From the NCBI GenBank assembly GCA_020636645.1, contig JACJXO010000002.1:106465-170464 (forward strand): a stretch of 64,000 nt of DNA, given 5' to 3'. The notes beneath the pieces were generated by a model. That model was given only the letters and a program-made list of their open reading frames with translations, did not search any database and was not told the DNA's origin. Below, piece by piece: positions 1-64,000 of this stretch; positions within the stretch are counted from its first letter, which is position 1, and the number at the start of each line of letters is the position of its first letter. Source of the DNA: Chitinophagales bacterium (lineage in GTDB: Bacteria; Bacteroidota; Bacteroidia; Chitinophagales; BACL12). Position numbers and translations under genes: made by a program.

Positions 1-825
1 GATGAGTCCATCGTTTTCCATTTTGGGCCATTCTTCAGAAGAGGTGCCAACATGTATGGCATCTTCTACTACCGCTGTCAGCACGATACTGCTGTCTGTC
101 AAAGCCATCTGAACACCGGCACCGGGTTGGTCGAGCAGGGTCCGGCTACTACCGTTGTAACTGATATCAACTGAGCGATTGTTGTGCTCACCCAGGTCCA
201 CTACACGTACATCATCAATGTACACAACTCCATCTGCTTCCAGCTGGATGATGAGTTGTTTGACCATGCTGAGGTCTGCATGGAACATTTTCGTATCAAA
301 TGCTTTGAGGGGTACCTGTACCCTTGTCCATTGGCCGGTTATTTCCTGGTTGTCTATGAATTCAGGGAACACACCCGCCCATGCCTGTGCCCCGTTATAG
401 TCTTCCAGTGCCATGGCCCAGGGCAGTCCTTTCAGGTTTCCGGAAGAGCTGCGTGCCATGAATTGTATAGCACCCCGGTCAACGATCTGACTCAGATTCT
501 TGGAGGCCCAGCCATCCCATCCAAAACCGATTCCAAGCCAGCTGCAACCGGCCTGCTTATTCCATTGAAGCAACAGTGAACCGTTGCCATTGTCATTCAG
601 ATCAAATGCATTGGTTACCTGCAGACAAGCTGCGGTATCAGGAGAGAACCAGAACTCATTGGTGATGTAATCGTTCCAGATATCAACGCTGTAGAAATTG
701 CCAACATGAGACAGTGTGTCTGCGGAAGCGGGCTGTTCATATACAGACATGGTCCGGAAGGAACAGGCGTGCAGGCTGCATACAAGCGGCAAAGTCAGCA
801 ACCAGATTCGTTCGTGATGGCTCAT
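1..825 (-). CDS. Secreted CBM-like (beta-sandwich) protein, last gene of the glycan operon; C-terminus runs off the window (partial)
   Basis: My own translation of the minus frame finds no stop between 825 and 1. The ATG at 825-823 overlaps the upstream stop (ATGA at 822-825). The N-terminus MSHHERIWLLTLPLVCSLHAC looks like a signal peptide. The rest is W/G/D-rich and includes ...QLEADGVVYIDDVRVV, typical of CBM-type modules. It is absent from the ORF track because it is open-ended. Confidence 0.55.
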   Translation of the reverse strand, partial: MSHHERIWLLTLPLVCSLHACSFRTMSVYEQPASADTLSHVGNFYSVDIWNDYITNEFWFSPDTAACLQVTNAFDLNDNGNGSLLLQWNKQAGCSWLGIGFGWDGWASKNLSQIVDRGAIQFMARSSSGNLKGLPWAMALEDYNGAQAWAGVFPEFIDNQEITGQWTRVQVPLKAFDTKMFHADLSMVKQLIIQLEADGVVYIDDVRVVDLGEHNNRSVDISYNGSSRTLLDQPGAGVQMALTDSSIVLTAVVEDAIHVGTSSEEWPKMENDGLI

Positions 826-1826
826 GGTTTCAGCGGACCGTTTTCGGTGAAGATGATGAGATCCATGAGTGCCTGCGCATAACCGGAAACCGGATTGGCC
901 AGCATCAGTATGCTCACCTGTATCAGTTTATCCGGTTCGTTCAGACCATTTCCAATTGGATCGGCGGGAGCGCCATTCACCAGCGTGACGAGATCAGCAT
1001 AGCGTGCAGAGATCAGTTGCCAACCATCCTGATCATTCAATGCTACTTCCAGTGAGAACATATCTTCTTCTCCATCAGTATATACACCATCGCCATTATC
1101 ATCTTCCCGGAACTGGAACAGCACCAGTGCATTGCTCAGGTCGGGCTGTTTGGACAGCAACACATTGAAATAGATATTATCCGGATTGGTTGCCAGGTCA
1201 AAGGTTGGAGCACCATAAGCACTTCCCGGAATATCGATCAGACCAATGAGCCAGTCCCAGCCCACTTCTCCTCCCATATCGTAGTAGGATCCGCCCTGTG
1301 CGGCATTTTCATCGGTACGGATCACAAAGCTCATGTCAGCACCTGACTGAACGAAGCTTCCCCATCCAGGGTTCCAGCCGGCCTCAAAATCTTCCAGCAG
1401 AAGGCCTTCCACAGGTCGGGCGGTCTCTACAGAAACGGAAGTTTCATATACTTCTTCTTCTGTTTCAAAAGTGAGTGATACGTCACATGCTTCTGGCCTG
1501 AACATGGGCAACTGGGTGGTGGTGCCATCCCAGGTAGCGTTTGATGCATCCAGGGTCCTGGAAAATCCGGTTATTGTCTTCACAGCACCGGATTCCTGTC
1601 CGGTGATGGTCAGGGTCCAGTTTATGTTCTTCGAGAACTCTGCGGTGAAAACGGCTTTTTCACCAGCGGCGAAATCGATCTCTGAATCATTTACGGCAAG
1701 TGCCTGCAACAGGTTGAATTCGCCATAGAGATCATTAAGATCCGGACCGTCAAACAGATCAGTTTCACGGGTACATCCTGCCAGAAGGAGGGTGCTTATT
1801 GCGGTTATAAGTGCTATTCTTTTCAT
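822..1826 (-). CDS. Lipoprotein with CBM-like beta-sandwich region (SusE/F-like accessory role inferred)
   Basis: 334 aa with the lipobox MKRIALITAISTLLLAGC. Its stop overlaps the next start. It carries the EDFEAGWNPGWGSF... module. Only 2 nt separate it from the upstream gene. Confidence 0.7.
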   Translation of the reverse strand: MKRIALITAISTLLLAGCTRETDLFDGPDLNDLYGEFNLLQALAVNDSEIDFAAGEKAVFTAEFSKNINWTLTITGQESGAVKTITGFSRTLDASNATWDGTTTQLPMFRPEACDVSLTFETEEEVYETSVSVETARPVEGLLLEDFEAGWNPGWGSFVQSGADMSFVIRTDENAAQGGSYYDMGGEVGWDWLIGLIDIPGSAYGAPTFDLATNPDNIYFNVLLSKQPDLSNALVLFQFREDDNGDGVYTDGEEDMFSLEVALNDQDGWQLISARYADLVTLVNGAPADPIGNGLNEPDKLIQVSILMLANPVSGYAQALMDLIIFTENGPLKP

Positions 1827-1828
1827 AT

Positions 1829-3559
1829 TCAGAATTCCATTGAGAATAAGAGTGCTAACTGAGAAACGCCATAAGCAGGTAATGTGCCAATGACATTGCT
1901 AGTGCCAAAGTTGTTGTACTGCCCCATGACATACACCTGATCGCTGAAACGGTAACGGATACCTGCGCCACCCATCCACTGAGATCCATCTGCATTGAAT
2001 TCATTAAAGTTGACAATATCTCCGTAGGCATCTGTCTGGTTCATGAATTCAAAACCACTGTATGAATGATATAACAATCCGGCTACCAGATCTGTTTTCT
2101 CCAGGATCTCTATTTCCAGTCCGGTGCCAGCTATCATCGTGCTGAGATCAACAGATGGAACGCCTTCCTGATCTGCCGGCCTGGAGGTGTTATCCATCCG
2201 TAAAGAAACGGAAGCCTTCAATGCTCTCGTTTTGTTTTTACTATAGCTTTCCTGCTCCCAGTTCAGACGTGCTTCAAGCCTGTTGAATTGCCTGTAACTG
2301 GTGGTTCCCTGACCCCTTACCTCAGTAAGCATAAGTCCATTCAGGTTGGCACTCAGCCGGTCATCCAGCAGTTTGCAGGTAGCGTTTGCCTGCAGCCCCT
2401 GTCTGTTGGGTGTGGCTGCACCGTAAGGAGTGATGTTATCATATCGTGGATCATAGACCATCAGACCTTCGCTGAGTTGCAGGTTGTACAATGATGATTC
2501 ACGGATCAGGTCCAGCATGGTCAGAGAACGCACCAGCTGGTTATTGGTAAGACGATCAAAGGCTGCAGGATAGGCGTCAAACAACACACGCTTGGTCTGT
2601 GCACCCGGACTTCTGAAATCCGGTCCTACCCATTTGTACCCTGCAGAGATGCTCAGTTTACCCCCGGCATCCTGCAGTTGAAACATCAGGTCAGAAAAGA
2701 CATCAGACCGTTCAGGTGCCAGCGGATCTTCCAGGTAGCGGGTTTGCGACATACCTGCTTCCAGATCGCCGGAAAGGGTCCAGTTGCCAAAGCTTTTTTC
2801 GCTGCTCAATGATGCGGTGTACACAGGGTTCTGCAACAGAATATCATTGCGTGAAGTACCCTTCAGGTCATACAGACTGGCGTAGGTAAATGCACCTGAC
2901 AGATACGCTCCCTGCACCCATTCTATACTGGCTGAGCTGAACAGGCGGTCGCTTACCGTGGCAAAATTGGACGGCATGACCCTGCTGGTGAAGAGGTGCA
3001 TATCTGCCGATTCGATGACAGACCGGAAGTTGAATCCGAAGTCAACCGCGGCGCCCTGCTGCCTCCAGCTGTGATCCAGATTTTGGAAATTATCGTACAT
3101 GACCTGATCGCTCAGATGTGCAAGCAGAACAGGCGACAGGTCATATAGTTCCTGATCGTTGTTGTAGAGGGTGTATTTGGTCAACTGATAATTGATATCG
3201 CCCAGCTGGTAGCGCACAACTTTGTTCAGCACACCTTTAAGGTAAAGCTGGCGTATATCGAATGTGACACCCGCACCCCAGAATCCACCAAAATCATTGC
3301 GGATGCGCACCATTCCCTGGATCTCAAGATCTTCAGACGGACGGATATTCACACCGATATCAGCCAGCGCATGTCCGCTGTTCTGCCGGGGTGGAGTAAC
3401 CGTGTCGGGCTCTGCCAGTTCCTGTTCCAGCACATCAGCAAAGTATATGGAACGGGCGGCACCATTCACGGTGAACTTGGGAGTTGTCTGTTGTGCCTGC
3501 ACTGCGGTTGAAAGGCAGAGCAGCGTACAGAAGATTCCTGTGGTCAATTGTTTATGCAC
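1829..3559 (-). CDS. Outer-membrane beta-barrel protein (porin-like), family not recognised
   Basis: 576 aa with a GTG start that overlaps the upstream TAG by 1 nt. The signal peptide is ...CLSTAVQAQ. The sequence is Y/G/N-rich with alternating strand-like segments. It ends in an aromatic residue (...LLFSMEF). Confidence 0.6.
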   Translation of the reverse strand: MHKQLTTGIFCTLLCLSTAVQAQQTTPKFTVNGAARSIYFADVLEQELAEPDTVTPPRQNSGHALADIGVNIRPSEDLEIQGMVRIRNDFGGFWGAGVTFDIRQLYLKGVLNKVVRYQLGDINYQLTKYTLYNNDQELYDLSPVLLAHLSDQVMYDNFQNLDHSWRQQGAAVDFGFNFRSVIESADMHLFTSRVMPSNFATVSDRLFSSASIEWVQGAYLSGAFTYASLYDLKGTSRNDILLQNPVYTASLSSEKSFGNWTLSGDLEAGMSQTRYLEDPLAPERSDVFSDLMFQLQDAGGKLSISAGYKWVGPDFRSPGAQTKRVLFDAYPAAFDRLTNNQLVRSLTMLDLIRESSLYNLQLSEGLMVYDPRYDNITPYGAATPNRQGLQANATCKLLDDRLSANLNGLMLTEVRGQGTTSYRQFNRLEARLNWEQESYSKNKTRALKASVSLRMDNTSRPADQEGVPSVDLSTMIAGTGLEIEILEKTDLVAGLLYHSYSGFEFMNQTDAYGDIVNFNEFNADGSQWMGGAGIRYRFSDQVYVMGQYNNFGTSNVIGTLPAYGVSQLALLFSMEF

Positions 3560-5538
3560 TAGAAAAATATTTTAATTTCTACCATAGTTTCCTGGCCCTG
3601 AAATGCATCATCGGCAAAACTGGCATCTTCAAATGCGAACCATCGGTGACGCAGATACAGGCGGGCATTAAATCCCAGATCGATATCCAGGCCGGCGCCA
3701 TATCCTGTACCGGTCTGATTTCGGGGTCTTCTGCTTTCTTCATCAATATCTGTCAGATAGTTGCCCAGGGTTCTTTCATAGCCTGCATAGCCAGAAATCA
3801 GTATCCGGTCGCCCAGTTCCAGATAGGCTTCCAGTTCATTGGCATATTGCCTGATGTAAGCTTCTTCGCTGGTAACCGTAAAGGCTGAGAACGATCGTTG
3901 TACTGAAGAATAGTATCCCAGATAGAACAGGTAAATATTCTTGCCGAATACTTTGGAATGGTATTTTACCTGCGGTTCAAATACGCTGAAGAACTTCTTG
4001 TTGATGACCACTCCGGAACTGTCGTCAAAGAGGTTTACGGTCTCATAGACATCGCGGTATATGACCGAATAACGCTGGTAAGGCCCCACTTCTGCAGGAA
4101 ACAGCCAGCGCCACATGCGGCTTCTGGTCAGTTGATTGACAGGATGTCCATAAGTGATGACCGAAGAAATGGGTTCCAGTTCTGCCTGTGCAGCCAGACC
4201 GATATTGAATTTAAAATCACCCAGGGTGTATTCCATATTCAGATCTGCTCCCTGTCGGTTATTAGACATCTGACCGATGCGCAGCATAGAACTGCCGAAT
4301 GGCTGCAATACCGCAGTGCTGCCTATTGTTCCGGCAGGTAATGCTGCAGGATTGTACTCTCGGATAGCAGTATTGAGAAAAATGGAATTGTCATTGATGA
4401 CCTTCGGACTGATATAGAAATAGTGCAGGCTCCATCGGGGCAATGTCTTCTTCGCAGGTGTGGTCAGGGTAGCGGATATCAGCCCTCCGTTGCCGGCATC
4501 TTGCACCGGACTGAAGTAATTTCCCAGTCCACCTTCGGCCAGCAATGAAAATCCTTTCATATGCACCATCCACTCCAGGGTGGTGAGGTGAAATCCTACC
4601 TTTTCTTCCGACAGACTATCGGCCCAGGTGGTAGCATGCAAACTGTTGATGCTGATGTACTGTCCGGGTCCTGTTTTCTTTTGCAGTTTTCCCCCATAAG
4701 TATAACTTGGCCAGGGACTGAAGCCTCCGTTGAATTCAGATTTACCCACCAGGGCAGTAAAGGAAAGGTCTTTGGGAAGGCCGTTTCCATCCAGTATCAA
4801 ACCCTTGAATGCCCGGTTTCCCCAACGGGTATCCTGGTTGATACCACCTTCGTTGAAATAGGTCTCGTAGCGGGCCGGCAAAGAAGCTCCTGCCGGATCC
4901 CATGGATTGCGTTCAAACAGTGTAAAGCGATTATATCCCCTGAAAGAAGCCATGGTCAGGTCAGACAAACGCACCCAGTGAATGCCGCCTGCCCGCAAGG
5001 TAAATGTGCCGGAGCGGGTTTCCTGGATACCGGTAAAGTTCAGCCCGAGATTCAGGTTCATCTGTCCGCCAAGGCGTGTTCCGCTTAATGGATCCTGAAA
5101 AGAGGGACGAAGTGAATCCGGCACTTGTGCCCCATAGGTGGTGCCGATGGCACCATTGAGAAACTGAAAGGCAAACACATCAAATGAAAATGAAGTATGC
5201 GGAGCAGGTTTCCCGGAGATGGTGAGTTGCAGATTTGGAAGCTGGCTGTCATCACCAATGAAGAGACTGGCTGGCAATACAGTATCATTAATAACAGGAT
5301 TCAGCACATAGGGAAGGTCATGTGTGGTATAGGTGGCAAAGAAGCGGTAAAATCCTGACACAGAGATCTTTCTGAGCGGCGATGGTTCTTCTGCAGGACG
5401 GATGCCCAATGCAGTTTCCGTACTGTCTTCTACCTGTGCTACAGCTGTGTTGGCAGCCATCATACAGATCAGTATCAGCCACATGATAAAGCTGCCTGAT
5501 ACAAACATTTTCAGATTAGACGTACGGGTTCCTGACAT
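3559..5538 (-). CDS. Outer-membrane beta-barrel protein (porin-like), family not recognised
   Basis: 659 aa with the signal peptide ...MMAANTAVAQ and the C-terminus ...ETMVEIKIFF. It is co-oriented with and coupled to its neighbours. Confidence 0.6.
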   Translation of the reverse strand: MSGTRTSNLKMFVSGSFIMWLILICMMAANTAVAQVEDSTETALGIRPAEEPSPLRKISVSGFYRFFATYTTHDLPYVLNPVINDTVLPASLFIGDDSQLPNLQLTISGKPAPHTSFSFDVFAFQFLNGAIGTTYGAQVPDSLRPSFQDPLSGTRLGGQMNLNLGLNFTGIQETRSGTFTLRAGGIHWVRLSDLTMASFRGYNRFTLFERNPWDPAGASLPARYETYFNEGGINQDTRWGNRAFKGLILDGNGLPKDLSFTALVGKSEFNGGFSPWPSYTYGGKLQKKTGPGQYISINSLHATTWADSLSEEKVGFHLTTLEWMVHMKGFSLLAEGGLGNYFSPVQDAGNGGLISATLTTPAKKTLPRWSLHYFYISPKVINDNSIFLNTAIREYNPAALPAGTIGSTAVLQPFGSSMLRIGQMSNNRQGADLNMEYTLGDFKFNIGLAAQAELEPISSVITYGHPVNQLTRSRMWRWLFPAEVGPYQRYSVIYRDVYETVNLFDDSSGVVINKKFFSVFEPQVKYHSKVFGKNIYLFYLGYYSSVQRSFSAFTVTSEEAYIRQYANELEAYLELGDRILISGYAGYERTLGNYLTDIDEESRRPRNQTGTGYGAGLDIDLGFNARLYLRHRWFAFEDASFADDAFQGQETMVEIKIFF

Positions 5539-5575
5539 ACCGATCAGTTCTGTTGGAATGATAAATGTACTACTT

Positions 5576-5592
5576 TTTGTACTTTTTACAAT
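5576..5592 (-). promoter_or_regulatory. Second copy of the 17-bp palindromic motif (ATTGTAAAAAGTACAAA on the minus strand)
   Basis: It matches the palindrome at 7718-7734 at 15 of 17 positions. It lies in the 71-nt gap between the hydrolase gene and the first beta-barrel gene. Confidence 0.3.
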
Positions 5593-5609
5593 TAGTACCT
5601 GAATTTTTT

Positions 5610-6956
5610 TTAGAGCGACTGTTCCCGCAGCTGGATTGCCTTCTGGTATTGCTCACCTGAAGGATCGGGCAGGACATAAAAAGGTATGTTCAGGTATGCG
5701 TAATGATTGGCTGCATCATAGACATACAGGAACAGGCGGTAGGCACCTTCACTTTGCGGAGCTCGGAAACTTACCTGCTGGCTGTCTTTTCGCATGCCCA
5801 GACCTTTCACGGAGGGCGGACGGGATTCTGCATCGCCACCGGCTTTTATATCCTGGCTTTCACTCACCACTTCCCAGATGAATTTCATCTGATCGCCGTC
5901 TGCATCTGTCACAGTTGCCAGTGCCTGGCAGGGTTGCCCTGGTTGCAGAATGATGTCTGCACCTTTTGACTGTCCGTTTAGCGAAGCGGAAGCAATGGCA
6001 GGTGCCCTGTTGGCAGGTTCCTTTCCTGTCCAGGCTCTGATCAGCTCATCTATGGCTTCAGACTGGCGGCCGTCTTCAGAGAGCAGGCCATACCAGGTAG
6101 AGGTGGTTTCCTGTTTTTGTCCCCACAGGAAGACATAAGACCCCACGCATTTAACCCTGTCGCCGGCTATATAATTATTATATCTTGCTTTGTAGGAAGC
6201 GGCTTTTTCACTGCTGCTCTGCTCTACAGGAGCATTCCATTTTGTCTTGCTGACCTCCCAGTGTCCGTTGGGCCCCCATTCACTGATGATGTATGGCCCT
6301 TGCCAGCCGGCAGACCGGATGGTATCAGGCACAATTCCAATGTCTCCGTATGTGTTTATACCGTATATATCAATAGAAGGAGCGTTGGCCATGATGAGTC
6401 TCACTTCAGCAGGATCCAGTCCTGCCGTAACGGTAGAAGTAGGATGGTTGGGATCAATCTGATGGATCATGGCAGCTATATCTTCAATGGCGTTCCAGAC
6501 CTTTGTATTGCTGTAGAACAGATCCACTTCATTACCAACACCCCACAGCAAGAGGGCGGGGTGGTCTTTATAGGTCTTTACCACTTCTGTGAAATAGTCC
6601 AGCTGAGCCTTCACTTTGGATTCATTGTCATAGTCAAACCCATGTCTTTCATGCTGAACCCATAGGCCAAGCATGACCGTCATACCCAGGCGTTGTGCTT
6701 CATCAAGTAATTCACCGGCATCATCCGGACTCCAGGTCCGGAAACTGTTGGCACCGCATGCTGCTGCCAGATCCAGGTGGTCTGTACCTCCAACACCGTT
6801 TATATAGTATGGCTCACCATTGCGGTATAACTGCCACTGACCTTCGCTGTTCATGCCTACCGTAACAGGTATTGCCTGACCAGAAACAAGCACTGGGAGG
6901 AACAATAGTGAAGCCAGCAACCAGGACAAACGGCTATGATGCGATATGCGTTTCAT
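5610..6956 (-). CDS. Clan GH-A (TIM-barrel) glycoside hydrolase with a C-terminal Ig-like domain
   Basis: The signal peptide is MKRISHHSRLSWLLASLLFLPVLVSGQ. ANSFRTW and GVGNEVD fit the acid/base NE motif, and YIISEWGP fits the nucleophile Glu. The C-terminal beta-rich domain includes ...DADGDQMKFIWEVV.... An alternative start lies at 6971. Confidence 0.7.
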   Translation of the reverse strand: MKRISHHSRLSWLLASLLFLPVLVSGQAIPVTVGMNSEGQWQLYRNGEPYYINGVGGTDHLDLAAACGANSFRTWSPDDAGELLDEAQRLGMTVMLGLWVQHERHGFDYDNESKVKAQLDYFTEVVKTYKDHPALLLWGVGNEVDLFYSNTKVWNAIEDIAAMIHQIDPNHPTSTVTAGLDPAEVRLIMANAPSIDIYGINTYGDIGIVPDTIRSAGWQGPYIISEWGPNGHWEVSKTKWNAPVEQSSSEKAASYKARYNNYIAGDRVKCVGSYVFLWGQKQETTSTWYGLLSEDGRQSEAIDELIRAWTGKEPANRAPAIASASLNGQSKGADIILQPGQPCQALATVTDADGDQMKFIWEVVSESQDIKAGGDAESRPPSVKGLGMRKDSQQVSFRAPQSEGAYRLFLYVYDAANHYAYLNIPFYVLPDPSGEQYQKAIQLREQSL

Positions 6957-7650
6957 GAATGGTATGATCATACGTGAATAATCGGGCAGGTCGATGCGAT
7001 ACGTCTTCCTGGAACAGCTCTGTTTCTACCAGGTAAGGCATCTCATGAAGCTTTTTTCTGAAATTCCCTTTGTCATAAGAACGGTTCAGTACTACCTCAA
7101 AGAACTGCTGCAATTCTGAAAGCGTGAAGAACTGAGGCAGCACAGCTTCCCACAGCGGCCTGCGCCGGGTGCTGTGCTGCGTGCGGTGTCTTAGTTTATC
7201 CAGGGCGTAGCGAATGATGTCTGCATGGTCAAAGGTCAGTTCCGGAATGTCATCAAGCGAAAACCATTGAGCTTTATTGGCCCAGTGTGACGGCTGCGGC
7301 TGCACATCCAGTTTGTTGACAATTGCGTAATATCCAATGGTTACCACCCGTCTTCCCGGCACCCTGTCAGCTTCTCCGAAGGCGTGTGCCTGCTGCAGAG
7401 GAATATGAGCAAGTCCGGTCAGGTCTCGCAGTACACGATGGGCTGCTTCATCAATGTCTTCCTGAGGATAGACAAGATCTCCCGGAAGTGCCCAGGACCC
7501 CTGAAGCTCTTCAGCACCTATTTCTATGAGCATGACCTCCAGTGACTGTACCCCGTAGCCAAACACTACACAGTCAATGGAAACCTCCATCATGCGGTCA
7601 TTGTCCTGAGGCTTCTTCCTCCTGTTGGCATTATCGAAGTTGTTTTTCAT
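6934..7650 (-). CDS. Nudix-fold transcriptional regulator (NrtR/AraR-like) with a C-terminal winged-helix region
   Basis: 238 aa. It has a Nudix-like core with a degenerate Nudix box: GDLVYPQEDIDEAAHRVLRDLTGL stands in place of GX5EX7REUXEEXGU. The C-terminal ~80 aa are basic and helical. It is the first gene of the operon and overlaps the hydrolase start. Confidence 0.65.
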   Translation of the reverse strand: MKNNFDNANRRKKPQDNDRMMEVSIDCVVFGYGVQSLEVMLIEIGAEELQGSWALPGDLVYPQEDIDEAAHRVLRDLTGLAHIPLQQAHAFGEADRVPGRRVVTIGYYAIVNKLDVQPQPSHWANKAQWFSLDDIPELTFDHADIIRYALDKLRHRTQHSTRRRPLWEAVLPQFFTLSELQQFFEVVLNRSYDKGNFRKKLHEMPYLVETELFQEDVSHRPARLFTYDHTIHETHIAS

Positions 7651-7717
7651 CTGTTGTTGAATGAATCTTTCTACAAATGTGCTGCAGAAAGTCCTGTTTA
7701 GCTAAAATAGGTAGCTT

Positions 7718-7734
7718 TTTGTAAAAATTACAAA
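7718..7734. promoter_or_regulatory. Candidate operator: perfect palindrome TTTGTAA-AAA-TTACAAA
   Basis: It lies in the 170-nt divergent region between the Nudix-like regulator and the first module-array gene. A near-identical copy occurs at 5576-5592. Confidence 0.3.
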
Positions 7735-7820
7735 TTCTTTTTCCAACTTTTTGTATTTTATACTAAAAGGGATATTTTTACTGAGTAAATAGCAGCTATA
7801 ACCTTTTAAAATTCCTACCA

Positions 7821-9416
7821 ATGAGATCCATTTTTACCTTCTTTGCAGCTGTTCTGCTCTCCACAGCCGCAATGGCTCAGACCTACAATGTCACCTTCCG
7901 GGTTGACATGAATGAAGTAGGTGACCCTTACACAACTCCTGAAGTAAACGGCAGCTGGGATGGCTGGTGTGGCGGTTGTACTCCGCTGGAAGATCCTGAT
8001 GGTGATGGTGTGTGGACCATTACCAAAACACTGGATGCAGGCTTTTATGAGTATAAGTTTGCCTTTGACAGCTGGGCCGGATCTGAGACCCTGGCTCCGG
8101 GCTCATCCTGTACCATTACCACCGGTGGCTTTACCAACCGCTTTGTTGATGTGACCGGCGATGTTGCCCTCGATACCGTATGTTATGGTGCCTGTACTAC
8201 CTGTTCAGAAGCCGTCACATATGACATCACTTTTTATGTGAACATGAATGAAGTAGGCGATCCTTATACCACTCCTGAAGTGAATGGTAACTGGGACGGC
8301 TGGTGCGGTGGTTGTACTCCGCTGGAAGATCCTGACGGAGATGGTATCTGGAGTATAACCAAGTCTCTCTCTCCCGGTACCTATGAATACAAGTTTGCCT
8401 ATGACAGCTGGACAGGTTCAGAGAACCTCGCCCCCGGTACAGACTGTACCATCACCACCGGAGGCTTTACCAACCGGATTATAACTGTAGATGCAGATGC
8501 TGCCCTCCCGGTAGTATGCTGGGGAAGTTGCAGCAACTGCGGAGAGGCTGTACTGTATGATGTAACCTTCCAGGTCAACATGAATGAAGTGGCTGATCCG
8601 TTCACCACACCAGAAGTGAATGGTACTTTCAATGGTTGGTGCGGCGGTTGTGCGCCTATGTCAGATGGCGATGGCGACGGTATCTGGGAGATCACCATTC
8701 CTCTGGAAGCCGGCACGTATGAATATAAATTTGCATATGATAGCTGGGCAGGACAGGAAACCCTGACTCCCGGCGATCCTTGTACTATGACCACTGATGT
8801 ATTCACCAACAGGGTGATCACCATCAGCGAAGAAACTGTGATAGGTGCAGTATGCTGGGGCAGCTGCGACAATTGTGTTGTGGCTACCTGCGAGCTTCCG
8901 TCTGATGTGACCATTGACTATGTAGGAGGTACCGGCACGGAAGCAACCGTTACCTGGACCGCTGTACCTGGTGCTACCCAGTACGGACTCCGTTATCGTG
9001 AACTTGGTACTCCTGAATGGCTTAAAAAAGCTACCACAGGTACCGGTGTTTTCCTGATCGGCCTGACCCCTGGTGCAACATATCAGTATCAGATGGTAAG
9101 CCGCTGCGGTGAAGACCGTGCAGGCCCCGGTTCCATTGCTACCTTCACTACTCCTACCAGAATGGGACAGTTTGGTTCTGATGACTGGATGGTATATCCT
9201 AATCCAAGCAATGGTACCTTCCAGCTGGTTTCTTCAGGTCTGTCAGAACAAGCCATGCTGATGGTCATGAATGTGGCAGGTCAGCAGGTGTATGAGACCA
9301 TGATCACCAACGACAGCCAGACCATAACCCTGAATGGCCTTGCCGATGGCTTGTACACCCTGGTAATCGTTGCAGGTGAAAGTATGTCTGCAACTACCAT
9401 TTCCATTCTGCAATAA
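7821..9416 (+). CDS. T9SS cargo: 3 Cys-rich E-set/CBM-like modules + FN3-like domain + Por_Secre_tail CTD
   Basis: 531 aa with the signal peptide ...STAAMAQ. Modules start at 7881, 8217 and 8553 (336-nt period). The FN3-like region reads TVTWTAVPGATQYGLRY.... The CTD reads YPNPSNGTFQL...LYTLVIV. Confidence 0.85.
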   Translation: MRSIFTFFAAVLLSTAAMAQTYNVTFRVDMNEVGDPYTTPEVNGSWDGWCGGCTPLEDPDGDGVWTITKTLDAGFYEYKFAFDSWAGSETLAPGSSCTITTGGFTNRFVDVTGDVALDTVCYGACTTCSEAVTYDITFYVNMNEVGDPYTTPEVNGNWDGWCGGCTPLEDPDGDGIWSITKSLSPGTYEYKFAYDSWTGSENLAPGTDCTITTGGFTNRIITVDADAALPVVCWGSCSNCGEAVLYDVTFQVNMNEVADPFTTPEVNGTFNGWCGGCAPMSDGDGDGIWEITIPLEAGTYEYKFAYDSWAGQETLTPGDPCTMTTDVFTNRVITISEETVIGAVCWGSCDNCVVATCELPSDVTIDYVGGTGTEATVTWTAVPGATQYGLRYRELGTPEWLKKATTGTGVFLIGLTPGATYQYQMVSRCGEDRAGPGSIATFTTPTRMGQFGSDDWMVYPNPSNGTFQLVSSGLSEQAMLMVMNVAGQQVYETMITNDSQTITLNGLADGLYTLVIVAGESMSATTISILQ

Positions 9417-9425
9417 ATTTCATCC

Positions 9426-9451
9426 GGGGAGCTGACAATCAGCTCCCCTTT
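9426..9451 (+). terminator. Hairpin GGGGAGCTGA-CAA-TCAGCTCCCC followed by TTT (weak or partial terminator)
   Basis: A 10-bp perfect stem lies directly after the stop at 9416, but the T-run is short. Confidence 0.45.
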
Positions 9452-9464
9452 AAACACTACCCAA

Positions 9465-11924
9465 ATGAAACGTATTATTCAACTCGTGGTTATCGCACTG
9501 CTGATGTCTTCGGCAGCGATGGCCCAAACCTACAATATCACCTTCCGGGTGGATATGAATGAAGTAGGTGATGCTTTCACCACACCGGAGGTGAACGGCA
9601 CCTTCAATGGCTGGTGCGGTGGCTGTGCGCCAATGTCTGACGGCGATGGCGACGGTATCTGGGAACTCACCATTCCACTCGCAGCCGGATTTTATGAATA
9701 CAAATTTGCTTATGATTCCTGGGCAGGCTCTGAGTCTCTGATCCCGGGTAGTTCCTGTACCATCACCACAGGTGAATTCACCAACCGTGCACTGGACGTA
9801 ACCGGCGATGCTACCCTCGATGCGGTTTGCTGGGGAAGCTGCCTGAGCTGTTCAGATATCATCACTTATGCGGTAACTTTTTCAGTAGATATGAACGAAG
9901 TGGCCGGCCCTTTCACTACACCTGAAGTGAACGGTAGCTGGGACGGATGGTGCGGTGGTTGTACCCCGCTGTCTGATCCTGATGGCGACGGTATCTGGTC
10001 CACTACCAAAATGCTGGAACCCGGTTACTATGAATATAAGTTTGCATACGACAGCTGGTCTGGTGATGAGTCTCTGACCCCCGGCGATCCTTGTACAGTT
10101 ACTACAGACATTTTCACCAACAGATTCATCAACGTGTCTGATGATGCAGATCTGGGCGTGGTATGCTGGGCCAGCTGTGAGGCTTGTGAAACCATTGGCC
10201 TCGAACAAATGGACCTTCCTGTAACATTCGAAGATGCTGGTGTAGATTACGGTGTCATCGGATTTGAAGGCGCTGAAGCTTCTTCCATTGTAACCGATCC
10301 TACCGATGCTTCCAACACAGTCGTGCAGGTCATCAAATCTGCTTCCGCTATGCCCTGGGCAGGTACTACCGTAACCAATGCCGCTGAAGAAGGATTCGCT
10401 ACACCGATTCCTTTTACCGCAGAAAATACACAGATGACCGTTCGGGTCTGGAGTCCCGATGCAGGTATTCAGGTACGTCTGAAAGTGGAAGATCACCTGG
10501 ATCCTACCCACTCTGTAGAGACCGAAGCAACCAGCACCGTTGCCGGCGACTGGGAAACGCTGACCTTTAACTTCAGCAATGAAGCTCCCGGTACAGCAGA
10601 ACTCAACCTGGCTTATACTTTTGACAAGGCTTCCATCTTCTTCAACTTTGGCGTAGATGGAGCTACTGCAGGTGAAAAGACCTACTATTTTGATGACATC
10701 TATTTTGCAGAAGGCGGTGGCGCTTCTTCCTATACTGTTACTTTCTGGGTGGATATGAATGAGGTGCTGGCACCTTTTACCACTCCTGAAGTGAACGGCA
10801 GCTGGGATGGCTGGTGTGGTGGTTGTACCCCGATGGAAGATCCTGACGGCGACAATATCTGGACCGCTACCAAGGTGCTGGATGCAGGTTATTATGAGTA
10901 CAAGTTTGCCTATGACAGCTGGACAGGAAGTGAAACCCTGACTCCCGGCGATCCCTGTACCGTGACCACCGATATCTTTACCAACCGGTTTATCAATGTG
11001 TCAGAAGATACCGAACTGGGCGTGGTTTGCTGGGAAAGCTGCGAAGCCTGTACCGGAGAAGAACCGGTCATGATCACCTTCTCTGTGAACATGAATACAG
11101 TGGCAGATCCTTTCACTACACCTGAAGTGAACGGCAGCTGGGATGGCTGGTGCGGCGGTTGTACCCCGATGGAAGATCCTGATGGCGACGGTATCTGGAC
11201 CGCAACCAAAATGCTTTCTCCCGGTTACTACGAATACAAGTTTGCTTATGACAGCTGGACAGGACAGGAAAACCTGACCCCCGGCGATCCCTGTACTGTG
11301 ACCACAGATATCTTCACCAACCGCTTCATTGATGCAGTTGCTGATGAAGTGCTGCCAGTGGTTTGCTGGGAAAGCTGTGAGAACTGTGCAGAAGATTGTA
11401 ACGCACCGGTTGATGTAGTGGTAACAGATATCACCTCTTCAGGGGCTACCATTTCCTGGACCGGAACATCCGGTGCTGATCAGTACCTGATCACCCTGGC
11501 TGATTTTGCAGCTGGTACCAGCGGTAAACAACGCACAGGTCCTGCAACTACCTTTGTAATAGAGGATATGCTGGCTCCTTCCACTGAATATTCTATTCGT
11601 ATCAAATCTATCTGCTACGACCTCGGTTTGCGTTCAGAACCTTCAGAAACCGTGTATTTCACCACCGCACCTATGCGTTCAGGTGGCGAATTTCACTCTG
11701 CAGTGTATCCGAACCCTACTGCTGGAAATCTGCAGGTACAAACCAACCTCAGCGGCACTGTCATGCTGACCGTAACAGGAATGACCGGTCAGTTGCTGAT
11801 GAGCACCATTATCGAAGCCGGTAGCACTTCTCTTGATCTGAGCATGTTTGCAGATGGTCTGTATATGATCCGTCTGGATAACGGACAGTCTTCAGAGATC
11901 TTTACCGTTTCACTGAACAGATAA
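9465..11924 (+). CDS. T9SS cargo: 2 modules + distinct CBM-like domain + 2 modules + FN3-like + CTD
   Basis: 819 aa with the signal peptide ...SSAAMAQ. It has four copies of the WCGGC module. An inserted domain spans aa 245-416 (LPVTFEDAGVDYGVIGFEGA...YYFDDIYFAE). The CTD reads YPNPTAGNLQV.... Confidence 0.85.
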   Translation: MKRIIQLVVIALLMSSAAMAQTYNITFRVDMNEVGDAFTTPEVNGTFNGWCGGCAPMSDGDGDGIWELTIPLAAGFYEYKFAYDSWAGSESLIPGSSCTITTGEFTNRALDVTGDATLDAVCWGSCLSCSDIITYAVTFSVDMNEVAGPFTTPEVNGSWDGWCGGCTPLSDPDGDGIWSTTKMLEPGYYEYKFAYDSWSGDESLTPGDPCTVTTDIFTNRFINVSDDADLGVVCWASCEACETIGLEQMDLPVTFEDAGVDYGVIGFEGAEASSIVTDPTDASNTVVQVIKSASAMPWAGTTVTNAAEEGFATPIPFTAENTQMTVRVWSPDAGIQVRLKVEDHLDPTHSVETEATSTVAGDWETLTFNFSNEAPGTAELNLAYTFDKASIFFNFGVDGATAGEKTYYFDDIYFAEGGGASSYTVTFWVDMNEVLAPFTTPEVNGSWDGWCGGCTPMEDPDGDNIWTATKVLDAGYYEYKFAYDSWTGSETLTPGDPCTVTTDIFTNRFINVSEDTELGVVCWESCEACTGEEPVMITFSVNMNTVADPFTTPEVNGSWDGWCGGCTPMEDPDGDGIWTATKMLSPGYYEYKFAYDSWTGQENLTPGDPCTVTTDIFTNRFIDAVADEVLPVVCWESCENCAEDCNAPVDVVVTDITSSGATISWTGTSGADQYLITLADFAAGTSGKQRTGPATTFVIEDMLAPSTEYSIRIKSICYDLGLRSEPSETVYFTTAPMRSGGEFHSAVYPNPTAGNLQVQTNLSGTVMLTVTGMTGQLLMSTIIEAGSTSLDLSMFADGLYMIRLDNGQSSEIFTVSLNR

Positions 11925-11926
11925 GT

Positions 11927-11959
11927 AAATTCGGGGGTGCCTGACACCCCCGAATTTTT
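11927..11959 (+). terminator. Rho-independent terminator TTCGGGGGTG-CCTGA-CACCCCCGAA + TTTTT
   Basis: A 10-bp GC-rich stem is followed by a T5 run right after the stop at 11924. Confidence 0.65.
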
Positions 11960-11971
11960 AAACACATATAT

Positions 11972-12961
11972 ATGAGAAAACTTAAAACATTATTTCTGGC
12001 AGGTCTGTGTTCTGTTGGCATATTGTCAGCACAGACCTATGATGTGCTCTTCATTGTTGATATGAATGAAGTAGCAGATCCGTTCACCACACCTGAAGTG
12101 AATGGCACTTTCAACGTCTGGTGTGGAGGTTGTGCTCCTATGAGTGATGATAACGGAGACAATATCTGGGAACTGACCATCCCCCTGGATGCAGGTACAT
12201 ATGAATATAAATTCGCCTATGACACCTGGACCGGACAGGAATCACTTACACCCGGTGATGAGTGCACCCTGACCACAGATATCTTCACCAACCGATTGCT
12301 GGTTGTGTCTGAAGACATGGAACTGGATACTGTTTGCTGGGGAAGCTGCGATGCTTGTGAAGATGTACTGCCCTCCTATACGGTTACCTTCAGAGTAGAT
12401 ATGAGTCAGGTAACTGATACCTATACGACACCTGAGGTAAACGGAACATTCAATGACTGGTGCGGTGGTTGTGCTCCTATGGCAGACGATGATGCTGATG
12501 ATATATGGGTGCTGGATATCGTGCTGGAGCAAGGCTCCTATGAGTACAAGTTTGCCTATGATGCATGGACAGGTCAGGAAGAACTGACTGAAGGCGATGC
12601 CTGTACCATCACTACCGATGCATTCACGAACAGGGCGCTTGACGTCAGTTCTGATACGGTACTCACAGCGGTTTGCTGGGGATCATGCGATGAATGTGTG
12701 ACAATACCTGAGGCCATTGAAAATGTTACGTCAAACTTGTCTGTATTTCCTAACCCGGCCAGTGAACAGATATTCATTAGTGGTTTGCCTGCTTCCGGAA
12801 TTGTTCAGCTGTTTAACAGTCTGGGTCAGCCGGTCCGTTCAGAGCAAATTACATCAGTATCTGGCAGTATTTCTGTTGTAGGACTTTCCGCCGGGGTCTA
12901 CACCATACAGGTGCAGGATCAGGACGGTCAAATACAGAGCAGCATTATATTGATACGGTAA
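11972..12961 (+). CDS. T9SS cargo: 2 Cys-rich modules + Por_Secre_tail CTD
   Basis: 329 aa with the signal peptide ...GILSAQ. It has two B-type modules (GTFN.WCGGCAPM). The CTD reads FPNPASEQIFI...VYTIQV. Confidence 0.85.
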   Translation: MRKLKTLFLAGLCSVGILSAQTYDVLFIVDMNEVADPFTTPEVNGTFNVWCGGCAPMSDDNGDNIWELTIPLDAGTYEYKFAYDTWTGQESLTPGDECTLTTDIFTNRLLVVSEDMELDTVCWGSCDACEDVLPSYTVTFRVDMSQVTDTYTTPEVNGTFNDWCGGCAPMADDDADDIWVLDIVLEQGSYEYKFAYDAWTGQEELTEGDACTITTDAFTNRALDVSSDTVLTAVCWGSCDECVTIPEAIENVTSNLSVFPNPASEQIFISGLPASGIVQLFNSLGQPVRSEQITSVSGSISVVGLSAGVYTIQVQDQDGQIQSSIILIR

Positions 12962-12980
12962 TAACGTTCAGTTTGTTTGA

Positions 12981-13008
12981 AAGACGGCCGGAAGGCCGTC
13001 TTTGTTTG
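12981..13008 (+). terminator. Terminator hairpin AAGACGGCC-GGAA-GGCCGTCTT + T-rich tail
   Basis: A 9-bp stem with a GGAA tetraloop is followed by TGTTTGG after the stop at 12961. Confidence 0.6.
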
Positions 13009-13353
13009 GCGACTATATACCTAATGGGAACAGCTTTGTAAGGCGTTAATATACAGCAATTTACACAGGTAATTAGCTGACCTGATTAGGTTTGTCTAAG
13101 AAATTTTTGAGAATAGCCTAAGTAATTTGTTCGGCTAAGACTGAATTTGAGGCGATTTCAGTTAATGGGGGTTAACTGATTGCGAGCTGTGAAACAATAG
13201 TTAACAAGTTCTAAATACAATTATTCTTGCATTATTGAAACAATCTAGTTTATTTGCAGTTAACTTTGTAAAACTAAGTGGACTTGGGGTCACTCTAAAA
13301 CTGCCTTAAGTGGACCGCATGGAATTAATGGAAGAATTTATTGAGGGGCGAAG

Positions 13354-13425
13354 ACCGCATGGTGAGAATCGAACCCACATCTCCAGATTAGCAGTCTGGT
13401 GTTCTATCCGTTGAACTACATGCAG
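13354..13425 (-). tRNA. tRNA, class I (4-nt variable region), anticodon GCU by manual fold; isotype uncertain or atypical
   Basis: Manual cloverleaf. The acceptor stem is CTGCATG/CATGCGG. The D arm is GTTC-AACGGATA-GAAC. The anticodon arm is CCAGA-CTGCTAA-TCTGG. The variable region is AGAT. The T arm is GTGGG-TTCGATT-CTCAC. The discriminator is T and no CCA is encoded. Confidence 0.7.
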
Positions 13426-13862
13426 AATAGAAAGTAGGGGGGTCTAAATGATCCCCTTTTTTTCACCCCTTGCTTGTTGGGTGATCCATCTATTCAAATC
13501 TTCGCCTCATCTTAAGGCACACAAATTTATCGAATTTTTTGTACCTAATCTCTTAAGATGTTTGTTGGAGGGCCCAATTTAAGTCGTGTTAATTCTTCAC
13601 CAAATTCAACTTATTTATGATATTCTGGGGCTTCATACTGCTCCCTCCTGCCTACGGCTGCGCTGACTATGATGTAGTCTTTGCCCACTTCTAAGGCCTT
13701 GACGGTGCGCTCTCCCTTTTCCGGATGGTGTAGGCGTACTTCTGTGAGTTCTGGGTGCGGGGTGTTAAAGGCAGCGTCTATGACCTGCTCAAAGTCTCCG
13801 TGGATCTTCAGCTTCTTTTTCGTATTTCTTTGGTCGTTCTGCCATTATCTCCAACACTTGAT

Positions 13863-14525
13863 TTATTCAATGTATACCCATGATGGAGGGATTTCATAGC
13901 TAATTTCATCATTTCCAATAATATTATCCATAATGGAACTGCGAAACTTACCCTCGTTATTCTCCAAACGTTTAGCTTTTTTCCGAACAAATCGATTCAG
14001 ATCAAAACTGTTTCTTCTAGGTGGGAAAAAAATTTTTATTCTTTTATTAGGATAGTTTCTCCTTATAAACTCTAACGGTGGTACTAGGTCACTATCTGCA
14101 GAAATTAGTACAATTAAATCAACATTGTCGAAAACACAGTCTTCAATTAGATTAACTGAAATATTAACATCAGTTCTTTTTTCCTCTCTTAAATCAAACT
14201 CCTGGTGGCAACCTCCAATAGCATTACATTTAACCGTCTTAGTATAATACTTACCGTAAATCACCCTCAATAAATCGTTATTGACAAATCTGTTCGCATT
14301 AAAGAATGTTGTTTGCCTACTTGCTTTATTTGGATCAAGGGGCATGGCTGTGAAGTATTTCACACATACTAATTCATGAATATTTGGATCTAGAAATGAT
14401 CTACAAAACCCCACTAAATCAATCCAATAGTACTGCTGCCAACGGGCATGTATTTTCGCCTTGGCTGTCCTTAAGCCATAGTAAAAATTGAATCCGTCAA
14501 TATAGAATATAGTTCTTAGTTGCAT
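13863..14525 (-). CDS. NYN-domain (PIN-like nuclease fold, LabA-like) protein
   Basis: 220 aa. The N-terminus IFYIDGFNFYYG and the later VLISADSDLVPPLE acidic cluster are characteristic of NYN domains. The gene is AT-rich. Confidence 0.65.
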   Translation of the reverse strand: MQLRTIFYIDGFNFYYGLRTAKAKIHARWQQYYWIDLVGFCRSFLDPNIHELVCVKYFTAMPLDPNKASRQTTFFNANRFVNNDLLRVIYGKYYTKTVKCNAIGGCHQEFDLREEKRTDVNISVNLIEDCVFDNVDLIVLISADSDLVPPLEFIRRNYPNKRIKIFFPPRRNSFDLNRFVRKKAKRLENNEGKFRSSIMDNIIGNDEISYEIPPSWVYIE

Positions 14526-14551
14526 AAAAAAACCGCCTGTATGTCGGCGGC
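14526..14551 (-). terminator. Minus-strand terminator (CCGCC-loop-GGCGG followed by T7 on the minus strand)
   Basis: The plus strand reads AAAAAAA-CCGCC-TGTATGT-CGGCGG. It lies downstream of the transposase remnant and abuts the NYN start codon. Confidence 0.5.
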
Positions 14552-14666
14552 AAACTAACCGAGTTACCAGTTAGCGAGGTTATACTGCAAATCTAACGTC
14601 CAACTAGACAAAAACGCAAAAATTTAACACTTATTTTCATACTATTTGCATTTAACTTGCTAATTA

Positions 14667-15485
14667 TCAAGTAATTAAATCAATATTTCTGAGCCGGGCA
14701 TTGCCTACTCTCTCCAATACCTTGTCGAAGCGTTCGGTATCTGTGGCATTGCGGGTGTTGTACCTATATTCAAATTCATGGCAGTACTTCTGCAGGTGCT
14801 TCGGGCTGACATAATGGTAGATGCCAATAATACCCCTCTTCAACAGGCTGAACGCCCCCTCTATGGTGTTGATATGGACATTACCCCTGACATACTCTCC
14901 CCGACCATGTGCTACGCTGTCCACAAGATAGAGCCTGTGCGATGGCCGATAACCACTGTATTCGTCAGTATGTAGAATAGCCCCTGGCTTGACGTTGGCG
15001 AGGACAAACTCTCTCATATTCTTGGCCAATGCACGTTCTACCTGTAAATACCTGATCTCTCCCTTTCTCTCCAATGCACCCAATACATGCGTTTTCTTGT
15101 TCACCCATTTAGGGCCGTCAGTGTTCGGGTATTCTTTCGGAACTTGCCGTGCTTGTTGCTTTCTTTTCCTCCTATATAGGTTTCATCTAATTCCACGTCT
15201 TCGGTCAGGAGTTCGGCTGCATTTGTTCCTAACATAGTCCTGATGCGGTGCAGAATGAACCAAGCTGTTTTCTGAGTTACTCCCAGGTCACAGCTTAGCT
15301 GCAAACTGCTGATACCCGTCTAAGCCCCTGTCCTTAAACCTTGTCTTGGTCCGGTAATAGTGTTCACTCCCGCAATGCGGACACTCTGGCTTGCCATTCC
15401 ATCGCTTCAGCTCCAAATACTCAAAACAAACCCGCTCATTGTGGAAGTGCTTTTGTAGCTGTAATAATGTCTTAAATTTAGTCAT
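14667..15485 (-). pseudogene. IS1595-family (ISXO2-like) transposase, disrupted: three frame fragments plus an internal deletion
   Basis: Fragment 1 carries the zinc ribbon CPHCGSEHYY. Fragment 2 reads (GISSLQ)LSCDLGVTQKTAWFILHRIR...DETYIGGK. Fragment 3 is the DDE domain ...ILHTDEYSGY...NTIEGAFSLLKRGI.... The fragments sit in three different frames. The segment between the zinc ribbon and the HTH is missing. Confidence 0.8.
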
Positions 15486-15539
15486 GGCTCAGGCTTTTAG
15501 TCACAAATAAATCTATTCCCAATAAATACCTAAATTACA

Positions 15540-16052
15540 ATGAATGATTTTTACCACTTCATGAGTAGTGGCCATCCAAATGCAGTGCAAATCAATAGAA
15601 TAATTGACTCTATCAGGGGTCGCTACATTAGTATTTTCACAATACTTGAAGGATCAATTGATAGAGTAATTGCAGGGTATTATGCTCCAACAAAAACAAA
15701 AAGAGATCATCTTTTGACAAACCTTCTCGGACACCGATTCTGTTCCTTTGAATTAAAGTCATCTGTTCTAACAGAAATCCTTAAAGACTCAGGAATTGAA
15801 GGATATAAAGCCAAGCTGTCTGGTTTAGCTCAATTAAGAAATGCCCTTGCACATAGACCTATATATGCAATAGGGGAATTTACAGAAGACCCGAACGAAC
15901 TATTTTACTATATACCATCATATCAAATGAATTACGAACACAATTTAAGGTTAGAGTCAATCAAGTATGAGCTAACTGAAGAAAACTTTAATGAGTATAG
16001 CGAGAAAACATTAGAAATAGCAAAAATGCTAGACCAGTTTGTTTCCAAATAA
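15540..16052 (+). CDS. Hypothetical protein with a HEPN-type Rx4H motif (LAQLRNALAHRP)
   Basis: 170 aa, predicted all-helical and AT-rich. The RNxxAH signature fits HEPN/Abi-like RNase domains. No partner MNT gene was seen. Confidence 0.4.
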   Translation: MNDFYHFMSSGHPNAVQINRIIDSIRGRYISIFTILEGSIDRVIAGYYAPTKTKRDHLLTNLLGHRFCSFELKSSVLTEILKDSGIEGYKAKLSGLAQLRNALAHRPIYAIGEFTEDPNELFYYIPSYQMNYEHNLRLESIKYELTEENFNEYSEKTLEIAKMLDQFVSK

Positions 16053-16385
16053 AAAACGGTATCACCTTGCCGCCTTTGGATTTGGTAATACCGTCTCGCT
16101 GAAAGCTGAATATGCCTATTCCCTTTCAACTCCCCCACAGAGAAAACCTTCTGATAGCCCCCCTGTTCAGAACGAGGACAACAAATGTACCCATTATGTA
16201 TATAGTTAATAAATTATTAGGTGTTCTTCAAATATTTCTTAGATAGACTTAATCTGTTACGGTTGCAACCTCCGAGCATGCTGTATATAAATATCTTGTA
16301 AGGCTATTCCCAATAATGATATAGGTTCGTAAAAGAGAAGAATAAAATTAATATAGTATATTCGCAAAATCTAAATACAGTATAT

Positions 16386-18923
16386 ATGAAAACCAATTGG
16401 CTCTTGATATTATTGACAATTTGCCATTCTGTTTATGGACAAACAAATTCAATATCAATTAGTGGAACAAACTATGATATTCAAGAGGATCTCTACGGAA
16501 TCCATATTCAAAAATATTTTACCAATACATATACTAGCACAAGCTCAACAACATATGTTGGAATGGATCCAGAATTGGCAGAGGAGGGACTAATTGGACT
16601 TCAACCAGAAATTGTTAGATTTCCTGGAGGCGGAAGTAGCAGATTTATGCATCCGCACCCGTCTTATGGTTCCAGCTACTCTTACGGTTGGAATCTAGTT
16701 GAGATATGTAATTATTATGCGTATGTAATGGATGATTATTGTAGCTGTAATTGTGAGGAATTAGCTGCTACAGCTAGTGTTGACGGAACTTTTGACGATT
16801 TTGATGAGCTTGACGATTTTTTTTCAGAGATGGGAAGTGTAACTGATTGTTCAGATGCAGCAACTGATATGGAAAACAATGAAGGCGGTAGGTTAAGGGA
16901 AGTGATTAGCAATCAAAATGATGCCGCAAGTCCATATATTGATCAATTTATTACTCTAATTTTGAATATGGAGGATGAGCTTGAGAGAGATGTAGATGTT
17001 GTATACTGTGCAAACATACTTACGTCATCTGCCACGGAAATAGTTGAAACTTTAAATTATCTTATTACTTCGGGGGTTAATGTAGTAGCCGTTGAGCTTG
17101 GAAATGAAACCTATTCTAACTTTAATGCTCCAGTTTTTAATGATGATATGAATTATAAAGGATTCGAAAATTATTGGGACTATATTAACGGAATTGGCTT
17201 GTCAGCGAGTTGCACTAAGTATGATGAATTAATTGCAAAGCCAAGAAATGGTAACACAGATCATGATTTTATTGATGCCATTAGAAGTACATATTCTTGG
17301 GGTATAAATATAAAAATTGGAGTGCCAAGTATTGGACATGATGATTTTACCAATGTATTCAGATTTAGTGAGGAAGAGGAGGAGGAAGAGTTTACCCCCG
17401 GAACAATGCCAATGGGTTGCCCTGGAAGACATGGAGATTGGAATGCGGGTATACAGTCAAAAATGAGTGAAACAGTTGAAGTTTCAGGCATTGATTATCC
17501 TTCCTTTGATGGCGTCGTAATTCACCCTTATTATGCTGACTATGACCTTTTTGATCGAATGGAGGCTATTGTATGTGCAGCTGGGGGTATTGAAGATGAT
17601 GTACCAGACTGTGAGGATAATGAAATTCAGCAATTAACTGAGGAATATGATTTTTCGATGGTTGTAGAGGAACTTGATCCTGCATTCGACGGAAACTTGT
17701 TATTTACAACTTACTTATTTTTAAAGAGAAATATGGAGTTGGCTGGTGTATCCAGTAACGATGGTTATTTTGAGCAGTTTATAAAAGCTATTCAAGATGA
17801 TTATGGTTTTTTTGGAGGTGAATATGGAAAGGAACTTTGGACTACAGAATGGAATTATGCAAATCTTTCGGATGTGGTTCCATATGCTGGAGGTCCAAAA
17901 GATCTATTTAGCATATATGGTAATACTCTTTGGCAAGGTTATGTAGTATTTGAATATTTGATTAGGCAGATACAAGCAAATCTATTGTCTATTACAGATG
18001 ATGATGGTCTAGGTTTTGATGCAGATTTTTATACTATTTCGACTATACATCATTTTTTGGGAGAATCAAATGTGCACCTTATATCCAATCGTAAGGATAA
18101 TATTGGTGATTATAATGCACCTGTCCTCGAAGATGATGAGTATGTTAGGAGGATTTCATTTTTGTCAATGGCAATGTTGGCACCTATTTTCAATCTTGAT
18201 TTGAAATACACTGCATGTTCATATGGAGGCGTTAACAAAAAGCTTTACTTAACTACATTTAATAAGTCTGGGGAATATTTTGTGTATTATGTTAACTTGA
18301 ATAATACTGATCAAGAAGTAACAATTTCAGGCTTAGATTCATATTATACTCCACCACCTATACCCATGGAATGTCCAACATGTTGGCGTCAACATTACCA
18401 GTTAAATTATGTAGGTGGGGATGAATGTTATTTAGATAATTGCTATTTGTATAATACAATGGGATCATCATATTTGTTTGATACAGACTTCAACACATTT
18501 TATTCAGATCCTGCGGATATACCATTTACTATACAGCCTGACATAAATAAGGAGAATGTAATCTTGCCTTTGCCGGAGGAGGAAATGTCTGAGGATTTAA
18601 GTGTTATTCTACCAAAAATGAGTTTCGGATATGTTTATATACCTGTTCATACCTGGGGCACTTTACGAGAAAGTGGTTATACCCAAAAGCTTATAGCATA
18701 TCCAAATCCAACAAGTTCCAATGTGCAAATTGAGTTATCAGATAGTATTTTTGGGGATATTGAAGTGTTTGATAATTTAGGCGCAATAGTTCTTCAATAT
18801 AGCCCAAATACATATGAAACACTCATTAACTTAGACTTGTCTAATTTGGCAAATGGCTTATATCATATTAAAATAGTTTTTAATGATATGGACGTTGAAA
18901 TGATACCTATAATAAAAAATTGA
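16386..18923 (+). CDS. T9SS-secreted clan GH-A-like glycosidase candidate (very AT-rich gene)
   Basis: 845 aa with a signal peptide. Motifs are RFPGGGSS, VAVELGNETYS (NE motif) and ELWTTEWNY (candidate nucleophile). There is an acidic EEEEEEE tract. The CTD reads YPNPTSSNVQIEL...LYHIKIV. Confidence 0.55.
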   Translation: MKTNWLLILLTICHSVYGQTNSISISGTNYDIQEDLYGIHIQKYFTNTYTSTSSTTYVGMDPELAEEGLIGLQPEIVRFPGGGSSRFMHPHPSYGSSYSYGWNLVEICNYYAYVMDDYCSCNCEELAATASVDGTFDDFDELDDFFSEMGSVTDCSDAATDMENNEGGRLREVISNQNDAASPYIDQFITLILNMEDELERDVDVVYCANILTSSATEIVETLNYLITSGVNVVAVELGNETYSNFNAPVFNDDMNYKGFENYWDYINGIGLSASCTKYDELIAKPRNGNTDHDFIDAIRSTYSWGINIKIGVPSIGHDDFTNVFRFSEEEEEEEFTPGTMPMGCPGRHGDWNAGIQSKMSETVEVSGIDYPSFDGVVIHPYYADYDLFDRMEAIVCAAGGIEDDVPDCEDNEIQQLTEEYDFSMVVEELDPAFDGNLLFTTYLFLKRNMELAGVSSNDGYFEQFIKAIQDDYGFFGGEYGKELWTTEWNYANLSDVVPYAGGPKDLFSIYGNTLWQGYVVFEYLIRQIQANLLSITDDDGLGFDADFYTISTIHHFLGESNVHLISNRKDNIGDYNAPVLEDDEYVRRISFLSMAMLAPIFNLDLKYTACSYGGVNKKLYLTTFNKSGEYFVYYVNLNNTDQEVTISGLDSYYTPPPIPMECPTCWRQHYQLNYVGGDECYLDNCYLYNTMGSSYLFDTDFNTFYSDPADIPFTIQPDINKENVILPLPEEEMSEDLSVILPKMSFGYVYIPVHTWGTLRESGYTQKLIAYPNPTSSNVQIELSDSIFGDIEVFDNLGAIVLQYSPNTYETLINLDLSNLANGLYHIKIVFNDMDVEMIPIIKN

Positions 18924-19024
18924 TCGTGCTTGTGATATGGTTCTCAGAGCGAATAAGATTATTTTTGTTAAATTGTAAATTACTCTTTTAATATCGTTAT
19001 TTTCCTGCTGCTTACCTTTGCGGG

Positions 19025-20287
19025 ATGAATGTAATTGCGGGATACATGAGTCTGGATGAGGTGCGTGCCATGGATGCCACAGATCCGATGGCCTCCTTCA
19101 GATCACACTACCATATACCTCAGCACGACGGAAAAGATGCCGTGTATCTGTGTGGCAACTCGCTTGGATTGCAACCTAAAAAGACACGACAGTATATAGA
19201 AGAAGAATTGAAAGACTGGGAGACACTTGGTGTGGAAGGTCATATGCACGGGCGTCATCCATGGTTCTATTACCACCATTTTCTGGAGGAATCCGTCGCC
19301 CGATTGGCGGGAGCATCTCCTCTGGAGGTAGTGATCATGAATACCCTCACGGTCAACCTCAATCTGCTGATGGTAAGCTTCTATCGTCCTACCAAATCAC
19401 GCTATAAGATCCTGATGGAATACATGGCTTTTCCGTCTGATCAGTATGCCATGGAAATGCAGGTGCGATACCACGGGTTCGATACGGCAGATGCCATCGT
19501 GGAAGTGAAACCCAGAGAGGGTGAACACGCCCTGCGCACCGAAGACATCCTGCAGCTGATCGATGAACACCGGAATGAACTGGCCCTGGTTATGATGGGA
19601 GGGGTCAACTATTATACCGGTCAGTTATATGACATGGCAACCATCACAAAAGCGGCGCATGATGCAGGTGCTCTTGCCGGTTTCGATCTGGCACATGCTG
19701 CCGGAAATGTACCGCTGCACCTGCATGACTGGGGTGTTGATTTTGCCTGTTGGTGCACCTATAAGTATCTCAACAGCGGACCCGGTGGAGCAAGCGGCGT
19801 ATTCATTCATGAGCGGCATGCGCATGACGCCACGCTACCCAGATTTGCAGGCTGGTGGGGTAATGCAGAAGATACCCGCTTTCAGATGAAAAAAGGATTC
19901 CATCCGCAACCCGGCGCTGCAGGCTGGCAGCAGAGCAATGCCCAGATCCTGCCCATGGCCGCCCATCGTGCCGCAATGGAATTGTTCGATCAGGCAGGTA
20001 TGGATGCGCTGCGTACCAAAAGCCTGGCACTGACCGGACTGCTGGAGGAACTGTTGCAGATCCAGCCGGGAAAGTTCCACATCATTACCCCTGCAGATCC
20101 GGCACAACGCGGGTGCCAGCTGAGCATCCTTACAGGTGCGGGTGGCCGACAGTTGTTTGACAGACTGACGGCATCAGGTGTCATAGCAGACTGGCGTGAA
20201 CCCAATGTGATCCGGGTTGCCCCCGTACCAATGTATAACTCTTTTGAAGATGTATATCGGTTCGCAGAGCTGATGTATCAGGACTGA
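19025..20287 (+). CDS. kynU: Kynureninase
   Basis: 420 aa. It carries YLCGNSLGLQPK and the class-V aminotransferase fold motif TYKYLNSGPG (PLP Lys region). The length is typical for KynU. Confidence 0.85.
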   Translation: MNVIAGYMSLDEVRAMDATDPMASFRSHYHIPQHDGKDAVYLCGNSLGLQPKKTRQYIEEELKDWETLGVEGHMHGRHPWFYYHHFLEESVARLAGASPLEVVIMNTLTVNLNLLMVSFYRPTKSRYKILMEYMAFPSDQYAMEMQVRYHGFDTADAIVEVKPREGEHALRTEDILQLIDEHRNELALVMMGGVNYYTGQLYDMATITKAAHDAGALAGFDLAHAAGNVPLHLHDWGVDFACWCTYKYLNSGPGGASGVFIHERHAHDATLPRFAGWWGNAEDTRFQMKKGFHPQPGAAGWQQSNAQILPMAAHRAAMELFDQAGMDALRTKSLALTGLLEELLQIQPGKFHIITPADPAQRGCQLSILTGAGGRQLFDRLTASGVIADWREPNVIRVAPVPMYNSFEDVYRFAELMYQD

Positions 20288-20832
20288 GACTGTACTTCCT
20301 GCCAGGTTTCTTTTGCCTGGATCAGATGTCGCAGCTCATGTTGTGTCATGATGTCAATGGCCCCTCCAACGGTATAGGTAATGAATTTTCCTGCCGGAGA
20401 ATGAATGATGACATTCTGTTCCACCAGATCCTGAGCTTCGGTAATCCACCTTTTAAAGTCTTCCTGTTGCTGCAGAAACCGGTTTACGATACCAGGTTCT
20501 ATTGAACTGGCAGATGGTTCCCAGATCGGGCGGGTCTTGTTCTTCTTCCGGTTATCAGGATGAATGGAACTATAAATGGTGCGATACCAGAAACGGGTCA
20601 TGAAGGGACGGCTTCCCAACCAACCGGGTTTCCACTGACCGTTGCGAACAGTTCTGATCACTGGAATGTAGCTTTCGTTGATCAGGATCAGATGCTCCAA
20701 CACCTGGGCCACACTCCAGCGGTCTGGTGCAGGTTTTATGTTCAGTGAAAGGTCATCGGCAGTACCAAACAGTTCTTCCACCTGTTCAGAAACCTGGCTG
20801 ATAACCTGCATCCATTTCTCGTGGTTGTTCAT
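20278..20832 (-). CDS. DinB-family (DinB_2) four-helix-bundle protein
   Basis: 184 aa with WSVAQVLEHLILINE and a C-terminal QHELRHLIQ His-rich pattern. Its convergent end overlaps kynU by 10 nt. Confidence 0.65.
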   Translation of the reverse strand: MNNHEKWMQVISQVSEQVEELFGTADDLSLNIKPAPDRWSVAQVLEHLILINESYIPVIRTVRNGQWKPGWLGSRPFMTRFWYRTIYSSIHPDNRKKNKTRPIWEPSASSIEPGIVNRFLQQQEDFKRWITEAQDLVEQNVIIHSPAGKFITYTVGGAIDIMTQHELRHLIQAKETWQEVQSQS

Positions 20833-20919
20833 GGGTTAAAGGTAGTGGTTAGTCATCACCGGATGCTGCGTCCAACCAAAGTCACCTGTAAGTGATAACG
20901 CATTCCCTACTTTTGTCTC

Positions 20920-22260
20920 ATGCAGGTTAAAAAGATCGCCATCATGGGAGCAGGTCTGGTAGGCTCCTTGCTCAGCATTTATCTGAAACGCCGTGGGTAT
21001 GAAGTACAGGTGTATGAACGGCGTCCTGATCTTCGTTCTACCGGTGCTGCCGGCGGACGTTCCATCAACCTGGCCATCAGTGACCGGGGCTGGAAGGCAC
21101 TGGCCGGTGCAGGGCTGGAAGAACAGATCAGAAAACTGGCCATACCCATGCATGGCAGGATGATGCACAGTGTGGAAGGTGGGCTCACCTTTCAGCCTTA
21201 TGGTCAACCCGGGCAGTTCATCAATTCGGTATCACGCGGGCAACTGAACATAGATCTCATGAATGCCGCAGAATCTGCCGGAGTGCCCTTTCATTTTGAG
21301 CAACGGGTTTTGCGGATGGATGTGGAAGCAGGGAAAGCAACCCTGGAAAATCTTACAAACCAGGATCGCTATGAATTGGAGGCCGATCTCATCATTGGCG
21401 CAGATGGTGCCTATTCCATGGTGCGCAACAGCCTGATGAAGACCGATCAGTTCAACTACAGCCAGCTCTATGAATCTCATTGCTATAAAGAACTGAGTAT
21501 TCCTCCTGCTCCGGATGGTGGATTCCTTATAGATAAGAATGCTTTACATATCTGGCCCAGGAAGAGCTTCATGCTCATAGCCCTGCCCAATCTGGATGGC
21601 AGTTTTACGGTAACCCTGTTTGCACCCACCAAAGGACCGGAATCATTTGAAACGATCACTACACCGGAATCACTGCAGGTATATTTTCAAAAATACTTTC
21701 CGGATGTGTTGCCCCTTATGCCAGACCTGGAAGCAGATTTCTTTGGCAATCCGACAGGCTCACTTATGACCGTGAAATGTTTCCCCTGGACTGTGGGAAA
21801 TGGCATGCTCATTGGCGATGCAGCCCATGCAGTAGTGCCATTCTATGGCCAGGGGATGAATTGCGGGTTTGAAGACTGTACCGTGCTGGATGAGTTGCTG
21901 AATACCCTGGATGACAACTGGTCAAAGGTCTTACCTGCCTATCAGGAAAGCCGCAAGCCCAATGCCGATGGTATAGCAGATCTGGCCAGGTTGAATTTTA
22001 TTGAAATGCGTGACCTGGTGGCTGACCCTGACTTTCTGTTCAAACGAAAGATAGCCGGAAAAGTAGCAGCCACACATCCTGACCGCTTCATACCAGTGTA
22101 CAGTATGGTAAGCTTCAGTCATCTGCCCTATGCTGACGCATTAAAGGAGTACACCAGGCAGGATGAAGTGCTGTCTGATGTGATCACCTGGCCCCATATC
22201 GGGGAAAAATGGGACAATGAGTACCTGCCCAGGATAACCGAATTGTTGCAGAATCAATAA
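20920..22260 (+). CDS. kmo: Kynurenine 3-monooxygenase (FAD-dependent)
   Basis: 446 aa. The N-terminus KIAIMGAGLVGSLLSIYLKRRGYEVQVYERRPD is a dinucleotide-binding fold. GRSINLAIS and GDAAHAVVPFYGQGMN motifs are present. Confidence 0.85.
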   Translation: MQVKKIAIMGAGLVGSLLSIYLKRRGYEVQVYERRPDLRSTGAAGGRSINLAISDRGWKALAGAGLEEQIRKLAIPMHGRMMHSVEGGLTFQPYGQPGQFINSVSRGQLNIDLMNAAESAGVPFHFEQRVLRMDVEAGKATLENLTNQDRYELEADLIIGADGAYSMVRNSLMKTDQFNYSQLYESHCYKELSIPPAPDGGFLIDKNALHIWPRKSFMLIALPNLDGSFTVTLFAPTKGPESFETITTPESLQVYFQKYFPDVLPLMPDLEADFFGNPTGSLMTVKCFPWTVGNGMLIGDAAHAVVPFYGQGMNCGFEDCTVLDELLNTLDDNWSKVLPAYQESRKPNADGIADLARLNFIEMRDLVADPDFLFKRKIAGKVAATHPDRFIPVYSMVSFSHLPYADALKEYTRQDEVLSDVITWPHIGEKWDNEYLPRITELLQNQ

Positions 22261-22290
22261 AAAAAGCCCGGCCTCAGGCCGGGCTTTTTG
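22261..22290. terminator. Bidirectional terminator AGCCCGGCC-TCA-GGCCGGGCT flanked by A5/T5
   Basis: It lies between the convergent kmo gene and the small lipoprotein gene. Confidence 0.75.
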
Positions 22291-22307
22291 CTATATGAAT
22301 AGGGTTA

Positions 22308-22700
22308 TCAGTTTCCGCCTCGCTTGTTGATATCCTTCTTGACGGTCTTTTCTGCATCTGAACCACCGCGGTCAGTTACCTTTTTCTCTACCTGGGTAGA
22401 ACCACCACGATCATTTACAGATTTGTCGTCGCTCTTGGTATCTGTTGTGGTTGTAGTGGTAGAAGTAGATGACTTGGTGCTGCCGCTGCTGGTCTTGTTG
22501 GCAGGAGCTGACATTTCTTCCCACATCATGTGCAGGTTGGCAATAGAGTCCATCAACATGGCCTTGTCAGCCTGGCAGAGGCTGTCGGCGGCTGCCATGT
22601 CCATTTTCAGTTTTTCGATCTCTTCAGCTGCCTTTTTGTCGGTACATGAGGCAACAAGCAGGCCCAGAGAGAAAATGATAGCGAGATTCCTGATTTTCAT
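22308..22700 (-). CDS. Small lipoprotein with a poly-Ser/Thr tract and three C-terminal (D/K)RGG repeats
   Basis: The lipobox is MKIRNLAIIFSLGLLVASC. The low-complexity tract is SSTSTTTTTTD. The repeats are NDRGGS, TDRGGS and NKRGGN. The start is chosen at the internal Met (22700). Confidence 0.6.
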   Translation of the reverse strand: MKIRNLAIIFSLGLLVASCTDKKAAEEIEKLKMDMAAADSLCQADKAMLMDSIANLHMMWEEMSAPANKTSSGSTKSSTSTTTTTTDTKSDDKSVNDRGGSTQVEKKVTDRGGSDAEKTVKKDINKRGGN

Positions 22701-22798
22701 TGTTAAGATTTTAAAATTTGGAATAATATTTGACAACAAAAGTAAGAATAACCAAAATCCTAAGGTTAATTTTGCACCTAAATTTAAACGTTAACGTC

Positions 22799-23464
22799 AT
22801 GAAAAGAATGAAAATTTTAGTTCCAGCCCTGTTTTTGGGTGCCGGAGTACTGTTTATGACCGGTTGTGGTACCGATGATCTGGATGCCCCGGTGGTCACA
22901 CTCAACGGCGATAACCCACAGATCATCGATCTGGGCGATGCTTACACAGAAGCTGGCGCCATTGCTACCGATAACGAAGACGGAGATATCTCTGCTTCTA
23001 TCGTTACTGATGCTACAGGAGTAAATACCGCCATGGTTGGCAAGTACACTGTAACCTACACCGTAGTGGATGAAGCCGGCAACACCGGTACCGCAGAACG
23101 TGATGTATGGGTTCGTGCAACTGCAGATGACTATGTAGGTTTCTTCACCGTTACCGAAAACTGTATCGGCAGCATCGATCCTTATGAGATCAACATCGTT
23201 AAGATCAACGCCACTACTGTACGGGTATCTAACCTGGGCGATTTTGATGCCGGTGAGACCCTGTTTGACATGGAACTGAGCGGCGACCTGAACGACGTGG
23301 TTACCATCAATGATTCTGATGATAATGATGCCACACTGTTCTGTACAGCTTCAGGTTCACTGGTTGACGGTATGAGCGGTGCTATGCACTTCAACGTCTC
23401 CTATACCTTTGACGATGGTACTGACTCCTTCACCTGTTCTGATGTAGATATCGAACAGAACTGA
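22799..23464 (+). CDS. Lipoprotein with a DUF5011-type bacterial Ig-like domain
   Basis: The lipobox is MKRMKILVPALFLGAGVLFMTGC. DAPVVTLNGDNPQIIDLGDAYTEAGAIATDNEDGDIS...YTVTYTVVDEAGN matches the DUF5011 pattern. Confidence 0.7.
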   Translation: MKRMKILVPALFLGAGVLFMTGCGTDDLDAPVVTLNGDNPQIIDLGDAYTEAGAIATDNEDGDISASIVTDATGVNTAMVGKYTVTYTVVDEAGNTGTAERDVWVRATADDYVGFFTVTENCIGSIDPYEINIVKINATTVRVSNLGDFDAGETLFDMELSGDLNDVVTINDSDDNDATLFCTASGSLVDGMSGAMHFNVSYTFDDGTDSFTCSDVDIEQN

Positions 23465-23486
23465 TTCAGATCAAATCTTAGAGATG

Positions 23487-23516
23487 ACCCCGGCCTTGTG
23501 CCGGGGTTTTCTTTTA
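23487..23516 (+). terminator. Terminator ACCCCGGC-CTTGT-GCCGGGGT + T-rich tail
   Basis: An 8-bp GC stem is followed by TTTCTTTT after the stop at 23464. Confidence 0.65.
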
Positions 23517-23526
23517 CCTTTAAGCC

Positions 23527-24150
23527 ATGCGCTGGTTTGTCCTTTCAGTCCTCCCTTTGATCTGGTCCTGTGAAAGACCTGATACCATCGCTCCGCGTAT
23601 TACCCTCCTGCCGGACCCGCAGCCTGTTCATTATCTGGATGAACCGTATGTGGATCCGGGTGCTTCGGTGCTGGACAACCTCACCTGCAATACCGAAGGC
23701 ATGCTGTACACAGATTCGCAGGTGGACGTATCGCACTACGGATCTTACCAGGTCATCTATACAGCCACCGATGAGGCAGCTAACAGCCAGACCGCTGTTC
23801 GCGATGTAGATATCGTGCTGGCCACCACGAACTACCACCACCTCTACTACCAGGCTACTGACACCTGTACCTCAGGCATCTATACTTATGTGGGTCTGAT
23901 TCAGGATTGCGATTGCGAAGGGCAGGAAGTGACCGTAGCCAATATCAGCAACTTCGGTTTGTCAGCCACTTTTGATCTGCCTGTTACCGGCACTTATAAT
24001 GAGATACTGGAACTGGATACACTCAAGACAGGCGTGTACTTCCTGGGTAATGCCACCATGTCATCAGGTGCAGATACCCTTTTCTGGACCTACACCATCA
24101 CCGCCGATGGCGATGAAGATGTGTGTCATAGCCAGTGGGTGAAGGAGTGA
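23527..24150 (+). CDS. Lipoprotein, paralogous DUF5011-like Ig domain protein
   Basis: The lipobox is MRWFVLSVLPLIWSC. IAPRITLLPDPQPVHYLDEPYVDPGASVLDN...YQVIYTATDEAAN parallels the upstream gene. Confidence 0.65.
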   Translation: MRWFVLSVLPLIWSCERPDTIAPRITLLPDPQPVHYLDEPYVDPGASVLDNLTCNTEGMLYTDSQVDVSHYGSYQVIYTATDEAANSQTAVRDVDIVLATTNYHHLYYQATDTCTSGIYTYVGLIQDCDCEGQEVTVANISNFGLSATFDLPVTGTYNEILELDTLKTGVYFLGNATMSSGADTLFWTYTITADGDEDVCHSQWVKE

Positions 24151-24153
24151 TCT

Positions 24154-25668
24154 TTATTCCGTATCCTGAATTCCTGAATCAGCATCTCTTTTTTCATTCC
24201 CATCCCCCTTCAGATAACTGGGCAGATTCAGTCCGGCCATATCGAAGAGATCATTGAGTGGTGGCACCGTACGCATCAGCCCGGAAACAAAATTGGCAGT
24301 GGAACCCTGACCACTTTCTTTATCATTACCAGAATCCCAGACAGTGATCTTGTCGATCTTGATATTCTTGATGGCTTCCACCTGTGTCTTAACCAGCTCG
24401 GGCAATTTCTCTATCAGCAATAAATGGAATGCTTTTGTAGGATCACCGCCAGCAGCAGCCACTACTTCACGGTAACCTTCGGCCTGTTTGGTCAGGATCT
24501 CATAAAGACCTTTTGCCTCGGCCTCCATTTTCGCATAGATGGCATCAGCTTCGCCCTTGGCATTTTCACGCACAGCTTCGGCAATGGCCTGAGCCTCAAT
24601 GATCGCTTTTTGCTTGGAGATCTCAGCAGGTATCACCACGTTAGCCACCTGAGTAGAACGTTCCCGCTCACTTCGGGCTGTCTCCGCTTTTTGCTCTGCC
24701 TGGTAGGCAAGTTCCAGGGCTTTGGCCTGCTGAACTTTCTCAGCTGTGATGGCCACCCGTAAGGCCTCAGCCTCCTTTTCCCGCCTGTTTGCATCTGAAT
24801 TGGCAATGGAGATCTTGGCGGTATTCTCTCCTTCAATTGCAAATGCATTCGCTTCAGATGTTTTGATACGGGTATCTCTGTCTGCTTCCGCTTTTCCGAT
24901 AGCCTCATCTTTGTGCGCAGAGGCAATACTCACCTCCCGGTCTTTCTGTGTTATGGCGATCTTCACATCACGGTCTCGATGAGTTTCTGCTATCTGTACA
25001 TCTTTCTCCCTGTCTGCAAGAGCCTTCCCGGTCTCCCCGATCTTTTCCTGTTCGGCCACACTGATCTTGGCATCGTTGATGGCTTTTGCGGCTGCTTCCT
25101 TTCCAAGTGCTTCAATGTAACCCGATTCATCTTTGATATCTGTTACGTTCACGTTGATGAGTTTCAGGCCGATCTTCTTCAGCTCTGAATCCACATTCTT
25201 CGAAATATTCTCCAGGAATTTATCGCGGTCTGAGTTGATCTCTTCGATCGTCATGGTAGCAATGACCAGACGCAGCTGACCGAACAGGATGTCTTTAGCC
25301 AGTTCCTGGATCTGTTCTGAAGAAAGTCCCAGAAGACGTTCTGCAGCAGTGTTCATATTGTCAGCCTCAGTAGAGATGGCGATCGTGAACCGACAGGGCA
25401 CATCGACCCGTATATTCTGCCGGCTCAGGGCGTTGGTGAGGTTGGCTTCAATAGACAAGGGCTTCAGGTCCAGGAATGCATAATCCTGTACTACAGGCCA
25501 GATAAATGCACCACCACCATGTATACATTTGGCGGATGTACCACCCGTCCGGCCATAAATGACCAGGATCTTGTCTGAAGGGCAGCGCTTGTACCTTGAT
25601 ACCAGCACGGAAACGGTCACAAAGAATACGATCGCCGCTACAACAACGATGATAACAGGAGAAACCAT
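24154..25668 (-). CDS. Flotillin (SPFH/band-7 family, YqiK/FloT-like)
   Basis: 504 aa with an N-terminal TM segment, an SPFH domain and a long E/A/K-rich coiled-coil (flotillin repeats). Confidence 0.8.
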   Translation of the reverse strand: MVSPVIIVVVAAIVFFVTVSVLVSRYKRCPSDKILVIYGRTGGTSAKCIHGGGAFIWPVVQDYAFLDLKPLSIEANLTNALSRQNIRVDVPCRFTIAISTEADNMNTAAERLLGLSSEQIQELAKDILFGQLRLVIATMTIEEINSDRDKFLENISKNVDSELKKIGLKLINVNVTDIKDESGYIEALGKEAAAKAINDAKISVAEQEKIGETGKALADREKDVQIAETHRDRDVKIAITQKDREVSIASAHKDEAIGKAEADRDTRIKTSEANAFAIEGENTAKISIANSDANRREKEAEALRVAITAEKVQQAKALELAYQAEQKAETARSERERSTQVANVVIPAEISKQKAIIEAQAIAEAVRENAKGEADAIYAKMEAEAKGLYEILTKQAEGYREVVAAAGGDPTKAFHLLLIEKLPELVKTQVEAIKNIKIDKITVWDSGNDKESGQGSTANFVSGLMRTVPPLNDLFDMAGLNLPSYLKGDGNEKRDADSGIQDTE

Positions 25669-25679
25669 AGATATTTATT

Positions 25680-26249
25680 TTATATTTTTTCTACAATGAG
25701 AATTCTGTCGCTTTCCAGTCGCAGTACACGAACCGGGGTGCCTGATTCTATCCGGTCGCCGTCGGTCAGCGCTTCTAGTTCATGGGTGGAACCCTTGATG
25801 CTGATGAGAACTTTTCCGATCCCCGCTTTCTGTCCCGGAATAGGTGTATAGGCTTCTCCAACTTTATCCAGTGTGTCCTGGTAGGTAAAGGAATTATTCT
25901 CCGCCAGTTTGATAAGTTGCTGCATCAGCCAGAGGAAGACCAGTACGAACAAGCCGCCGATCAGGGCAGACACCACGATCAGGAGCAAGGAATTGTGGAT
26001 GGTACCAAACAGAGAAATACCTGACCAGCTGAATCCAAGGAGGAAATGGATGAGGCTTCGGAAAGACAGGAGCTGAAATGGTGCATCGGCACCGTCCAGA
26101 TCGCTGTCAAAATCTGCTGACATGCCGTCACCGCCGTCAGTCCCCATAAAGGTCATGATGGTCTGAATCAGAAAAATAATACTTACCGGAAGGGCAGTGT
26201 ACCAGAAGATCTTCAGTACCGGGTCCAGGTTTTCAAAGAAATGTATCAT
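25680..26249 (-). CDS. NfeD-like membrane protein (YqiJ-like), partner of flotillin
   Basis: 189 aa with multiple TM segments and a C-terminal OB-like segment GKVLISIKGSTHELEALTDGDRIESGTPVRV. It lies 11 nt upstream of flotillin. Confidence 0.7.
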   Translation of the reverse strand: MIHFFENLDPVLKIFWYTALPVSIIFLIQTIMTFMGTDGGDGMSADFDSDLDGADAPFQLLSFRSLIHFLLGFSWSGISLFGTIHNSLLLIVVSALIGGLFVLVFLWLMQQLIKLAENNSFTYQDTLDKVGEAYTPIPGQKAGIGKVLISIKGSTHELEALTDGDRIESGTPVRVLRLESDRILIVEKI

Positions 26250-26420
26250 GGGTGTTTGTCCGGTAAATATATTCTGTAGGGAAGTAAAATGAAAGCCATG
26301 AATGATATTATGTGCAAACTGGTCTTACAATTCTCTGCCGGAAATATGGCCTTGCAACAAGTATGACCAGGGATGAACGTTATAGCTCAACCTGTATTCT
26401 TCTTACCTTTAAGCGTGTTA

Positions 26421-28046
26421 ATGAAGAAGTGGATCTGGATAATATGGTTTCTCCTGCCGGTGGTTACATCTGCCCAGGATAGCAACCGGGTGCCGGGACA
26501 ACTGATCGTGGAGCTTTTCAGCGATGCCCGGCCGGAACAGCTGATCGCCGACCTGCAACAGGCAGGTTTTGATTGTCAATTGGCCTATGTCTGTGTGCAG
26601 GCACTGCACCTGTATGTCATTTCCATACCGGAAGAAGCTCATGAACAGGTATTCGCATATTGTCAGCAGCATCCTGATGTAAAGCAGCTGCAGTACAACC
26701 ACTACCTCGAGATCAGGGGTTTTCCGGACGACAGCTCTTTTGACCTGCAGTGGGCTTTGTACAACGACGGTTCTACAGGTGGTACCGATGATGCAGACAT
26801 CGATGCAGATCTGGCCTGGGATCTCAGCACCGGTGGCTGGACCGCAGAAGGAGATACCATTGTGATAGCCATTGTGGACGATGGTTTCTACCTGCCCCAC
26901 AATGACCTAGTGTTTCGCAAGAATTATTCTGAGATTCCCGGAAACGGATTAGATGACGACGACAACGGCTTTATTGATGATTTTGATGGCTGGAACAGCC
27001 TGGATAATTCTGATAACTTGCCTGAATTCAGTCACGGCACCCATGTGTCAGGCATTGCAGGTGCCCGCGGTGACAATGCACTCGGTGTGACCGGTGTCAA
27101 CTGGAATGTACAGATCCTGCCACTATCCATCGGTGCAGGTGCAGTGATAGAGAGTAATGTGCTGGAGTGTTACGGTTATGTCTATACAGAACGCAAACGC
27201 TATGATGACAGCAACGGAACAGAGGGGAGTTTCATTGTTGCCACCAATGCATCATTCGGTATCGACTTTGCAGACCCGAATGACTTTCCTTTGTGGTGCA
27301 GCATGTATGACAGCCTGGGTACCCTGGGCATTCTCAGTGCAGGAGCAACGGCTAATTCCAATGTGAACATAGACCTGGTTGGTGATATGCCCACCGCATG
27401 CAGCAGTGATTTTCTCATTACAGTGAACAGCACCAACAAGACCGATAATAAATCAACCTCCGGATATGGTTCAGTTTCTATTGATCTGGGCGCACCGGGT
27501 TCGCTGATATACTCTACCGTGGTAGGCAACTCCTGGAATTACCAGACAGGTACCTCCATGGCTGCTCCGCATGTGGCGGGTGCTGTGGCGCTGATGCTGA
27601 GTTATGGTTGTGAGAATTTTCTATATCAATATAAGCATGATCCGGAAACGGCTGCGCTGGCATTGAAGCAATTTATTCTGGATGGTGTGGATCCGCTGGA
27701 AGACCTGGATACCATTACCGTAAGTGGTGGCCGGCTGAACGTATATAATGCCATGCTGATGCTGGATGAATATTGTGATACCCTGACAGCCATCGCACAG
27801 GTGGACGAGGTGCAGTTCGGGCTGTATCCCAATCCCGCAACAGACTACCTGACCATACAAACCAATGGCGGGTATTTTCTTTATACTTTAGCAGACGTTT
27901 GGGGCAGGACCTGCCGGTCGGGCGAAATATCCGGTCGTACAACTGCCCTGGTAGATATCCGGAACCTCCCCGCCGGCATCTATGTTTGTACACTACGCAC
28001 TTCGGCAGGAAAGCCTGCCGGCTCTGCCAGGGTGGTAGTGGAGTAA
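26421..28046 (+). CDS. Subtilisin-family (S8) serine peptidase with an I9-like propeptide and T9SS CTD
   Basis: The catalytic triad contexts are AIVDDG, HGTHVSGIAG and GTSMAAPHVAG. The CTD reads LYPNPATDYLTIQ...IYVCTL. The start is moved to MKKWIWIIWF. Confidence 0.85.
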   Translation: MKKWIWIIWFLLPVVTSAQDSNRVPGQLIVELFSDARPEQLIADLQQAGFDCQLAYVCVQALHLYVISIPEEAHEQVFAYCQQHPDVKQLQYNHYLEIRGFPDDSSFDLQWALYNDGSTGGTDDADIDADLAWDLSTGGWTAEGDTIVIAIVDDGFYLPHNDLVFRKNYSEIPGNGLDDDDNGFIDDFDGWNSLDNSDNLPEFSHGTHVSGIAGARGDNALGVTGVNWNVQILPLSIGAGAVIESNVLECYGYVYTERKRYDDSNGTEGSFIVATNASFGIDFADPNDFPLWCSMYDSLGTLGILSAGATANSNVNIDLVGDMPTACSSDFLITVNSTNKTDNKSTSGYGSVSIDLGAPGSLIYSTVVGNSWNYQTGTSMAAPHVAGAVALMLSYGCENFLYQYKHDPETAALALKQFILDGVDPLEDLDTITVSGGRLNVYNAMLMLDEYCDTLTAIAQVDEVQFGLYPNPATDYLTIQTNGGYFLYTLADVWGRTCRSGEISGRTTALVDIRNLPAGIYVCTLRTSAGKPAGSARVVVE

Positions 28047-28056
28047 GTTGACAACA

Positions 28057-29757
28057 ATGGATAAACGCTGGGTGATCAGAGAGTCGGATGCCGGTGCCGT
28101 GCATATTTTGCAGGAGGCCCTGGGTATCCATCCCGTACTGTGCAAGCTGCTGGTGGACAGGGGTATCGACACATACGATAAAGCCAAACAATTCTTTCGT
28201 CCGCAACTGAGCGATCTGCACAATCCCTTTGAGATGAAGGGCATGCGGGAAGCCGTCAACCGTATCCTTCGGGCATCGGAACAGGGTGAACGCATTCTGG
28301 TGTACGGCGACTATGATGTGGACGGCACCACTTCAGTGGCGCTGATGTTCTCCTTCCTCAACCGCTTCTATCCTAATATAGATTACTACATACCCGACCG
28401 CTACAAAGAAGGGTATGGCATTTCCTTTCAGGGGATAGATTATGCAGAAGACAACAACTGTGCACTCATCATTGCACTGGATTGTGGTATCAAGGCAGTG
28501 GAACAGGTAGCCTATGCCAATAGCAAGGGCATTGACATGATCATCTGCGACCACCACCTTCCCGGCGATGAACTGCCTGCTGCGGTGGCCATCCTCGATC
28601 CGCATCAGCCGGATTGCAACTATCCCTATAAATACCTGAGCGGTTGTGGCATCGGTTTCAAACTGGCACAGGCCATCACCCTGGAGGCAGGACTGGACGA
28701 AGACCGTGCCCTTGACCTCCTGGATCTTGTGGCAGTGAGTATTGCAAGTGACATTGTTCCCATCACAGGAGAGAACAGAGTGCTTGCGTTTTATGGACTG
28801 CGGAAGATGGATACCAACCCTACCAAAGGTCTGAAAGCCCTGATGGAGATCAGCGATGTGCGCCCACCCCTGAGCATCAGCAAGATCGTGTTCGGTCTCG
28901 GTCCACGCATCAATGCTGCCGGCCGGCTGGATGATGCCCGGAAGGCTGTGCGCATGCTCATCAGCAGTACTGATCAGTTTGCCCGCAACCATGCCGGCGA
29001 TCTGCAGGGGCACAACATGGACAGAAAAGAAATTGACCGCAGCATCACTGCAGAAGCCCTGGAGATGCTGGACAATGATCCGCTTACTCCCGAACGGGTC
29101 ACGAACGTGCTGTTCAATCCTGCCTGGCATAAAGGGGTCATTGGTATTGTGGCCAGTCGCATCATGGACCACTATTACAAACCCACCATCATGCTGACCG
29201 AGAGCAACGGTGTGGTTGCCGGATCGGCACGGTCAGTAAAAGGCTATGATGTGTATGAGGCCATCAGTGCATGTGGCGATCTCCTGGAGCAGTTCGGCGG
29301 ACATATGTACGCAGCCGGACTCACCATGAAGCCGGAAAATGTAGAGGCATTCAAAGACAGATTTGAGAAGGTGGTCAAGTCAACCATCAGACCTGAACAG
29401 CTGATACCAGAGATCGAGATAGACGCGGTACTGAACCTGAAAGACATCACACCCGGTTTTTACAAGATACTTCGTCAGTTCGCCCCGTTCGGTCCGGAAA
29501 ACCTGCCGCCCGTTTTCATCACGGAAGAGCTGACCTGCAACGGCAGGAGCAAGGTGGTGGGCAACGGTCATCTCAAACTCGATGTGCGAGACAGAAACCG
29601 CTTCCGGGCAAGCGGCATCGCCTTCCAGCAGGGAGATCATTATCCCTATGTATCTTCGGGCTATCCGTTCGACCTGGCCTATTACCTCGAAGAGAATGAG
29701 TTCAACGGCCAGACGAATCTGCAACTAAACGTCAAAGACATCCGCGTACACGCATGA
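28057..29757 (+). CDS. recJ: Single-stranded-DNA-specific exonuclease RecJ
   Basis: DHH motifs are present ([20 protein letters not shown]) together with a DHHA1 region. The ATG at 28057 is preferred over the TTG at 28048. Confidence 0.9.
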
Positions 29758-30503
29758 TACTCCGCTCAGAAGGACTGGTCAAGAAATACAAACGCCGCAC
29801 CGTGGTGAACGAGGTCAGTGTGCAGGTGGAACAGGGTGAGATCGTCGGGCTGCTGGGCCCCAACGGCGCCGGCAAGACCACCAGTTTCTATATGATCGTA
29901 GGGCTCATCAAGGCTGATGCAGGAGAAGTCTATCTGGACAACAAGCCCATCACCAAACTGCCCATGTACAAACGGGCTCAGCTGGGAGTGGGCTATCTGC
30001 CGCAGGAAGCCAGTGTATTCCGGAAGATGAGCGTGGAAGATAATATTGCCGCTGTATTGCAGATGACGAAACTGAGCAGGAAGGAACAGGCACACAAACT
30101 GGAAGAACTCATAGATGAATTCGGTCTTGGACACGTGCGAAAAAGCAACGGCGATGTACTGTCAGGCGGTGAAAGAAGACGCACGGAAATAGCCAGGGCT
30201 CTGGCCGTGAATCCCAAATTCATCCTGCTCGACGAACCCTTTGCCGGCATCGACCCCATTGCGGTAGAAGACATACAGGGCATCGTGGAAACACTGAAGT
30301 TCAAAAAGATCGGTGTGCTCATCACTGACCACAACGTGCAGGAGACCCTGAGTATCACAGACCGTGCTTATCTGTTGTTTGAAGGGAAGATCCTGAAACA
30401 GGGCAGTGCAGAAGAACTGGCAGAGGATCCGCAGGTGCGAAAGGTCTATCTGGGCCAGAGCTTTGAGCTGCGCCGCAAGGTGCGGAACGGAAGTAGTAAT
30501 TAG
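29754..30503 (+). CDS. lptB: LPS export ABC transporter ATP-binding protein LptB
   Basis: Walker A is GPNGAGKTT, the signature is LSGGERRR, and Walker B is ILLDEPF. Its start overlaps recJ by ATGA. Confidence 0.85.
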
Positions 30504-30558
30504 CTGATCAGAGAATGAGCTGACCGGTCAATCAGATCTCTACCTGTATTCTCTTTCC

Positions 30559-31806
30559 TCACACATTCTCCAGCGCCTGTCTGATATCATCGATCAGATC
30601 TTCGTGGTGTTCCACACCGATCGATATACGCACCAGACTTTCAGATATATGATGTTTCAGTTTATCTGCAGGTGATACATCGGCATGTGTCATCGTAGCA
30701 GGATGTTCTGCCAGCGATTCGGTACTTCCCAGGGAAACCGCCAGGCGTATCAGCTTCAGTCCGTTCAGGAATCGGAAAGCTTCAGCCTCTCCACCCTTTA
30801 CATCGAAGCTCAGCATGGCACCGGATGAGCTGTATTGTTTTTCGCGTATGCGGTACTGTTCACTGCCTTCTTCCAGATGCCCCAGGTAATACAGTTTCTC
30901 CACTTTAGGATGATCCTTCAGAAAATCTGCCACCTGCCTGGCATTGGCTGCCTGGGTCTCCATGCGTGGTTTCAGGGTTTCCAGACTGCGCATCATGAGC
31001 CAGCCGGTAAAGGGACTGCACATGTTTCCCAGAAAAGTGCGCAATCCACGAACCCGGGTCATCAGCTCTCTGTTGCCCAGCACGGCACCTGCTATGAGGT
31101 CACTGTGACCTCCAATGTATTTGGTAGCGCTGTACACCACCAGATCGGCACCGAGCTGGAGCGGGTGGCTCCACAATGGTCCCATGTAGGTATTATCGAC
31201 CACAACAAGCACCTTTCGTTCATCAGTGGAAAAATGATCGGCGATCTCGCGGCACATTTCCAGATCGATCAGGGCATTGGTGGGGTTGGCCGGTGTTTCC
31301 ACATAGATCATCGCCAGTTTGCCACCTTGTTCCTGTTCCACTTTTTGGATGATCTCTTCCTTGCGCATGGAGGCATTGAATTCCACATGACCTACACTCC
31401 ACTTGGGCAGCACATGGTTGATGCTGTGATCGGTTCCGCCATAAACCGGAGAGGAATACAACAGCACATCTCCGGGCTGCAGGAATTCCAGCATGACCGT
31501 GGTGATAGCACCCATACCGGAAGCGAACACAGCGCAGTCTTCAGCCTTATCCCATAAACAAAGACGGTTCTCCAGGATCTCCAGGTCGGGGTTGTTCAGG
31601 CGGCTGTAGATCAGTCCGGGCACTTCATTCACTTCTGCCTGCTGCAATCCATAGGCCAGCTCAAAGAAACGTTTGCCTTCTTCTGCAGTTTTGAAAACAA
31701 AGGTGGAGGTCTGAAAGATCGGGCATTTCACGGCCCCTTCACTGAGTTCCGGCTTATAGCCAAAGCCCATCATCAGGCTTTCCGGGTGGAGATTCTTGTT
31801 GTCCAT
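30559..31806 (-). CDS. Trans-sulfuration family PLP enzyme (cystathionine beta-lyase / gamma-synthase / methionine gamma-lyase-like)
   Basis: 415 aa with the PLP-Lys context YSATKYIGGHSD and Cys/Met-metabolism family motifs. Confidence 0.75.
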   Translation of the reverse strand: MDNKNLHPESLMMGFGYKPELSEGAVKCPIFQTSTFVFKTAEEGKRFFELAYGLQQAEVNEVPGLIYSRLNNPDLEILENRLCLWDKAEDCAVFASGMGAITTVMLEFLQPGDVLLYSSPVYGGTDHSINHVLPKWSVGHVEFNASMRKEEIIQKVEQEQGGKLAMIYVETPANPTNALIDLEMCREIADHFSTDERKVLVVVDNTYMGPLWSHPLQLGADLVVYSATKYIGGHSDLIAGAVLGNRELMTRVRGLRTFLGNMCSPFTGWLMMRSLETLKPRMETQAANARQVADFLKDHPKVEKLYYLGHLEEGSEQYRIREKQYSSSGAMLSFDVKGGEAEAFRFLNGLKLIRLAVSLGSTESLAEHPATMTHADVSPADKLKHHISESLVRISIGVEHHEDLIDDIRQALENV

Positions 31807-31878
31807 GATGCAAAGGTAGAATTACCCCTGACCGGAGACAGGGTGATTTTTATCAGCATAGATAAATGAACCGGATGT

Positions 31879-32976
31879 TTAGTTGTTATATACCCGTTTC
31901 ATCCATCTGGGAAGAAAGAAAATTCCCATTAGCAGATAAGGGTAAAAGGAGATCATGCGCCAGAGCAAAGCCATGATTGGTACCAGTGCCGGACTGGTGA
32001 TATCGCACATCAAAGCACTGAAACTGATCTCAGCTACTCCGGCACCTCCGGGTGTGGCAGGTATCAGGGTGATCATCCAGACCACTGTTTGCCGGGCCAT
32101 GACCACCAGGTATTCCAGTGTTGCAGGATCAAAAAATGCCATGAAAATAAATACGCTGATGAGAAAGAGAGATAACCAGGCCAACAGGGTGCTGCCAACG
32201 GCTTTCAACCAGAAGCGCAGGTTCTTTCCTTTCAGCATGTGAGAGGTGGCTACAATATCATCGCCGGTGCGAAGGGCCTCTGCTTTCCAGCGTTTCAGGA
32301 ACGGGAGAGAAAACAATCTGCCCAGAAAGGATTTGAATGCGCCGGCATTGACAAAAAGTCCCCAGGCCAGTCCGATCACCACCAGCAGGTAAAAGATGTA
32401 GGCCACATAATACAGGGTCTCTACATTGTGGAAGAGACGCATCATGGGCAGTTCACTCTGGGTGCGACAGCCCATGTCTTTGGCGAACATCTCTTCACTG
32501 CCTACAAGCAGGGTGAACAGAGGTGCGATGACCGCGAATACTGCCTGATCCAGAAAGACAGTGAGCATACTGGTGGTGGCACTTTGTCCTACACTCAGCT
32601 TTTCTTTTTTAAGAAGATAAACCGCCACAGCAGCACCACCTACAGTAGAAGGGGTCACGGCAGAGCTGAATAACCAAAGTGTGATGACCTCGAAACTTTG
32701 TCGCCAGCTCAGGTGCTTGTTGGTCAGATGGCGGATGCGGTACATGTATGCCAGGTGTCTGATACCCAGCAGGATATAGCCCAGAAAGAGGAGAAGCAGG
32801 CTGTTGGCAGTCCAGGAGATGAGCCGGAAGGCATCTACGTCAAAAGAGACAAATATGAGGTAGCCTGACAGGACCAGACTGAGTGCAATGACCCAGAGGA
32901 CCTTACGATAACTGAACTGTTTATTCAGTTGTTCGGCCTGATCTGAAACCGGTATGTCCGGTTCAGGCTGCGTCAT
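31879..32976 (-). CDS. Flippase-like polytopic membrane protein (lysyl-PG synthase TM-domain family, UPF0104)
   Basis: 365 aa with about 8 TM segments. It carries the conserved ...PATPGGAGVAE... motif. Confidence 0.65.
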   Translation of the reverse strand: MTQPEPDIPVSDQAEQLNKQFSYRKVLWVIALSLVLSGYLIFVSFDVDAFRLISWTANSLLLLFLGYILLGIRHLAYMYRIRHLTNKHLSWRQSFEVITLWLFSSAVTPSTVGGAAVAVYLLKKEKLSVGQSATTSMLTVFLDQAVFAVIAPLFTLLVGSEEMFAKDMGCRTQSELPMMRLFHNVETLYYVAYIFYLLVVIGLAWGLFVNAGAFKSFLGRLFSLPFLKRWKAEALRTGDDIVATSHMLKGKNLRFWLKAVGSTLLAWLSLFLISVFIFMAFFDPATLEYLVVMARQTVVWMITLIPATPGGAGVAEISFSALMCDITSPALVPIMALLWRMISFYPYLLMGIFFLPRWMKRVYNN

Positions 32977-33730
32977 CTTCGCGGAACTGGTTGTAGCTTA
33001 CCCAGAACTGATTGAAACCTTCGCCAATGAGCAGATCGATTCGCTGCAGCTGGATCAGGTCGAGCACAGAGAGGAAACGGAATATGGCCTGGTGACGATC
33101 TGCGCAGGTGGAGAATAATTCCTCGAAGTCCACCCGGTCTTTCGACTTGCAGAAACTGATCACATTGTCTGCTTCTTCTTCGATGGTGTAGTTGTACTGA
33201 AACACTACGTGTTCTACCTCTTCCGGCTGATGCCGATAGCGTTCCATCACCTTTTCAAAAACCTTCAGCAGGGTGAACAGATTGACAGCGCTCAGCTCCA
33301 TCTCATTGCTGAACTGTTTGGCCAGCACAGAATGTTCGGCCTGGATATTGCCACGCTGCATCTTGAAGCGGCGCTGGTCTTCCAGGTTGCCCAGTTCTTC
33401 CAGTACGTCTTTGTAGCGTTTGTATTCCACCAGACGATCCACGAGTTCTTTCCGCGGATCGATCTCATTGCCAAATTCATCCAGTTCTTTTCTGGGCAGC
33501 AGCATTTTGGCTTTGATGCGCATCAGGGTGGCTGCCACCAGGATGAACTCACTGGCCACCTCGATGTTGAGCTGGTTCATCTGGTGGATATAATCCAGAA
33601 AATCGTTGGTGATGCGGGAGATGGGAATATCATAGATATCCAGCTCATCCCGCTCAATGAAGAAGAGCAGCAGGTCGAACGGCCCCTCGAACTGGGGCAG
33701 TTTGATCTCAAAGGTCTCGTTAGACGCCAT
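32963..33730 (-). CDS. scpA: Segregation and condensation protein A
   Basis: The N-terminus reads FEGPFDLLLFFIERDELDIYDIPISRIT. It is 255 aa. Confidence 0.85.
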   Translation of the reverse strand: MASNETFEIKLPQFEGPFDLLLFFIERDELDIYDIPISRITNDFLDYIHQMNQLNIEVASEFILVAATLMRIKAKMLLPRKELDEFGNEIDPRKELVDRLVEYKRYKDVLEELGNLEDQRRFKMQRGNIQAEHSVLAKQFSNEMELSAVNLFTLLKVFEKVMERYRHQPEEVEHVVFQYNYTIEEEADNVISFCKSKDRVDFEELFSTCADRHQAIFRFLSVLDLIQLQRIDLLIGEGFNQFWVSYNQFREDDAA

Positions 33731-33757
33731 CGGGTTCGAAGTTAAGGAGTCTGCTGA

Positions 33758-35959
33758 TTAGTTGGCCACCTCACTCATGAACTTGATGTGGAGTAACTGG
33801 ACCTCTTCGTAGCTCAATCCTTCATCCTTGAGTTCATTGAACGCTTCTTTCAGATCGCCGCTTTCCATCTCGCGGAAGAAATCCATGACCTCATCCTGCA
33901 GATCCTCTTCTATGATGTCATTGAGGTAATAGTCGAGGTTGAGTTTGGTGCCACTGGTTACGATGCTGCTGATCTCATCGATCAGCTCGATCATCTTCAT
34001 CCCACGGTTGCGGGCGATCTCATCCAGCGGCAGCTTCTTGTCGATGTTCTGGATGATGTGGATCTTGTGCACGCTCTTGTTGGCCACCTGCTTCATGGTG
34101 TTGAAGTCGCCCGGGCGCTCGATCTCATTTTCCTCTACATACTTCTTGATAGCAGCTGCGAATTTGACGCCGTATTTGTTCGCCTTACCGGCACTCACCC
34201 CGCCTATCTTGCTCAGCTCTTCCAGATTGCAGGGATAGGTAGTAGCCATCTCTTCCAAAGAGCTTTCGCTGAAGATGACATAAGGTGGCAGCTTTTGTTC
34301 TTTCGCCACACTTTCGCGGATCTTCACCAGCATACTGAACAGGGTTTGGTCGAGCACACTCTTTCCACCACTTCCTTCCACCTGCACATCGGCAGCTTCT
34401 GCCTCGTAATCATGGTTGATGGAGAGCTTGATGTTCTTCGGCTTGTCGTTGAATTTTCGTCCTGCATCGGTAAGCCTGATGAGACCGTACTGTTCAATGT
34501 CTTTATACACCAGTGATTCCAGCAAACACTGACGCAATACCGAATGCCAGAAATGGTCGTCCTTCTCTTTGCCGCTGCCGAATATTTCCAGCTGGTCGTG
34601 CCGGTAATTCCCGATCTCCGTGGTACGCTTGCCCATGAGCAGGTCCACCAGATAAGGAATGCCATAATTCTCGTTGACAGCCTGCACCACTTTCAGGGCG
34701 GTTTGCACGAAGGTCTTGCCTTCTATCTTTTCTTTCGGGTTGAGACAATTGTCGCAGTGCCCGCAGTTATCCTGGTCATATCCTTCGCCGAAATAGTGCA
34801 GCAGGAAGCGGCGGCGGCAGACAGAAGTCTCTGCGTAAGCAGCAGTTTCGGCGAGCAGCTGAGCGCCCATCTCCCGTTCAGCCAAAGGTTTATCACGCAT
34901 GAACTTCTCCAGCTTCTCGATATCCTTATAGCTGTAGAAGGCGATGCATTTTCCCTCCAGTCCGTCACGACCTGCACGACCCGTTTCCTGGTAGTAGTTC
35001 TCGATGGATTTGGGAATATCGAAGTGGATGACAAAACGCACGTCCGGCTTGTCGATACCCATTCCGAAGGCGATGGTGGCCACGATCACATGCATCTCTT
35101 CCATCAGGAACTGGTCCTGCACCTGGGTTCTGGTAGCAGCTTCCATACCGGCGTGGTAGGGCACCGCCTTGATGCCATTCACGTTCAGCAGTTCTGCGAT
35201 CTCTTCCGTGCTCTTGCGGTTCAGACAATATACAATACCCGATTTATTGGGATGCTCCTGTATGTACTTGACGATCTGCTTGATGGCCTGCTCGCGGCTG
35301 CGTTTGGGGCGGATCTCATAGTAGAGGTTAGGGCGGTTGAACGACGACAGGAAGACGTTGGGGTCTTCGAGGTCGAGGTTCTTTTTGATATCGCTCTGCA
35401 CCTTAGGGGTGGCAGTTGCGGTAAGGGCGATGATCGGGATCTTCGCATCGATCTGCCCGATCATGGTCTTGATCTGGCGGTACTCCGGGCGGAAGTCATG
35501 GCCCCATTCTGAGATACAATGGGCCTCGTCCACAGCGATGAAAGAAACCTTGATGCCCCGGAAGAATTCCAGGTTCTCTTCCTTCTTCAGGGTTTCGGGA
35601 GCTACATACAGCATCTTGGTCTTGCCTGAGGTAATGTCGGCCTTCACCTTTTTGATGGTGGTGCGACTGAGGGTCGAGTTCAGGAAATGGGCAATGTTGT
35701 CATTACTGCTGTAGCTGCGCACCAGGTCCACCTGGTTCTTCATCAGGGCGATCAGCGGAGAGATGATGATGGCAGTGCCCTCCAGCATGACAGCGGGCAG
35801 CTGATAGCACAGCGATTTGCCGCCACCGGTGGGCATGATGACAAAGGTGTCACGTCCATCCAGCATACTTTGGATGATGGCCTCCTGATTTCCCTTAAAT
35901 GTGTTAAAGCCGAAGTACTCCTGCAGGGCTTCTTTCAATGATAATTCACTGGTTAGCAT
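33758..35959 (-). CDS. recQ: ATP-dependent DNA helicase RecQ
   Basis: Motifs are MPTGGGKSLCYQLP, DEAHCISEWGHDFRP and a zinc-binding CRR...CGHCDNC region. An HRDC region is present. It is 733 aa. Confidence 0.92.
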   Translation of the reverse strand: MLTSELSLKEALQEYFGFNTFKGNQEAIIQSMLDGRDTFVIMPTGGGKSLCYQLPAVMLEGTAIIISPLIALMKNQVDLVRSYSSNDNIAHFLNSTLSRTTIKKVKADITSGKTKMLYVAPETLKKEENLEFFRGIKVSFIAVDEAHCISEWGHDFRPEYRQIKTMIGQIDAKIPIIALTATATPKVQSDIKKNLDLEDPNVFLSSFNRPNLYYEIRPKRSREQAIKQIVKYIQEHPNKSGIVYCLNRKSTEEIAELLNVNGIKAVPYHAGMEAATRTQVQDQFLMEEMHVIVATIAFGMGIDKPDVRFVIHFDIPKSIENYYQETGRAGRDGLEGKCIAFYSYKDIEKLEKFMRDKPLAEREMGAQLLAETAAYAETSVCRRRFLLHYFGEGYDQDNCGHCDNCLNPKEKIEGKTFVQTALKVVQAVNENYGIPYLVDLLMGKRTTEIGNYRHDQLEIFGSGKEKDDHFWHSVLRQCLLESLVYKDIEQYGLIRLTDAGRKFNDKPKNIKLSINHDYEAEAADVQVEGSGGKSVLDQTLFSMLVKIRESVAKEQKLPPYVIFSESSLEEMATTYPCNLEELSKIGGVSAGKANKYGVKFAAAIKKYVEENEIERPGDFNTMKQVANKSVHKIHIIQNIDKKLPLDEIARNRGMKMIELIDEISSIVTSGTKLNLDYYLNDIIEEDLQDEVMDFFREMESGDLKEAFNELKDEGLSYEEVQLLHIKFMSEVAN

Positions 35960-36114
35960 ACGTCACTAATTCTAAAACGGTCAATTTCACTCTTGCAGAA
36001 CGGATATTTATGCAACTTTGCATTGCAATTCCGCTCTCACAGGGCTACCGGTGTGCGTGTTTAAATATACTGAATAACAAACAGAACCGGAGTACAAAAA
36101 TTACATAGGCAGGG

Positions 36115-37194
36115 ATGGATAACGTTTATGTGGCGATCATGGCCGGGGGTATCGGCAGCAGGTTCTGGCCAGAAAGCAGGGCGAGCAAACCAAAGCAATT
36201 CCTCGACATCCTGAACACGGGGGAGACCCTGATACAGACCACCTTCCGGCGGTTTTTGAAAATAGTTGCCAAAGATAACATTTTCATTGTTACCAATGAA
36301 GACTATGTAGGACTGATATTAGAGCAGATACCGGATGTGAATCCGGCCAATATCCTGGCCGAGCCGGCACGCCGTAACACTGCTCCCTGTGTTGCCTACG
36401 TGAGCCATAAGATCGCTGCCATCAACCCGGATGCCAGGGTTGTCGTGGCACCTTCTGATCATCTGATACTCAATGAGCCTAAGTTCCTGGAATTCATAGG
36501 CAAAGCACTCCAGCATACGGAGACCCACGACCACCTGGTCACCCTGGGTATTCACCCTACCAGGCCCGATACCGGTTATGGTTATATCCAGTTCACCGAC
36601 CGCGAAGCAGCACCGGGCATCTTCAAGGTGAAGACCTTCACGGAAAAGCCCAACCTCGAACTGGCGGTCACCTTCCTGCGCTCCGGCGATTTCCTTTGGA
36701 ATGCCGGTATCTTCATATGGAAGGTAGAGGCCATTCTTGATGCATTTGACCACCATCTGCAGGATATGCACCAGGCTTTCTGGCAGGCGAGGAAGATGTT
36801 CGGTCACCCGGAAGAAAAGGCTGCAATAGAAAAAGCTTATTCCCTTTGTACCAATATATCCATTGACTACGGCATCATGGAAAAGGCCGATAATGTCTTC
36901 GTCATTCCCGCCAGTTTCGGCTGGAGCGACCTGGGTACCTGGGCATCGCTGTGGAACAACTACAACCGCGACTACTGGGGCAATGCCGTGAAAGGCAAGA
37001 AAGTCATGATCTACGACAGCAAGGATTGTATGGTTATGGCACCCGACGATAAACTGGTCATCCTCCAGGGTCTGGATGAATACATCATCATAGATCAGGG
37101 CGATGTGCTGCTGATCTGTAAAAAGGAGCACGAACAGGAGATCAAGAACATCACCGCTGATGTGAAGCGCAGACTGGGCGACAGATTCCTGTAA
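36115..37194 (+). CDS. Mannose-1-phosphate guanylyltransferase (nucleotidyltransferase domain only)
   Basis: The N-terminus reads IMAGGIGSRFWPESRASKPKQFLD. It is 359 aa. Confidence 0.8.
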   Translation: MDNVYVAIMAGGIGSRFWPESRASKPKQFLDILNTGETLIQTTFRRFLKIVAKDNIFIVTNEDYVGLILEQIPDVNPANILAEPARRNTAPCVAYVSHKIAAINPDARVVVAPSDHLILNEPKFLEFIGKALQHTETHDHLVTLGIHPTRPDTGYGYIQFTDREAAPGIFKVKTFTEKPNLELAVTFLRSGDFLWNAGIFIWKVEAILDAFDHHLQDMHQAFWQARKMFGHPEEKAAIEKAYSLCTNISIDYGIMEKADNVFVIPASFGWSDLGTWASLWNNYNRDYWGNAVKGKKVMIYDSKDCMVMAPDDKLVILQGLDEYIIIDQGDVLLICKKEHEQEIKNITADVKRRLGDRFL

Positions 37195-37268
37195 GGAGGG
37201 AAAGGAATTTAGGAAAATTATCTCCCTACCCGATTCAAAACATAGCAACCTGTCTCAGCCATGTCACA

Positions 37269-37308
37269 GGCCACAGGACATGGCGAGATACCAGAATATA
37301 TCAGATGC
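37269..37308 (+). repeat. Left copy of the direct repeat flanking the fibre cassette
   Basis: GGCCACAGGACATGGCGAGATAC ... TATCAGATGC matches 41003-41049 (20/23 identical, plus a second TATCAG..TGC block). Confidence 0.35.
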
Positions 37309-37381
37309 CTGGTCTAGTTCTGCTGACCCGGCCGGGACGGTAGGGTCTAGAGGAGAAAAGAGCTGAACCCCAATACAAACC

Positions 37382-38890
37382 CTACTGTATCACCATCAGT
37401 TTCGTATCCACCACTTTTCCATCCACCAGCAATGTATAGCTATAAGTACCTGCTGCCAATTGTGTAGCATCTACTTCTAAAACACCATTGCCCAGTTTTA
37501 CATCAGCCATGAACAGGCTTACCCCGGCAGCATCGGCTATTTTTATAATTGCCTGTTCGGCAGTTTCGGGTACAAAATAGCGTATGGAGGTACTACCGGT
37601 AAAAGGGTTGGGTCTGTTCTGAGAAAGGGTGGCCTGCGTTTGGTTTGAGGCTACAAAGATCCGTTGTACCTCATCCGTTGTTGACTCATTCATCTGAATA
37701 CCTTGTTGACCAAGCAGGGCTTCCAGTCTGGAAATGCGATCTTCCAGATTTGTATTCTCTGCATCCAGTTCCTGCACTGCTTTTACCAGCGGTACCACAA
37801 AGGTGGCATAGCGCAGGCCCAGGAGGCGACCGCTGGCATCTACGCCGCTGAACTCATACCCCAGGTCTTCTGCCGCAGCAGCCACTTCCTGGGCTATGAA
37901 TCCGGAAAAGGCCTGTTCTTCAATGTCGTATTTGCCGGTCCACGTAGCGGTATCTACTCTGCCCATCAGCTGGTTCTGGGTAGTGATGTTGTAGTGGTAG
38001 GTAACCGGCCGCAGCTGATTGATGAAATCCAGCCCCGGCACATTCTCTTCCACCTGCTCTTTGATGCGGGCATCGCTGTACACGGTCCAGTCCACCTCAC
38101 CACCGATGCTGGAGACGCTGGAGTTGCCGATTAGAACTTTATTGGAAGCATCTACTACAGCTATATATCCAACAGCTATTGAGTTCTCAAAATCATTACC
38201 AGTTGTAGTAGCATTGTAGCCAATTCCAATATTATAATTACCTGTTTTATTGACATTTAGAGCCAATGCTCCTATTGCTGTATTACTATTCCCCAGTGTA
38301 TTATTTGATAAACTTGCACGACCTATCGCAGTATTTTCATTCCCCTTTGTATTATCACTCATTGCACTGGAACCTATCGCAGTATTCTCGTTTCCTATCT
38401 TATTGCTCAGCATAGCATTAGAACCGATGGAAACGTTATTATCACCACTCTTATTAGAAAAAAGCGAATAATTTCCAATAGCTACATTGCTTTCTCCAAA
38501 GTAGTTGTATTTAAGAGACAAGTATCCAACGGCAACATTTTGTGATCCGGACTTGTTGTACCGCATAGCCTCTGCTCCAATGGCTGTGTTATATGATCCA
38601 ATTAAGTTGTCAGTCAAAACAAGCCATCCAATAGCAGTATTGTAATCACCATCAAGATTGCTGGTAAGTACTCCTTCCCCAAACCCGATCCCGGCAGGTC
38701 CATTGTAAATAGTTGAGGTTCCTAACCCAATACTGGCATGCCCATCAGGAGAATTGATGTCCAGCAGAAGTTCCGGTGTTGTGGTACCAATACCCACAAA
38801 TCCGGAGTCGGGAAAGATATTCTGTGCGCTGGCCGGGTTAATGACAGCTGCCAGAAACGCCATGCAGATCAGTTGAATAAGGTTTTTCAT
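37382..38890 (-). CDS. Fibre-like protein: YadA-head/tail-fibre-type NTAIG repeats + Peptidase_S74 intramolecular chaperone domain + T9SS CTD
   Basis: 502 aa with a signal peptide. It has about 10 repeats of G..NTAIG..A...N. The S74 signature is SDARIKEQVEENVPGLDFINQLRPVTYHY...GFIAQEV...LRYATFVVPLVKAVQEL. The CTD reads NRPNPFTGSTSIRY.... Confidence 0.8.
   Translation of the reverse strand: MKNLIQLICMAFLAAVINPASAQNIFPDSGFVGIGTTTPELLLDINSPDGHASIGLGTSTIYNGPAGIGFGEGVLTSNLDGDYNTAIGWLVLTDNLIGSYNTAIGAEAMRYNKSGSQNVAVGYLSLKYNYFGESNVAIGNYSLFSNKSGDNNVSIGSNAMLSNKIGNENTAIGSSAMSDNTKGNENTAIGRASLSNNTLGNSNTAIGALALNVNKTGNYNIGIGYNATTTGNDFENSIAVGYIAVVDASNKVLIGNSSVSSIGGEVDWTVYSDARIKEQVEENVPGLDFINQLRPVTYHYNITTQNQLMGRVDTATWTGKYDIEEQAFSGFIAQEVAAAAEDLGYEFSGVDASGRLLGLRYATFVVPLVKAVQELDAENTNLEDRISRLEALLGQQGIQMNESTTDEVQRIFVASNQTQATLSQNRPNPFTGSTSIRYFVPETAEQAIIKIADAAGVSLFMADVKLGNGVLEVDATQLAAGTYSYTLLVDGKVVDTKLMVIQ
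37706..38077 (-). other. Peptidase_S74 / endosialidase-chaperone-like domain (aa 272-395)
   Basis: It starts at the conserved S-D-x-R-x-K and ends in a coiled coil, NLEDRISRLEALL. Confidence 0.7.
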
Positions 38891-38912
38891 TTTGCTTGAT
38901 TTATAAGAATAT

Positions 38913-40841
38913 TTAAAAATAAGTTATCACGATGACGACCCCGTTGGCGCCATCACCCCCGGCACCACTGGTATGTCCTGAGCCGGCAGCACCACCACCG
39001 CCACCTCCTGCGCCGTAGCTGGCTCCGTTGCCCCCGCTTCCGGCTGTTGCGGAAGCACTGGCAGCGCCCCCACCACCACCGGAGCCCAGGTAATTACCGC
39101 TCTCTGCTGTTCCATTACCACCACTGCCCCCGGAAGTACCTCCGCTGCCTGCTGCCGGAGAACTATTCATGAACTGGATATTGCCCCCGCCGTCACCACC
39201 CGAATAGGCGGTTCCGCCACTGCTGATACCACCTCCGGCTCCTCCACCCAGGCTAGCGTAGTTGCTGTTGCCCGCATCATCGCCCTGGTCTGCCGGGTCA
39301 GCACTGGCACCAGAGCCTCCCTGAGACTTCAGCCCCGGACCACCTGACCCTCCGGCTGCCCCTGTCGAGGAGCCCCCGTTCCCACCGTTGCCTCCGCTTG
39401 CCTTCAGGTAATCGCCAAAAAAGGATTTGGTGCCATTGCCACCGTCCTTTCCGTCGCCGGAACTTACGGCAGCTCCTCCTGTTCCACCGGCACCCGCATA
39501 GGCCAGTACATTGGCATCCAGGTTGGCAGCGTTGAAGGTCATTTCACTCATGCCTCCGGCGCCTCCTCCCGATCCTCCGGACATGTCACCGGTAACCCCA
39601 CCACTGCCTCCGCCACCACCACCGCCAATACAGATGACTGTCACCGAAACAGCCCCGGTAGGTTTAGCCCACAGAGTAGTTGTTCCTGTAAACACCTGTA
39701 CGTCGGTTACCACAGTCTCCCAGTCTAAGTTGCCTGACCCATCGGTCTGCAATACCTGGTTGGCATCGCCATCATCATCCGGCCAGGTGTAGCCAACGTC
39801 ATTGATACGTACCAGGTCGCCGGTGGAACTGACCTGAAATTCATCTCCGGATCCTACATTGAATGTATTTGACAATGTTGAACCGCTATTGCCGACACTG
39901 AATTTACCAGAACTCAAATCGCCATATAATAGATTTCCAATATTTAGCCTGTTGCTTAAATCCAAACCGGTTGATGGATTTACTGAAATATTGTTACCGA
40001 TTACAATATTATTATTACCTGATTGGCTTGGAAAGCTACCTTTCCCAGATTCCGAGCCAACAAAAATGTTATTGCTCCCGTCGCTAATAGATGAGCCAGC
40101 TGAATATCCAATTACTGTATTTTCAACACCTTCTGTTAGGCCTATAACTGAATTATAACCTATTGCAACATTATAATCACCTGAAGTTACATTACCCAAC
40201 ACACCAGTAGTAGTTGAAGTACCGCCGATAGCAATGTTGCCATCACCGGTCACCTGCGGGCTATCTGAATTATTATAGTAGGTATTTTGGCCAATTCCAA
40301 TATTTGATGATCCGGTTGTAATCAACTCACCAGCTCTGCTACCGATCATTGTATTCTTGCCGCCGCTGGTAATATTGCTGGATGAGTACCATCCAACCGA
40401 AGTATTGTGCCCTGCAGAACCAGTGACTGTTTCTAAGGCTTTATATCCGATACCCACCGTTCCATGATTGGAGCTCGAAGCTGCATCCCCTGCATATTCA
40501 CCAAGAAATAAACCATCATACGAACCTCCTGTAACGTGCAGAAATTTATTGCTGTTTAGTTTCAGCATATCTACATTGCTGTATCCTTCTGCTTCATCAA
40601 AGTGAATGACCTTTTCCAGATAAATTTCTGACCAGCTGGAATCTTCAGACCCTAAATTCCGATCTGCATCAGGCAAAAGATGTGAATTGATATTAGTTGT
40701 TACGTCCAGATTGCTCAGGTCTTCACAGGCGGGATCACATGTCTGTGCAAACATGCGGTTACCACACATGGATGTGAGCAACAAACAAACGATCAGTTTG
40801 TAAAATGGGGGGGGGGGGCTTAACAGGAAATTAACCTTCAT
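38913..40841 (-). CDS. Secreted fibre-like protein with degenerate NxxIG repeats and a ~260-aa glycine-rich C-terminal domain; no T9SS CTD
   Basis: 642 aa. The signal peptide contains the C12-encoded PPPP. YTWPDDDGDANQVLQTDGSGNLDWE is followed by WAKPTGAVSVTVICIGGGGGGGSGG.... It ends in ...GANGVVIVITYF. Confidence 0.75.
   Translation of the reverse strand: MKVNFLLSPPPPFYKLIVCLLLTSMCGNRMFAQTCDPACEDLSNLDVTTNINSHLLPDADRNLGSEDSSWSEIYLEKVIHFDEAEGYSNVDMLKLNSNKFLHVTGGSYDGLFLGEYAGDAASSSNHGTVGIGYKALETVTGSAGHNTSVGWYSSSNITSGGKNTMIGSRAGELITTGSSNIGIGQNTYYNNSDSPQVTGDGNIAIGGTSTTTGVLGNVTSGDYNVAIGYNSVIGLTEGVENTVIGYSAGSSISDGSNNIFVGSESGKGSFPSQSGNNNIVIGNNISVNPSTGLDLSNRLNIGNLLYGDLSSGKFSVGNSGSTLSNTFNVGSGDEFQVSSTGDLVRINDVGYTWPDDDGDANQVLQTDGSGNLDWETVVTDVQVFTGTTTLWAKPTGAVSVTVICIGGGGGGGSGGVTGDMSGGSGGGAGGMSEMTFNAANLDANVLAYAGAGGTGGAAVSSGDGKDGGNGTKSFFGDYLKASGGNGGNGGSSTGAAGGSGGPGLKSQGGSGASADPADQGDDAGNSNYASLGGGAGGGISSGGTAYSGGDGGGNIQFMNSSPAAGSGGTSGGSGGNGTAESGNYLGSGGGGGAASASATAGSGGNGASYGAGGGGGGAAGSGHTSGAGGDGANGVVIVITYF
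40807..40818 (-). repeat. Homopolymer C12 (G12 on the plus strand) within codons 8-12 of the fibre gene
   Basis: Counted directly as 12 consecutive G at 40807-40818. A tract of 11 or 13 gives a premature stop within 4 or 16 codons (my translation). Confidence 0.9.
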
Positions 40842-41002
40842 GGTCTGATTTTTTGATGTGGAACAATGAAGGCAGAATGGGGCATGTAGGGAAGTTACAA
40901 GTTGTTTTTGGAAAGTACAAATTACTTAGATACAGCACTTGGACTATGTCAAGTATGAGAGCTCTTCTTATGGCGGGGTTATTTTGTTTCAGCGTTGTTA
41001 CT

Positions 41003-41049
41003 GGCCACAGGACGTGGCGTGATGCAGGAGATTCCTGTTATCAGTCTGC
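41003..41049 (+). repeat. Right copy of the direct repeat flanking the fibre cassette
   Basis: GGCCACAGGACGTGGCGTGATGC ... TATCAGTCTGC; see 37269-37308. Confidence 0.35.
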
Positions 41050-41228
41050 AGTCATTAATCCTGAGTCGGCTTCAGGAATAACGTGTTCTTTAGAAGGTGT
41101 TGTTCGACTATCGGGAAGTCATGCCAACCGCCAGGAAACTAAGTCTCATTACCCAATACTCCCTACTCAATACCCGATACTAACCATCGTCCTTCCTCCT
41201 TTCACAATTTCCTCCTTACTTTACCCAT

Positions 41229-42386
41229 ATGCAATCGCCGATCATCATTCGTTCCAAATTACCCAACACAGGCATCAGCATTTTCGCCAGAATGACCGCT
41301 CTGGCCAATCAGCACGGAGCCATCAACCTGGCCCAGGGGTTTCCAGATTTTCCCCCGCCAAAAAGACTCGTTTCACTCGTGGCTGATGCCATGCGAAAAG
41401 GCCACAACCAGTATGCACCCATGCCGGGTGTGCCCGATCTGCGGGAAGCCATTGCAGACAAGACTAAAGACACTTATAAGTGCAAAGTGGATGCAGAAAA
41501 GGAAGTGACCGTAACAGCAGGGGCCACTTACGGACTGTTCGCTGCATTCCAGGCCTTGCTGCATGAAGGCGATGAGGTACTGGTGTTCGAACCGGCCTAC
41601 GATTCATATGTGCCCGGTATCCAGCTGGCAGGCGCAGAACCTGTTTTTGTGGAACTGCATGCACCGGATTATAGCATCGACTGGGAAGGCGTCAAGAAAA
41701 AGATCAATGCCAGAACAAGGGCCATTCTGATCAACACCCCCCACAATCCGTCCGGAACCTGCTGGACGAAAAATGATCTCCTTCAGCTTGAAAAGATCGT
41801 GGTGGGAACCGACATCATCGTCATCAGCGATGAAGTGTATGAACACATCACCTTCGATGATGGCCGGCATGAAAGCGTGCTGCGCTATCCGAAGCTGGCA
41901 CAGCAGAGCATCGTCATATCCTCCTTCGGCAAAACCTATCACAACACAGGTTGGAAGATGGGTTATGTGATCGCCAATGAATCCATCACCAAAGAGTTCA
42001 GGGCAGTGCATCAGTTCCTGGTCTTCAGTGTGAACACACCTATGCAGTATGCGGTGGCGCAGTTCATCCGCGAAGCGCCGGAACATTTTCAGGATCTGCC
42101 ACAATTCTATCAGCGCAAACGGGATTTTTTCCTGGAAGCCGTAAAAGATTCCCGGTTCTCCTTCACGCCCGCATCAGGCACCTATTTTCAACTGCTCGAC
42201 TACAGTGCCATCTCAGATGAACAGGATACGGTCTTTGCAGAACGGATCACCGCAGAGTTTGGCGTAGCTGCCATACCTTTGAGTCCGTTCTACCGCGGCC
42301 CGGTAGGCGACAGGGTGCTGCGTTTCTGTTTTGCCAAAAGCGAAAAGACCCTGGAAAAAGCGGCCGCTATCTTATGCAGGATCTGA
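41229..42386 (+). CDS. Class I/II aminotransferase (YbdL-type methionine/glutamine transaminase)
   Basis: Motifs are SKLPNTGISIFARMTALANQHGAINLAQGFPDF and the PLP-Lys context SSFGKTY. It is 385 aa. Confidence 0.8.
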   Translation: MQSPIIIRSKLPNTGISIFARMTALANQHGAINLAQGFPDFPPPKRLVSLVADAMRKGHNQYAPMPGVPDLREAIADKTKDTYKCKVDAEKEVTVTAGATYGLFAAFQALLHEGDEVLVFEPAYDSYVPGIQLAGAEPVFVELHAPDYSIDWEGVKKKINARTRAILINTPHNPSGTCWTKNDLLQLEKIVVGTDIIVISDEVYEHITFDDGRHESVLRYPKLAQQSIVISSFGKTYHNTGWKMGYVIANESITKEFRAVHQFLVFSVNTPMQYAVAQFIREAPEHFQDLPQFYQRKRDFFLEAVKDSRFSFTPASGTYFQLLDYSAISDEQDTVFAERITAEFGVAAIPLSPFYRGPVGDRVLRFCFAKSEKTLEKAAAILCRI

Positions 42387-43147
42387 GAATTACACTGATA
42401 CAATCTGACCTGGCCTGGGAAGACCCTGCCCGCAACCTCTCTTTGTTCGGCAAGCTGGTACAGTCAGCCGGCGAGACCGATATCATCGTCCTTCCCGAAA
42501 TGTTCTCTACCGGATTCAGCATGAATGCAGCTGACCTGGCCGAAGCACCAGACGGATCCACCGTGCAGTGGATGCACGAGATGGCAGAGAAGAAACAATG
42601 TTGTGTGGTGGGCTCGGTCATCATGGAGGAAGGCGATCAGTATTTCAACAGACTGGTCTGGATGTTCCCCGACGGGCATTATGAAAAGTATGACAAACGC
42701 CACCTGTTTTCACTTGCCGGCGAAGAGAATACCTATACTCCCGGTCACGAACGACTGCTGGTGGAAGTGAACGGCTGGACCATTTGTCCGCTCATCTGCT
42801 ATGACCTGCGTTTTCCGGTCTGGTCACGTTTTAAAAACGATTACGATGTGCTGCTCTACGTGGCCAACTGGCCGGAAAAAAGAGTACACGCCTGGCGACA
42901 ATTACTTATGGCCCGTGCCATCGAGAACCAGTGCTATGTGCTGGGAGTGAACCGCATCGGTGTGGATGGGAACACCGTTTATCACAGTGGCAACAGTGCG
43001 GTCATCGACCCCATGGGCGAACGTATCTGGGAGCTGGAACATGAAAGAGCGGTCTTTACCACTACTCTGAAATACGGGTATCTGGAAGAGATCCGCACCC
43101 GCCTGCCATTCCAGAACGACCGCGACATGTTCAGCGTGAACGACTGA
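42374..43147 (+). CDS. Nitrilase-superfamily omega-amidase (YafV-like)
   Basis: 257 aa. Glu (LPEMF), Lys and Cys (ICYDLRFP) catalytic contexts are present. It overlaps the upstream aminotransferase by 13 nt. Confidence 0.8.
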   Translation: MQDLRITLIQSDLAWEDPARNLSLFGKLVQSAGETDIIVLPEMFSTGFSMNAADLAEAPDGSTVQWMHEMAEKKQCCVVGSVIMEEGDQYFNRLVWMFPDGHYEKYDKRHLFSLAGEENTYTPGHERLLVEVNGWTICPLICYDLRFPVWSRFKNDYDVLLYVANWPEKRVHAWRQLLMARAIENQCYVLGVNRIGVDGNTVYHSGNSAVIDPMGERIWELEHERAVFTTTLKYGYLEEIRTRLPFQNDRDMFSVND

Positions 43148-43156
43148 GTGCCGGTT

Positions 43157-43549
43157 CTAATTCCTGGAAGGAAAGATCCCGGATGTGCATATGATATAGT
43201 GCATTCCCAATCCCTTGACACCATTGGCGTCTCTGCCCAGCTTCACGGATTCACCCACATCAAGGGTGTTGGCTCCATTGGATAGACCTACACCTACCGG
43301 AACCGCACCACGCAGGTCAGGTAGCGCAAACGTGGTTCGTCCATCGCCGCCATAATAGGTACCGATGATGGAGAATAAAGCGGAGTATTCTGAGATGTTC
43401 AGTATCTGACCATCGCAGAATGCCCAGCCGCGTGGGGCAAAACTTCCTGCAAATAAACGAACCTCGCCCAGCATGGCGTCCTGGGCCTTTGCACCACCTA
43501 CGAAAAGTGTGGTGACCAGTGCCATGAGTAACAGATGTTTTTTCATCAT
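43157..43549 (-). CDS. Secreted phage-tail-collar-domain protein (MdpB-like)
   Basis: 130 aa with a signal peptide. GEVRLFAGSFAPRGWAFCDGQILNISEYSALFSIIGTYYGGDGRTTFALPDLRG is the Collar domain signature. Confidence 0.8.
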   Translation of the reverse strand: MMKKHLLLMALVTTLFVGGAKAQDAMLGEVRLFAGSFAPRGWAFCDGQILNISEYSALFSIIGTYYGGDGRTTFALPDLRGAVPVGVGLSNGANTLDVGESVKLGRDANGVKGLGMHYIICTSGIFPSRN

Positions 43550-43663
43550 TAGGTTTTATAGGTGGAAATAAAGATAAGATAAACCAGATTTCAGGTAAAT
43601 GATCGGTAGTAGGGTGCATCTGCTTTACAGAGTCCTGCCTATATTCGTATTCAAACAAGCAAT

Positions 43664-44281
43664 ATGCGCATCACCATTCTCGGAGCAGGAAACATTGGCA
43701 TGGCTGCTGCCATGAAGTGGCGTGAAGCCGGGCATACCATCACTTTTGGTGTGCGTGATGTGCAAAGCCAGAAAGCCTACGATGCTGTGGGGGAAGGATT
43801 CACAGTGTTGCCTTTCCAGGAGGCGATGGTTGATCCGGAAGTGGTGTTGTTCGCAGTACCGTTCGCCATTGCCGATGAAGTGGTCAAAGCCATCCGTTCT
43901 GACTGGGAAAATATGATCATCATTGACGCCACCAATCCTGTCAATACGCCCACAGAACCATTTGATTCTGCAGCTGAAGCAATCAGCGCCTGGACCGGCG
44001 GAGAAGTGGTGAAGGCCTTCAATACCACCGGGGTAGCCAACATGCGCAACCCCAATTATGGTGATAAGACCATAGAGACCTTTATCTGTGGCGATGATGA
44101 AGCCGCTAAAAAAGTGGTGACCCAACTGGCAGAAGAACTGGGTTTTATTCCAGTTGATGCCGGCAGCCTGGAACATGCAGCCATGCTGGAGAACCTGGCC
44201 AAACTATGGATCACCCTGGCTTACAAGCAAGGGAAAGGCCCGCATTTTGCCTTCACCCTGCTGCACAGACAGAAGAGCTGA
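43664..44281 (+). CDS. NADPH-dependent F420-reductase-like / NAD(P)-binding oxidoreductase
   Basis: The Rossmann N-terminus is MRITILGAGNIGMAAA. It is 205 aa. Confidence 0.7.
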   Translation: MRITILGAGNIGMAAAMKWREAGHTITFGVRDVQSQKAYDAVGEGFTVLPFQEAMVDPEVVLFAVPFAIADEVVKAIRSDWENMIIIDATNPVNTPTEPFDSAAEAISAWTGGEVVKAFNTTGVANMRNPNYGDKTIETFICGDDEAAKKVVTQLAEELGFIPVDAGSLEHAAMLENLAKLWITLAYKQGKGPHFAFTLLHRQKS

Positions 44282-44366
44282 GCACATCCATACCATAATA
44301 TTGGAATGTAGATCACGACCTTTCGGGGTTGCAGGTGCTGCTATGTGTTAAAAATCTTTAAGCCTC

Positions 44367-44404
44367 TTGTTTGTAAATCCAAAATGATATAATTTTGATA
44401 TCAA
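44367..44404 (+). promoter_or_regulatory. Predicted Bacteroidota-type promoter (TTG ... TAATTTTG) overlapped by the palindrome TTGATATCAA and a TGATAT direct repeat
   Basis: The -7-like TAATTTTG lies at 44390-44397, with TTG at 44367-44373. The palindrome spans 44395-44404, 12 nt upstream of the ATG at 44416. Confidence 0.35.
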
Positions 44405-44415
44405 ATTGAATTACC

Positions 44416-45267
44416 ATGATGACTGACAAGATCGTTAAACCAGGATCAGGATATCTCTGGCTTATTTTATTTTTTTTGACCCTGGCAGGCTCCATATACG
44501 GCATGGCGGCCGTACATCCTGCCTTTGCCATAGGCCTGCTTGTGCCGGTACTCATCATTTCAGGACTGTTTGTGGTCAATCCGAACGACAGTAAGGTACT
44601 GGTGCTTTTTGGAGCATATGTGGGTACTGTAAAGACCAATGGATTTTATTTTGCAAACCCTTTCTATTCAAAAAAGAAGGTCACCCTGCGTGTTCGCAAC
44701 ATTGAGGGTGACAAGATCAAAGTGAACGACAAGGAAGGAAACCCCATCATTATAGGTACGGTCATCGTTTGGCAGGTTACAGATTCAGCCAAAGCCTCAT
44801 TTGAAGTAGATAATTATGAGCATTATGTGAAGCTGCAGAGCGATGCTGCGGTTCGTCACCTGGCTGGCACTTATTCCTATGACCATTTTGACGATGAACA
44901 GAAAGACATCACCCTGCGTGCCGGCGGCGATCAGATCAATGCAGAACTTGTCAAAGAGCTGGAAGAGCGCCTCGGTCTGGCCGGTGTGCGGGTACTGGAA
45001 GCCCGTATAACCCACCTGGCCTATGCAGAAGAGATAGCCGGTGCCATGTTGCAACGCCAGCAGGCAACGGCAGTGGTTGCTGCACGTACCAAGATCGTGG
45101 AGGGTGCTGTTGGTATGGTAGAAATGGCTCTCCAGATGCTGAGCAAACAGCAGATAGTAGAACTGGATGAAGAAAAGAAGGCAGCCATGGTCAGCAATCT
45201 GCTCGTGGTCTTGTGTTCTGATAAGGCAGCCAACCCGGTGGTCAATACCGGCACCTTACATCATTAA
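44416..45267 (+). CDS. SPFH/band-7 domain membrane protein
   Basis: 283 aa with two N-terminal TM segments followed by an SPFH core (VLVLFGAYVGTVKTNGFYFANPF...). Confidence 0.8.
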   Translation: MMTDKIVKPGSGYLWLILFFLTLAGSIYGMAAVHPAFAIGLLVPVLIISGLFVVNPNDSKVLVLFGAYVGTVKTNGFYFANPFYSKKKVTLRVRNIEGDKIKVNDKEGNPIIIGTVIVWQVTDSAKASFEVDNYEHYVKLQSDAAVRHLAGTYSYDHFDDEQKDITLRAGGDQINAELVKELEERLGLAGVRVLEARITHLAYAEEIAGAMLQRQQATAVVAARTKIVEGAVGMVEMALQMLSKQQIVELDEEKKAAMVSNLLVVLCSDKAANPVVNTGTLHH

Positions 45268-45285
45268 CAGGTAGTATTGCAACTG

Positions 45286-45807
45286 ATGGCATACAGTGAA
45301 TACAATGAACGATCAACCATTACAGACCTTGGCCTGAAGGTACTACTGGCATCTTCTGCCATCATGTCAACGGGAATCATGCTGGCTGTTTACATACAGG
45401 CCGACAGAAATGGTGAAGATACCACTGAGCTGCTATGGGCTCTTGCACTGGTGCTGGTCATGGAAGTGGTATTATTCTTCCTGATTTTTCGCTCTCCAAT
45501 GATCATAGACGGCAGCCATGAGGGCATACAGGTTCGGTACAGGCCTTTTATGATCAGGAACCGTGTGTTTTTATGGAAGGAAGTGTCTGCCTGGCAGATC
45601 AGAAAAGTAAGCCCCTTTGGCGAGTTTGGAGGCTGGGGTCTTCGAAGATCATTCAGAAAGAAAAAAACCGGATTGATAACCGGAGGCGGCAAGGCACTGG
45701 AATTGCAACTTCAAAGCGGGCATACCTGGGTAGTCAGTACCGGTAATCCGGAAATGCTTGCTATGTTCTGCAGAAAATATGCCGCAGATAAGGAGGTACA
45801 GGTATGA
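45286..45807 (+). CDS. Membrane protein with two TM helices and a bacterial PH-like C-terminal region
   Basis: The TM pair is LKVLLASSAIMSTGIMLAVYI / LWALALVLVMEVVLFFLIF. This is followed by ...FLWKEVSAWQIRKVSPFGEFGGWGLR.... Its end overlaps the next gene by ATGA. Confidence 0.55.
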   Translation: MAYSEYNERSTITDLGLKVLLASSAIMSTGIMLAVYIQADRNGEDTTELLWALALVLVMEVVLFFLIFRSPMIIDGSHEGIQVRYRPFMIRNRVFLWKEVSAWQIRKVSPFGEFGGWGLRRSFRKKKTGLITGGGKALELQLQSGHTWVVSTGNPEMLAMFCRKYAADKEVQV

Positions 45808-46001
45808 GTGCTCCTAAGAAGCCATTTGCCCTGCGCCTGGGCTCAGATATAATGGAGGCTCTTGAAAAATGGGCTTCCGATGAATTCCGTTCTACCAATG
45901 GCCAGATCGAGTACCTGCTCCATGATGCCCTGAAAAGGGCAGGCAGGCTGCCGGGAAAGTCACAGGATAACAAAGATAGGAGCAGCTCTAAAAGCAGCTA
46001 G
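45804..46001 (+). CDS. Arc/MetJ-type ribbon-helix-helix DNA-binding protein
   Basis: 65 aa. KKPFALRLGSDIMEALEKWASDEFRSTNGQIEYLLHDALKRAG is the typical Arc-family RHH pattern. Confidence 0.75.
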   Translation: MSAPKKPFALRLGSDIMEALEKWASDEFRSTNGQIEYLLHDALKRAGRLPGKSQDNKDRSSSKSS

Positions 46002-46053
46002 TACAGGAATTTGGTTTATACCAAAGACTCCGTATCTTTGTGACAACTTCGAA

Positions 46054-46085
46054 AGAGGGGGCATTTTGTCCCCTCTTTTCTTTCT
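46054..46085 (+). terminator. Terminator AGAGGGG-loop-CCCCTCT + TTTCTTTC
   Basis: A 7-bp stem is followed by a T-rich tail. It ends just before the rimP ATG. Confidence 0.6.
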
Positions 46086-46090
46086 GTGGC

Positions 46091-46561
46091 ATGGAAAACC
46101 TGACAGCACGAATCGAACAATGGCTGGCTCCTAAACTGGAGGAGCTGGATTGCTTTCTGGTGGATATCAAAGTGAAACCATCGGGCAGCAAGATCGAGGT
46201 CTATATTGACCGCGACAAAGGCCTGCAGATCGAGACCTGTGAACAGGTGAGTCGTTTTCTGGAATTCCATCTCGACAATGAAGCCGATGTGCCTTCCAAC
46301 TATAACCTCGAAGTGTCATCGCCGGGCATGGACAATCCTTTCCGCGTAGAACGGCAGTACAGAAAGAACATCGGTAAAACGGTGGAAGTACTGCTTCACA
46401 GCGGAGTGAAATACGAAGGCGTGCTGGATGCTTATGACGGAGAACAGCTTACACTGGGTATCCACCTGCCACCGAAGAAAAAGGGACAACAACCCGAAGT
46501 GCGATCGGAAATGTTTTTGTTGAAGGATATTAAATATACAAAAAAGAAAATTTCATTCTAA
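46091..46561 (+). CDS. rimP: Ribosome maturation factor RimP
   Basis: It occupies the conserved position upstream of nusA. LEVSSPGMDNPF is the RimP motif. The start is at the ATG at 46091. Confidence 0.85.
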   Translation: MENLTARIEQWLAPKLEELDCFLVDIKVKPSGSKIEVYIDRDKGLQIETCEQVSRFLEFHLDNEADVPSNYNLEVSSPGMDNPFRVERQYRKNIGKTVEVLLHSGVKYEGVLDAYDGEQLTLGIHLPPKKKGQQPEVRSEMFLLKDIKYTKKKISF

Positions 46562-46572
46562 AACCATCAGCC

Positions 46573-47814
46573 ATGAACAGTTTAGAACTGGTTGAAAGCT
46601 TCAGTGAATTTAAGGACGTCAAGAATATAGACCGTCCCACACTGATGAAAGTGCTGGAAGACATCTTCCGCAGTGTCATTCGTAAGAAGTACGAAACGGA
46701 TGAGAATTTTGATGTGATCGTCAACACCGAAAAGGGTGACCTGGAGATCTGGCACAGACGGGAGATCGTTCCCGATGGTGAAGTGGAGAATCCCGCCACC
46801 CAGATCGCCCTCAGCGAAGCCCTCCTGCAGGAGCCGGACTTTCAGGTGGGTGAAGAGACCTATGAGGCGGTCAGCATTGAAAGCTTTGGACGACGTGCCA
46901 TTCTTACCATCCGTCAGACCCTGGTTCAGAAGATCCTCGAACTGGAAAAAGATGAGATCTTTAAGAAATACAATGACCGTGTTGGAGACATCGTGACCGG
47001 CGAGGTGTATCAGGTTTGGAAAAAAGAAGTTCTCCTGCTTGATGATGATGGAAATGAACTGATCCTGCCCAAAGGAGAAATGATCCCTTCAGATATTTAT
47101 AAAAAGGGAGATACCCTGCGTGCTGTGGTCAAGTCTGTAGAATTCAGAAATAACAGTCCGCTGGTCATCATGAGCCGTACCTCACCGCTTTTCCTGGCCA
47201 AGCTGCTGGAACAGGAAGTGCCGGAAGTGTTTGATGGTATCATCGTGATACGCAAGATCGTTCGTGCACCCGGCGAACGTGCCAAAGTGGCTGTAGAAAG
47301 CTATGATGACCGGATCGATCCGGTAGGCGCCTGCGTAGGTATGAAAGGAAGCCGCATACATGGTATTGTGCGTGAACTGCGTAACGAGAATATCGATATC
47401 ATCAATTTTACCAATAACAATTCACTCCTGATACAACGTGCCCTGAGTCCTGCCAGGATCAACAGCATTGAATTGTACAATGATGTCATGAAGGCAGCCG
47501 TTTTTCTGGCCCCTGATCAGGTGTCGCTGGCAATTGGTAAGGGCGGTCTTAACATCAAACTGGCTTGTCAGCTGACCGGGTATGATATTGATGTGTTCCG
47601 CGATACAGATGAGGAAGAATACGATGTGGATCTGGATGAATTTGCAGATGAAATTGAAGGATGGATCATTGATGAACTTAAGAGCATAGGCTGCGACACC
47701 GCCAAAAGCGTGCTGGAGCTGAGTGTAGATGACCTGGTGAGAAGGGCAGACCTGGAAGAGGAGACCATCCGTGAGGTGATCAAGATCCTGAAAGAGGAGT
47801 TTGAAGAAGACTGA
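46573..47814 (+). CDS. nusA: Transcription termination/antitermination factor NusA
   Basis: S1 and KH domains are present (GACVGMKGSRI, AIGKGGLNIKLA). It is 413 aa. Confidence 0.92.
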   Translation: MNSLELVESFSEFKDVKNIDRPTLMKVLEDIFRSVIRKKYETDENFDVIVNTEKGDLEIWHRREIVPDGEVENPATQIALSEALLQEPDFQVGEETYEAVSIESFGRRAILTIRQTLVQKILELEKDEIFKKYNDRVGDIVTGEVYQVWKKEVLLLDDDGNELILPKGEMIPSDIYKKGDTLRAVVKSVEFRNNSPLVIMSRTSPLFLAKLLEQEVPEVFDGIIVIRKIVRAPGERAKVAVESYDDRIDPVGACVGMKGSRIHGIVRELRNENIDIINFTNNNSLLIQRALSPARINSIELYNDVMKAAVFLAPDQVSLAIGKGGLNIKLACQLTGYDIDVFRDTDEEEYDVDLDEFADEIEGWIIDELKSIGCDTAKSVLELSVDDLVRRADLEEETIREVIKILKEEFEED

Positions 47815-47924
47815 TGATGATCCGCCCGGCACATCATGCTCCACATGATTGCTGAACGGATAATCTTAACTTTGTAACCAATGACCGGGCGATGGTTTCG
47901 TGTAATCCATCTCCCAAAGTGAAT

Positions 47925-50621
47925 ATGCCGGAAGAAAAGACCATAAGAATTGCCGCCGCCTCCCGTGAGTTTAACGTGGGTGTTCAGCACATTGTCGAGT
48001 TCCTTCAGGAGAAGGGATTCGAGGTGGATGCCAAACCCAATACCAAACTCACCCAGGAGATGTACACCCTGCTCATCAAGGAATACTCCAAAGACAAGGT
48101 GCTCAAGGAGAAAGCAGACCAGGTGAACATTGGTGTGGCCAGGCAGTTGGATAAGGAGGAAGCTGAAAAAGTGGAAACGGTAACTGAAGTGCCTCAGGTG
48201 GAAGTACCGGTTGAAGTAATAGCTGAAAAGAAAACGGAAGAAGAGGCACCTAAGCAAACCGAAAAGAAAGAAGAAGAACCTCCGGTTCAGGAAGAACAGC
48301 CGGCAGAAGAAGAGGTCATCAAGGCCCGAAAAGAGAAAGTAGAGATGAAGGTGCTGGGTAAGATTGACCTGGAAAGCACCAGGAAGAAACCAGCCAAAAA
48401 GACCACCACCAAGAAAGAAGAGCCTCCTGTAGTGGAAGAGAAACCGGTAGAAGAACCGGTTGTGAAGAAAGAAGAGCCTGTTGTTGCTAAAAAAGAGACT
48501 CCCCCCGAACCGGAGATGATCGAGACCAAACGGGTCAAACTGGAAGGTCCGAAGGTGATGGGCAAGATCATCATCAAGGAAGAAAAGAAACCGGAGAAAA
48601 AGGCAGACGGCGACGATAAGAAAAAACGCAAGCGCATACGGAAACCGGAGCGGATCAATGTAGATCGCCACCGCGATACGAATGATCGCCGCGATAACCG
48701 CAACAAACCACCACTCGATCCGGAAGAGCACCAGCGCCAGATTCAGGAACAGATCCGCAGTACACTGGCCAAACTGGGCACCGGTAAAGGCAAGTCGCAG
48801 AAGAGCAAAATAAGAAAGCACAAACGGGAAGTTGCCAGAGAAGAACAGGACGGAATGCAGCCTGATTCCAGCATCCTGCAGGTGGCTGAATTCACCTCGC
48901 TGTCAGAACTGGCCAGCCTGATGAACATTGCTCCTACAGAACTTGTACAGAAATGTTTCGACTTGGGTACCATGGTGTCCATCAACCAGCGTCTGGATGC
49001 TGAGATCATAGAGCTGCTGGCTGAAGAATTCGGCTTCCAGGTCAAGTTCATCAACGTACTGGAAGACGACGAAGAAGCGGAAGAAATAGCAGATGCCCCT
49101 GAAAGCCTGTTAACCAGACCGCCCATCGTGACCATCATGGGTCATGTGGACCACGGTAAAACATCTTTGCTGGATTACATTCGTGAGTCTAACGTGGTGG
49201 CAGGCGAAAAAGGTGGTATCACCCAGCACATCGGTGCTTATGAAGTACAGACAGAAGCCGGTCGCCGCATTGCATTCCTGGATACTCCGGGTCACGAAGC
49301 CTTCACCGCCATGCGGGCAAGGGGTGCCAAACTGACCGATATTGCCATCATTGTGGTAGCAGCTGATGACCAGGTGATGCCGCAAACCAGGGAAGCCATC
49401 AGCCACGCACAGGCTGCCGGTGTGCCGATGGTCTTTGCCATCAATAAGATAGATAAGCCTACTGCCAATCCTGATAAGATCAAGGAGCAACTGTCGCAAT
49501 TGAATATTCTGGTAGAAGACTGGGGCGGAAAGTTCCAGAGTCAGGAGATCTCTGCCAAGAGCGGACTCAACGTAGATGTACTGCTGGAAAAAGTATTGCT
49601 GGAAGCAGACCTGCTTGACCTGAAGGCCAATCCAGACAAGGAAGCCATAGGTACCATCATTGAAGCATCTCTGGATAAAGGCCGTGGTTACGTGAGCAAT
49701 ATCATGGTGCAGGAAGGCACACTCAAAGTGGGCGATATGGTTGTGGCAGGTCCATACTTCGGACGTGTCAAAGCCATGTTCAATGAAAGAAACCAAAAGA
49801 TCGATAAGGCCGGACCTTCTACACCTTTATTGTTACTCGGTCTGAACGGCGCACCACAGGCGGGCGAACGTTTCAAGATCTATGAAGATGAAGACGAAGC
49901 GAAGACTGTTGCCAACAGAAGGATGCAGATCGTTCGTGAACAGGGTATCCGAACCAAGAAACATATCACTCTGGAAGAGATCGGCCGACGCAAGGCACTG
50001 GGTACCTTCCGTGAACTGAATATCATCATCAAAGCCGATGTGGACGGTTCTGCAGAAGCACTGACAGACAGCCTGATGAAGCTGAGTACACCTGAAGTCC
50101 AGGTGAACGTCATCTTCAAGGGTGTGGGTCAGATCACCGAAAGTGATATCATGCTGGCTTCTGCCTCAGATGCGGTGATCGTGGGCTTCCAGGTGAGACC
50201 CTCCAGTGCAGTGCGTACCCTGGCCGATAAGGAAGGTGTAGAGATCAGGTTGTACTCCATCATCTACAAAGCCATCGAAGAAGTGAAGGATGCCATGGAA
50301 GGTCTCCTGGCACCGAAGGTGGAAGAAAAAGTGACCTGTACAGTGGAGATCCGAGAGACCTTCAAGATCAGCAAGGTGGGTACCATCGCCGGTTGTTATG
50401 TGCAGGATGGCAAGATCACCCGGAATACCCAGGTGCGCATCATCCGCGATGGCATCGTAGTGCATACCGGTACCCTGGCATCCCTCAAACGCTACAAAGA
50501 CGACGCGAAAGAAGTCACTGCAGGTATGGAGTGCGGGCTGAACATCAACAACTTCAACGACATCCAGGTAGGTGATATCATCGAAGGATTCGAAGAAGTG
50601 GAAGTGAAGCGGAAGCTCTGA
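47925..50621 (+). CDS. infB: Translation initiation factor IF-2
   Basis: The N-terminal region is K/E/P-rich. The GTPase motif is [12 protein letters not shown], with DTPGHEAF and NKID. The start is chosen at the ATG at 47925. Confidence 0.92.
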
Positions 50622-50775
50622 TAATCAGCGTACCAGCTGATGCAAAACGCCGCACAAGTTGGGCTGGTCATATTGCTGTCTGCCAGAATCTGCCGGACGT
50701 AATGAGGTGAGCGGAATAGTAAGTGGATTTCTGAATGTTCCTGGTATAAGTGTCTGCTGTTCGCTAATTACCGAA

Positions 50776-50866
50776 TTTTCTCATTCTCTCATTTTCACAT
50801 TTCCCCATTCTCACATTTCCCCATTTCCCCATTTTCACATTTCTCACATTCTCACATTTTCTCATT
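50776..50866. repeat. About 11 tandem degenerate octamers YYCNCATT (AATGNGRR on the minus strand)
   Basis: Units are CTCTCATT, TTCACATT, TCCCCATT, CTCACATT, TCCCCATT, TCCCCATT, TTCACATT, TCTCACATT, CTCACATT and TTCTCATT. The last unit contains the stop codon of the minus-strand gene. Confidence 0.85.
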
Positions 50867-51542
50867 TCAAGTCCCGTCTTTCTGCCAGCACCAGTATGTC
50901 TGCCGGTGTGATGATCGGTTTGTCATAGCCGTTCGCCGTTACTTCTGCCATGGCCTTACCGATCTGATCCGTATCTACCACTGATTTCGGCGACAGCCAC
51001 TTGATCAGGTGTATGAGCCAGGTGAAGTATCTGACAAAAAAGCGATACAGTTTGCTGCTGGGTAGTATGCCACGACGGGGAATGATAGCTCCGGGCCGGA
51101 ACATGAAAGCCTGGCGGAATCCCATTTTCAACAGGTCATTTTCGGTCTTCCCTTTTACCCTGGCCCACATGATACGGCCCTGTTCCGTGCTGTCTGTTCC
51201 CTGCCCCGACACATAGGTGAAAGTGGCCTGCGGGTTGTGGCGGTGTACTTCTTTTGCCAGCGCCATACTCATATCATAAGTGAACTTTTTGAAATCGGCT
51301 TCCTGCATACCTGCTGAACTTACACCCATGCAGTGGAAGCAGGCATCATAACCGGCAAGCTGTGCTGATACCGGTGCAAAGTCCAGGAAATTGTCGTGCA
51401 GCAGCTCCTTGAGTTTGGGGTGTTGAATGCCGGCAGATCTTCTGGATACAGAAAGAACTTCTGTGACCATCGGGTCATCAAGACATTCCAGCAATACACC
51501 TTTTCCTACCATGCCGGTAGCTCCAGTTACAATGATTTTCAT
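50862..51542 (-). CDS. NAD(P)H-binding atypical SDR / epimerase-like protein
   Basis: The N-terminus is MKIIVTGATGMVGKG. It is 226 aa. Confidence 0.7.
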   Translation of the reverse strand: MKIIVTGATGMVGKGVLLECLDDPMVTEVLSVSRRSAGIQHPKLKELLHDNFLDFAPVSAQLAGYDACFHCMGVSSAGMQEADFKKFTYDMSMALAKEVHRHNPQATFTYVSGQGTDSTEQGRIMWARVKGKTENDLLKMGFRQAFMFRPGAIIPRRGILPSSKLYRFFVRYFTWLIHLIKWLSPKSVVDTDQIGKAMAEVTANGYDKPIITPADILVLAERRDLK

Positions 51543-51547
51543 AGTTC

Positions 51548-53065
51548 TTATTTATGTACAATGACGAGTAGCTCTTCCAGGTATTTCCTGTCGTTGCTAA
51601 GTCGGGGCACCTTGTGTTGTCCGCCCAGTTTTCCGCGGCTGCGCATCCATTCATAAAAAGTGCCTGTGGGTGCTATATGTACCAGCGGCATGACCAGTGC
51701 CATGTCTTTGTGCCGCTTGGCTTCATAGTCGCTGTTGAGGCTCTTCAGGGTACTGTCCAGTACTTCAGTGAACCTGCTCAGATCGTCCGGTTCCTGTTCG
51801 AATTCGATGATCCATTCATGACCGCCCTTACCATCGCCGCCTGCCATATAAACTGGTCCGGCAGTGTATTCCTTCATGACAGCATGTGTGGCACTGCAGG
51901 CTTCGTCGATGGCCTTGTCTGAATTGTCAACTATGACCTCTTCGCCAAAGGCATTGATGAAATGTTTGACTCGTCCGGATATCTGGATGCGGTGCGGGAA
52001 GAGCGTAGTGAAACGAACGGTATCGCCCAGTTTGTATCGCCATAAACCGCAGTTGGTTGAAATGACCACTGCATAATTTTTTCCGGCTTCCACGTCCTGC
52101 CATCCTACGGTTTGCGGGTCTTCCTGCTCAAATTCTTCTGCGGGAATGAACTCATAATAAATGCCATAGTCAGGCATGAGGAGCATGTCATCAGCATCAG
52201 CCCGGTCCTGGAAGGCAAAGAAACCTTCGCTGGCATTATAGGTCTCCATGTAGTGCATGCCTTCGCCGCGAATGAGCTGGTGGAACTGTTCGCGATAGGG
52301 GCGGAAGCTCACGCCGCCGTGTATATATAACTCCAGATTAGGCCAGATATCACGCAGGTTGTCTGTGCCTTTCATCTCGAACAGGCGACGGATAAGTACG
52401 ATGGTCCAGGTGGGTACACCGGCAATATGGGTGACGTTCTGGTTGACCGTATGTTCGGCCATCTTCTCGATCTTTTCTTCCCATTCGCTCATCAGGGCGA
52501 TAGAGAGTTTCGGGGTCTTTACCAGTTGGCCGAAGATGGGCATGTTCTGCATCATGACCGCACTCACATCGCCGTATTTGGAATGCTCATTGAGTTGATT
52601 CACCTGGTGGCTGCCACCCATGATGAGTCCTTTTCCGGAAAACAGTTTGGATTCCGGATGCAGGTTCAGGTAGGTGGCCAGCAGATCGCGACCACCCTGG
52701 TAATGGCAACTGTCCAGAGCTTCCTTGCTTACAGGAATGAATTTGCTCTTATCACTGGTGGTACCACTTGATTTCGCGAACCAGGAAATGGTGGATGGCC
52801 AGAGCAGATTCTGTTCGCCGTTCATGACCCGTTCTATCCACGGTTTCAGCGTGTCATAGTCCTGCACCGGCAGTCGTTTTTTCAGGTCTTCCGGTTGCTG
52901 GACACCTGCAAAGTCATGGGTCTTGCCGAACTCAGTATCACGGGCTTCCTGCATCAGATAGCGGAACACGGCCTCCTGGGTTTCCACCGGCCGGGTGGTT
53001 ACCTGTTCTATGCGGCTGATCTCTCGTTTGAAATACCAGCTGGCAACGGAATGTAGCAGGTTCAT
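51548..53065 (-). CDS. GH3 (auxin-responsive promoter) family acyl-adenylate-forming enzyme
   Basis: Motifs are WFAKSSGTTSDKSKFIPVS and the YNASEG region. It is 505 aa. Confidence 0.8.
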   Translation of the reverse strand: MNLLHSVASWYFKREISRIEQVTTRPVETQEAVFRYLMQEARDTEFGKTHDFAGVQQPEDLKKRLPVQDYDTLKPWIERVMNGEQNLLWPSTISWFAKSSGTTSDKSKFIPVSKEALDSCHYQGGRDLLATYLNLHPESKLFSGKGLIMGGSHQVNQLNEHSKYGDVSAVMMQNMPIFGQLVKTPKLSIALMSEWEEKIEKMAEHTVNQNVTHIAGVPTWTIVLIRRLFEMKGTDNLRDIWPNLELYIHGGVSFRPYREQFHQLIRGEGMHYMETYNASEGFFAFQDRADADDMLLMPDYGIYYEFIPAEEFEQEDPQTVGWQDVEAGKNYAVVISTNCGLWRYKLGDTVRFTTLFPHRIQISGRVKHFINAFGEEVIVDNSDKAIDEACSATHAVMKEYTAGPVYMAGGDGKGGHEWIIEFEQEPDDLSRFTEVLDSTLKSLNSDYEAKRHKDMALVMPLVHIAPTGTFYEWMRSRGKLGGQHKVPRLSNDRKYLEELLVIVHK

Positions 53066-53096
53066 AGAGTGGCTGCAATAGGTTGAGGCAATGTGC

Positions 53097-53786
53097 TTAT
53101 TTGTTGAACCGGGTCAGCACGGTTGATCCCTGCAGCTTACCCTTATCATCGTAGCTTTCGGTTTTTACAACCCCTACTCCGGGTGCATACCAGCTTACAC
53201 TCCTGGCACGTATCCTGAAGATCATCTTAACTTCGGTTGACTCAGAATACCGCATACATTCAAAAGTACCTGCCGGAGTGGTAACGGATTCAAATCCTTC
53301 TATCAGTCTGTCTGTTACCAGTAATGTGATCGTCATCATAGGAGTGCCGTTCACCAGTGCAGCGATCTGCATATTACCATCGGGCAATTGCTGGCCGGCT
53401 TTCGGATTCCGGGGGAACTCCATGAATTCGCCGGTTATTTCTGCTTCCATTTCGCTGATGGATTCGACGACATCAGGAGGTATCATATTAGACATATCCA
53501 CATAAAAACCTTCCTCTTTGCATTGCAGCAAGTAATCTCCGGTCATGGCTTCCTTGTCTTTATCGTCAAAAAGCTTTGTAGCGAAGATCGCTTCCAGACC
53601 GCCGTCTATATCGTGTATCTCTGTAATGGTTTGTTCCTGTCTGCCTGTCAGCTTTCCTTTTTTGTCATAATTGGTGTATTCCATGCTGGTACCTTCCCTG
53701 AAAGGGAAATACCCGTCGCAGTCCATTTGTGCAAACAGCGTTGCGGCAGACAATAGTATGGTAGCAAACAAAATGAATCTTCTCAT
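53097..53786 (-). CDS. Secreted hypothetical protein (paralog A)
   Basis: 229 aa with a signal peptide. Motifs are YDKKGKL..., TTPAGTFEC and a C-terminal ESYDDKGKLQGSTVLTRFNK. Confidence 0.6.
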   Translation of the reverse strand: MRRFILFATILLSAATLFAQMDCDGYFPFREGTSMEYTNYDKKGKLTGRQEQTITEIHDIDGGLEAIFATKLFDDKDKEAMTGDYLLQCKEEGFYVDMSNMIPPDVVESISEMEAEITGEFMEFPRNPKAGQQLPDGNMQIAALVNGTPMMTITLLVTDRLIEGFESVTTPAGTFECMRYSESTEVKMIFRIRARSVSWYAPGVGVVKTESYDDKGKLQGSTVLTRFNK

Positions 53787-53797
53787 GATACGGATTT

Positions 53798-54457
53798 TCA
53801 GGGTTTGTTATAGCTGGTCATCATGCCGGTAAAGGCAAGTTTTCCTTTCTTATCGTAGATCTCTCTTTTTACAGTTCGCAGATCAGCATCTATCCAGTCT
53901 TTGTAGGTAAATTCCTGCAGGTCCAGGCTGACCGTATAGTTCAGCACAATGCAATCAAGTTCTCCCAGTGGTGTAGTGATGGTTTCCCGGTTACCGTATT
54001 TGCCATCGGTAATATTGATCTTGTTGGATATATAGCTTTTCTGCCCGAGGTTTTCCACGGTATAGGTGCTTACCTTGCGCACATCACCTACTGCATCGCC
54101 GGGATTGGGGCTGCACGGAAGGCTTATGTTAGTGGGTTTGTCACTCTTATAATCAGGGATCATTGTTTCTGCATTCACAAGATACAGATCGCCGGCAGTG
54201 ATGATGTTTCTGTTTCCCTTGTCTTCTTCTTTGCCTTTTTTATTAAGGGTCACATACCTGATGGCATACACCATACGCTCTTCTTCATCGTATATTTCAT
54301 CTACTTTATACTGATAGGTCTTGTACATGGCACCTTTGTCATCGTTCACCACGAACTCCCAGGTCACTCCTTCTGCATAGGTAGAAGCAATGATATCACA
54401 AGCCTGAGGTTGCGGGTTACAAAGCAATCCCATCATAAGTAAGAATGTTTGCAGCAT
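53798..54457 (-). CDS. Secreted hypothetical protein (paralog B)
   Basis: 219 aa with the same landmarks as paralog A: TTPLGELDC and EIYDKKGKLAFTGMMTSYNKP. Confidence 0.6.
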   Translation of the reverse strand: MLQTFLLMMGLLCNPQPQACDIIASTYAEGVTWEFVVNDDKGAMYKTYQYKVDEIYDEEERMVYAIRYVTLNKKGKEEDKGNRNIITAGDLYLVNAETMIPDYKSDKPTNISLPCSPNPGDAVGDVRKVSTYTVENLGQKSYISNKINITDGKYGNRETITTPLGELDCIVLNYTVSLDLQEFTYKDWIDADLRTVKREIYDKKGKLAFTGMMTSYNKP

Positions 54458-54482
54458 ACTGGTTGTTTGTTGTTAAAGGTAA

Positions 54483-57400
54483 TCAATTTCGGAGGTCCAG
54501 CCTGATCTTTTCCAGCAGTTTGCGGGCGTGTTCCATGCCATGAACCTGGTCCATGGCCAGGAGCAGGTGCCTGCTTGTCTGTTTCATATGCAGGGTAGCT
54601 TTCTGGCTGGCAATGTATTGCAGGAAGCGCTGAAAGAAAGCTGTTTCATAGTAAGCAGCATCCTGATTTTCGGGGAAATAGCAACGCAGTTTGCGCAGCT
54701 TGAAGATGATGCGTTCAAAACCAAGGTCTTTTGCCACCCAACGCAGCCTGATGGCCTGAAACAGTTCATCTACCTGCGGTGGTATCCTGCCAAAACGATC
54801 CTGCAGCTCCTGCCTGAATGCCTCCAGTTCCTGTTCGTTGCGCACATTGTCAAGACGGGTGTACATGGCCATGCGTTCGGCAATATTGTTGATATAATCA
54901 TCAGGTATCAGCATCTCCAGATCAGAATCGATCTGTACATCCTGAACAAAATCCATCTGTTCTTCTATTTCTTCCCTGAAGACCTCACGGAATTCATTTT
55001 GCTTGAGTTCGCGGATGGCTTCGTCCAGGATCTTGTGGTAAGTATCATACCCGATGTCTGTAATGAAGCCACTCTGTTCTGCGCCCAGCAGGTTGCCGGC
55101 ACCACGGATATCGAGATCACGCATGGCAATATGAAAACCGCTGCCCAGTTCTGCGAATTGTTCGATGGTGCGCAAACGCTTTTTGGAATCATCCGGCAGG
55201 GTGTATAAGGCCGGTGCTATCAGATAACAGTATGCTTTCCTGTTTGATCTGCCCACTCTGCCACGTAGCTGGTGCAGGTCGCTCAGACCGAAAAAATGGG
55301 CGTTGTTGATGATGATGGTATTGGCATTGGGAATGTCCAGTCCGCTTTCTACAATATTGGTACATACCAGCACATCATATTCTTTATCAATGAAGCGCAG
55401 CATGTGTTCTTCCAGTTCTTCGCCTTCCATTTGCCCATGTGCTACACCTACACTAACATCCGGACATACCTGACGTATCAGCCTGGCTATCTCTTCAATA
55501 TCACGCACACGATTGTGTATAAAATACACCTGTCCGTTGCGATAGATCTCAAAGTAGATGGCATCGCGGATGAACTCTGCATCGAAGGTCTTGAGTTCTG
55601 TGGTGACCGGTTGTCTGTTAGGTGGTGGTGTATTGATGATGCTGAGGTCGCGGGCACCCATCAGCGAGAACTGCAGGGTGCGGGGGATGGGAGTGGCGGT
55701 CAGCGTCAGCGTATCTACCTGAGCCTTCAGGTTGCGCAGTTTTTCTTTGGCAGCCACTCCGAATTTCTGTTCTTCATCCAGAATGAGCAGACCCAGTTCC
55801 TTGTACTGCACCGACTTCCCGATGATGGAATGGGTGCCGATGATGATATCAGTTCTTCCATCTTTCAATGCCTCCAGTGTGGCCTTTTTTTCTTTGGCAG
55901 ATTTGAAGCGATTGAGGTAATCAATGTTGCAGGGAAAATCTTTCAGTCGTTCAGAGAATGTGCGGTAGTGTTGTGAAGCAAGGATAGTGGTAGGTACAAG
56001 CACTGCTACCTGTTTGCCATCGGTCACTGCCTTGAATGCAGCACGTATGGCTATTTCCGTTTTGCCGAAGCCTACATCGCCGCACACGAGTCTGTCCATC
56101 GGATAAGATTTTTCCATATCCTTCTTTACATCAGCAGTGGCCTTTTCCTGATCGGGTGTGTCTTCATAAATGAAAGACGCTTCCAGTTCATTCTGGAGAT
56201 AACTATCGGCAGAAAATGCAAAACCTTTTGAGGCCCGGCGCTTGGCATACAGTGCTATCAGATCTTTGGCAATGTCTTTGACCTGCTTGCGTGTTTTCCG
56301 CTTCAGATTTTCCCACGCATCACTTCCCAGCTTGTTGAGTTTGGGTGGCGTGCCATCCTTCCCGCTGAACTTGCTGATCTTATGCAGGCTGTTGATGTTT
56401 ACATACAACAGATCTCCGTCTTTGTATTTTAACCTCACCGCTTCCTGTATCTTGCCACCCACATCCAGTTTTTCCAGGCCTGCATAAACGCCCACACCAT
56501 GATCGATGTGTGTAACATAATCTCCCGGCTGTAGCTGCAGCAGCTCTTTGATGCTGATGGCTTCTTTGCGGGCAAAGCCGCTGCGCACCTGCGATTTATG
56601 GAAACGTTCAAAGATCTGATGGTCTGTGTAGCAAAGCAGTTTGTTTTGCCTGTCAATAAAACCGCCGCTCAGGCTTCCCAGCAGAACCACATACGGAAAG
56701 GTGGCTTTCAGGTCGCCGAAGATCTGATAGAACCGTTCTGCCTGCCGGGCATGTGATACAAAGATGACGATATCGAGACCCTGCCGGTGATGGTCTTCCA
56801 GGTCTTTCAGCAACAGGTTGAAATTCTTGTTGAATACCGGTTGGGGTGTGGCATCGCTGTCTATAGAGATGGCATGCTGCAGATGACTGTGCAGACCAAA
56901 TTCCAGCAGAGGGAAGCGTTCTATGCCTTGCTGCCATTCATTGGCCGAAGCGATCAGGGCTTCCGGCGGATGGTGGGCAAACGGATGGTGATCTGCCAGA
57001 TGTTTCTGTTGCGCCATCAGGTCATACCAGGCAATGGCATCTTCGTGGTAACGGGCGAAGACCTCTCCGCAATAGGATGCATCGCGAAACCAGATGCAGG
57101 TATTTTCCGGCAGGCAATCGAATAAGGGCAACTTGACCGACTCTCCAAACTGGGTCTGGATGTTCGGTACAATGCTTACCTGTGCCACATTCTTCTGCGA
57201 TAATTGGCTGACCGGTTCAAAGGTTCGGATGGATTCTACTTCATCATCGAACAACTCCACCCGATATGGCAATTCATTTCCAAAGGAGAAAATATCAATG
57301 ATGCCGCCGCGAACGCTGTACTGCCCCGGTTCAAAGACAAAATCTGAACGTACAAAGCCGTTCTCCATCAGCACATCTACTATGAAATGTCCATCCAGTT

Positions 57401-57857
57401 TTTCACCTTTTTTGATCAGCAGGGTACTTCGTTCCAGCACTTCGGCACGAACTACTTTTTCCGGAATGGCTTCCGGATAGGTTACGATGATCTCACCCCG
57501 GGTATCTGAATGCAGAATGCGGTTGATCGTTTCCGTGCGCAACAACACATTGTTGGTGTCTGCTTCGTCAAAGGTGCCCGGCTTGCGAAATGAGTCAGGC
57601 AGAAACAGGATGTCTTTTCCCGGAAGCAGGGTGCGCAGGTCATCCAGTATATAACCGGCCTCTTCCTGATCATTCATGATGAGCAGGTGATGCCCACCCT
57701 TTTCCAGGTACACGGCTGTTGTCAGAAAGGAAAGTAATGAGCCGGGAATGCCCTTCAGATGCAGGTGTACCCTGGGGTCTTTCCTGATCTGTTCTACTAT
57801 ACCGGCTGTGCGCACATCATCCTGCCGGTAACGGTTAATGATCTCCTGCAGGTCCAT
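54483..57857 (-). CDS. mfd: Transcription-repair coupling factor Mfd
   Basis: 1124 aa. It has a UvrB-homology N-terminus, a CarD-like region (GDYVTHIDHGVG) and helicase motifs GDVGFGKTE and DEEQKFG. Confidence 0.92.
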   Translation of the reverse strand: MDLQEIINRYRQDDVRTAGIVEQIRKDPRVHLHLKGIPGSLLSFLTTAVYLEKGGHHLLIMNDQEEAGYILDDLRTLLPGKDILFLPDSFRKPGTFDEADTNNVLLRTETINRILHSDTRGEIIVTYPEAIPEKVVRAEVLERSTLLIKKGEKLDGHFIVDVLMENGFVRSDFVFEPGQYSVRGGIIDIFSFGNELPYRVELFDDEVESIRTFEPVSQLSQKNVAQVSIVPNIQTQFGESVKLPLFDCLPENTCIWFRDASYCGEVFARYHEDAIAWYDLMAQQKHLADHHPFAHHPPEALIASANEWQQGIERFPLLEFGLHSHLQHAISIDSDATPQPVFNKNFNLLLKDLEDHHRQGLDIVIFVSHARQAERFYQIFGDLKATFPYVVLLGSLSGGFIDRQNKLLCYTDHQIFERFHKSQVRSGFARKEAISIKELLQLQPGDYVTHIDHGVGVYAGLEKLDVGGKIQEAVRLKYKDGDLLYVNINSLHKISKFSGKDGTPPKLNKLGSDAWENLKRKTRKQVKDIAKDLIALYAKRRASKGFAFSADSYLQNELEASFIYEDTPDQEKATADVKKDMEKSYPMDRLVCGDVGFGKTEIAIRAAFKAVTDGKQVAVLVPTTILASQHYRTFSERLKDFPCNIDYLNRFKSAKEKKATLEALKDGRTDIIIGTHSIIGKSVQYKELGLLILDEEQKFGVAAKEKLRNLKAQVDTLTLTATPIPRTLQFSLMGARDLSIINTPPPNRQPVTTELKTFDAEFIRDAIYFEIYRNGQVYFIHNRVRDIEEIARLIRQVCPDVSVGVAHGQMEGEELEEHMLRFIDKEYDVLVCTNIVESGLDIPNANTIIINNAHFFGLSDLHQLRGRVGRSNRKAYCYLIAPALYTLPDDSKKRLRTIEQFAELGSGFHIAMRDLDIRGAGNLLGAEQSGFITDIGYDTYHKILDEAIRELKQNEFREVFREEIEEQMDFVQDVQIDSDLEMLIPDDYINNIAERMAMYTRLDNVRNEQELEAFRQELQDRFGRIPPQVDELFQAIRLRWVAKDLGFERIIFKLRKLRCYFPENQDAAYYETAFFQRFLQYIASQKATLHMKQTSRHLLLAMDQVHGMEHARKLLEKIRLDLRN

Positions 57858-57986
57858 GAAAGGACGGCAAAGGTACTTGGAATCCGGTTGTTTTTGGTGA
57901 CCTGTGTTTTATTTCAGTACAAGATTTTTGTCAACCCTTTGTTCTCACAATATTTCCTAAACTTGTAGAACACTAAAACCTGTGTA

Positions 57987-58718
57987 ATGGCCCTACTTCC
58001 CTGGCAGACTGCGGTGATCACCAGGGTCACCCAGGAGACTGCCAATACCCGGCGGTTCTTTTTTGAGATCAAGGACAGCGGCCCTTTTGTGTTCAGGCCA
58101 GGCCAGTTCGTTACCCTGGACCTTCCTATCCATGATAAGCAAAGCAAACGCATGCGCAGTTATTCTGTTGCATCCTGGCCTGATGGCAGCAATACGTTTG
58201 AACTGGTGATCGTGCTGATGGAAGGCGGTGCCGGAACCACCTATCTGTTCAAAGAAGGAAAACCCGGAATGGAAATTCCTTTTCGCGGGCCATTAGGGCA
58301 TTTCTGCCTGCCTGATACCCTTGAGCGTGATATCTGCATGATCTGCACCGGAACCGGTATTGCTCCGTTCCGCAGTCAGGTTCAGTACATCCGGCACGCT
58401 CAGGTACCCTGTAGAGACATCCATATCATATTTGGTACAAGAAAGATTGGCGACATACTCTACCGTTCAGAACTGGAACAGTTGTCAAGAGATATGCCTT
58501 GTTTGCACTACCATGTAGCCCTGAGCCGTGAAACTCCGGAATCATGGAACGGTCATATTGGATATGTACATGATATATATGAAAAAGTGTGTGAAAATGG
58601 ACAAAAGGATATGGATTTCTATCTGTGTGGCTGGAAGAATATGGTAGATGAAGCCAGAAACCGGCTGAAAGATATGGGGTATGATAAGGAACGCATCCAC
58701 CTGGAACTCTACGGTTGA
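57987..58718 (+). CDS. Ferredoxin-NADP-reductase-family FAD/NAD(P)-binding oxidoreductase
   Basis: RSYSVAS is an RxYS FAD motif and GTGIAPF marks NAD(P) binding. It is 243 aa. Confidence 0.75.
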   Translation: MALLPWQTAVITRVTQETANTRRFFFEIKDSGPFVFRPGQFVTLDLPIHDKQSKRMRSYSVASWPDGSNTFELVIVLMEGGAGTTYLFKEGKPGMEIPFRGPLGHFCLPDTLERDICMICTGTGIAPFRSQVQYIRHAQVPCRDIHIIFGTRKIGDILYRSELEQLSRDMPCLHYHVALSRETPESWNGHIGYVHDIYEKVCENGQKDMDFYLCGWKNMVDEARNRLKDMGYDKERIHLELYG

Positions 58719-60583
58719 TGTTTTTACCGGTTCTGCTGATACCATTGGCGGCCTGGGTCTGGAGCCGCCTTTTGATCTCCCGTGCTGATGGCATGGCAGG
58801 CACCTGGTCTCGTACTTTGATCCTGCTTTCGGGTTGGATGGTCTGTATCACAGAAGGACTTTCTGCCGGTTATGCTTTAGAACAGCAATGGCTGATGGTG
58901 GCCTGGGTGGCCTTTCTGTTGACCGGCATCCTGCTGCTGAAAGACCGGACCCTGCTGTGGACCTTCACACTGCCGGCAATAGGGAAACAGGAACGTTGGT
59001 TTGCCGGCTGGATCCTGCTTGTATTAATGCTTACTGGTGTGCTGGCCTGTGTGGCTTATCCTAATAACTGGGATAGCATGACCTATCACCTGACAAGGGT
59101 CGAGCACTGGATGCAAAGACAAACGGTCATCCACTATGCCACCAATAATGTACGCCAGGTGTCACAGCCTCCGCTGGCTGAGTACTGGATACTTCATATC
59201 CTGTCGCTTGGTGGTATAGACCGTTTGGCTAACCTGGTGCAATGGACTGCCTGGTTGATCAGTATGATCAGCATTTGGGGGATTCTTGGAGTGTGGGGCA
59301 TGAGCAGAAAGGTGCAATGGAGCGGAGTATTGCTGGCAGCCGCCCTGCCCATGGCCATCCTGCAAAGCACCAGTACACAGAATGACCTGCTGGCAGCAGC
59401 CATGATGCTGCAAAGTGTTTACTGGGCCTTTCGTGTACGAAACGGAAACAGACAGGCGGTCTGGTGGATGCTGACGGCATTCAGCCTGGCTGTGTTCACC
59501 AAAGGCAGCAACTATATCTACCTGTTACCGGTATTGCCTTTTGCGGCCATCTGGGTGCTCCGGCAATTTGGCTGGTCCTGCTGGAAACCGGCCTTGTTCG
59601 GTCTTGCGGTGTTGTTGGTTTTTAATGGCCCGCACTGGGTGCGTAACCACGATACATTTGGCCGATGGACAGGCAGTGACAAGACCCTGGTAAATGACAG
59701 CCATGATCCTAATCAGATGCTGGCAGTTTTTCTTCAGAACCTCGCCATGGAATGTCAGACCCCGATATCCGGATGGAACAGGGCACTTACCAATGCTGTA
59801 ATGGAAATAGAAAAAGGAACGGGTGTGCTGCCGGGTGAACCCACCATCAACTGGGCCCCAAGCCCTTCCTTTTCAGTAGGCATGTCTTCTCTGCATGAAG
59901 ACTATACCGGAAACCTGCTGATGGTCATATTGTCTATTGTCTCCCTATTCATATTAGCGGGAAGATACCGGAAACACCCTGCTGTCATACTGGCTTTGAT
60001 GGTAGTATCTATGGCAGTTCTTTTTAGCTTATTGCTGAAGTGGCAGGTCTGGCACAACCGCCTGCACCTGCCCATGCTGTTATTGTTCATACCGGCAGTG
60101 GCAGTGGCTTTGCAATACCTTTATCAACATGTACGAACCGGAATTCTGATCGTGGTGGCAGCAGCTTCCATACCGTGGCTTGTTTTTAACCAGAGCAGAC
60201 CCATGGTAGGTAAGGAAAGTGTTTTCCGCCATTACGACTATTATCAGTATTTCTTTAACCAGCCGGAATTACTACGCACCTTTTTGCAGCTGGCAGCGGT
60301 AGCAGACCGCAACCAGGTGGAGAAATTGGGATGGGCCACTTCCGGCGATGCATGGGAATATCCGATGTGGCGTATCCTGCAAGACCAGGAGCCGGAAATG
60401 CGACATGTTCTGGTAGGCAATGAGACCAGGGTCTTTGAAAGAAGTGCCTGGCAACCGGAAGGTATCGTTTCCAACCGTGCCGGGCTGGTGGCACTGCCCA
60501 GATTACAATGCCATGGAAGAAATTATTACCGGACCTATACAGACGGGCAATGGGCCTTTTTTCTGCCGGAACCTAATCTCTGA
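58718..60583 (+). CDS. Large polytopic membrane protein, GT-C (ArnT/PMT_2)-like glycosyltransferase candidate
   Basis: About 621 aa with 12 or more TM segments and an extracytoplasmic loop YPNNWDSMTYHLTRVEHW. Its ATG overlaps the upstream TGA (TGATG). Confidence 0.45.
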   Translation: MFLPVLLIPLAAWVWSRLLISRADGMAGTWSRTLILLSGWMVCITEGLSAGYALEQQWLMVAWVAFLLTGILLLKDRTLLWTFTLPAIGKQERWFAGWILLVLMLTGVLACVAYPNNWDSMTYHLTRVEHWMQRQTVIHYATNNVRQVSQPPLAEYWILHILSLGGIDRLANLVQWTAWLISMISIWGILGVWGMSRKVQWSGVLLAAALPMAILQSTSTQNDLLAAAMMLQSVYWAFRVRNGNRQAVWWMLTAFSLAVFTKGSNYIYLLPVLPFAAIWVLRQFGWSCWKPALFGLAVLLVFNGPHWVRNHDTFGRWTGSDKTLVNDSHDPNQMLAVFLQNLAMECQTPISGWNRALTNAVMEIEKGTGVLPGEPTINWAPSPSFSVGMSSLHEDYTGNLLMVILSIVSLFILAGRYRKHPAVILALMVVSMAVLFSLLLKWQVWHNRLHLPMLLLFIPAVAVALQYLYQHVRTGILIVVAAASIPWLVFNQSRPMVGKESVFRHYDYYQYFFNQPELLRTFLQLAAVADRNQVEKLGWATSGDAWEYPMWRILQDQEPEMRHVLVGNETRVFERSAWQPEGIVSNRAGLVALPRLQCHGRNYYRTYTDGQWAFFLPEPNL

Positions 60584-61280
60584 GTACTTCTTCCAGGATG
60601 TCAGGCGAATGCATCTTACCGAATCCGCTCAGGTGCAATTGGTAATAGATGATCAGATAGTGCAACAGTGACCGACGGGTGTTGACAGTTGGCCGGAATT
60701 GAATATCATCTGACAATAGTGAACGAAAAGCCGATGACAATTCAGCTTCCATATAGTGAGTATGCCGTGGTATGGAATCACTGAAATGACCCTCCAGCAT
60801 ATCAAAAAAATGTCCGGGTCCCGAATGGGGCTCAAAGCCCAGATAGCGGCTCATGATCAGCATATACCTGTGCGGATACAACGACAACTGACCTCCGGGC
60901 CGGTCCAGCTGCAGAAAAGCCTGCCAGCAGAATCTGAATAGCTCTTCATTAGCTTCTGTTTCAGAAATGGCCCTGGTCATCAGTTCCACCAGAAACAACA
61001 TGATGGAGCTGCGAACGATGTCAAATGGTGCAAGCGTATAGGCGTGTGCAATGGATGCTTCACTGACCCGGAATATATCGCCGGTCTCTTTGTGATATAC
61101 CACCATATCCAGCAGATTACCATGCTGGTATAAGGCACTCTTACCTTTGGAACGGGCTGATCTGACTCCGTTGATGATATATGTTTGCCGCCCGAATTTT
61201 TCTGTATAAACAAGAACAACCACGCTGCTTTCACTGTAGGGTGTGGTTCGCAGTACAATGCCTTTGGTATGGTGCAGCAT
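60573..61280 (-). CDS. recO: DNA repair protein RecO
   Basis: The N-terminal OB fold reads TKGIVLRTTPYSESSVVVLVYTEKFGRQTY. It is 235 aa. Confidence 0.85.
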   Translation of the reverse strand: MLHHTKGIVLRTTPYSESSVVVLVYTEKFGRQTYIINGVRSARSKGKSALYQHGNLLDMVVYHKETGDIFRVSEASIAHAYTLAPFDIVRSSIMLFLVELMTRAISETEANEELFRFCWQAFLQLDRPGGQLSLYPHRYMLIMSRYLGFEPHSGPGHFFDMLEGHFSDSIPRHTHYMEAELSSAFRSLLSDDIQFRPTVNTRRSLLHYLIIYYQLHLSGFGKMHSPDILEEVLRD

Positions 61281-61353
61281 GATACAAACTTACTGGAAAT
61301 CAGTTCGGAATGCGCTGACTAAAAGAGGTGAAAAACAGGAACAGGTTCTGTAC

Positions 61354-63717
61354 TTAGCGCAACAGTACGATCCTGGTCACAACGGTTTCTTTCCCGGTAT
61401 CATCGGCACTGTAAACCATATAGACACCGGTAGCGGCATCCTGACCATTATATCCCTTTCCGTTCCAGATGGCCTGCCCTCCTAATGCAATAGTTTCATA
61501 TATGAGTCTTCCGCCTGTATCAGTAATCTTGACCTGGGCGTTATTGACCAGTCCGCTGATGGCAATTGGCCCGTTGTGTTCGGGCCTGACAGGATTGGGA
61601 AAAACCTTGACATTACCCTGTTCAGCAAGTCCCTGCGTAGCAGTACCCCTGTAGGATACGATGCCTTTGTCGGTGCCGAAATATACTTCGCCGGTCACTC
61701 CATCTATGGCGATACTCAGTACTACATTGCTTAACAGCGGGCTGTTATCCTGATTAAAAAACAACAGCTGTTCTGTGCCGTCTGCTGAAATGAGAAACAC
61801 ACCGCTGTTGGTGCCTATCCATTTTCTGTTGGCGCCATCCACCGTGATGCAGTTGACGATCTCTTTACTGAGCAGATATTCGTTGTAACCACCCAGATTG
61901 ACCAGAGGTTGTGCAGCATCTGCAATGGTACCGCCATCCATCACAGAAGCAGGATTATAAAAAATGGATACTCCTTCATTGGTACCTGCCCAGATCTCTC
62001 CGTCCAGATCTTTGACCAGACAGTTCACATAGGCAACAGGCAGGTTTCCGTTACCTGCGCCAACACCGAGCACACGTGACATATCATCTGCGGTATTATC
62101 TATGTCAGCACCGTGGTCAAACACCAGAATACCATTACCTCTTGGCAACTGTACCCATTTCTGGTTGAAGTCATCCAGTATGATCTGTCCTACCTGTTCA
62201 CCAGTTTCCAGGGGCAGGTTACAATCAAAGTGCATCCAGGATCCATCGGCTTTACGCACTACCAGCGGGTTGCTGGCAGCATAGTTGGAAACCCATAGGT
62301 TGCCTTCTGTGTCAAAGATCATTCCACCAATACGGCAGCTGCCGGGATCTGCTGCTCCCAGGTCCTGCAAACCCATATCGCCGGTATTGGTCTGATCATA
62401 CCGGGTCAGCATACCTGTAGCTTTATCAAAGGAGAACACACCACTGCCAAATGAACCCAGCCAGGCAATACCAGTGGCTGCATCCAAGGTCATGGTGATA
62501 AAATCAAACACATCCGTCAGTGCCGGCAGGTCATACTGATTATAATTATTCCAGAATCCATAGTCCAGCACAAAGAAGCCGTCGCGGTTGTATGTATAGT
62601 TCCAGGAAGCATTGATGGAGCCCGGAGCCACCCATAGCCGGCCGTCGTAATATTCCATTTCAGCCACACTGGAAGATCCGGGTCCGTTTGGCAGGTAGCT
62701 CCGGTATTCATCGTTGCTGATCTCTGTAAGCAGCCCGAAACCATCGGCTACCCAGTAAGCTCCATCGGCATCTCTAATAAAATCATTGGGAGCTGTGAAC
62801 CGACCCTCAGTGTTAAGCTCAGAAACGGATCCGTCGTCAGCAATATCTACCATGCGGTAATCTTCCGGAATCTCCTCATCGCCCTGAATCAGCAGGACCT
62901 GTAATCCGTTTCCGGCAGATCTGCATGTGCGCACCTGCCAGTCTGCTTCTGCATAGTACAAAGACCAGTCGGTGCCGTCAAACAGATAAATGTCTTCGTC
63001 ATTGATGGTTACCGTTACCTGATCATTCCAGGGGGTCAGCCAGCCGGCAGAACCGGTAGGAAGAGTCGTGCCACTCAGGAGGGTCCACCTGGAAAAGTCT
63101 TCCAGCAGCGGTTCATCTTTGCCCGCCACGTATAACCCCACATCGGTTGCTGCAAATATCTGATCATCCTGTGTAAGTACTGACCGCACGTTGATATAAG
63201 CACCATCGGCGTCTGTAAAGAACCATGTTGCAGGGCTTTCTTTTTCTGAGATCTGGTACACCACGATGCCGAAACCAGTAGCGATGAAAGCAGTATCGCC
63301 GGAAAACTGCACCTGATTGATGGATTTGTTGCCGCTGATGCCTGCTGTTCTGATGTAGGGGAAATTGACCAGTTCGCCATCAATGATGAAGTCCATGTTG
63401 CTGTTCAGATAGCTGATGGCTACTGTACCTGTCTCCTTTCCGTAGTAAACCCCGATGGCGTTGATATCATCCAGTCCGTTGGCCTTGTGCAGTCGTTCCA
63501 GACTGTTGTCCTGGAGGTTGAGGTTAAAGACACTGAGACCGGTTGCAGCATAGACCTTTTGACCGGCCAGTGCGATCACATCAGGGCCCCCGTAAGGCAG
63601 ATAGGCTTTCCAGGATCCGATGGCTACCGGAGGCTCCTGTGTCTGTGCTTTCAGCAATGTGGCAGCTACCAGGAAAAAGAGAAAGAAGAACGTACGCTTC
63701 AGCAACATGTGGTACAA
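61354..63717 (-). CDS. Double beta-propeller protein with T9SS CTD (PorZ-like)
   Basis: 787 aa with a signal peptide. It has reg_propeller-type repeats (DGEIWAGTNEGVSIF, NRKWIGTNSGVFLI, GEVYFGTDKGIVSY). The CTD reads VKVFPNPVRPEHNGPIAISGL...GVYMVYS. Confidence 0.55.
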   Translation of the reverse strand: MYHMLLKRTFFFLFFLVAATLLKAQTQEPPVAIGSWKAYLPYGGPDVIALAGQKVYAATGLSVFNLNLQDNSLERLHKANGLDDINAIGVYYGKETGTVAISYLNSNMDFIIDGELVNFPYIRTAGISGNKSINQVQFSGDTAFIATGFGIVVYQISEKESPATWFFTDADGAYINVRSVLTQDDQIFAATDVGLYVAGKDEPLLEDFSRWTLLSGTTLPTGSAGWLTPWNDQVTVTINDEDIYLFDGTDWSLYYAEADWQVRTCRSAGNGLQVLLIQGDEEIPEDYRMVDIADDGSVSELNTEGRFTAPNDFIRDADGAYWVADGFGLLTEISNDEYRSYLPNGPGSSSVAEMEYYDGRLWVAPGSINASWNYTYNRDGFFVLDYGFWNNYNQYDLPALTDVFDFITMTLDAATGIAWLGSFGSGVFSFDKATGMLTRYDQTNTGDMGLQDLGAADPGSCRIGGMIFDTEGNLWVSNYAASNPLVVRKADGSWMHFDCNLPLETGEQVGQIILDDFNQKWVQLPRGNGILVFDHGADIDNTADDMSRVLGVGAGNGNLPVAYVNCLVKDLDGEIWAGTNEGVSIFYNPASVMDGGTIADAAQPLVNLGGYNEYLLSKEIVNCITVDGANRKWIGTNSGVFLISADGTEQLLFFNQDNSPLLSNVVLSIAIDGVTGEVYFGTDKGIVSYRGTATQGLAEQGNVKVFPNPVRPEHNGPIAISGLVNNAQVKITDTGGRLIYETIALGGQAIWNGKGYNGQDAATGVYMVYSADDTGKETVVTRIVLLR

Positions 63718-63842
63718 AGTTCAGAAATCGGCAGGATAACGGGTTTTTTCAGGGCATATTTTGCAGTTTTTTGTCAGCTTTCCTGTCTTTGAACGAAGGC
63801 TCAGGCCCTTACTTTTCGTATCTTTGCACCTATTTTTCAGCC

Positions 63843-64000
63843 ATGTGGCAGTCTATCTCCAGGATCATTTTGCGCAACCGGGTCATTTTTCTGGCCGGAT
63901 GGATCCTGCTTACCATTTTCATGGGGCTGGAAACCACCCATGTCAAGCTGAGTTATGACCTGAACAAGTCTATACCAGCCAATGCTCAGGTAAATCTGGA
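63843..64000 (+). CDS. RND/MMPL-superfamily transporter, N-terminal fragment (partial, runs off the window)
   Basis: My own translation gives MWQSISRIILRNRVIFLAGWILLTIFMGLETTHVKLSYDLNKSIPANAQVNL with no stop before the window end. The TM1 plus periplasmic-loop start is typical of MMPL/RND exporters. Confidence 0.45.
   Translation, partial: MWQSISRIILRNRVIFLAGWILLTIFMGLETTHVKLSYDLNKSIPANAQVNL

What the first reader, a model, noticed from the sequence alone, without database searches (positions are those of the whole stretch)
13354..13425. A well-formed class-I tRNA carries the serine-type anticodon GCU at the edge of an AT-rich island
The manual fold gives a canonical cloverleaf with U8, G18-G19, U33, the T-loop TTCGATT and G53-C61. 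The acceptor stem begins C1-G72 and the discriminator is U. The variable region is only 4 nt (AGAT). The anticodon loop is C-U-G-C-U-A-A, so the anticodon is GCU (codons AGC/AGU). Bacterial tRNA-Ser is class II with a long variable arm that SerRS requires, so this molecule should not be a normal tRNA-Ser. A U73 discriminator with a G-C-N anticodon is one base away from tRNA-Cys (GCA). Three explanations are possible: a mutated or decaying tRNA gene, a mobile-element-borne tRNA, or a tRNA that reassigns or misreads AGY.
Basis: partly seen in the sequence, partly recalled or inferred. Interest (0 to 1): 0.55.

Follow-up and report, generated by a model that had tools for sequence, protein, structure and literature searches.

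The report
Arginine-type tRNA carrying a serine anticodon
A real, well-folded tRNA gene on a small foreign DNA island has the body of an arginine tRNA but an anticodon that reads serine codons, most likely a mutated passenger of a mobile element and not a new kind of serine or cysteine tRNA.

Summary
Window 13354-13425 (minus strand) is a canonical class-I tRNA with anticodon GCU (ARAGORN; Rfam 64.9 bits against a cut-off of 29), at the edge of a 36-39% GC island.

The Cys-like reading does not hold. The body belongs to the tRNA-Arg(CCU/CCG) family. Its D-arm motif lies only in Arg tRNAs in relatives: 37 of 39 motif instances, and the other 2 are in no called tRNA. A20, C35 and U36, the bacterial ArgRS determinants, are all present. 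Only the wobble base differs (G34 instead of C/U).

The gene is foreign. It is missing from the same site in the same-genus genome. It sits beside a frameshifted IS1595 transposase, an NYN nuclease (PADLOC HEC-09) and AGR-rich genes.

The genome has a normal class-II tRNA-Ser(GCU) and one ArgRS. AGY codons align with Ser.

Metatranscriptome contigs cover the NYN gene and the tRNA but not the transposase, so the stretch is transcribed.

The same Arg-type D-arm with a GCU loop recurs at 26 loci in public collections, often beside integrases, IS or defence genes. It is far rarer than the CCU form, and most copies have stem defects.

Best reading: a mobile-element tRNA-Arg whose anticodon has shifted. 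If matured and charged, it would put Arg at AGY codons.

The parts
13354..13425 (-). Class-I tRNA, anticodon GCU, with a tRNA-Arg(CCU)-type body (A20, C35, U36, variable AGAU, C1-G72, U73). No encoded CCA.
   Evidence: ARAGORN; Rfam 64.9 bits; cloverleaf MFE; D-arm motif specific to Arg tRNAs in relatives.
13313..13322 (+). Second copy of the 10-nt GACCGCATGG. This is the tRNA's 3' acceptor strand plus discriminator, repeated 30 nt downstream of the tRNA. The first copy is at 13353-13362, inside the tRNA. It may be an old att or junction scar.
   Evidence: There are only two exact copies in the window, 40 nt apart. No longer copy of the tRNA 3' end exists elsewhere in the window.
13436..13458 (+). 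G+C-rich hairpin followed by a T-run on the + strand, 10 nt upstream of the tRNA 5' end. It leaves little room for a dedicated tRNA promoter.
   Evidence: Terminator-like site; sequence.
13611..13844 (-). Open frame of 77 codons without a start codon, with higher GC than the island and no family match. Probably a gene fragment.
   Evidence: Stop-to-stop ORF list; no Pfam or PADLOC hit.
13863..14525 (-). 220-aa NYN-domain nuclease, a full-length match to the PADLOC candidate defence protein HEC-09. It lies upstream of the tRNA on the same strand.
   Evidence: Pfam NYN E 1.1e-7; PADLOC HEC-09 E 4.4e-48, profile positions 3-202 of 203.
12962..14570 (.). Stretch covered by one metatranscriptome contig (X19, 1609 nt). 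A second run covers 13146-14563. It spans the NYN gene, the hairpin, the tRNA and its trailer. Strand is not known.
   Evidence: records 13 and 17, 0 differing letters. RNA depth is 0 over 14615-15219, which the DNA runs do cover.
14667..15485 (-). IS1595-family DDE transposase gene broken into three frames (14667-15104, 15101-15304, 15288-15485). It is the only copy in the genome and has no RNA cover.
   Evidence: ORFs; Pfam DDE_Tnp_IS1595 E 1.3e-29; collinear tblastx pieces against the intact L023 transposase; no other copy in the genome.
15540..16052 (+). 170-aa protein with an R-x4-H motif (LRNALAHR). The HEPN_RiboL-PSP and Arm-DNA-bind_5 hits are weak and below cut-off.
   Evidence: Translation; Pfam E 0.022 and 8.7e-4, both under the curated cut-offs.
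16386..18923 (+). 845-aa AT-rich gene with a T9SS sorting domain. It is part of the strain-specific island. The same-genus genome has an unrelated 1038-aa protein at this place.
   Evidence: Pfam Por_Secre_tail; BLASTP shows only tail similarity, E 0.015; synteny.

Best explanation
The gene is a horizontally acquired tRNA of the tRNA-Arg(CCU) family whose wobble base is G instead of C or U. It therefore carries a serine (AGC/AGU) anticodon on an arginine-type body.

It came in with a small AT-rich, AGR-codon-rich island that also holds a now-frameshifted IS1595 transposase, an NYN (HEC-09-like) nuclease and a HEPN-like gene. Such islands commonly carry a tRNA-Arg(YCU) for their AGR codons (established knowledge).

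Shown: tRNA fold, anticodon, Arg-type body, foreign context, transcription of the stretch, a standard AGY = Ser code, and a single ArgRS.

Inferred: ArgRS reads A20, C35 and U/G36 and does not depend on base 34. The transcript, once cut out by RNase P and 3' trimming and given CCA, would therefore be charged with arginine and could pair only with AGY. It is thus either an anticodon-dead relic that no longer serves AGR decoding, or a weak Ser-to-Arg mistranslator that competes with the host's normal tRNA-Ser(GCU).

I favour the relic or by-product reading. It is not a tRNA-Ser, not a tRNA-Cys derivative and not a sign of code change.
For: Body:
- The best DNA matches in 40 relatives are tRNA-Arg(CCU), 76-81% over positions 7-60. 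ARAGORN finds Arg(cct) at 10 of 11 loci inspected and Trp at one.
- The motif TAGTTCAAYGGATAGAAY occurs in 29 of 41 genomes, with 0 hits for the reversed control. In the 30 loci fetched, 37 of 39 instances lie in tRNA-Arg (24 CCU, 13 CCG) and 2 lie in no called tRNA.
- C1 is the commonest first base (77 of 124) among Arg tRNAs on the viral contigs that carry this D-arm with a CCU loop.
- The bacterial Arg identity set is A/G73, U73, A20, C35, U/G36 (Table 1 and passages of PMC9976931). All are present here.

Foreign origin:
- The same-genus genome has the flanking genes but no tRNA and a different cargo gene.
- GC is 0.36-0.39.
- An IS1595 transposase and a HEC-09 nuclease lie alongside.
- Island genes use AGR for 33 of 44 Arg codons, against 23 of 91 in flanking genes.
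- The host's own Arg tRNAs have G1 and A73.

Precedent:
- In a Spirosomataceae genome a 3.1-kb IS1595 transposon is present as two 100% identical copies with 26-nt terminal inverted repeats. It carries a transposase, defence-like cargo and an Arg-like GCU tRNA element in the same order.

Rarity and decay of the type:
- Of 21 unique GCU-pattern sequences, only 6 have no stem mismatch and 2 are 5' halves only.

Code:
- A class-II Ser(GCU) is present.
- AGY aligns with Ser in 29 of 46 cases and with Arg in 1 of 46.
- AGT145 of the NYN gene aligns with Ser in 25 of 27 homologues.
- One ArgRS is found.

Transcription:
- RNA contigs cover 12962-14570 and 13146-14563 but not the transposase region.
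Against: - The cloverleaf shows no decay at all, which a long-dead gene would not keep.
- The stretch is transcribed and is letter-identical in all four runs laid. Its words are complete in 18 DNA runs of 9 studies from 2015-2021, although some of these may be the source. It is therefore not being purged.
- Five other GCU copies elsewhere are also well formed, and two sequences (L044, well formed, and L036, which has stem mismatches) are followed by CCA after the discriminator. This leaves room for selection on GCU.
- Membership of the IS is not shown. The inverted repeats in the window are weak (18 nt, 78%), and 0 of 29 other Bacteroidota IS1595 loci have a tRNA within about 1.5 kb.
- No isotype-specific scoring (tRNAscan-SE) could be run. 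A crude global identity to the genome's own tRNAs does not single out Arg: several isotypes tie at 50 matches.
- Charging, maturation and strand of the transcript are all unobserved.
Confidence: 0.65

Rival explanations
1. It is a working, selected mistranslating or special-purpose tRNA. It would be Arg-charged, read AGY and be kept by the island, for example as a stress or abortive-infection proteome modifier, or as an Arg donor for a non-ribosomal reaction.
For: The cloverleaf is perfect and all Arg determinants are present. It is transcribed together with a defence-type nuclease gene. It is stable in four runs laid. GCU on Arg-type bodies recurs at 26 loci, many beside integrases, R-M, RAMP, NucS-like or IS genes. 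Four of those have an unusual C55 T-loop.
Against: No conserved partner gene was found. 0 of 29 NYN/HEC-09 homologue loci and 0 of 29 IS1595 loci have a tRNA. There is no second ArgRS. GCU is about as rare as ACU in viral contigs (3 against 1, with at least 116 CCU). 15 of 21 unique copies have stem defects or are halves. The pattern search itself fixed the anticodon, so its recurrence does not show selection. Conserved Ser positions are still encoded by AGY.
Confidence: 0.12
2. It acts as a tRNA-shaped DNA or RNA element and not as a decoder. It could be a former integration (att) site carried along with the island, or an RNase P/Z processing and stabilising module in the 3' part of the NYN transcript.
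For: A 10-nt copy of its 3' acceptor strand lies 30 nt downstream, as left by site-specific recombination at tRNA 3' ends. Related GCU elements sit directly beside tyrosine integrases (L024, L028, L030, L039) or exist as 5' halves ending in the anticodon loop (L042, L043/L045). The tRNA lies inside the region covered by the NYN RNA contig, and a hairpin sits only 10 nt upstream, so it has no obvious promoter of its own.
Against: No integrase is intact in the island; there is only a weak sub-threshold Arm-DNA-bind_5 hit. No second long tRNA fragment marks another island end. Full conservation of tertiary-interaction bases is not needed for an att site. Co-transcription of tRNAs with mRNAs is ordinary.
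Confidence: 0.15
3. It derives from tRNA-Cys (GCA changed to GCU) or tRNA-Gly (GCC changed to GCU), as U73 suggests, and is or was charged by CysRS or GlyRS.
For: U73 is the Cys and Gly discriminator, and G34 and C35 fit Cys. No tRNA-Cys(GCA) or tRNA-Gly(GCC) gene is found in the 13-contig, 94.8%-complete assembly.
Against: No Cys or Gly tRNA appears among the similarity hits in 40 relatives. The D-arm motif is Arg-only. A36 (Cys) and C36 with G1-C72 and C2-G71 (Gly) are absent. U73 is also listed among the bacterial Arg determinants. Several other tRNAs (Phe, Leu-UAA, Arg-ACG) are missing too, so the gaps reflect the assembly.
Confidence: 0.03
4. It is a true class-I serine tRNA charged by SerRS, or marks a reassignment of AGY.
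For: The anticodon GCU reads AGY.
Against: Bacterial SerRS needs the long variable arm (Table 1 of PMC9976931), and here it is 4 nt. A normal class-II Ser(GCU) is present. AGY aligns with Ser as in the standard code. The gene is absent from the sister genome.
Confidence: 0.02

Closest known systems
Bacterial tRNA-Arg(CCU) (argW-type minor arginine tRNA), including copies carried by or flanking prophages and genomic islands
   Same: Same D-arm and D-loop with A20, a 4-nt variable region AGAU, C35 and U36. The C1-G72 start is common in viral-contig copies. It sits in AT-rich, AGR-rich foreign DNA.
   Different: Position 34 is G, so the anticodon pairs with AGC/AGU and not AGG. The discriminator is U73, where the host lineage's Arg tRNAs have A73.
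[quoted passage not shown]
   Same: The body predicts one amino acid and the anticodon another. The usual reading is a silenced, decaying or specially regulated gene.
   Different: Here the conflict is Arg body with a Ser(AGY) anticodon, in a bacterium, on a mobile island. I found no paper on that pair. The search gave three papers on animal small RNAs (judged from the listing), and the broader searches listed nothing on it.
Natural mistranslating tRNAs: the tRNAProX family with ProRSx in Streptomyces (passages of the review PMC11415595)
   Same: Identity elements for one amino acid combined with an anticodon for another, encoded in a bacterial genome.
   Different: tRNAProX has a dedicated synthetase paralogue and unusual core bases. 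Here there is only one ArgRS, the core is ordinary, and no function is shown.
IS1595-family transposons with passenger genes (family name from Pfam PF12762; that some members carry passengers is recalled, not checked here)
   Same: An IS1595-type transposase lies upstream on the same strand, followed by cargo and then the tRNA. An intact 3.1-kb example with the same order exists in L023/L025.
   Different: In the window the transposase is frameshifted, the terminal repeats are not convincing, and other IS1595 loci sampled carry no tRNA.

Membership tests
tRNA (Rfam RF00005) | Cloverleaf scoring above the family's gathering threshold | tested here: met
   64.9 bits against 29, model positions 1-71 of 71. 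ARAGORN calls it. The MFE fold is the cloverleaf.
tRNA (Rfam RF00005) | Conserved core bases U8, A14, G18 G19, U33, G53 T54 T55 C56, A58, C61 | tested here: met
   Read from the cmscan alignment and the ARAGORN drawing.
Bacterial tRNA-Ser | Long variable arm (class II) required by SerRS | tested here: not met
   The variable region is 4 nt. The genome's own Ser tRNAs are 88-90 nt. The requirement is taken from Table 1 of PMC9976931.
Bacterial tRNA-Ser | Discriminator G73 | tested here: not met
   U73.
tRNA-Cys | Anticodon G34 C35 A36 with U73 | tested here: not met
   U73, G34 and C35 are present but position 36 is U. No tRNA-Cys is among the similarity hits in relatives.
Bacterial tRNA-Arg | A20 in the D-loop (main ArgRS determinant) | tested here: met
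   The D-loop is AACGGAUA, with GGAUA giving G18 G19 A20 U20a A21. The numbering follows E. coli tRNA-Arg by analogy and is recalled. The determinant is from PMC9976931.
Bacterial tRNA-Arg | C35 and U/G36 | tested here: met
   The anticodon is G-C-U.
Bacterial tRNA-Arg | Anticodon that reads an arginine codon (NCG or YCU) | tested here: not met
   G34 makes it GCU, which pairs with AGC/AGU. I therefore file it as Arg-type by body and not as a working tRNA-Arg.
Bacterial tRNA-Arg | Discriminator A/G73 (U73 also listed for bacteria) | tested here: inconclusive
   It has U73. Table 1 of PMC9976931 lists A/G73 and U73. All 37 Arg tRNAs of relatives inspected end in A73.
Bacterial tRNA-Arg | Sequence kinship of the body to Arg tRNAs and not to other isotypes | tested here: met
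   10 of 11 inspected best hits are Arg(CCU). The D-arm motif lies in Arg tRNAs in 37 of 39 instances. Crude global identity within the own genome is uninformative.
Bacterial tRNA-Arg | Charged by ArgRS | not testable with these tools
   This needs in vitro aminoacylation or acid-gel or tRNA-seq analysis.
IS1595-family transposon passenger | DDE_Tnp_IS1595 transposase next to it | tested here: met
   E 1.3e-29, but split over three frames.
IS1595-family transposon passenger | Terminal inverted repeats enclosing both transposase and tRNA, or further copies of the unit | tested here: inconclusive
   The best candidate repeat is 18 nt at 78% (13326-13343 and 15520-15537). There is no other copy in the genome. 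L023/L025 meet this criterion.
Dedicated mistranslation pair (tRNAProX/ProRSx type) | A second, specialised synthetase gene | tested here: not met
   One PF00750 match in the 94.8%-complete assembly.

The most novel reading that the evidence does not exclude
The tRNA is matured from the NYN-nuclease transcript, charged by the single ArgRS and used on the ribosome. A mobile defence mini-island would then carry a programmed Ser(AGY)-to-Arg mistranslator. The scattered Arg-bodied GCU tRNAs beside integrases, IS elements and restriction or other defence genes in other phyla would be the same device.
Probability: 0.08. Interest if true: 0.8.

Novelty: new member of a known kind. Interest (0 to 1): 0.38.

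Why it matters
ArgRS does not read base 34. A single change there turns an arginine tRNA into a molecule that keeps every known arginine determinant yet pairs only with serine AGY codons. This is a very short mutational path to a Ser-to-Arg mistranslator.

This window holds an intact, transcribed example that persists in wastewater communities sampled over several years. The same body and anticodon pairing recurs on mobile and defence-rich DNA in several phyla.

If it is inert, it is a tidy case for annotation. Programs that name tRNAs by anticodon alone will call it tRNA-Ser, which is wrong. If it is charged and used, it would be a mobile mistranslating tRNA without a dedicated synthetase.

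Tried and rejected
- E. coli genome collection: no match to 12800-14000. The organism is a Bacteroidota (T9SS domains).
- Global identity of the tRNA to the 31 other tRNAs of the genome: Ser, Leu, Lys and two Arg tie at 50 matches, so it is uninformative.
- Terminal repeats of an IS around the tRNA: only weak candidates. Comparison with the L023 repeats gave nothing convincing.
- Other copies of the island in the genome: none.
- tRNA as a regular partner of IS1595: 0 of 29 loci. The loci reach only about 1.5 kb either side of the match, so a tRNA 2 kb away, as in L023, would be missed.
- tRNA as a regular partner of NYN/HEC-09: 0 of 29 loci; one has a tmRNA.
- A longer second copy of the tRNA 3' end marking an island border: none.
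- AGY codons as hidden Arg codons: rejected.
- The G037 tRNA-Trp hit: generic stem similarity with a different D-arm.
- Orphan frame 13611-13844: no family.
- Earlier notes of this scan: none on this tRNA by words or by sequence.
- Papers: no report of an Arg-bodied GCU tRNA under the terms. One search failed on term format and was resent.
- RNA contigs cannot give strand, ends or level, so maturation could not be judged. Parts without RNA cover other than the transposase stretch are not interpreted.
- tRNAscan-SE was not available.

Full report
**1. The observation**

ARAGORN finds a single tRNA in the 64-kb window, at 13353-13425 on the minus strand, and names it Ser(gct) from the anticodon. 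Rfam's tRNA model matches 13354-13425 at 64.9 bits against a cut-off of 29.

- C1-G72 and U73
- D-loop AACGGAUA
- anticodon loop CUGCUAA
- a 4-nt variable region AGAU
- T-loop UUCGAUU

The thermodynamic optimum is the cloverleaf, and no stem has a mismatch. The AT-rich island is real, with GC 0.36-0.39 at 14-18 kb against about 0.5 elsewhere. Contigs from two DNA runs and two RNA runs carry the identical sequence, so GCU is not an assembly error.

**2. What kind of tRNA it is**

The window is contig C6:106465-170464 of a 2.88-Mb, 13-contig, 94.8%-complete genome. Type IX secretion sorting domains mark it as Bacteroidota.

ARAGORN finds 32 tRNAs in the genome. They include an ordinary 90-nt class-II tRNA-Ser(GCU) at C6:577381-577470. 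This molecule is therefore not the cell's AGY decoder.

No tRNA-Cys or tRNA-Gly(GCC) is found. Phe, Leu(UAA) and Arg(ACG) are missing as well, and a broken Phe gene sits near a contig end. The gaps reflect the assembly.

The body points to arginine:
- The D-arm GUAGUUCAACGGAUAGAAC and the variable region AGAU are nearly those of the genome's own tRNA-Arg(CCG) and tRNA-Arg(CCU).
- A DNA search of 40 relatives matched in 20 of them, at 76-81% identity over positions 7-60. Of the 11 loci I inspected, 10 are tRNA-Arg(CCU) and one is a tRNA-Trp with only generic similarity.
- The 18-nt D-arm motif occurs in 29 of 41 genomes, with no hit for the reversed control. In the 30 loci fetched, 37 of 39 instances lie in tRNA-Arg genes (24 CCU, 13 CCG). 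The other two lie in no called tRNA.

Table 1 and the arginine section of PMC9976931 (passages seen) list the bacterial arginine determinants as A20 (the strongest), C35, U/G36 and A/G73, with U73 also listed. All are present here, and position 34 is not among them.

The cysteine set needs A36 and the glycine set needs C36 with G1-C72 and C2-G71. These are absent.

So the parent is an Arg(YCU) tRNA changed at base 34, not a Cys tRNA changed at base 36. One caveat applies: I could not run isotype-specific models, and a crude global identity within the genome does not discriminate.

**3. Where it sits**

The same-genus genome G001 has the flanking genes: the 331-aa carbohydrate-binding protein on one side and kynureninase on the other. 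Between them it has an unrelated 1038-aa protein and no tRNA.

In the window the interval from about 13000 to 19000 holds, in order:
- the tRNA (minus strand)
- a hairpin 10 nt upstream of it
- an orphan 77-codon frame
- a 220-aa NYN nuclease that matches the PADLOC candidate defence protein HEC-09 over its full length (E 4.4e-48)
- an IS1595-family transposase split over three frames
- a 170-aa protein with an R-x4-H motif and only sub-threshold HEPN similarity
- an AT-rich 845-aa T9SS-tagged gene

There is no other copy of this stretch in the genome.

Island genes use AGA/AGG for 33 of 44 arginine codons, against 23 of 91 in the flanking genes. That is the usual reason for foreign DNA to carry a tRNA-Arg(YCU) (established knowledge).

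A 10-nt copy of the tRNA's 3' acceptor strand lies 30 nt downstream. It is the only other exact copy in the window and may be a recombination scar.

**4. Is it part of the IS?**

An exact-pattern scan of 185,579 species genomes for the Arg-type D-arm followed by a YUGCUAA loop gave 9 loci.

Two of them are 100% identical 3,099-bp copies in one Spirosomataceae contig, bounded by 26-nt inverted repeats. This unit is an active IS1595 transposon. It carries a transposase, a PD-Lambda-2_B-like protein, a 190-aa ORF and the GCU tRNA-like element. The order and strand arrangement match the window.

In the window, however, the candidate end repeats are weak. In addition, 0 of 29 other Bacteroidota IS1595 loci hold a tRNA within about 1.5 kb. 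Passenger status is plausible but not shown.

The NYN gene is not a regular partner either: 0 of 29 homologue loci hold a tRNA.

**5. The wider set**

The same pattern gave 3 loci in viral contigs and 14 in metagenome contigs, so 26 loci in all. ARAGORN calls a class-I 'Ser(gct)' tRNA in 22 of them.

Hosts by record title include Clostridium, Nitrosomonadales, Nitrospiraceae, Eubacteriales, Spirosomataceae and Flavobacteriaceae.

Neighbouring genes are often:
- tyrosine integrases (L024, L028, L030, L039)
- restriction-modification genes (L027, L033, L035)
- a NucS-like nuclease (L021/L041)
- RAMP proteins (L036)
- an AAA_21 ATPase (L042)

No control set was scored, so this is descriptive.

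The type is rare.

It is often damaged. Of 21 unique sequences, 6 (the window among them) have no mismatch in the acceptor, anticodon or T stems, and two are tRNA-like only up to the anticodon loop. L040 was left out because a contig end cuts it.

Because the pattern fixed the anticodon, its recurrence does not show selection. These data fit sporadic anticodon variants of the very common mobile or att-site tRNA-Arg(CCU). They do not exclude a functional class.

**6. Code and synthetase**

AGY codons of six window genes align with Ser in G001 in 29 of 46 cases and with Arg in 1 of 46. A seventh gene had no hit.

In the NYN gene itself, AGT145 aligns with Ser in 25 of 27 homologues.

One ArgRS gene is found. 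There is no sign of a changed code or a dedicated synthetase.

**7. Expression**

All sampled words of 13000-14600 are held by 18 DNA runs of 9 studies of activated sludge, wastewater or soil (2015-2021), some of which may be the source. Most words are also held by two metatranscriptome runs of one study from 2024.

Laid on 12800-16400, the RNA contigs cover 12962-14570 (depth 33) and 13146-14563 (depth 12.6) without a differing letter. That span is the NYN gene, the hairpin, the tRNA and its trailer.

RNA depth is zero over the transposase (14615-15219), which the DNA runs cover at normal depth. That contrast argues for transcription and against DNA carry-over.

Contigs give no strand, ends or level, and such libraries do not show mature tRNA.

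**8. Mechanism and verdict**

Shown:
- a sound tRNA fold with anticodon GCU
- an Arg(CCU)-family body with all arginine determinants
- foreign, mobile-element and defence-gene context
- transcription of the stretch
- a standard AGY = Ser code

Inferred: the tRNA is cut from a read-through NYN transcript, receives CCA (none is encoded), is charged by ArgRS and can pair only with AGY.

The most likely reading (0.65) is a mobile-element tRNA-Arg that has lost its arginine anticodon through one base change. It persists as a neutral or mildly harmful passenger.

Rivals:
- a selected mistranslator or special-purpose tRNA (0.12)
- a tRNA-shaped att or processing element (0.15)
- a Cys or Gly derivative (0.03)
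- a true class-I tRNA-Ser or a code change (0.02)

Anticodon/isotype conflicts are a known category (tRNAscan-SE 2.0, passages of PMC8450103). Natural mistranslating tRNAs are known too (review PMC11415595, passages).

I found no paper on an Arg-bodied GCU tRNA under the terms. I rate it a new member of a known kind, of moderate interest.

Noticed in passing
G000:C2:73267-73329 (minus strand; outside the window): A tRNA-Phe(GAA) gene is intact up to the T-loop (GGTTC) and then runs into unrelated sequence, about 4 kb from a contig end. Rfam scores it 36.3 bits and ARAGORN misses it. No intact Phe, Cys, Gly(GCC), Leu(UAA) or Arg(ACG) tRNA is in the assembly.
   Followed up: partly
window 13863-14525 (-): A 220-aa NYN nuclease matches the PADLOC candidate defence protein HEC-09 over its full length (E 4.4e-48). 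A 43%-identical paralogue lies at G000:C8:289145-289624. Homologues occur in 36 of 401 Bacteroidota genomes sampled, the window's own genome included.
   Followed up: partly
window 15540-16052 (+): A 170-aa protein has the motif LRNALAHR (R-x4-H). Similarity to HEPN_RiboL-PSP is sub-threshold (E 0.022). It is covered by an RNA contig at low depth.
   Followed up: partly
window 13313-13322 and 13353-13362: A 10-nt direct repeat GACCGCATGG. The 3' acceptor strand of the tRNA is copied 30 nt downstream, and these are the only two exact copies in 64 kb. It may be an old recombination scar.
   Followed up: partly
L023:66-3164 and L025 (reverse), Spirosomataceae MAG contig: Two 100% identical 3,099-bp copies of an IS1595 transposon with 26-nt terminal inverted repeats. 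It carries a PD-Lambda-2_B-like/IrrE-like 414-aa protein, a 190-aa ORF and a GCU tRNA-like element with a poorly paired acceptor stem, whose 3' strand also forms a hairpin with downstream sequence.
   Followed up: partly
L024, L028, L039 (Flavobacteriaceae UBA3611, Altibacter, a marine scaffold): A conserved arrangement: tRNA-Asp, then a 135-aa ORF (in L024 and L039; L028 has a 396-aa HNH-domain ORF there), a tyrosine integrase and a class-I GCU tRNA about 50 nt after the integrase stop. In these and in Flavobacterium anhuiense (L026) pair 2:71 is never formed (G/A/C opposite A71) and 1:72 is G-U.
   Followed up: no
L030, L032, L033, L044: Four of the Arg-bodied GCU tRNAs have a T-loop UCCGA, with C at position 55 in place of the near-universal U. 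L044 also has CCA after the discriminator.
   Followed up: no
L042; L043/L045: The Arg-type D-arm and GCU loop are present, but the sequence after the anticodon loop is not tRNA-like. These are 5' halves that end in the anticodon loop, as expected at a recombination junction.
   Followed up: no
G016:C46:20338-20844: Three copies of the Arg D-arm motif lie within about 500 bp, but only one is in a tRNA that ARAGORN calls. The others may be tRNA-Arg fragments.
   Followed up: no
window 14615-15219: The frameshifted IS1595 transposase has no RNA-contig cover in either metatranscriptome run, while its neighbours on both sides do.
   Followed up: no

Follow-up and report, generated by a model that had tools for sequence, protein, structure and literature searches.

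A Bacteroidota fiber protein with a predicted self-cleaving S74 chaperone domain ahead of a T9SS sorting domain

The closest studied analogues of the protein described here are the mosaic adhesive trimeric (MAT) fibers of Bdellovibrio (Caulton et al. 2024) and the eukaryotic MYRF. T9SS cargo, with which it appears to share its C-terminal sorting domain (CTD), is usually pictured as a monomer whose functional part is joined to the site of CTD removal by PorU and of lipid-polysaccharide anchoring. In endoNF and MyRF, the catalytic dyad of the S74 intramolecular chaperone (ICA) is a Ser/Lys pair at positions i and i+5 (S911/K916 and S587/K592, respectively) and cleavage requires the trimer, whose formation is driven, in the case of MyRF, by a coiled coil (PMC8326128). 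In the S74 subgroup of the Bdellovibrio bacteriovorus MATs, self-cleavage has been demonstrated for Bd3182 at the catalytic S782; its structure ends at A781, and the mutation S782A blocks the reaction (PMC10769870). MYRF (PDB 7DC3; PMC8326128, PMC3742443) carries the ICA/S74 domain internally, followed by a transmembrane anchor and a luminal domain, and its trimer-dependent self-cleavage frees an N-terminal trimer from the C-terminal part.

The gene analyzed here lies in the window, that is, the whole 64-kb stretch of DNA under study, and its product is 100% identical to the database protein P0001 from a Chitinophagales MAG, which bears the NCBI name 'tail fiber domain-containing protein'. The initial annotation had read in it, from N- to C-terminus, a signal peptide, repeats, an S74 domain, a coiled coil and a CTD; all these elements were found in that order (Table 1), so that its observation is confirmed, and its interpretation of them is partly supported.

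Table 1. Positions in the window of the S74 fiber gene (taken from the ORF listing), of the parts of its product and of the upstream partner gene
Feature	Position	Strand	Extent and basis
Upstream partner gene	38913..40841	minus	642 aa; gap to the S74 gene 22 nt; Pfam Gly_rich_2, 30.3 bits
Complete CDS of the S74 fiber gene	37382..38890	minus	502 aa + stop; signal peptide, fiber repeats, S74 chaperone, linker, T9SS CTD
Sec signal peptide	38825..38890	minus	aa 1-22; predicted cleavage between ASA and Q, from sequence
Conserved N-terminal region of the mature fiber	38642..38824	minus	aa 23-83; N-x-F-P...G-I-G-T-x-x-P, consensus of alignment A1
Fiber shaft, ten 17-residue N-x-A-I-G repeats	38132..38641	minus	aa 84-253; motif spacing
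Final mature-fiber segment before the predicted cleavage site	38078..38131	minus	aa 254-271, ...IGGEVDWTVY
Peptidase_S74 intramolecular chaperone auto-processing domain	37700..38077	minus	aa 272-397; PF13884
Ser272 codon	38075-38077	minus	start of SDARIK
Lys277 codon	38060-38062	minus	end of SDARIK
C-terminal coiled-coil helix of the chaperone	37706..37810	minus	aa 361-395; long helix in both models
Disordered linker	37631..37699	minus	aa 398-420; pLDDT <50 at aa 397-415
T9SS type A C-terminal sorting domain	37385..37630	minus	aa 421-502; TIGR04183 as isolated segment

Inspection of the sequence of the predicted signal peptide, MKNLIQLICMAFLAAVINPASA, which is followed by Q, reveals a basic n-region, a hydrophobic core and an A-S-A site, and similar N-termini were found in most homologues with a crude signal-peptide predictor. 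About ten repeats had been claimed for the shaft, and ten were counted: [NS]-x-[AGS]-[IV]-G motifs start at aa 84, 101, 118, 135, 152, 169, 186, 203, 220 and 237, with a strict period of 17 residues, and each repeat forms one short strand in the AF2 model. The repeats match the phage tail-spike/virion families phrog_4636, 23837 and 6002. At the end of the mature fiber, the motif IGGQVxWT is conserved both in alignment A1, built from 76 homologue sequences, and in A3, and PF26696 is a precomputed annotation in many homologues. The label of YadA head given to the repeats did not hold. Trimeric autotransporters of the YadA/SadA type also have short N-x-x-A-I-G-type repeats in a trimeric fiber, as is presumed here; there is a marginal profile match to the SadA fragment 2yo0 (E=0.02), and some homologues are labeled 'trimeric autotransporter adhesin' by JGI. 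Yet the YadA period is 14 residues instead of 17, and the YadA route is type Vc, whereas the S74 protein would use the T9SS; moreover, Pfam and TIGR04183 scans returned neither a YadA_head hit at E<=1 nor a C-terminal β-barrel anchor domain. The identity of a trimeric autotransporter was rejected on the repeat period, the YadA_head result and the missing anchor.

The S74 domain follows directly 3' of the repeat region, and its proposed start at the SDARIK motif agrees with the PF13884 match obtained in the Pfam scan (aa 272-344, 40.2 bits against a cut-off of 22, E=4e-10), a family matched by all 76 aligned homologues. S272 and K277 lie in this motif, at the start of the domain, with the spacing i, i+5. 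The dyad on which the initial annotation had relied holds up: among the 76 homologues of A1, S272 and D273 never vary and R275 and K277 are conserved to at least 90%, and the exact pattern SD.R.K is kept in 116 of 120 database homologues and in 68 of the 69 CTD-bearing ORFs of other genomes. By likeness to Bd3182, the predicted scissile bond would be that between Y271 and S272, and the protein would be expected to cleave itself at Ser272 after trimerization.

In the AlphaFold2 prediction, aa 361-395 form a single helix, whose heptad a/d residues, as read from the sequence, are GCN4-like (V372, L375, N379, L382, I386, L389, L393); a PDB sequence search gives weak GCN4 matches for this coiled coil. 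The initial annotation had listed it as a separate element. We count it as part of the chaperone, because the phage copies end right after it and because the coiled coil of MyRF drives trimerization. A model of the chaperone on its own (pLDDT 82.4, helix at 112-149 of the segment) had as its best 11 Foldseek matches in the PDB only ICA/CIMCD structures (7dc3, 3gw6 and 3gud), the E-values of the chaperone matches being modest (2e-3 to 0.2) and the probability of those beyond these 11 falling below 0.3. The best structural match is the MyRF ICA (7DC3; TM 0.56-0.60, 25% identity). None of the PDB sequence searches, run with the tail alone, with profile A1 and with the chaperone profile A3, produced a significant match to a solved S74 structure. 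All structure predictions are of monomers of a protein whose native state is presumably trimeric.

Repeats and chaperone jointly match phage tail spikes. The alignment to phrog_4636 (E=4.4e-63, 214.9 bits) places aa 166-393 on positions 521-755 of the 763 of the profile, with position 755 at aa 393, the end of the coiled coil. That the module is common to phages, as had been claimed, is borne out by matches in 90 phage genomes and 168 viral contigs. The matches in phage genomes have 30-34% identity over aa ~50-390, and none of them covers the CTD (aa 428-502). Viral S74 ORFs end 101-137 aa after the Ser, and a CTD was found in 0 of the 74 S74 ORFs in viral contigs versus 69 of 98 bacterial ones; the module is thus shared, and the CTD is a cellular addition.

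In the full-length scan, the Por_Secre_tail match (aa 427-500) stays under both curated cut-offs, with 18.9 bits against 27 for Pfam PF18962 and 21.1 against 23 for TIGR04183, and the 87-aa segment taken by itself reaches 26.9 bits on TIGR04183, above the cut-off of 23. TIGR04183 is matched by 24 of 28 CTDs of the family, PF18962 is hit at E<=1e-3 by 39 of 76 homologues, and the CTD is 87% identical to that of a Pfam-positive homologue, P0004. We regard the CTD as real on the segment score, the family matches and the identity to P0004 taken together, as far as sequence comparison can tell. It reaches the last residue of the protein, conserves the signature QNxPNPF...GxYxY...DTKxM and is predicted by AF2 as a seven-strand β-sandwich (aa 426-501, pLDDT >92); one account gives the T9SS CTD fold as a 3+4 sandwich (PMC11285876). 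Foldseek matches of the full-length model in the PDB are weak, generic Ig-like matches to the CTD, nonspecific for the T9SS; the mirolase CTD 8qb1 is one of the weakly similar structures. Between the PLVKAVQE motif, where the coiled-coil helix begins, and the CTD motif, homologues have 34 to 77 aa; this stretch takes in the remaining helix and the linker. The host genome encodes T9SS components: the window holds a PorZ homologue (PorZ N-terminal β-propeller, 88.4 bits, ORF 61354-63717) and four further ORFs with above-threshold Por_Secre_tail matches, and SprA, PorK-N, PorU and PorV are not among the genes of these 64 kb.

Relatives occur at no fewer than 547 loci in species-representative genomes, almost all of them Bacteroidota, and a database search returned more than 7,000. 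Homologues occur, for example, in Danxiaibacter flavus and in the cultured Limnovirga soli KCS-6. In a sample of 80 loci with 98 S74 ORFs, 69 ORFs carry a terminal CTD, which in 67 of them forms the very C-terminal end. The layout in which S74 precedes the CTD is common in Bacteroidota, and the combination is thus a family trait rather than the curiosity of one gene. Many of the 29 relatives lacking a CTD still have signal peptides according to the crude predictor, which suggests that the CTD is not obligatory for whatever the fibers do; with the same predictor, the co-occurrence of signal peptide and CTD does not separate classes (Fisher p=0.25). On a neighbor-joining tree of the 125-aa chaperone segment, the CTD requires at least 19 changes of state versus about 39 with shuffled labels, so that the fusion seems clustered, without one clean origin, although such a short and noisy tree allows no strong conclusion. 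In the literature searched, including a review of T9SS cargo, we found no description of an S74 or intramolecular chaperone domain combined with T9SS export.

The gene is surrounded by housekeeping genes (RecQ, ScpA, ManC, aminotransferases, NusA and IF-2), and the sole other phage-like gene nearby is the upstream partner, which does not figure in the initial annotation. The partner has a signal peptide, a fiber-like N-terminal half and a glycine-rich C-terminal domain, with neither S74 nor CTD; it also matches phage tail families, and its repeats are 33% identical to those of the S74 protein over 189 aa. The pair recurs at L001, as three tandem pairs, and at L002-L004, with a gap of 5-23 nt in the five loci; the partner proteins have about 345 N-terminal residues in common and three different C-terminal domains. 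In the 80 more distant genome loci, the partner was found at 0 of 98 S74 ORFs, which limits the pairing to the close subfamily. Around the gene pair, a scan predicted sigma-70 promoters and intrinsic terminators no more often than in shuffled sequence; Bacteroidota promoters differ in type from the sigma-70 consensus, and the sigma-70 scan is thus uninformative.

Set beside the MATs, the gene shows the same combination of chromosomal location, signal peptide and SDxxxK chaperone, and its fiber, as deduced from the sequence and the monomer models, may resemble their trimeric β-helical one. Members of the MAT family without S74, which have swapped C-terminal tips, recall the CTD-less partner with its mosaic tips. 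However, the MATs end at S74, whereas the protein described here continues into a CTD; Bdellovibrio, to our knowledge, has no T9SS. The MATs are also longer (about 1000 aa versus 502), and their conserved β-rich N-terminal domain of about 130 aa stands, compared by description, against a region of only ~60 aa between signal peptide and repeats here. Phage spikes and fibers (endoNF of K1F, 3GW6; T5 pb1; the SPO1 gp2.52 type; phrog_4636) have the same repeats, S74 domain and coiled coil, and phage tail spikes the same Ser/Lys spacing, but phage copies are assembled into virions in the cytoplasm and end without a CTD, whereas the present protein has a predicted Sec signal peptide at one end and a linker with a CTD at the other, and its gene adjoins housekeeping genes.

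In the case of MYRF, the S74 domain is internal, as here, and the segment that follows it fixes the location of the protein, by a transmembrane anchor in MYRF and by a signal for secretion and anchoring here. The release of an N-terminal trimer is also the arrangement proposed here, although MYRF is a eukaryotic transcription factor of the ER membrane that releases a DNA-binding trimer, not a fiber, and involves no secretion system. S74 cleavage can tolerate a C-terminal extension, as indicated by the downstream domains of MYRF and by the processing of Bd3182-mCherry fusions (PMC10769870). Type A cargo of the T9SS (gingipain RgpB, mirolase with its CTD 8QB1, F. johnsoniae ChiA) likewise combines a Sec signal with a seven-strand CTD. 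Known cargo, as documented, is processed only by PorU at the CTD junction; the S74 protein, which is presumably trimeric, has in addition a predicted autoproteolytic site some 150 residues ahead of the CTD, and cleavage there would part its functional portion from the one modified by PorU.

The best explanation, which we favor with somewhat more confidence than doubt, is that the gene encodes a chromosomal, secreted, short trimeric fiber of Chitinophagales, built on a phage tail-spike plan, matured by S74 self-cleavage and exported by the T9SS. After Sec export and removal of the signal peptide, the chaperone coiled coil would join three chains and the chaperone would template the folding of the ten-repeat shaft; the Ser272-Lys277 dyad, active in the trimer only, would then cut the Y271-S272 bond, and the type A CTD, on its flexible linker, would target the assembly to the T9SS and, like the CTD of all cargo of this system, be taken off at the cell surface. 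The mature fiber would comprise aa 23-271 (25.6 kDa per chain), close in mass to the C-terminal cleavage fragment (25.3 kDa), against about 51 kDa for the uncleaved chain. That cleavage at Ser272 would part the fiber from the CTD, as the initial annotation had stated, follows from the domain order. Since the cut would fall N-terminal to the CTD, the mature fiber would have no covalent link to the chaperone, the CTD or an A-LPS anchor, and any anchor added by PorU would go on the chaperone stub; the fiber would consequently either be set free or stay bound by non-covalent contacts, perhaps with the upstream fiber protein, which is co-transcribed. Trimerization, self-cleavage and dependence on the T9SS are inferred, and the sequence of cleavage and export is so most of all. 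The CTD would be of use only if cleavage came after export or if the fragments stayed associated during it. Cargo of the T9SS folds while still in the periplasm, ahead of its export (review PMC5445135), and in the phage and Bdellovibrio proteins cleavage follows folding spontaneously (Bd3182, PMC10769870); with periplasmic cleavage and separation of the fragments, only the chaperone would be exported by way of the CTD. The model thus needs an extra assumption, either delayed cleavage or a persistent non-covalent complex. In the literature searched, we found no documented precedent for the export of a trimer with three CTDs.

A further reading of this plan, which we put forward as a tentative possibility, is that S74 placed before the CTD acts as a release or hand-off switch and that the CTD-bearing protein may also carry or assemble the CTD-less upstream fiber. 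The trimer would be exported through its three tethered CTDs, PorU-type processing would modify or anchor the chaperone stub only, and trimer-dependent self-cleavage would then free the mature fiber at the cell surface, bringing the MYRF logic of cleaving to release from the anchor into bacterial secretion. In the close subfamily, this would amount to a two-component, phage-derived surface fiber system with exchangeable tips.

We consider it unlikely that the S74 domain, its cleavage being suppressed, only trimerizes and folds the protein, and that PorU swaps the CTD for A-LPS after the coiled coil, leaving a surface trimeric adhesin with the chaperone as its base. Type A cargo of Porphyromonas and Tannerella is typically A-LPS-anchored (PMC5445135), a trimeric coiled coil is a plausible base for a stalk, and one report indicates that sequences downstream of the ICA can inhibit the cleavage of MYRF (PMC12803276). 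However, in other S74 proteins the catalytic Ser is dispensable for folding, Bd3182 S782A being a soluble, single unprocessed species (PMC10769870); Ser and Lys could therefore drift if the protein did not need to be cleaved, and yet 68 of 69 CTD-bearing ORFs retain both, and in A1 they are invariant or almost so.

It also seems improbable that cleavage takes place in the periplasm and that the chaperone-CTD trimer, still bound, carries the fiber through the T9SS, perhaps together with the CTD-less partner. The spontaneous cleavage on folding of the S74 proteins studied so far (PMC10769870) speaks for this order of events. In the five loci where the pair occurs, the tight linkage of a partner with a signal peptide and no CTD, and the homology between the repeats of the two proteins, point in the same direction. 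Nevertheless, in the phage proteins studied the chaperone is said to come away from the mature protein once it has been cut, and in work on endoNF and T5 pb1 it reportedly dissociates fully. No case of such piggyback export by the T9SS was found in the literature searched, and the absence of the partner upstream of the more distant members (0 of 98) means that carrying it cannot be the general role of S74 proteins with a CTD.

That the product is a phage or prophage virion tail fiber, with the C-terminal β-sandwich as an Ig-like decoration or receptor-binding domain, is very improbable: the strong tail-spike family match, the NCBI name and the Ig-like folds that dominate the PDB hits of the full-length model would suit it, but it is opposed by the predicted Sec signal peptide, by the housekeeping neighbors, with no phage genes near besides the phage-tail match of the partner, on which the prophage identity was rejected, by the type A signature of a C-terminal domain whose isolated segment passes TIGR04183, by the CTD counts and phage alignments given above, and by the restriction of the bearers almost entirely to Bacteroidota, the phylum with the T9SS.

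Under the preferred reading of a secreted, self-cleaving trimeric fiber, a large family of Bacteroidota proteins, spread over hundreds of species-representative genomes, has a conserved predicted self-cleavage site between the fiber and its secretion signal. This raises the questions of whether the T9SS exports an assembled trimer with three CTDs, of when the S74 protease may fire, and of whether the product is a released or a retained fiber. It extends the recent finding made in Bdellovibrio, in that other bacteria, too, appear to use phage tail-spike modules as surface fibers of their own, and it suggests that a secretion tag specific to the host can be joined to the phage chaperone. In practice the family is of modest use, as a possible self-trimerizing and self-releasing secretion cassette for Bacteroidota.

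As a side observation, the OMV proteome of T. forsythia includes a 'tail fiber domain-containing protein' of 362 aa.

The open reading frame (ORF) that the initial annotation read as a fibre gene lies exactly where it was placed, and the overall architecture proposed for its product (the S74 protein) is confirmed by Pfam, TIGR04183, the translation and structural models. The protein is 100% identical to one from a Chitinophagales metagenome-assembled genome, named "tail fiber domain-containing protein" by NCBI. It begins, as claimed, with a typical Sec signal peptide (MKNLIQLICMAFLAAVINPASA↓Q, read by eye in the translation; signal peptides were called by eye and with a crude script). The shaft contains ten [NS]-x-[AGS]-[IV]-G motifs, starting at residues 84, 101, 118 and so on to 237, with a strict 17-residue period. 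The count of about ten repeats was thus correct, but not their assignment to the YadA-head type, whose period is 14 residues and whose profile (YadA_head) gives no match; on these grounds, and for lack of a barrel anchor, a trimeric autotransporter adhesin was rejected.

Coordinates of the S74 gene and of the partner genes found upstream of it and of its relatives (L001-L004, relatives' genome loci in their own coordinates)
Feature	Coordinates	Strand	Remarks
S74 protein CDS	37382-38890	minus	502 residues (ORF listing); order in the translation: signal peptide, 17-residue repeats, S272-D-A-R-I-K277 motif
Partner	38913-40841	minus	642 residues; 22 nt upstream of the S74 gene, same strand
Partner genes, L001	7942-9978, 12825-14753, 16737-18653		three tandem pairs
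Partner gene, L002	1228-3156		
Partner gene, L003	6499-7995		
Partner gene, L004	931-2472		

The intramolecular chaperone domain (Peptidase_S74, PF13884), said to start at the SDARIK motif, is recognised by Pfam over residues 272-344 (40.2 bits; gathering score, 22), and PF13884 is matched by all 76 aligned homologues. In this alignment, which bears out the proposed catalytic dyad, S272 and D273 never vary, and conservation of R275 and K277 is 90% or higher; exact SD.R.K is found in 116 of the 120 best homologues. The spacing of S272 and K277 is the same as in the experimentally defined Ser/Lys dyads of endosialidase NF (S911/K916) and MyRF (S587/K592) (PMC8326128). Both the full-length and the chaperone-only models predict a helix at residues 361-395 whose a/d heptads are regular and, like those of GCN4, include an Asn in an 'a' position; GCN4 itself is weakly matched in a PDB sequence search. 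The coiled coil of the initial annotation is therefore present, but its status as a separate element does not hold: the helix is part of the chaperone domain, and the alignment with phrog_4636, a phage tail-spike family (E=4.4e-63), continues into it as far as profile position 755 of 763 at residue 393. The PDB sequence search found no solved S74 proteins. The top eleven Foldseek matches of the chaperone-only model (pLDDT 82.4, for a monomer model of a presumed trimer) are all solved intramolecular chaperones, namely MyRF ICA 7dc3 (TM 0.56-0.60, 25% identity), endosialidase 3gw6 and GA-1 3gud, after which the probability collapses. Every feature that we examined as a mark of the S74/ICA domain was present.

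The T9SS type A C-terminal sorting domain (CTD; Por_Secre_tail, PF18962/TIGR04183) was tested separately, because in the full-length protein it scores below both curated cut-offs (residues 427-500; 18.9 against 27 bits in Pfam, 21.1 against 23 in TIGR04183). The isolated 87-residue segment, however, reaches 26.9 bits with TIGR04183 and so exceeds the cut-off of 23. Most features of T9SS type A cargo were found, the profile threshold being reached by the isolated domain only, and to this extent the earlier call stands. TIGR04183 is matched by 24 of 28 family CTDs, and the other matches in the isolated-CTD search fall in the tails of proteases and nucleases named as T9SS-dependent. The final 83 residues of the S74 protein align over their whole length with the very ends of over 100 of the 120 best homologues, including Pfam-positive ones such as P0004 (87% identity to the CTD), and 39 of the 76 aligned homologues match PF18962 at E<=1e-3. 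The signature L-x-Q-N-x-P-N-P ... G-x-Y-x-Y-x-L ... M is invariant or nearly so, and the CTD profile weakly matches PDB 8glj_D (E=0.018), deposited as 'Por secretion system C-terminal sorting domain-containing protein'. AlphaFold2, in a monomer model of the presumed trimer, places a seven-strand beta-sandwich at residues 421-502 (pLDDT >92), preceded by a disordered linker (397-415). On all these results together we regard it as a genuine type A sorting domain of the T9SS. The genome encodes T9SS machinery: in the window are a homologue of the attachment-complex protein PorZ (61354-63717, minus, 787 aa; Reg_prop repeats and an N-terminal beta-propeller matched at 88.4 bits) and four further ORFs in which Por_Secre_tail scores above threshold. 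Three tandem ORFs (7821-9416, 9465-11924 and 11972-12961, plus) combine above-threshold CTDs with X25, CBM48 and AMPK1_CBM starch/glycogen-binding modules and no detected catalytic domain, and appear to encode secreted carbohydrate-binding proteins.

The proposed phage relationship is confirmed. Relatives occur in 90 deposited phage genomes at ~28-34% identity, including SPO1-type Bacillus phages (gp2.52 'tail spike'), cyanophages, and Pelagibacter and Flavobacterium phages; none of these matches covers the CTD, all ending between residues ~378 and 427. IMG/VR holds relatives in 168 viral contigs; in its best 80 loci, the 74 S74 ORFs whose 3' end is complete all lack a CTD and stop 101-137 residues past the Ser (median 117). 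Species-representative genomes contain at least 547 loci with relatives, almost all in Bacteroidota (Chitinophagales, Saprospiraceae, Flavobacteriales, Bacteroidales). Eighty of these loci hold 98 S74 ORFs, of which at least 69 bear a homologous CTD, a lower bound because CTDs were detected by BLAST with our protein's own domain as probe; the survey suggested by the initial annotation thus reveals a common Bacteroidota trait, not a rarity. In 67 of the 69 the CTD follows the Ser and forms the very end of the protein, and the median tail past the Ser is 247.5 residues with a CTD against 143 without (n=29). Because none of the phage and viral copies sampled has the CTD, which at least 69 of the 98 bacterial ORFs carry, the repeat shaft and chaperone form a module common to phages and bacteria, and the linker and CTD an addition seen in cellular copies only. 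On a rough, short and noisy chaperone-segment tree, CTD presence is clustered, yet requires at least 19 changes (~39 for shuffled labels), so that the CTD seems to behave as an exchangeable module. Some CTD-less relatives with signal peptides (P0041, P0051, P0057) join collagen triple-helix repeats (PF01391) to the chaperone, another type of trimeric shaft on the same chaperone in bacteria. SD.R.K is kept exactly in 68 of the 69 ORFs that bear a CTD. One CTD-bearing member (L019, 3815-5485) has S-A-D-E-R-M-Q in place of S-D-x-R-x-K; possibly a natural non-cleaving variant, it would be of use for comparison. Another with a CTD match, from a genome labelled Williamsia sp. (Actinomycetota; L062, JADCRZ010000085.1), likely comes from a mis-binned Bacteroidota contig.

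We consider it rather probable that the S74 protein is a self-severing, T9SS-exported fibre. Trimerisation of S74 domains runs through their coiled coil, the C-terminal one in MyRF, and only the trimer is cleaved at the conserved Ser (PMC8326128); the chromosomal Bdellovibrio fibre Bd3182 self-cleaves at S782, which S782A abolishes (PMC10769870). T9SS cargo folds in the periplasm, its CTD directs translocation, PorU removes the CTD, and A-LPS may be attached to the C-terminus so exposed (PMC5445135). The S74 protein would be exported by Sec, trimerise via residues 361-395 and fold its shaft; the Ser/Lys dyad would then cut between Y271 and S272, and the T9SS would export the assembly. The cut would leave the mature fibre (residues 23-271, 25.6 kDa) with no covalent join to the 25.3 kDa chaperone-linker-CTD fragment, so that the chaperone stub would bear any anchor added by PorU. 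The timing matters, as the CTD can aid the fibre's exit only if cleavage follows export or the cut parts stay together during export. Periplasmic cleavage with piggyback export of the fibre we hold to be unlikely. An uncleaved, anchored fibre is improbable too: 68 of the 69 CTD-bearing ORFs keep both Ser and Lys, an argument for selection on cleavage and against a purely anchored, uncleaved fibre. S74 cleavage is compatible with C-terminal extensions in MYRF and Bd3182-mCherry (PMC10769870). Downstream sequence can hold back MYRF cleavage (PMC12803276). That the gene encodes a structural protein of a phage is very improbable, as virion genes were not found around it and its neighbours are ordinary chromosomal genes (Cys/Met PLP enzyme, ScpA, RecQ, a mannose-1-phosphate guanylyltransferase-type enzyme, aminotransferases, NusA, IF-2), which rules out a prophage location.

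In its mode of action the self-severing fibre would parallel both the S74-type MAT fibres of Bdellovibrio and phage tail spikes that carry an intramolecular chaperone, and it resembles MYRF in the logic of cleaving to leave the anchor. Both domains are already annotated in databases on many family members, so that the gene itself is known and the combination visible to anyone looking. The consequences of this combination appear to be unstudied: a full-text search, whose coverage leaves out most subscription journals, found no paper that connects the T9SS with S74 domains or with intramolecular chaperones, and a T9SS cargo review makes no mention of S74.

The partner begins with a signal peptide. 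Its N-terminal half is fibre-like and shares 33% identity over 189 residues with the shaft of the S74 protein, and its C-terminal domain is glycine-rich (Gly_rich_2); Pfam found neither S74 domain nor CTD in it, and phage tail families are also matched. Only about five close partner homologues were found in the database, and none of the 98 more distant family members has a partner beside it. The same pair stands beside close S74 relatives in four other loci with differing flanking genes, always with the partner upstream and a gap of 5-23 nt; the partners share their first ~345 residues at 35-60% identity and end in three unrelated 'tip' domains (glycine-rich, SO2946-like_C and an unassigned third). 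Partner and S74/CTD gene are a conserved two-gene cassette.

Elsewhere in the window are four large ORFs (334, 576, 659 and 622 aa; 822-5538, minus, and 58715-60583, plus) in which Pfam matches nothing at E<=1e-5. The stretch at ~13350-19000, with 36-42% GC against ~50% elsewhere, begins beside tRNA-Ser(GCT) (13353-13425) and has the look of an island gained by horizontal transfer. Within it lie a NYN-domain ORF, a truncated ORF for an IS1595-type transposase (14667-15104) and an 845-aa ORF (16386-18923) in which no domain other than a T9SS CTD is recognisable.

Follow-up and report, generated by a model that had tools for sequence, protein, structure and literature searches.

The window, i.e., the whole stretch of 64,000 nucleotides that was analysed, carries on its minus strand two adjacent genes for fibre-like proteins. 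The features referred to below are the following.

37382..38890, minus strand: gene 2, 502 aa, combining a signal peptide and a repeat shaft with an intramolecular chaperone domain of the Peptidase_S74 family and, probably, a C-terminal sorting domain for T9SS
38891..38912, minus strand: A/T-rich spacer of 22 nt between gene 1 and gene 2
38913..40841, minus strand: gene 1, 642 aa, phage-tail-fibre-like, with a signal peptide, an NxxIG-type repeat shaft and a C-terminal Gly_rich_2 domain (residues 388-638)
40746..40841, minus strand: predicted Sec signal peptide of gene 1, codons 1-32, from hydropathy, an AF2 helix at residues 14-27 and the homologue alignment
40759..40795, minus strand: off-frame stops 3' of the tract, TGA at 40793-40795 (lengths 8, 11 and 14) and TAA at 40759-40761 (lengths 10, 13 and 16)
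40807..40818, minus strand: C12 homopolymer, the proposed slipped-strand switch, reaching from the third position of codon 8 to the second position of codon 12; related contigs show lengths of 9, 10, 11 and 12
40820..40833, minus strand: two TAA triplets (40831-40833 and 40820-40822) closing both alternative frames just 5' of the tract
40842..40897, minus strand: 5' leader in common with a paralogous locus (near-identity from about -50 to +115), with a second short C tract and a TAACTT motif

The Gly_rich_2 domain of gene 1 (PF21722) scored 30.3 bits, above the Pfam gathering score of 24.3, and the PHROG matches of this gene were tail spike, tail fibre and minor tail proteins. In the predicted AF2 structure the C-terminal domain matched two phage structures, the tail tip of Bxb1 (9d93_Q, E 1e-8) and the fibre of Pam3 (7ypx); sequence searches against the PDB gave nothing meaningful. 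The Peptidase_S74 domain of gene 2 (PF13884) was found at 40.2 bits against a cut-off of 22 (E 4e-10), and the gene matched the tail spike family phrog_4636 with an E value of 4e-63. Its T9SS sorting domain stayed below threshold in both models, with 18.9 bits against 27 for Por_Secre_tail and 21.1 bits against 23 for TIGR04183; gene 1 had no recognisable T9SS C-terminal domain. The fibres may be exposed on the cell surface. The shaft domain was present in 44,001 proteins of a representative search, mostly giant repeat proteins, and was uninformative on the tract.

The S74 gene starts at 38890 and the stop of gene 1 lies at 38913, in agreement with the 22 nt given for this distance in the preliminary description. 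Since this spacer is too short for a separate promoter, the two genes are likely co-transcribed, and a frameshift in gene 1 may reduce expression of the S74 gene by polarity. The second short C tract of the leader is a C4 at 40879-40882 and reads C5 or C6 in the paralogue. The TAACTT motif at 40892-40897 recurs in front of each of the five homologous genes, which makes it a promoter candidate; the strict Bacteroidota motif TAnnTTTG did not occur within 400 nt of either gene. Neighbouring genes encode RecQ, ManC, an aminotransferase and a CN hydrolase.

Direct readout of the minus strand confirmed a C12 homopolymer (G12 on the plus strand) within the signal-peptide codons of gene 1. The codons across it are AGC CCC CCC CCC CCA, that is S8-P9-P10-P11-P12, as had been stated for codons 8-12 of the 642-aa ORF. 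No other G/C homopolymer of at least 7 nt was found in the window, and runs of at least 6 were depleted (5 seen, about 20 expected). Runs of at least 12 are expected about 0.004 times per 64 kb under an order-0 model and about 0.008 times under a first-order Markov model; the length of C12 far exceeds chance in the window. Retranslation of length variants reproduced the peptides proposed earlier: with 11 C the product is MKVNFLLSPPPHFTN, ending at the TGA, and with 13 C it is MKVNFLLSPPPPILQTDRLFVAHIHVW, ending at the TAA. The claim that only the observed length keeps the frame open stood in part. Lengths 11 and 13 do close it, but 9 and 15 leave it open just as 12 does, any multiple of three being in frame, while lengths 10, 11, 13 and 14 lead to a stop within 14-28 codons. 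A start further upstream could not restore the frame at other lengths, because TAA stands in both alternative frames directly 5' of the tract. In the public collection 150 blocks contained the exact 642-aa product, and all 24 contigs that were read encoded it, so that a one-off assembly error does not explain the length of 12.

Translation of gene 1 begins at the ATG that precedes the tract. An N-terminus of the form MK(V/M)(N/K)(F/L)(L/M/V)L was kept in frame in five diverged lineages, two of them without a homopolymer. The sole hydrophobic core by hydropathy is formed by residues 16-24 on the 3' side of the tract, and starts at M25 or M30 would be without one. Both observations uphold the earlier argument that the upstream start is needed, and speak against a start downstream of the tract, which had been named as grounds for dropping the idea. 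The predicted signal peptide has a long n-region, MKVNFLLSPPPPFYK, which contains the tract, followed by the h-region LIVCLLLTS (40770-40796) and a c-region ending in RMFA before Q33. Cleavage probably takes place before Q33, as suggested by an A-x-A-like motif and by Q at +1; a Q in this position after cleavage is common in Bacteroidota. A lipoprotein reading of LTSMC was discarded, because position -1 is occupied by M (by I in the paralogue) and the homologue alignment places A/G-Q at the cleavage site. In-frame restarts of gene 1 are limited to TTG at codons 20 and 21 and ATG at codons 25 and 30, all of them without a signal peptide, and a look-up of the variant starting at TTG-20 returned nothing on record.

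The tract varied in length at this locus, here called locus 1, across public assemblies. Most carried C12, two contigs carried C11, and C10 was found as well. The two C11 contigs, L018 (ERZ27309224) and L020 (ERZ28656000), came from two different assembly projects and were well embedded in 26 and 24 kb, respectively, with 0 SNPs and no further indel relative to the window over 7.8 and 5.7 kb. Contig L016 (SRR6747750) carried C10 and was otherwise identical to the window over 2.3 kb. Out-of-frame contigs were a minority of about 3, against 150 blocks holding the exact in-frame product, and such contig counts may hold one sample twice, via more than one archive. In L015 and L016 the contig itself starts within the 5' region common to both loci, and L015 appears to be a chimera.

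A paralogous fibre operon, locus 2, was present in the same MAG, with about 170 nt of its 5' region in common with locus 1; the two loci of one MAG bear the locus tags P5512_04225 and P5512_12140. The spacer between its fibre genes measures 18 nt and is without the TAACTT motif. Locus 2 carried C9 in about 136 contigs, whose products read through, and C10 in the 11 contigs examined, which belonged to two haplotypes. The only 1-nt indels across 20 locus-2 contigs of 4.3 kb fell in C tracts. C10 was found in 8/8 contigs of hapA and 3/14 of hapB (Fisher p = 0.001, with biased sampling); hapA is also known as C9 (P0132), hapB occurred with both lengths, and so both haplotypes occur in both states. 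Tract length follows haplotype and is heritable, which random read error would not predict. In the MAG GCA_035447165.1 locus 1 was in frame (PPPP) and locus 2 out of frame (C10). A compensation of hapB C6 plus C9 by hapA C5 plus C10 through the upstream ATG was considered and rejected, since that frame is closed by the TAA directly before the tract. Heritable length polymorphism was found at two paralogous loci on identical or near-identical DNA, with C12, C11 and C10 at the first and C9 and C10 at the second. Invariance across strains, which was to speak against a switch, was not observed.

Among homologues, one with 59% identity carried G9 at the same codons, encoding GGG instead of PPP, and the relatives L022 and L034 (P0135) had interrupted G-rich remnants. 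About ten more distant relatives of similar size had ordinary signal peptides without P or G runs. Scanning GTDB species genomes for exact matches to the flanks of the tract returned nothing, a profile-based scan gave one unrelated Saccharibacteria match only, and no match to the 3' flank was found in viral contigs. The word-indexed homologue search with the N-terminal profile recovered two proteins only, P0135 among them.

Contingency loci are characterised by an uninterrupted ORF-internal homopolymer of about 8-9 nt or more near the 5' end, by an early stop without a functional alternative start after any non-triplet change, and by lengths that differ among identical or near-identical genomes, out-of-frame lengths included. 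C12 shows the first two features, and the third was found at both loci. Frequent, reversible switching within a clone and a product that is exposed on the surface or modifies it further mark such loci. On the former, the occurrence of both haplotypes in both states gives an indirect hint; on the latter, gene 1 has a signal peptide and a phage-fibre-like fold, and gene 2 has S74 with a sub-threshold T9SS domain. We consider it likely that the C12 tract is a hypermutable simple-sequence repeat acting as a translational ON/OFF phase-variation switch of a two-gene surface-fibre operon. The slipped-strand candidate first raised from the window alone thus gained support from length polymorphism at two loci and from the upstream start. 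Slipped-strand mispairing in replication would add or remove single C:G pairs. Lengths 9, 12 and 15 would alter only the number of prolines in a tolerant n-region and leave the gene ON, while other lengths would terminate translation after 14-28 codons and, with restarts lacking a signal peptide, give no secreted fibre (OFF). The downstream S74/T9SS gene may be co-silenced by polarity. The change would be reversible, and phage, predators or adhesion trade-offs may be the selective agent.

The tract could instead be a mutable hotspot without an adaptive role, its OFF alleles being loss-of-function, strain-fixed pseudogenes of dispensable fibre genes and not states of a reversible switch. The uniform C10 of hapA resembles such a fixed lineage state, OFF alleles are the minority overall (at locus 2, 11 contigs against about 136), and in the L021 homologue the locus is fragmented into several ORFs. 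However, hapA has an in-frame 5' end as well (P0132) and hapB has both lengths, and the loss of one or of two bases at locus 1 on a background of 0 SNPs points to repeated recent events. The OFF alleles carry no further frameshift, and two paralogues as well as the G9 homologue have retained a long run at these codons even though G/C runs are otherwise depleted. We regard this explanation as unlikely. We give still less credence to a sequencing or assembly artefact over a truly stable tract of C12 (C9 in the paralogue) that merely encodes prolines. Indel errors do increase in long G/C homopolymers in short-read data, and a consensus error at 10-12 nt could account for the few deviating C11 and C10 contigs of locus 1, where L015 and L016 lie at contig ends and L015 is apparently chimeric. 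Yet L018 and L020, in long contigs of two projects, both read C11, and the C10 of locus 2 was seen in 11 contigs from ENA (MEGAHIT k141, WANG18-1 scaffolds and a 'NODE_' contig), JGI and an NCBI MAG. Its occurrence correlates with haplotype and not with project, the same projects and assemblers having also given C9.

Action at the level of RNA or the ribosome was also weighed, namely transcriptional slippage, a +1 shift of the ribosome on CCC-C, or a tuning of expression by polyproline stalling that depends on EF-P. PPPP is a classic motif for stalling of this kind. CCC-C is a +1 shift-prone context for tRNA-Pro (PMC7577736, PMC4519876), so the C10 allele could be slightly leaky. On the other hand, length variation was seen directly in DNA, and the G9 homologue encodes GGG, not prolines. 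Programmed recoding, for which a conserved out-of-frame state is characteristic, is not needed, as both loci are predominantly in frame at the genomic level, and so are the homologues without a tract. We therefore regard such an effect as highly improbable as the main explanation. A hairpin between the AUG and an upstream CCUUCAU was rejected as a regulator, since it was no better than in shuffled sequences (z = -0.9 in the window and +0.8 in the paralogue), and an Rfam scan of 37-42 kb gave a single chance-level match. An inverton would have inverted repeats of some 15-30 nt on either side of a promoter and, in most cases, an invertase encoded close by. Such repeats were not seen; the region 40600-41400 held chance-level inverted repeats of 10-12 nt only and no inverton-like arms around the promoter region.

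The slipped-strand switch that we favour has relatives among known systems. In Bordetella fim a poly-C switch is located in the promoter. Neisseria opc likewise has a poly-C of variable length that governs a surface protein (PMC3960869). In both, promoter spacing and transcription are affected, whereas the present tract lies 23 nt into the ORF, where its length affects the reading frame. Neisseria pilC, along with pglA, lgtA and nalP, is closer, with a genic G/C homopolymer of at least 9 near the 5' end and frame-based ON/OFF control, in pilC of a surface-structure gene. The pilC tract, as Jonsson et al. reportedly described in 1991, lies in the signal-peptide coding region, like the present one. 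The gene also exists in two paralogous copies that switch independently, matched here by independent ON/OFF states read from assemblies; Neisseria tract ranges of G(9-20) have been catalogued (PMC5953494). Unlike the host-restricted proteobacterial pathogen, the present host is an uncultured environmental member of the Chitinophagales (Bacteroidota), and the product is phage-tail-fibre-like and encoded beside an S74/T9SS gene, not a pilus protein. The Campylobacter and Helicobacter phasomes also consist of genic G/C homopolymers in surface-structure genes, with lengths varying among near-identical genomes (PMC6321876, PMC2823697), and were studied by the same comparison of tract lengths across genomes; there the tracts number dozens, whereas the window has one and is otherwise depleted in G/C runs. 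In Listeria monocytogenes inlA a 5' poly(A) likewise lies in the first codons of a secreted surface protein gene and frameshifts leave a peptide of few residues, though it has 7 bases and is much shorter than the poly(C) described here. The inlA frameshifts arose independently in several lineages, and homopolymeric tracts are biased towards the 5' end, with A/T tracts and not G/C over-represented (Orsi et al., 2010, PMC2831843). Bacteroidales invertons share the phylum and the stochastic ON/OFF control of surface structures (PMC12632263) but differ in mechanism, the present switch being an ORF-internal frameshift without inverted repeats bracketing the promoter region.

Homopolymer phase variation has been studied mostly in host-adapted pathogens, and promoter inversion is the textbook mechanism in Bacteroidota. 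Mutational on/off switching of this type is thus familiar in pathogens and hardly documented in this phylum. A literature search found no paper joining type IX secretion, homopolymers and phase variation; the only related mention was a passing one of a 'putative phase variation mechanism' for Ornithobacterium hominis adhesins (PMC13183296). Should the switch prove real, bet-hedging by simple-sequence repeats would extend to environmental Chitinophagales, on cell-surface fibres made of phage tail-fibre modules, and ordinary metagenome time series would be enough to follow such loci through their ON and OFF states. A wider picture is conceivable, which we put forward tentatively as somewhat short of probable. 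A non-pathogenic, uncultured member of the Chitinophagales would have a small phasome, in which at least two fibre operons share, probably through gene conversion, a portable 5' segment of about 170 nt (leader, start, signal-peptide codons and G:C homopolymer) that toggles each of them independently. The tract would be kept for its mutability, as C(n)/Pro or as G(n)/Gly, plausibly for escape from phages or predators or for an adhesion trade-off. It would be the first such contingency system for T9SS-associated fibres in environmental Bacteroidota, readable from public metagenome assemblies. A practical consequence concerns annotation: gene callers gave six differing starts or lengths for the two genes, varying with tract length.

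Locus 1, the fibre operon on the minus strand of the window, carries a homopolymer near the start of its first gene (Cn, n consecutive C's). The features concerned are as follows.

38913..40841, minus strand: gene 1, 642-aa ORF
40818..40807, minus strand: C12 homopolymer at codons 8-12 (S-P-P-P-P) of gene 1
37382..38890, minus strand: gene 2, S74 fibre gene, 22 nt downstream of gene 1

The minus strand reads ATG AAG GTT AAT TTC CTG TTA AGC CCC CCC CCC CCA TTT TAC from 40841 downward, and both the 12 C's encoding S-P-P-P-P and the 22-nt spacing of the S74 gene were as the preliminary description had them. Its translations were reproduced on recomputing, the 11-C variant giving MKVNFLLSPPPHFTN followed by a stop, and the 13-C variant a peptide of 27 residues. 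Its statement that only the observed length keeps the ORF open was incorrect, since lengths of 9 and 15 are in frame as well as 12. No other G/C homopolymer of at least 7 nt was found in the 64-kb window, where runs of at least 12 are expected about 0.004-0.008 times by chance. G/C runs of at least 6 were about four-fold depleted (5 observed, ~20 expected), while A/T runs were not depleted. The exact 642-aa product appeared in 150 indexed blocks of the public collection, and all contigs read encoded it (24/24), hence length 12 is no private error of the window's assembly.

In off-frame variants, TAA triplets at 40831-40833 and 40820-40822 close the body frame, and the only in-frame starts remaining are TTG 20/21 and ATG 25/30. 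Proteins from these starts lack a hydrophobic core, since their maximum 9-residue hydropathy is 0.23, compared to 2.77 at residues 16-24 of the full protein. A helix is predicted at residues 14-27 in the AlphaFold model. Alignment showed the N-terminus kept in frame in homologues at 51-61% identity:

Window: MKVNFLLS-PPPP-FYKLIVCLLL
Paralogue: MKVNLMLS-PPP-FYKLIVCLLL
L021: MKMKLMLN-GGG-IYIVILTLF
L022: MKLLLKKRGGIYMVILTLF
L034: MKMNLVLIGARVYMVILILF

In the homologues L022 and L034, which have no homopolymer, the reading frame runs unambiguously from the upstream ATG. This conservation, together with the confinement of the hydrophobic core to residues 16-24, upholds the upstream ATG as the real start and speaks against a true start downstream of the tract. 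Public annotations list gene lengths of 642, 618 or 613 aa at locus 1 and of 499, 484, 479, 456 or 441 aa at the paralogue; start calls disagree partly because tract length changes the starts usable by the gene caller.

Length variants at locus 1 were sought through the products expected from gene callers on frameshifted alleles (starts M25, M30), and nine contigs were returned. Three of them (L014, L017, L019) had C12 with a differently called start. C11 was found in L018 (ERZ27309224, 26-kb contig) and L020 (ERZ28656000, 24-kb contig), and C10 in L016 (Logan SRR6747750). Compared to the window, L018 over 7.8 kb and L020 over 5.7 kb had 0 SNPs and one indel, the missing C, and two C's were the sole difference of L016 over 2.3 kb. 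L015 (GCA_003448375.1, DMAC01000109.1), with C9, starts at the contig end inside the shared 5' region; its positions 1-110 join a 5' end of the paralogue type (C9, TTGATG codons) to a locus-1 body, so that it may be an assembly chimera formed at the repeat or else a genuine recombinant.

The paralogous operon, locus 2, encodes P0005 (484 aa, 53% identical to the gene 1 product, beginning MKVNLMLSPPPFYK) and, downstream of it, a separate S74 gene; the operon sits elsewhere in the chromosome, flanked by a PQQ beta-propeller gene and HSP20. Both loci occur in the same metagenome-assembled genome (MAG; locus tags P5512_04225 and P5512_12140), and their DNA is near-identical from about -50 to +115 and divergent beyond. 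The 90% cluster of P0005 fell into two groups by start call. The first (484-, 479- and 499-aa calls, ~136 contigs) reads through a C9 tract; the second (456-aa calls, starting at the equivalent of M30) had C10 in 9 of the 10 contigs retrieved. C10 was also present at locus 2 in L003, a JGI contig found by pattern search, and in L035, an NCBI MAG contig. Two 5' haplotypes were distinguished: hapA had C10 in 8/8 contigs with DNA examined and C9 in the product P0132 (one contig, protein sequence only), and hapB had mostly C9, with C10 in L027, L029 and L035. Among 20 locus-2 contigs of 4.3 kb, 3-119 SNPs apart, 1-nt indels were confined to the main tract and a leader C5/C6 tract. GCA_035447165.1 combines an in-frame locus 1 (PPPP) with C10 at locus 2; the states of the two loci are therefore independent.

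The homologue L021 (59% identity) carries G9 on the coding strand at the same codons as the C12 of the window, within homologous flanks (TGTTAA-tract-ATTTA), while L022 and L034 hold interrupted G-rich remnants, GCGTGGAGGG and GGGGCGAGGG. The shaft domain was found in 44,001 proteins by a library-wide profile search, and in about ten similar-sized relatives the signal peptides were of the usual kind, free of P or G runs. Judged from these sequences, the G:C homopolymer at the signal-peptide codons is thus derived and confined to a narrow clade, has decayed in some lineages, and, being present with either base, it is indifferent to the encoded amino acid. Such a pattern is expected of contingency tracts and unexpected of a polyproline motif that matters for the protein itself. 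In L021 an ATG overlaps the G9 tract (4022-4035, AAATGGGGGGGGG); at G10 this second ATG would share the frame of the body, and product may arise from two of three length classes. Gene 1 and the S74 gene of this contig are each split into several ORFs, by sequencing frameshifts or decay.

Comparison of tract length among relatives, as the preliminary description had proposed, gave C12, C11 and C10 at locus 1 on otherwise identical DNA, and both C9 and C10 at the paralogue on either haplotype. These recurrent heritable changes of +/-1 and -2 on clonal backgrounds, at two loci, could in principle come from a non-adaptive hotspot or from pseudogenisation, which we regard as unlikely. An assembly artefact is quite improbable, as tract length followed haplotype and neither project nor assembler (Fisher p = 0.001, biased sample), which argues for heritable alleles over random consensus error. 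RNA-level recoding or EF-P tuning is very improbable indeed. The best-supported explanation is the one first proposed, classical slipped-strand mispairing leading to translational ON/OFF variation, in agreement with the tract itself, its effect on the reading frame, the placement of the start codon and the length variants at two loci; in every sequence-level respect the locus resembles an SSR contingency locus. An inverton was rejected for locus 1 on an inverted-repeat search. A programmed recoding gene was rejected too.

Slipped-strand mispairing would change tract length, shift the frame and turn translation of gene 1 ON or OFF, probably frequently and reversibly. OFF alleles would presumably silence gene 2 as well, since the 22-nt spacer holds no promoter-like element, and the fibres are probably surface-exposed. 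Slight leakiness of C10 alleles is possible, CCC-C being a context prone to +1 shifts (PMC7577736, PMC4519876).

Among known systems, Neisseria genes with genic poly-G/C tracts come closest, above all pilC, whose tract lies in the signal-peptide region. The length of the pilC tract is G(9-20) (PMC5953494). Listeria inlA with its 5' poly(A) tract (PMC2831843) and the phasomes of Campylobacter and Helicobacter (PMC6321876, PMC2823697) are comparable too, whereas for Bacteroidales it is promoter inversion that reviews describe (PMC12632263). Literature searches returned no report that connects T9SS with homopolymers and phase variation. The mechanism is textbook; unusual are its occurrence in an uncultured Chitinophagales bacterium, a cargo resembling phage fibres, the 5' region common to paralogues and the C/G interchange, all testable directly in existing metagenomic read sets.

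About 170 nt, comprising the leader and the first ~38 codons, are near-identical between the window (~40727-40891, minus strand) and the locus-2 contig L004 (~3950-4115), while the bodies are only ~53% identical. Locus-2 haplotypes are mosaic, hapA having the locus-1 codons TTCCTG, and the S74 genes of the two loci are 58% identical overall and ~98% over residues 250-385. Together these patterns suggest gene conversion between the paralogous operons. Two leader elements were noted.

40879-40882, minus strand: second short C tract, CATG-Cn-TTCTGCC (L004 ~3956-3961; also in contig L023)
40892-40897, minus strand: TAACTT motif (L004 3944; L021 3968; L022 218; L034 105)

The leader tract is polymorphic by 1 nt, with C4 at locus 1 and C5 (hapA) or C6 (hapB) at the paralogue; C5 brings an upstream ATG in frame with the main ATG, giving the 499-aa calls (P0128, P0132, P0134). 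TAACTT, 33-57 nt upstream of the start in 5/5 homologous genes and usually preceded by TTG, may be a promoter element; the strict Bacteroidota TAnnTTTG motif was absent. A small hairpin, CCUUCAU ... AUGAAGG (40835-40872, minus strand), conserved in the paralogue, could let the leader base-pair with the start codon; in folding energy it was no better than shuffled sequence (z = -0.9 and +0.8).

Gene 1 consists of a repeat shaft and a C-terminal Gly_rich_2 domain (PF21722, above threshold), and matches tail-spike, tail-fibre and minor-tail PHROG families. Its AlphaFold model (overall pLDDT 64, ~85 at residues 380-642) resembles the fibre of cyanophage Pam3 and a mycobacteriophage Bxb1 tail-tip chain (9d93_Q, E 1e-8). 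Gene 2 has a shaft of the same kind, a Peptidase_S74 chaperone domain and a T9SS sorting domain below threshold. With RecQ, ManC, methionine aminotransferase and CN hydrolase as neighbours, locus 1 is by gene content a chromosomal two-gene fibre operon and no prophage. Two genes away from it, in housekeeping context, a small ORF (43157-43549, minus strand; 130 aa, or 122 aa as called in some contigs) combines a signal-peptide-like N-terminus with a phage tail-collar domain (PF07484) and PHROG tail matches.
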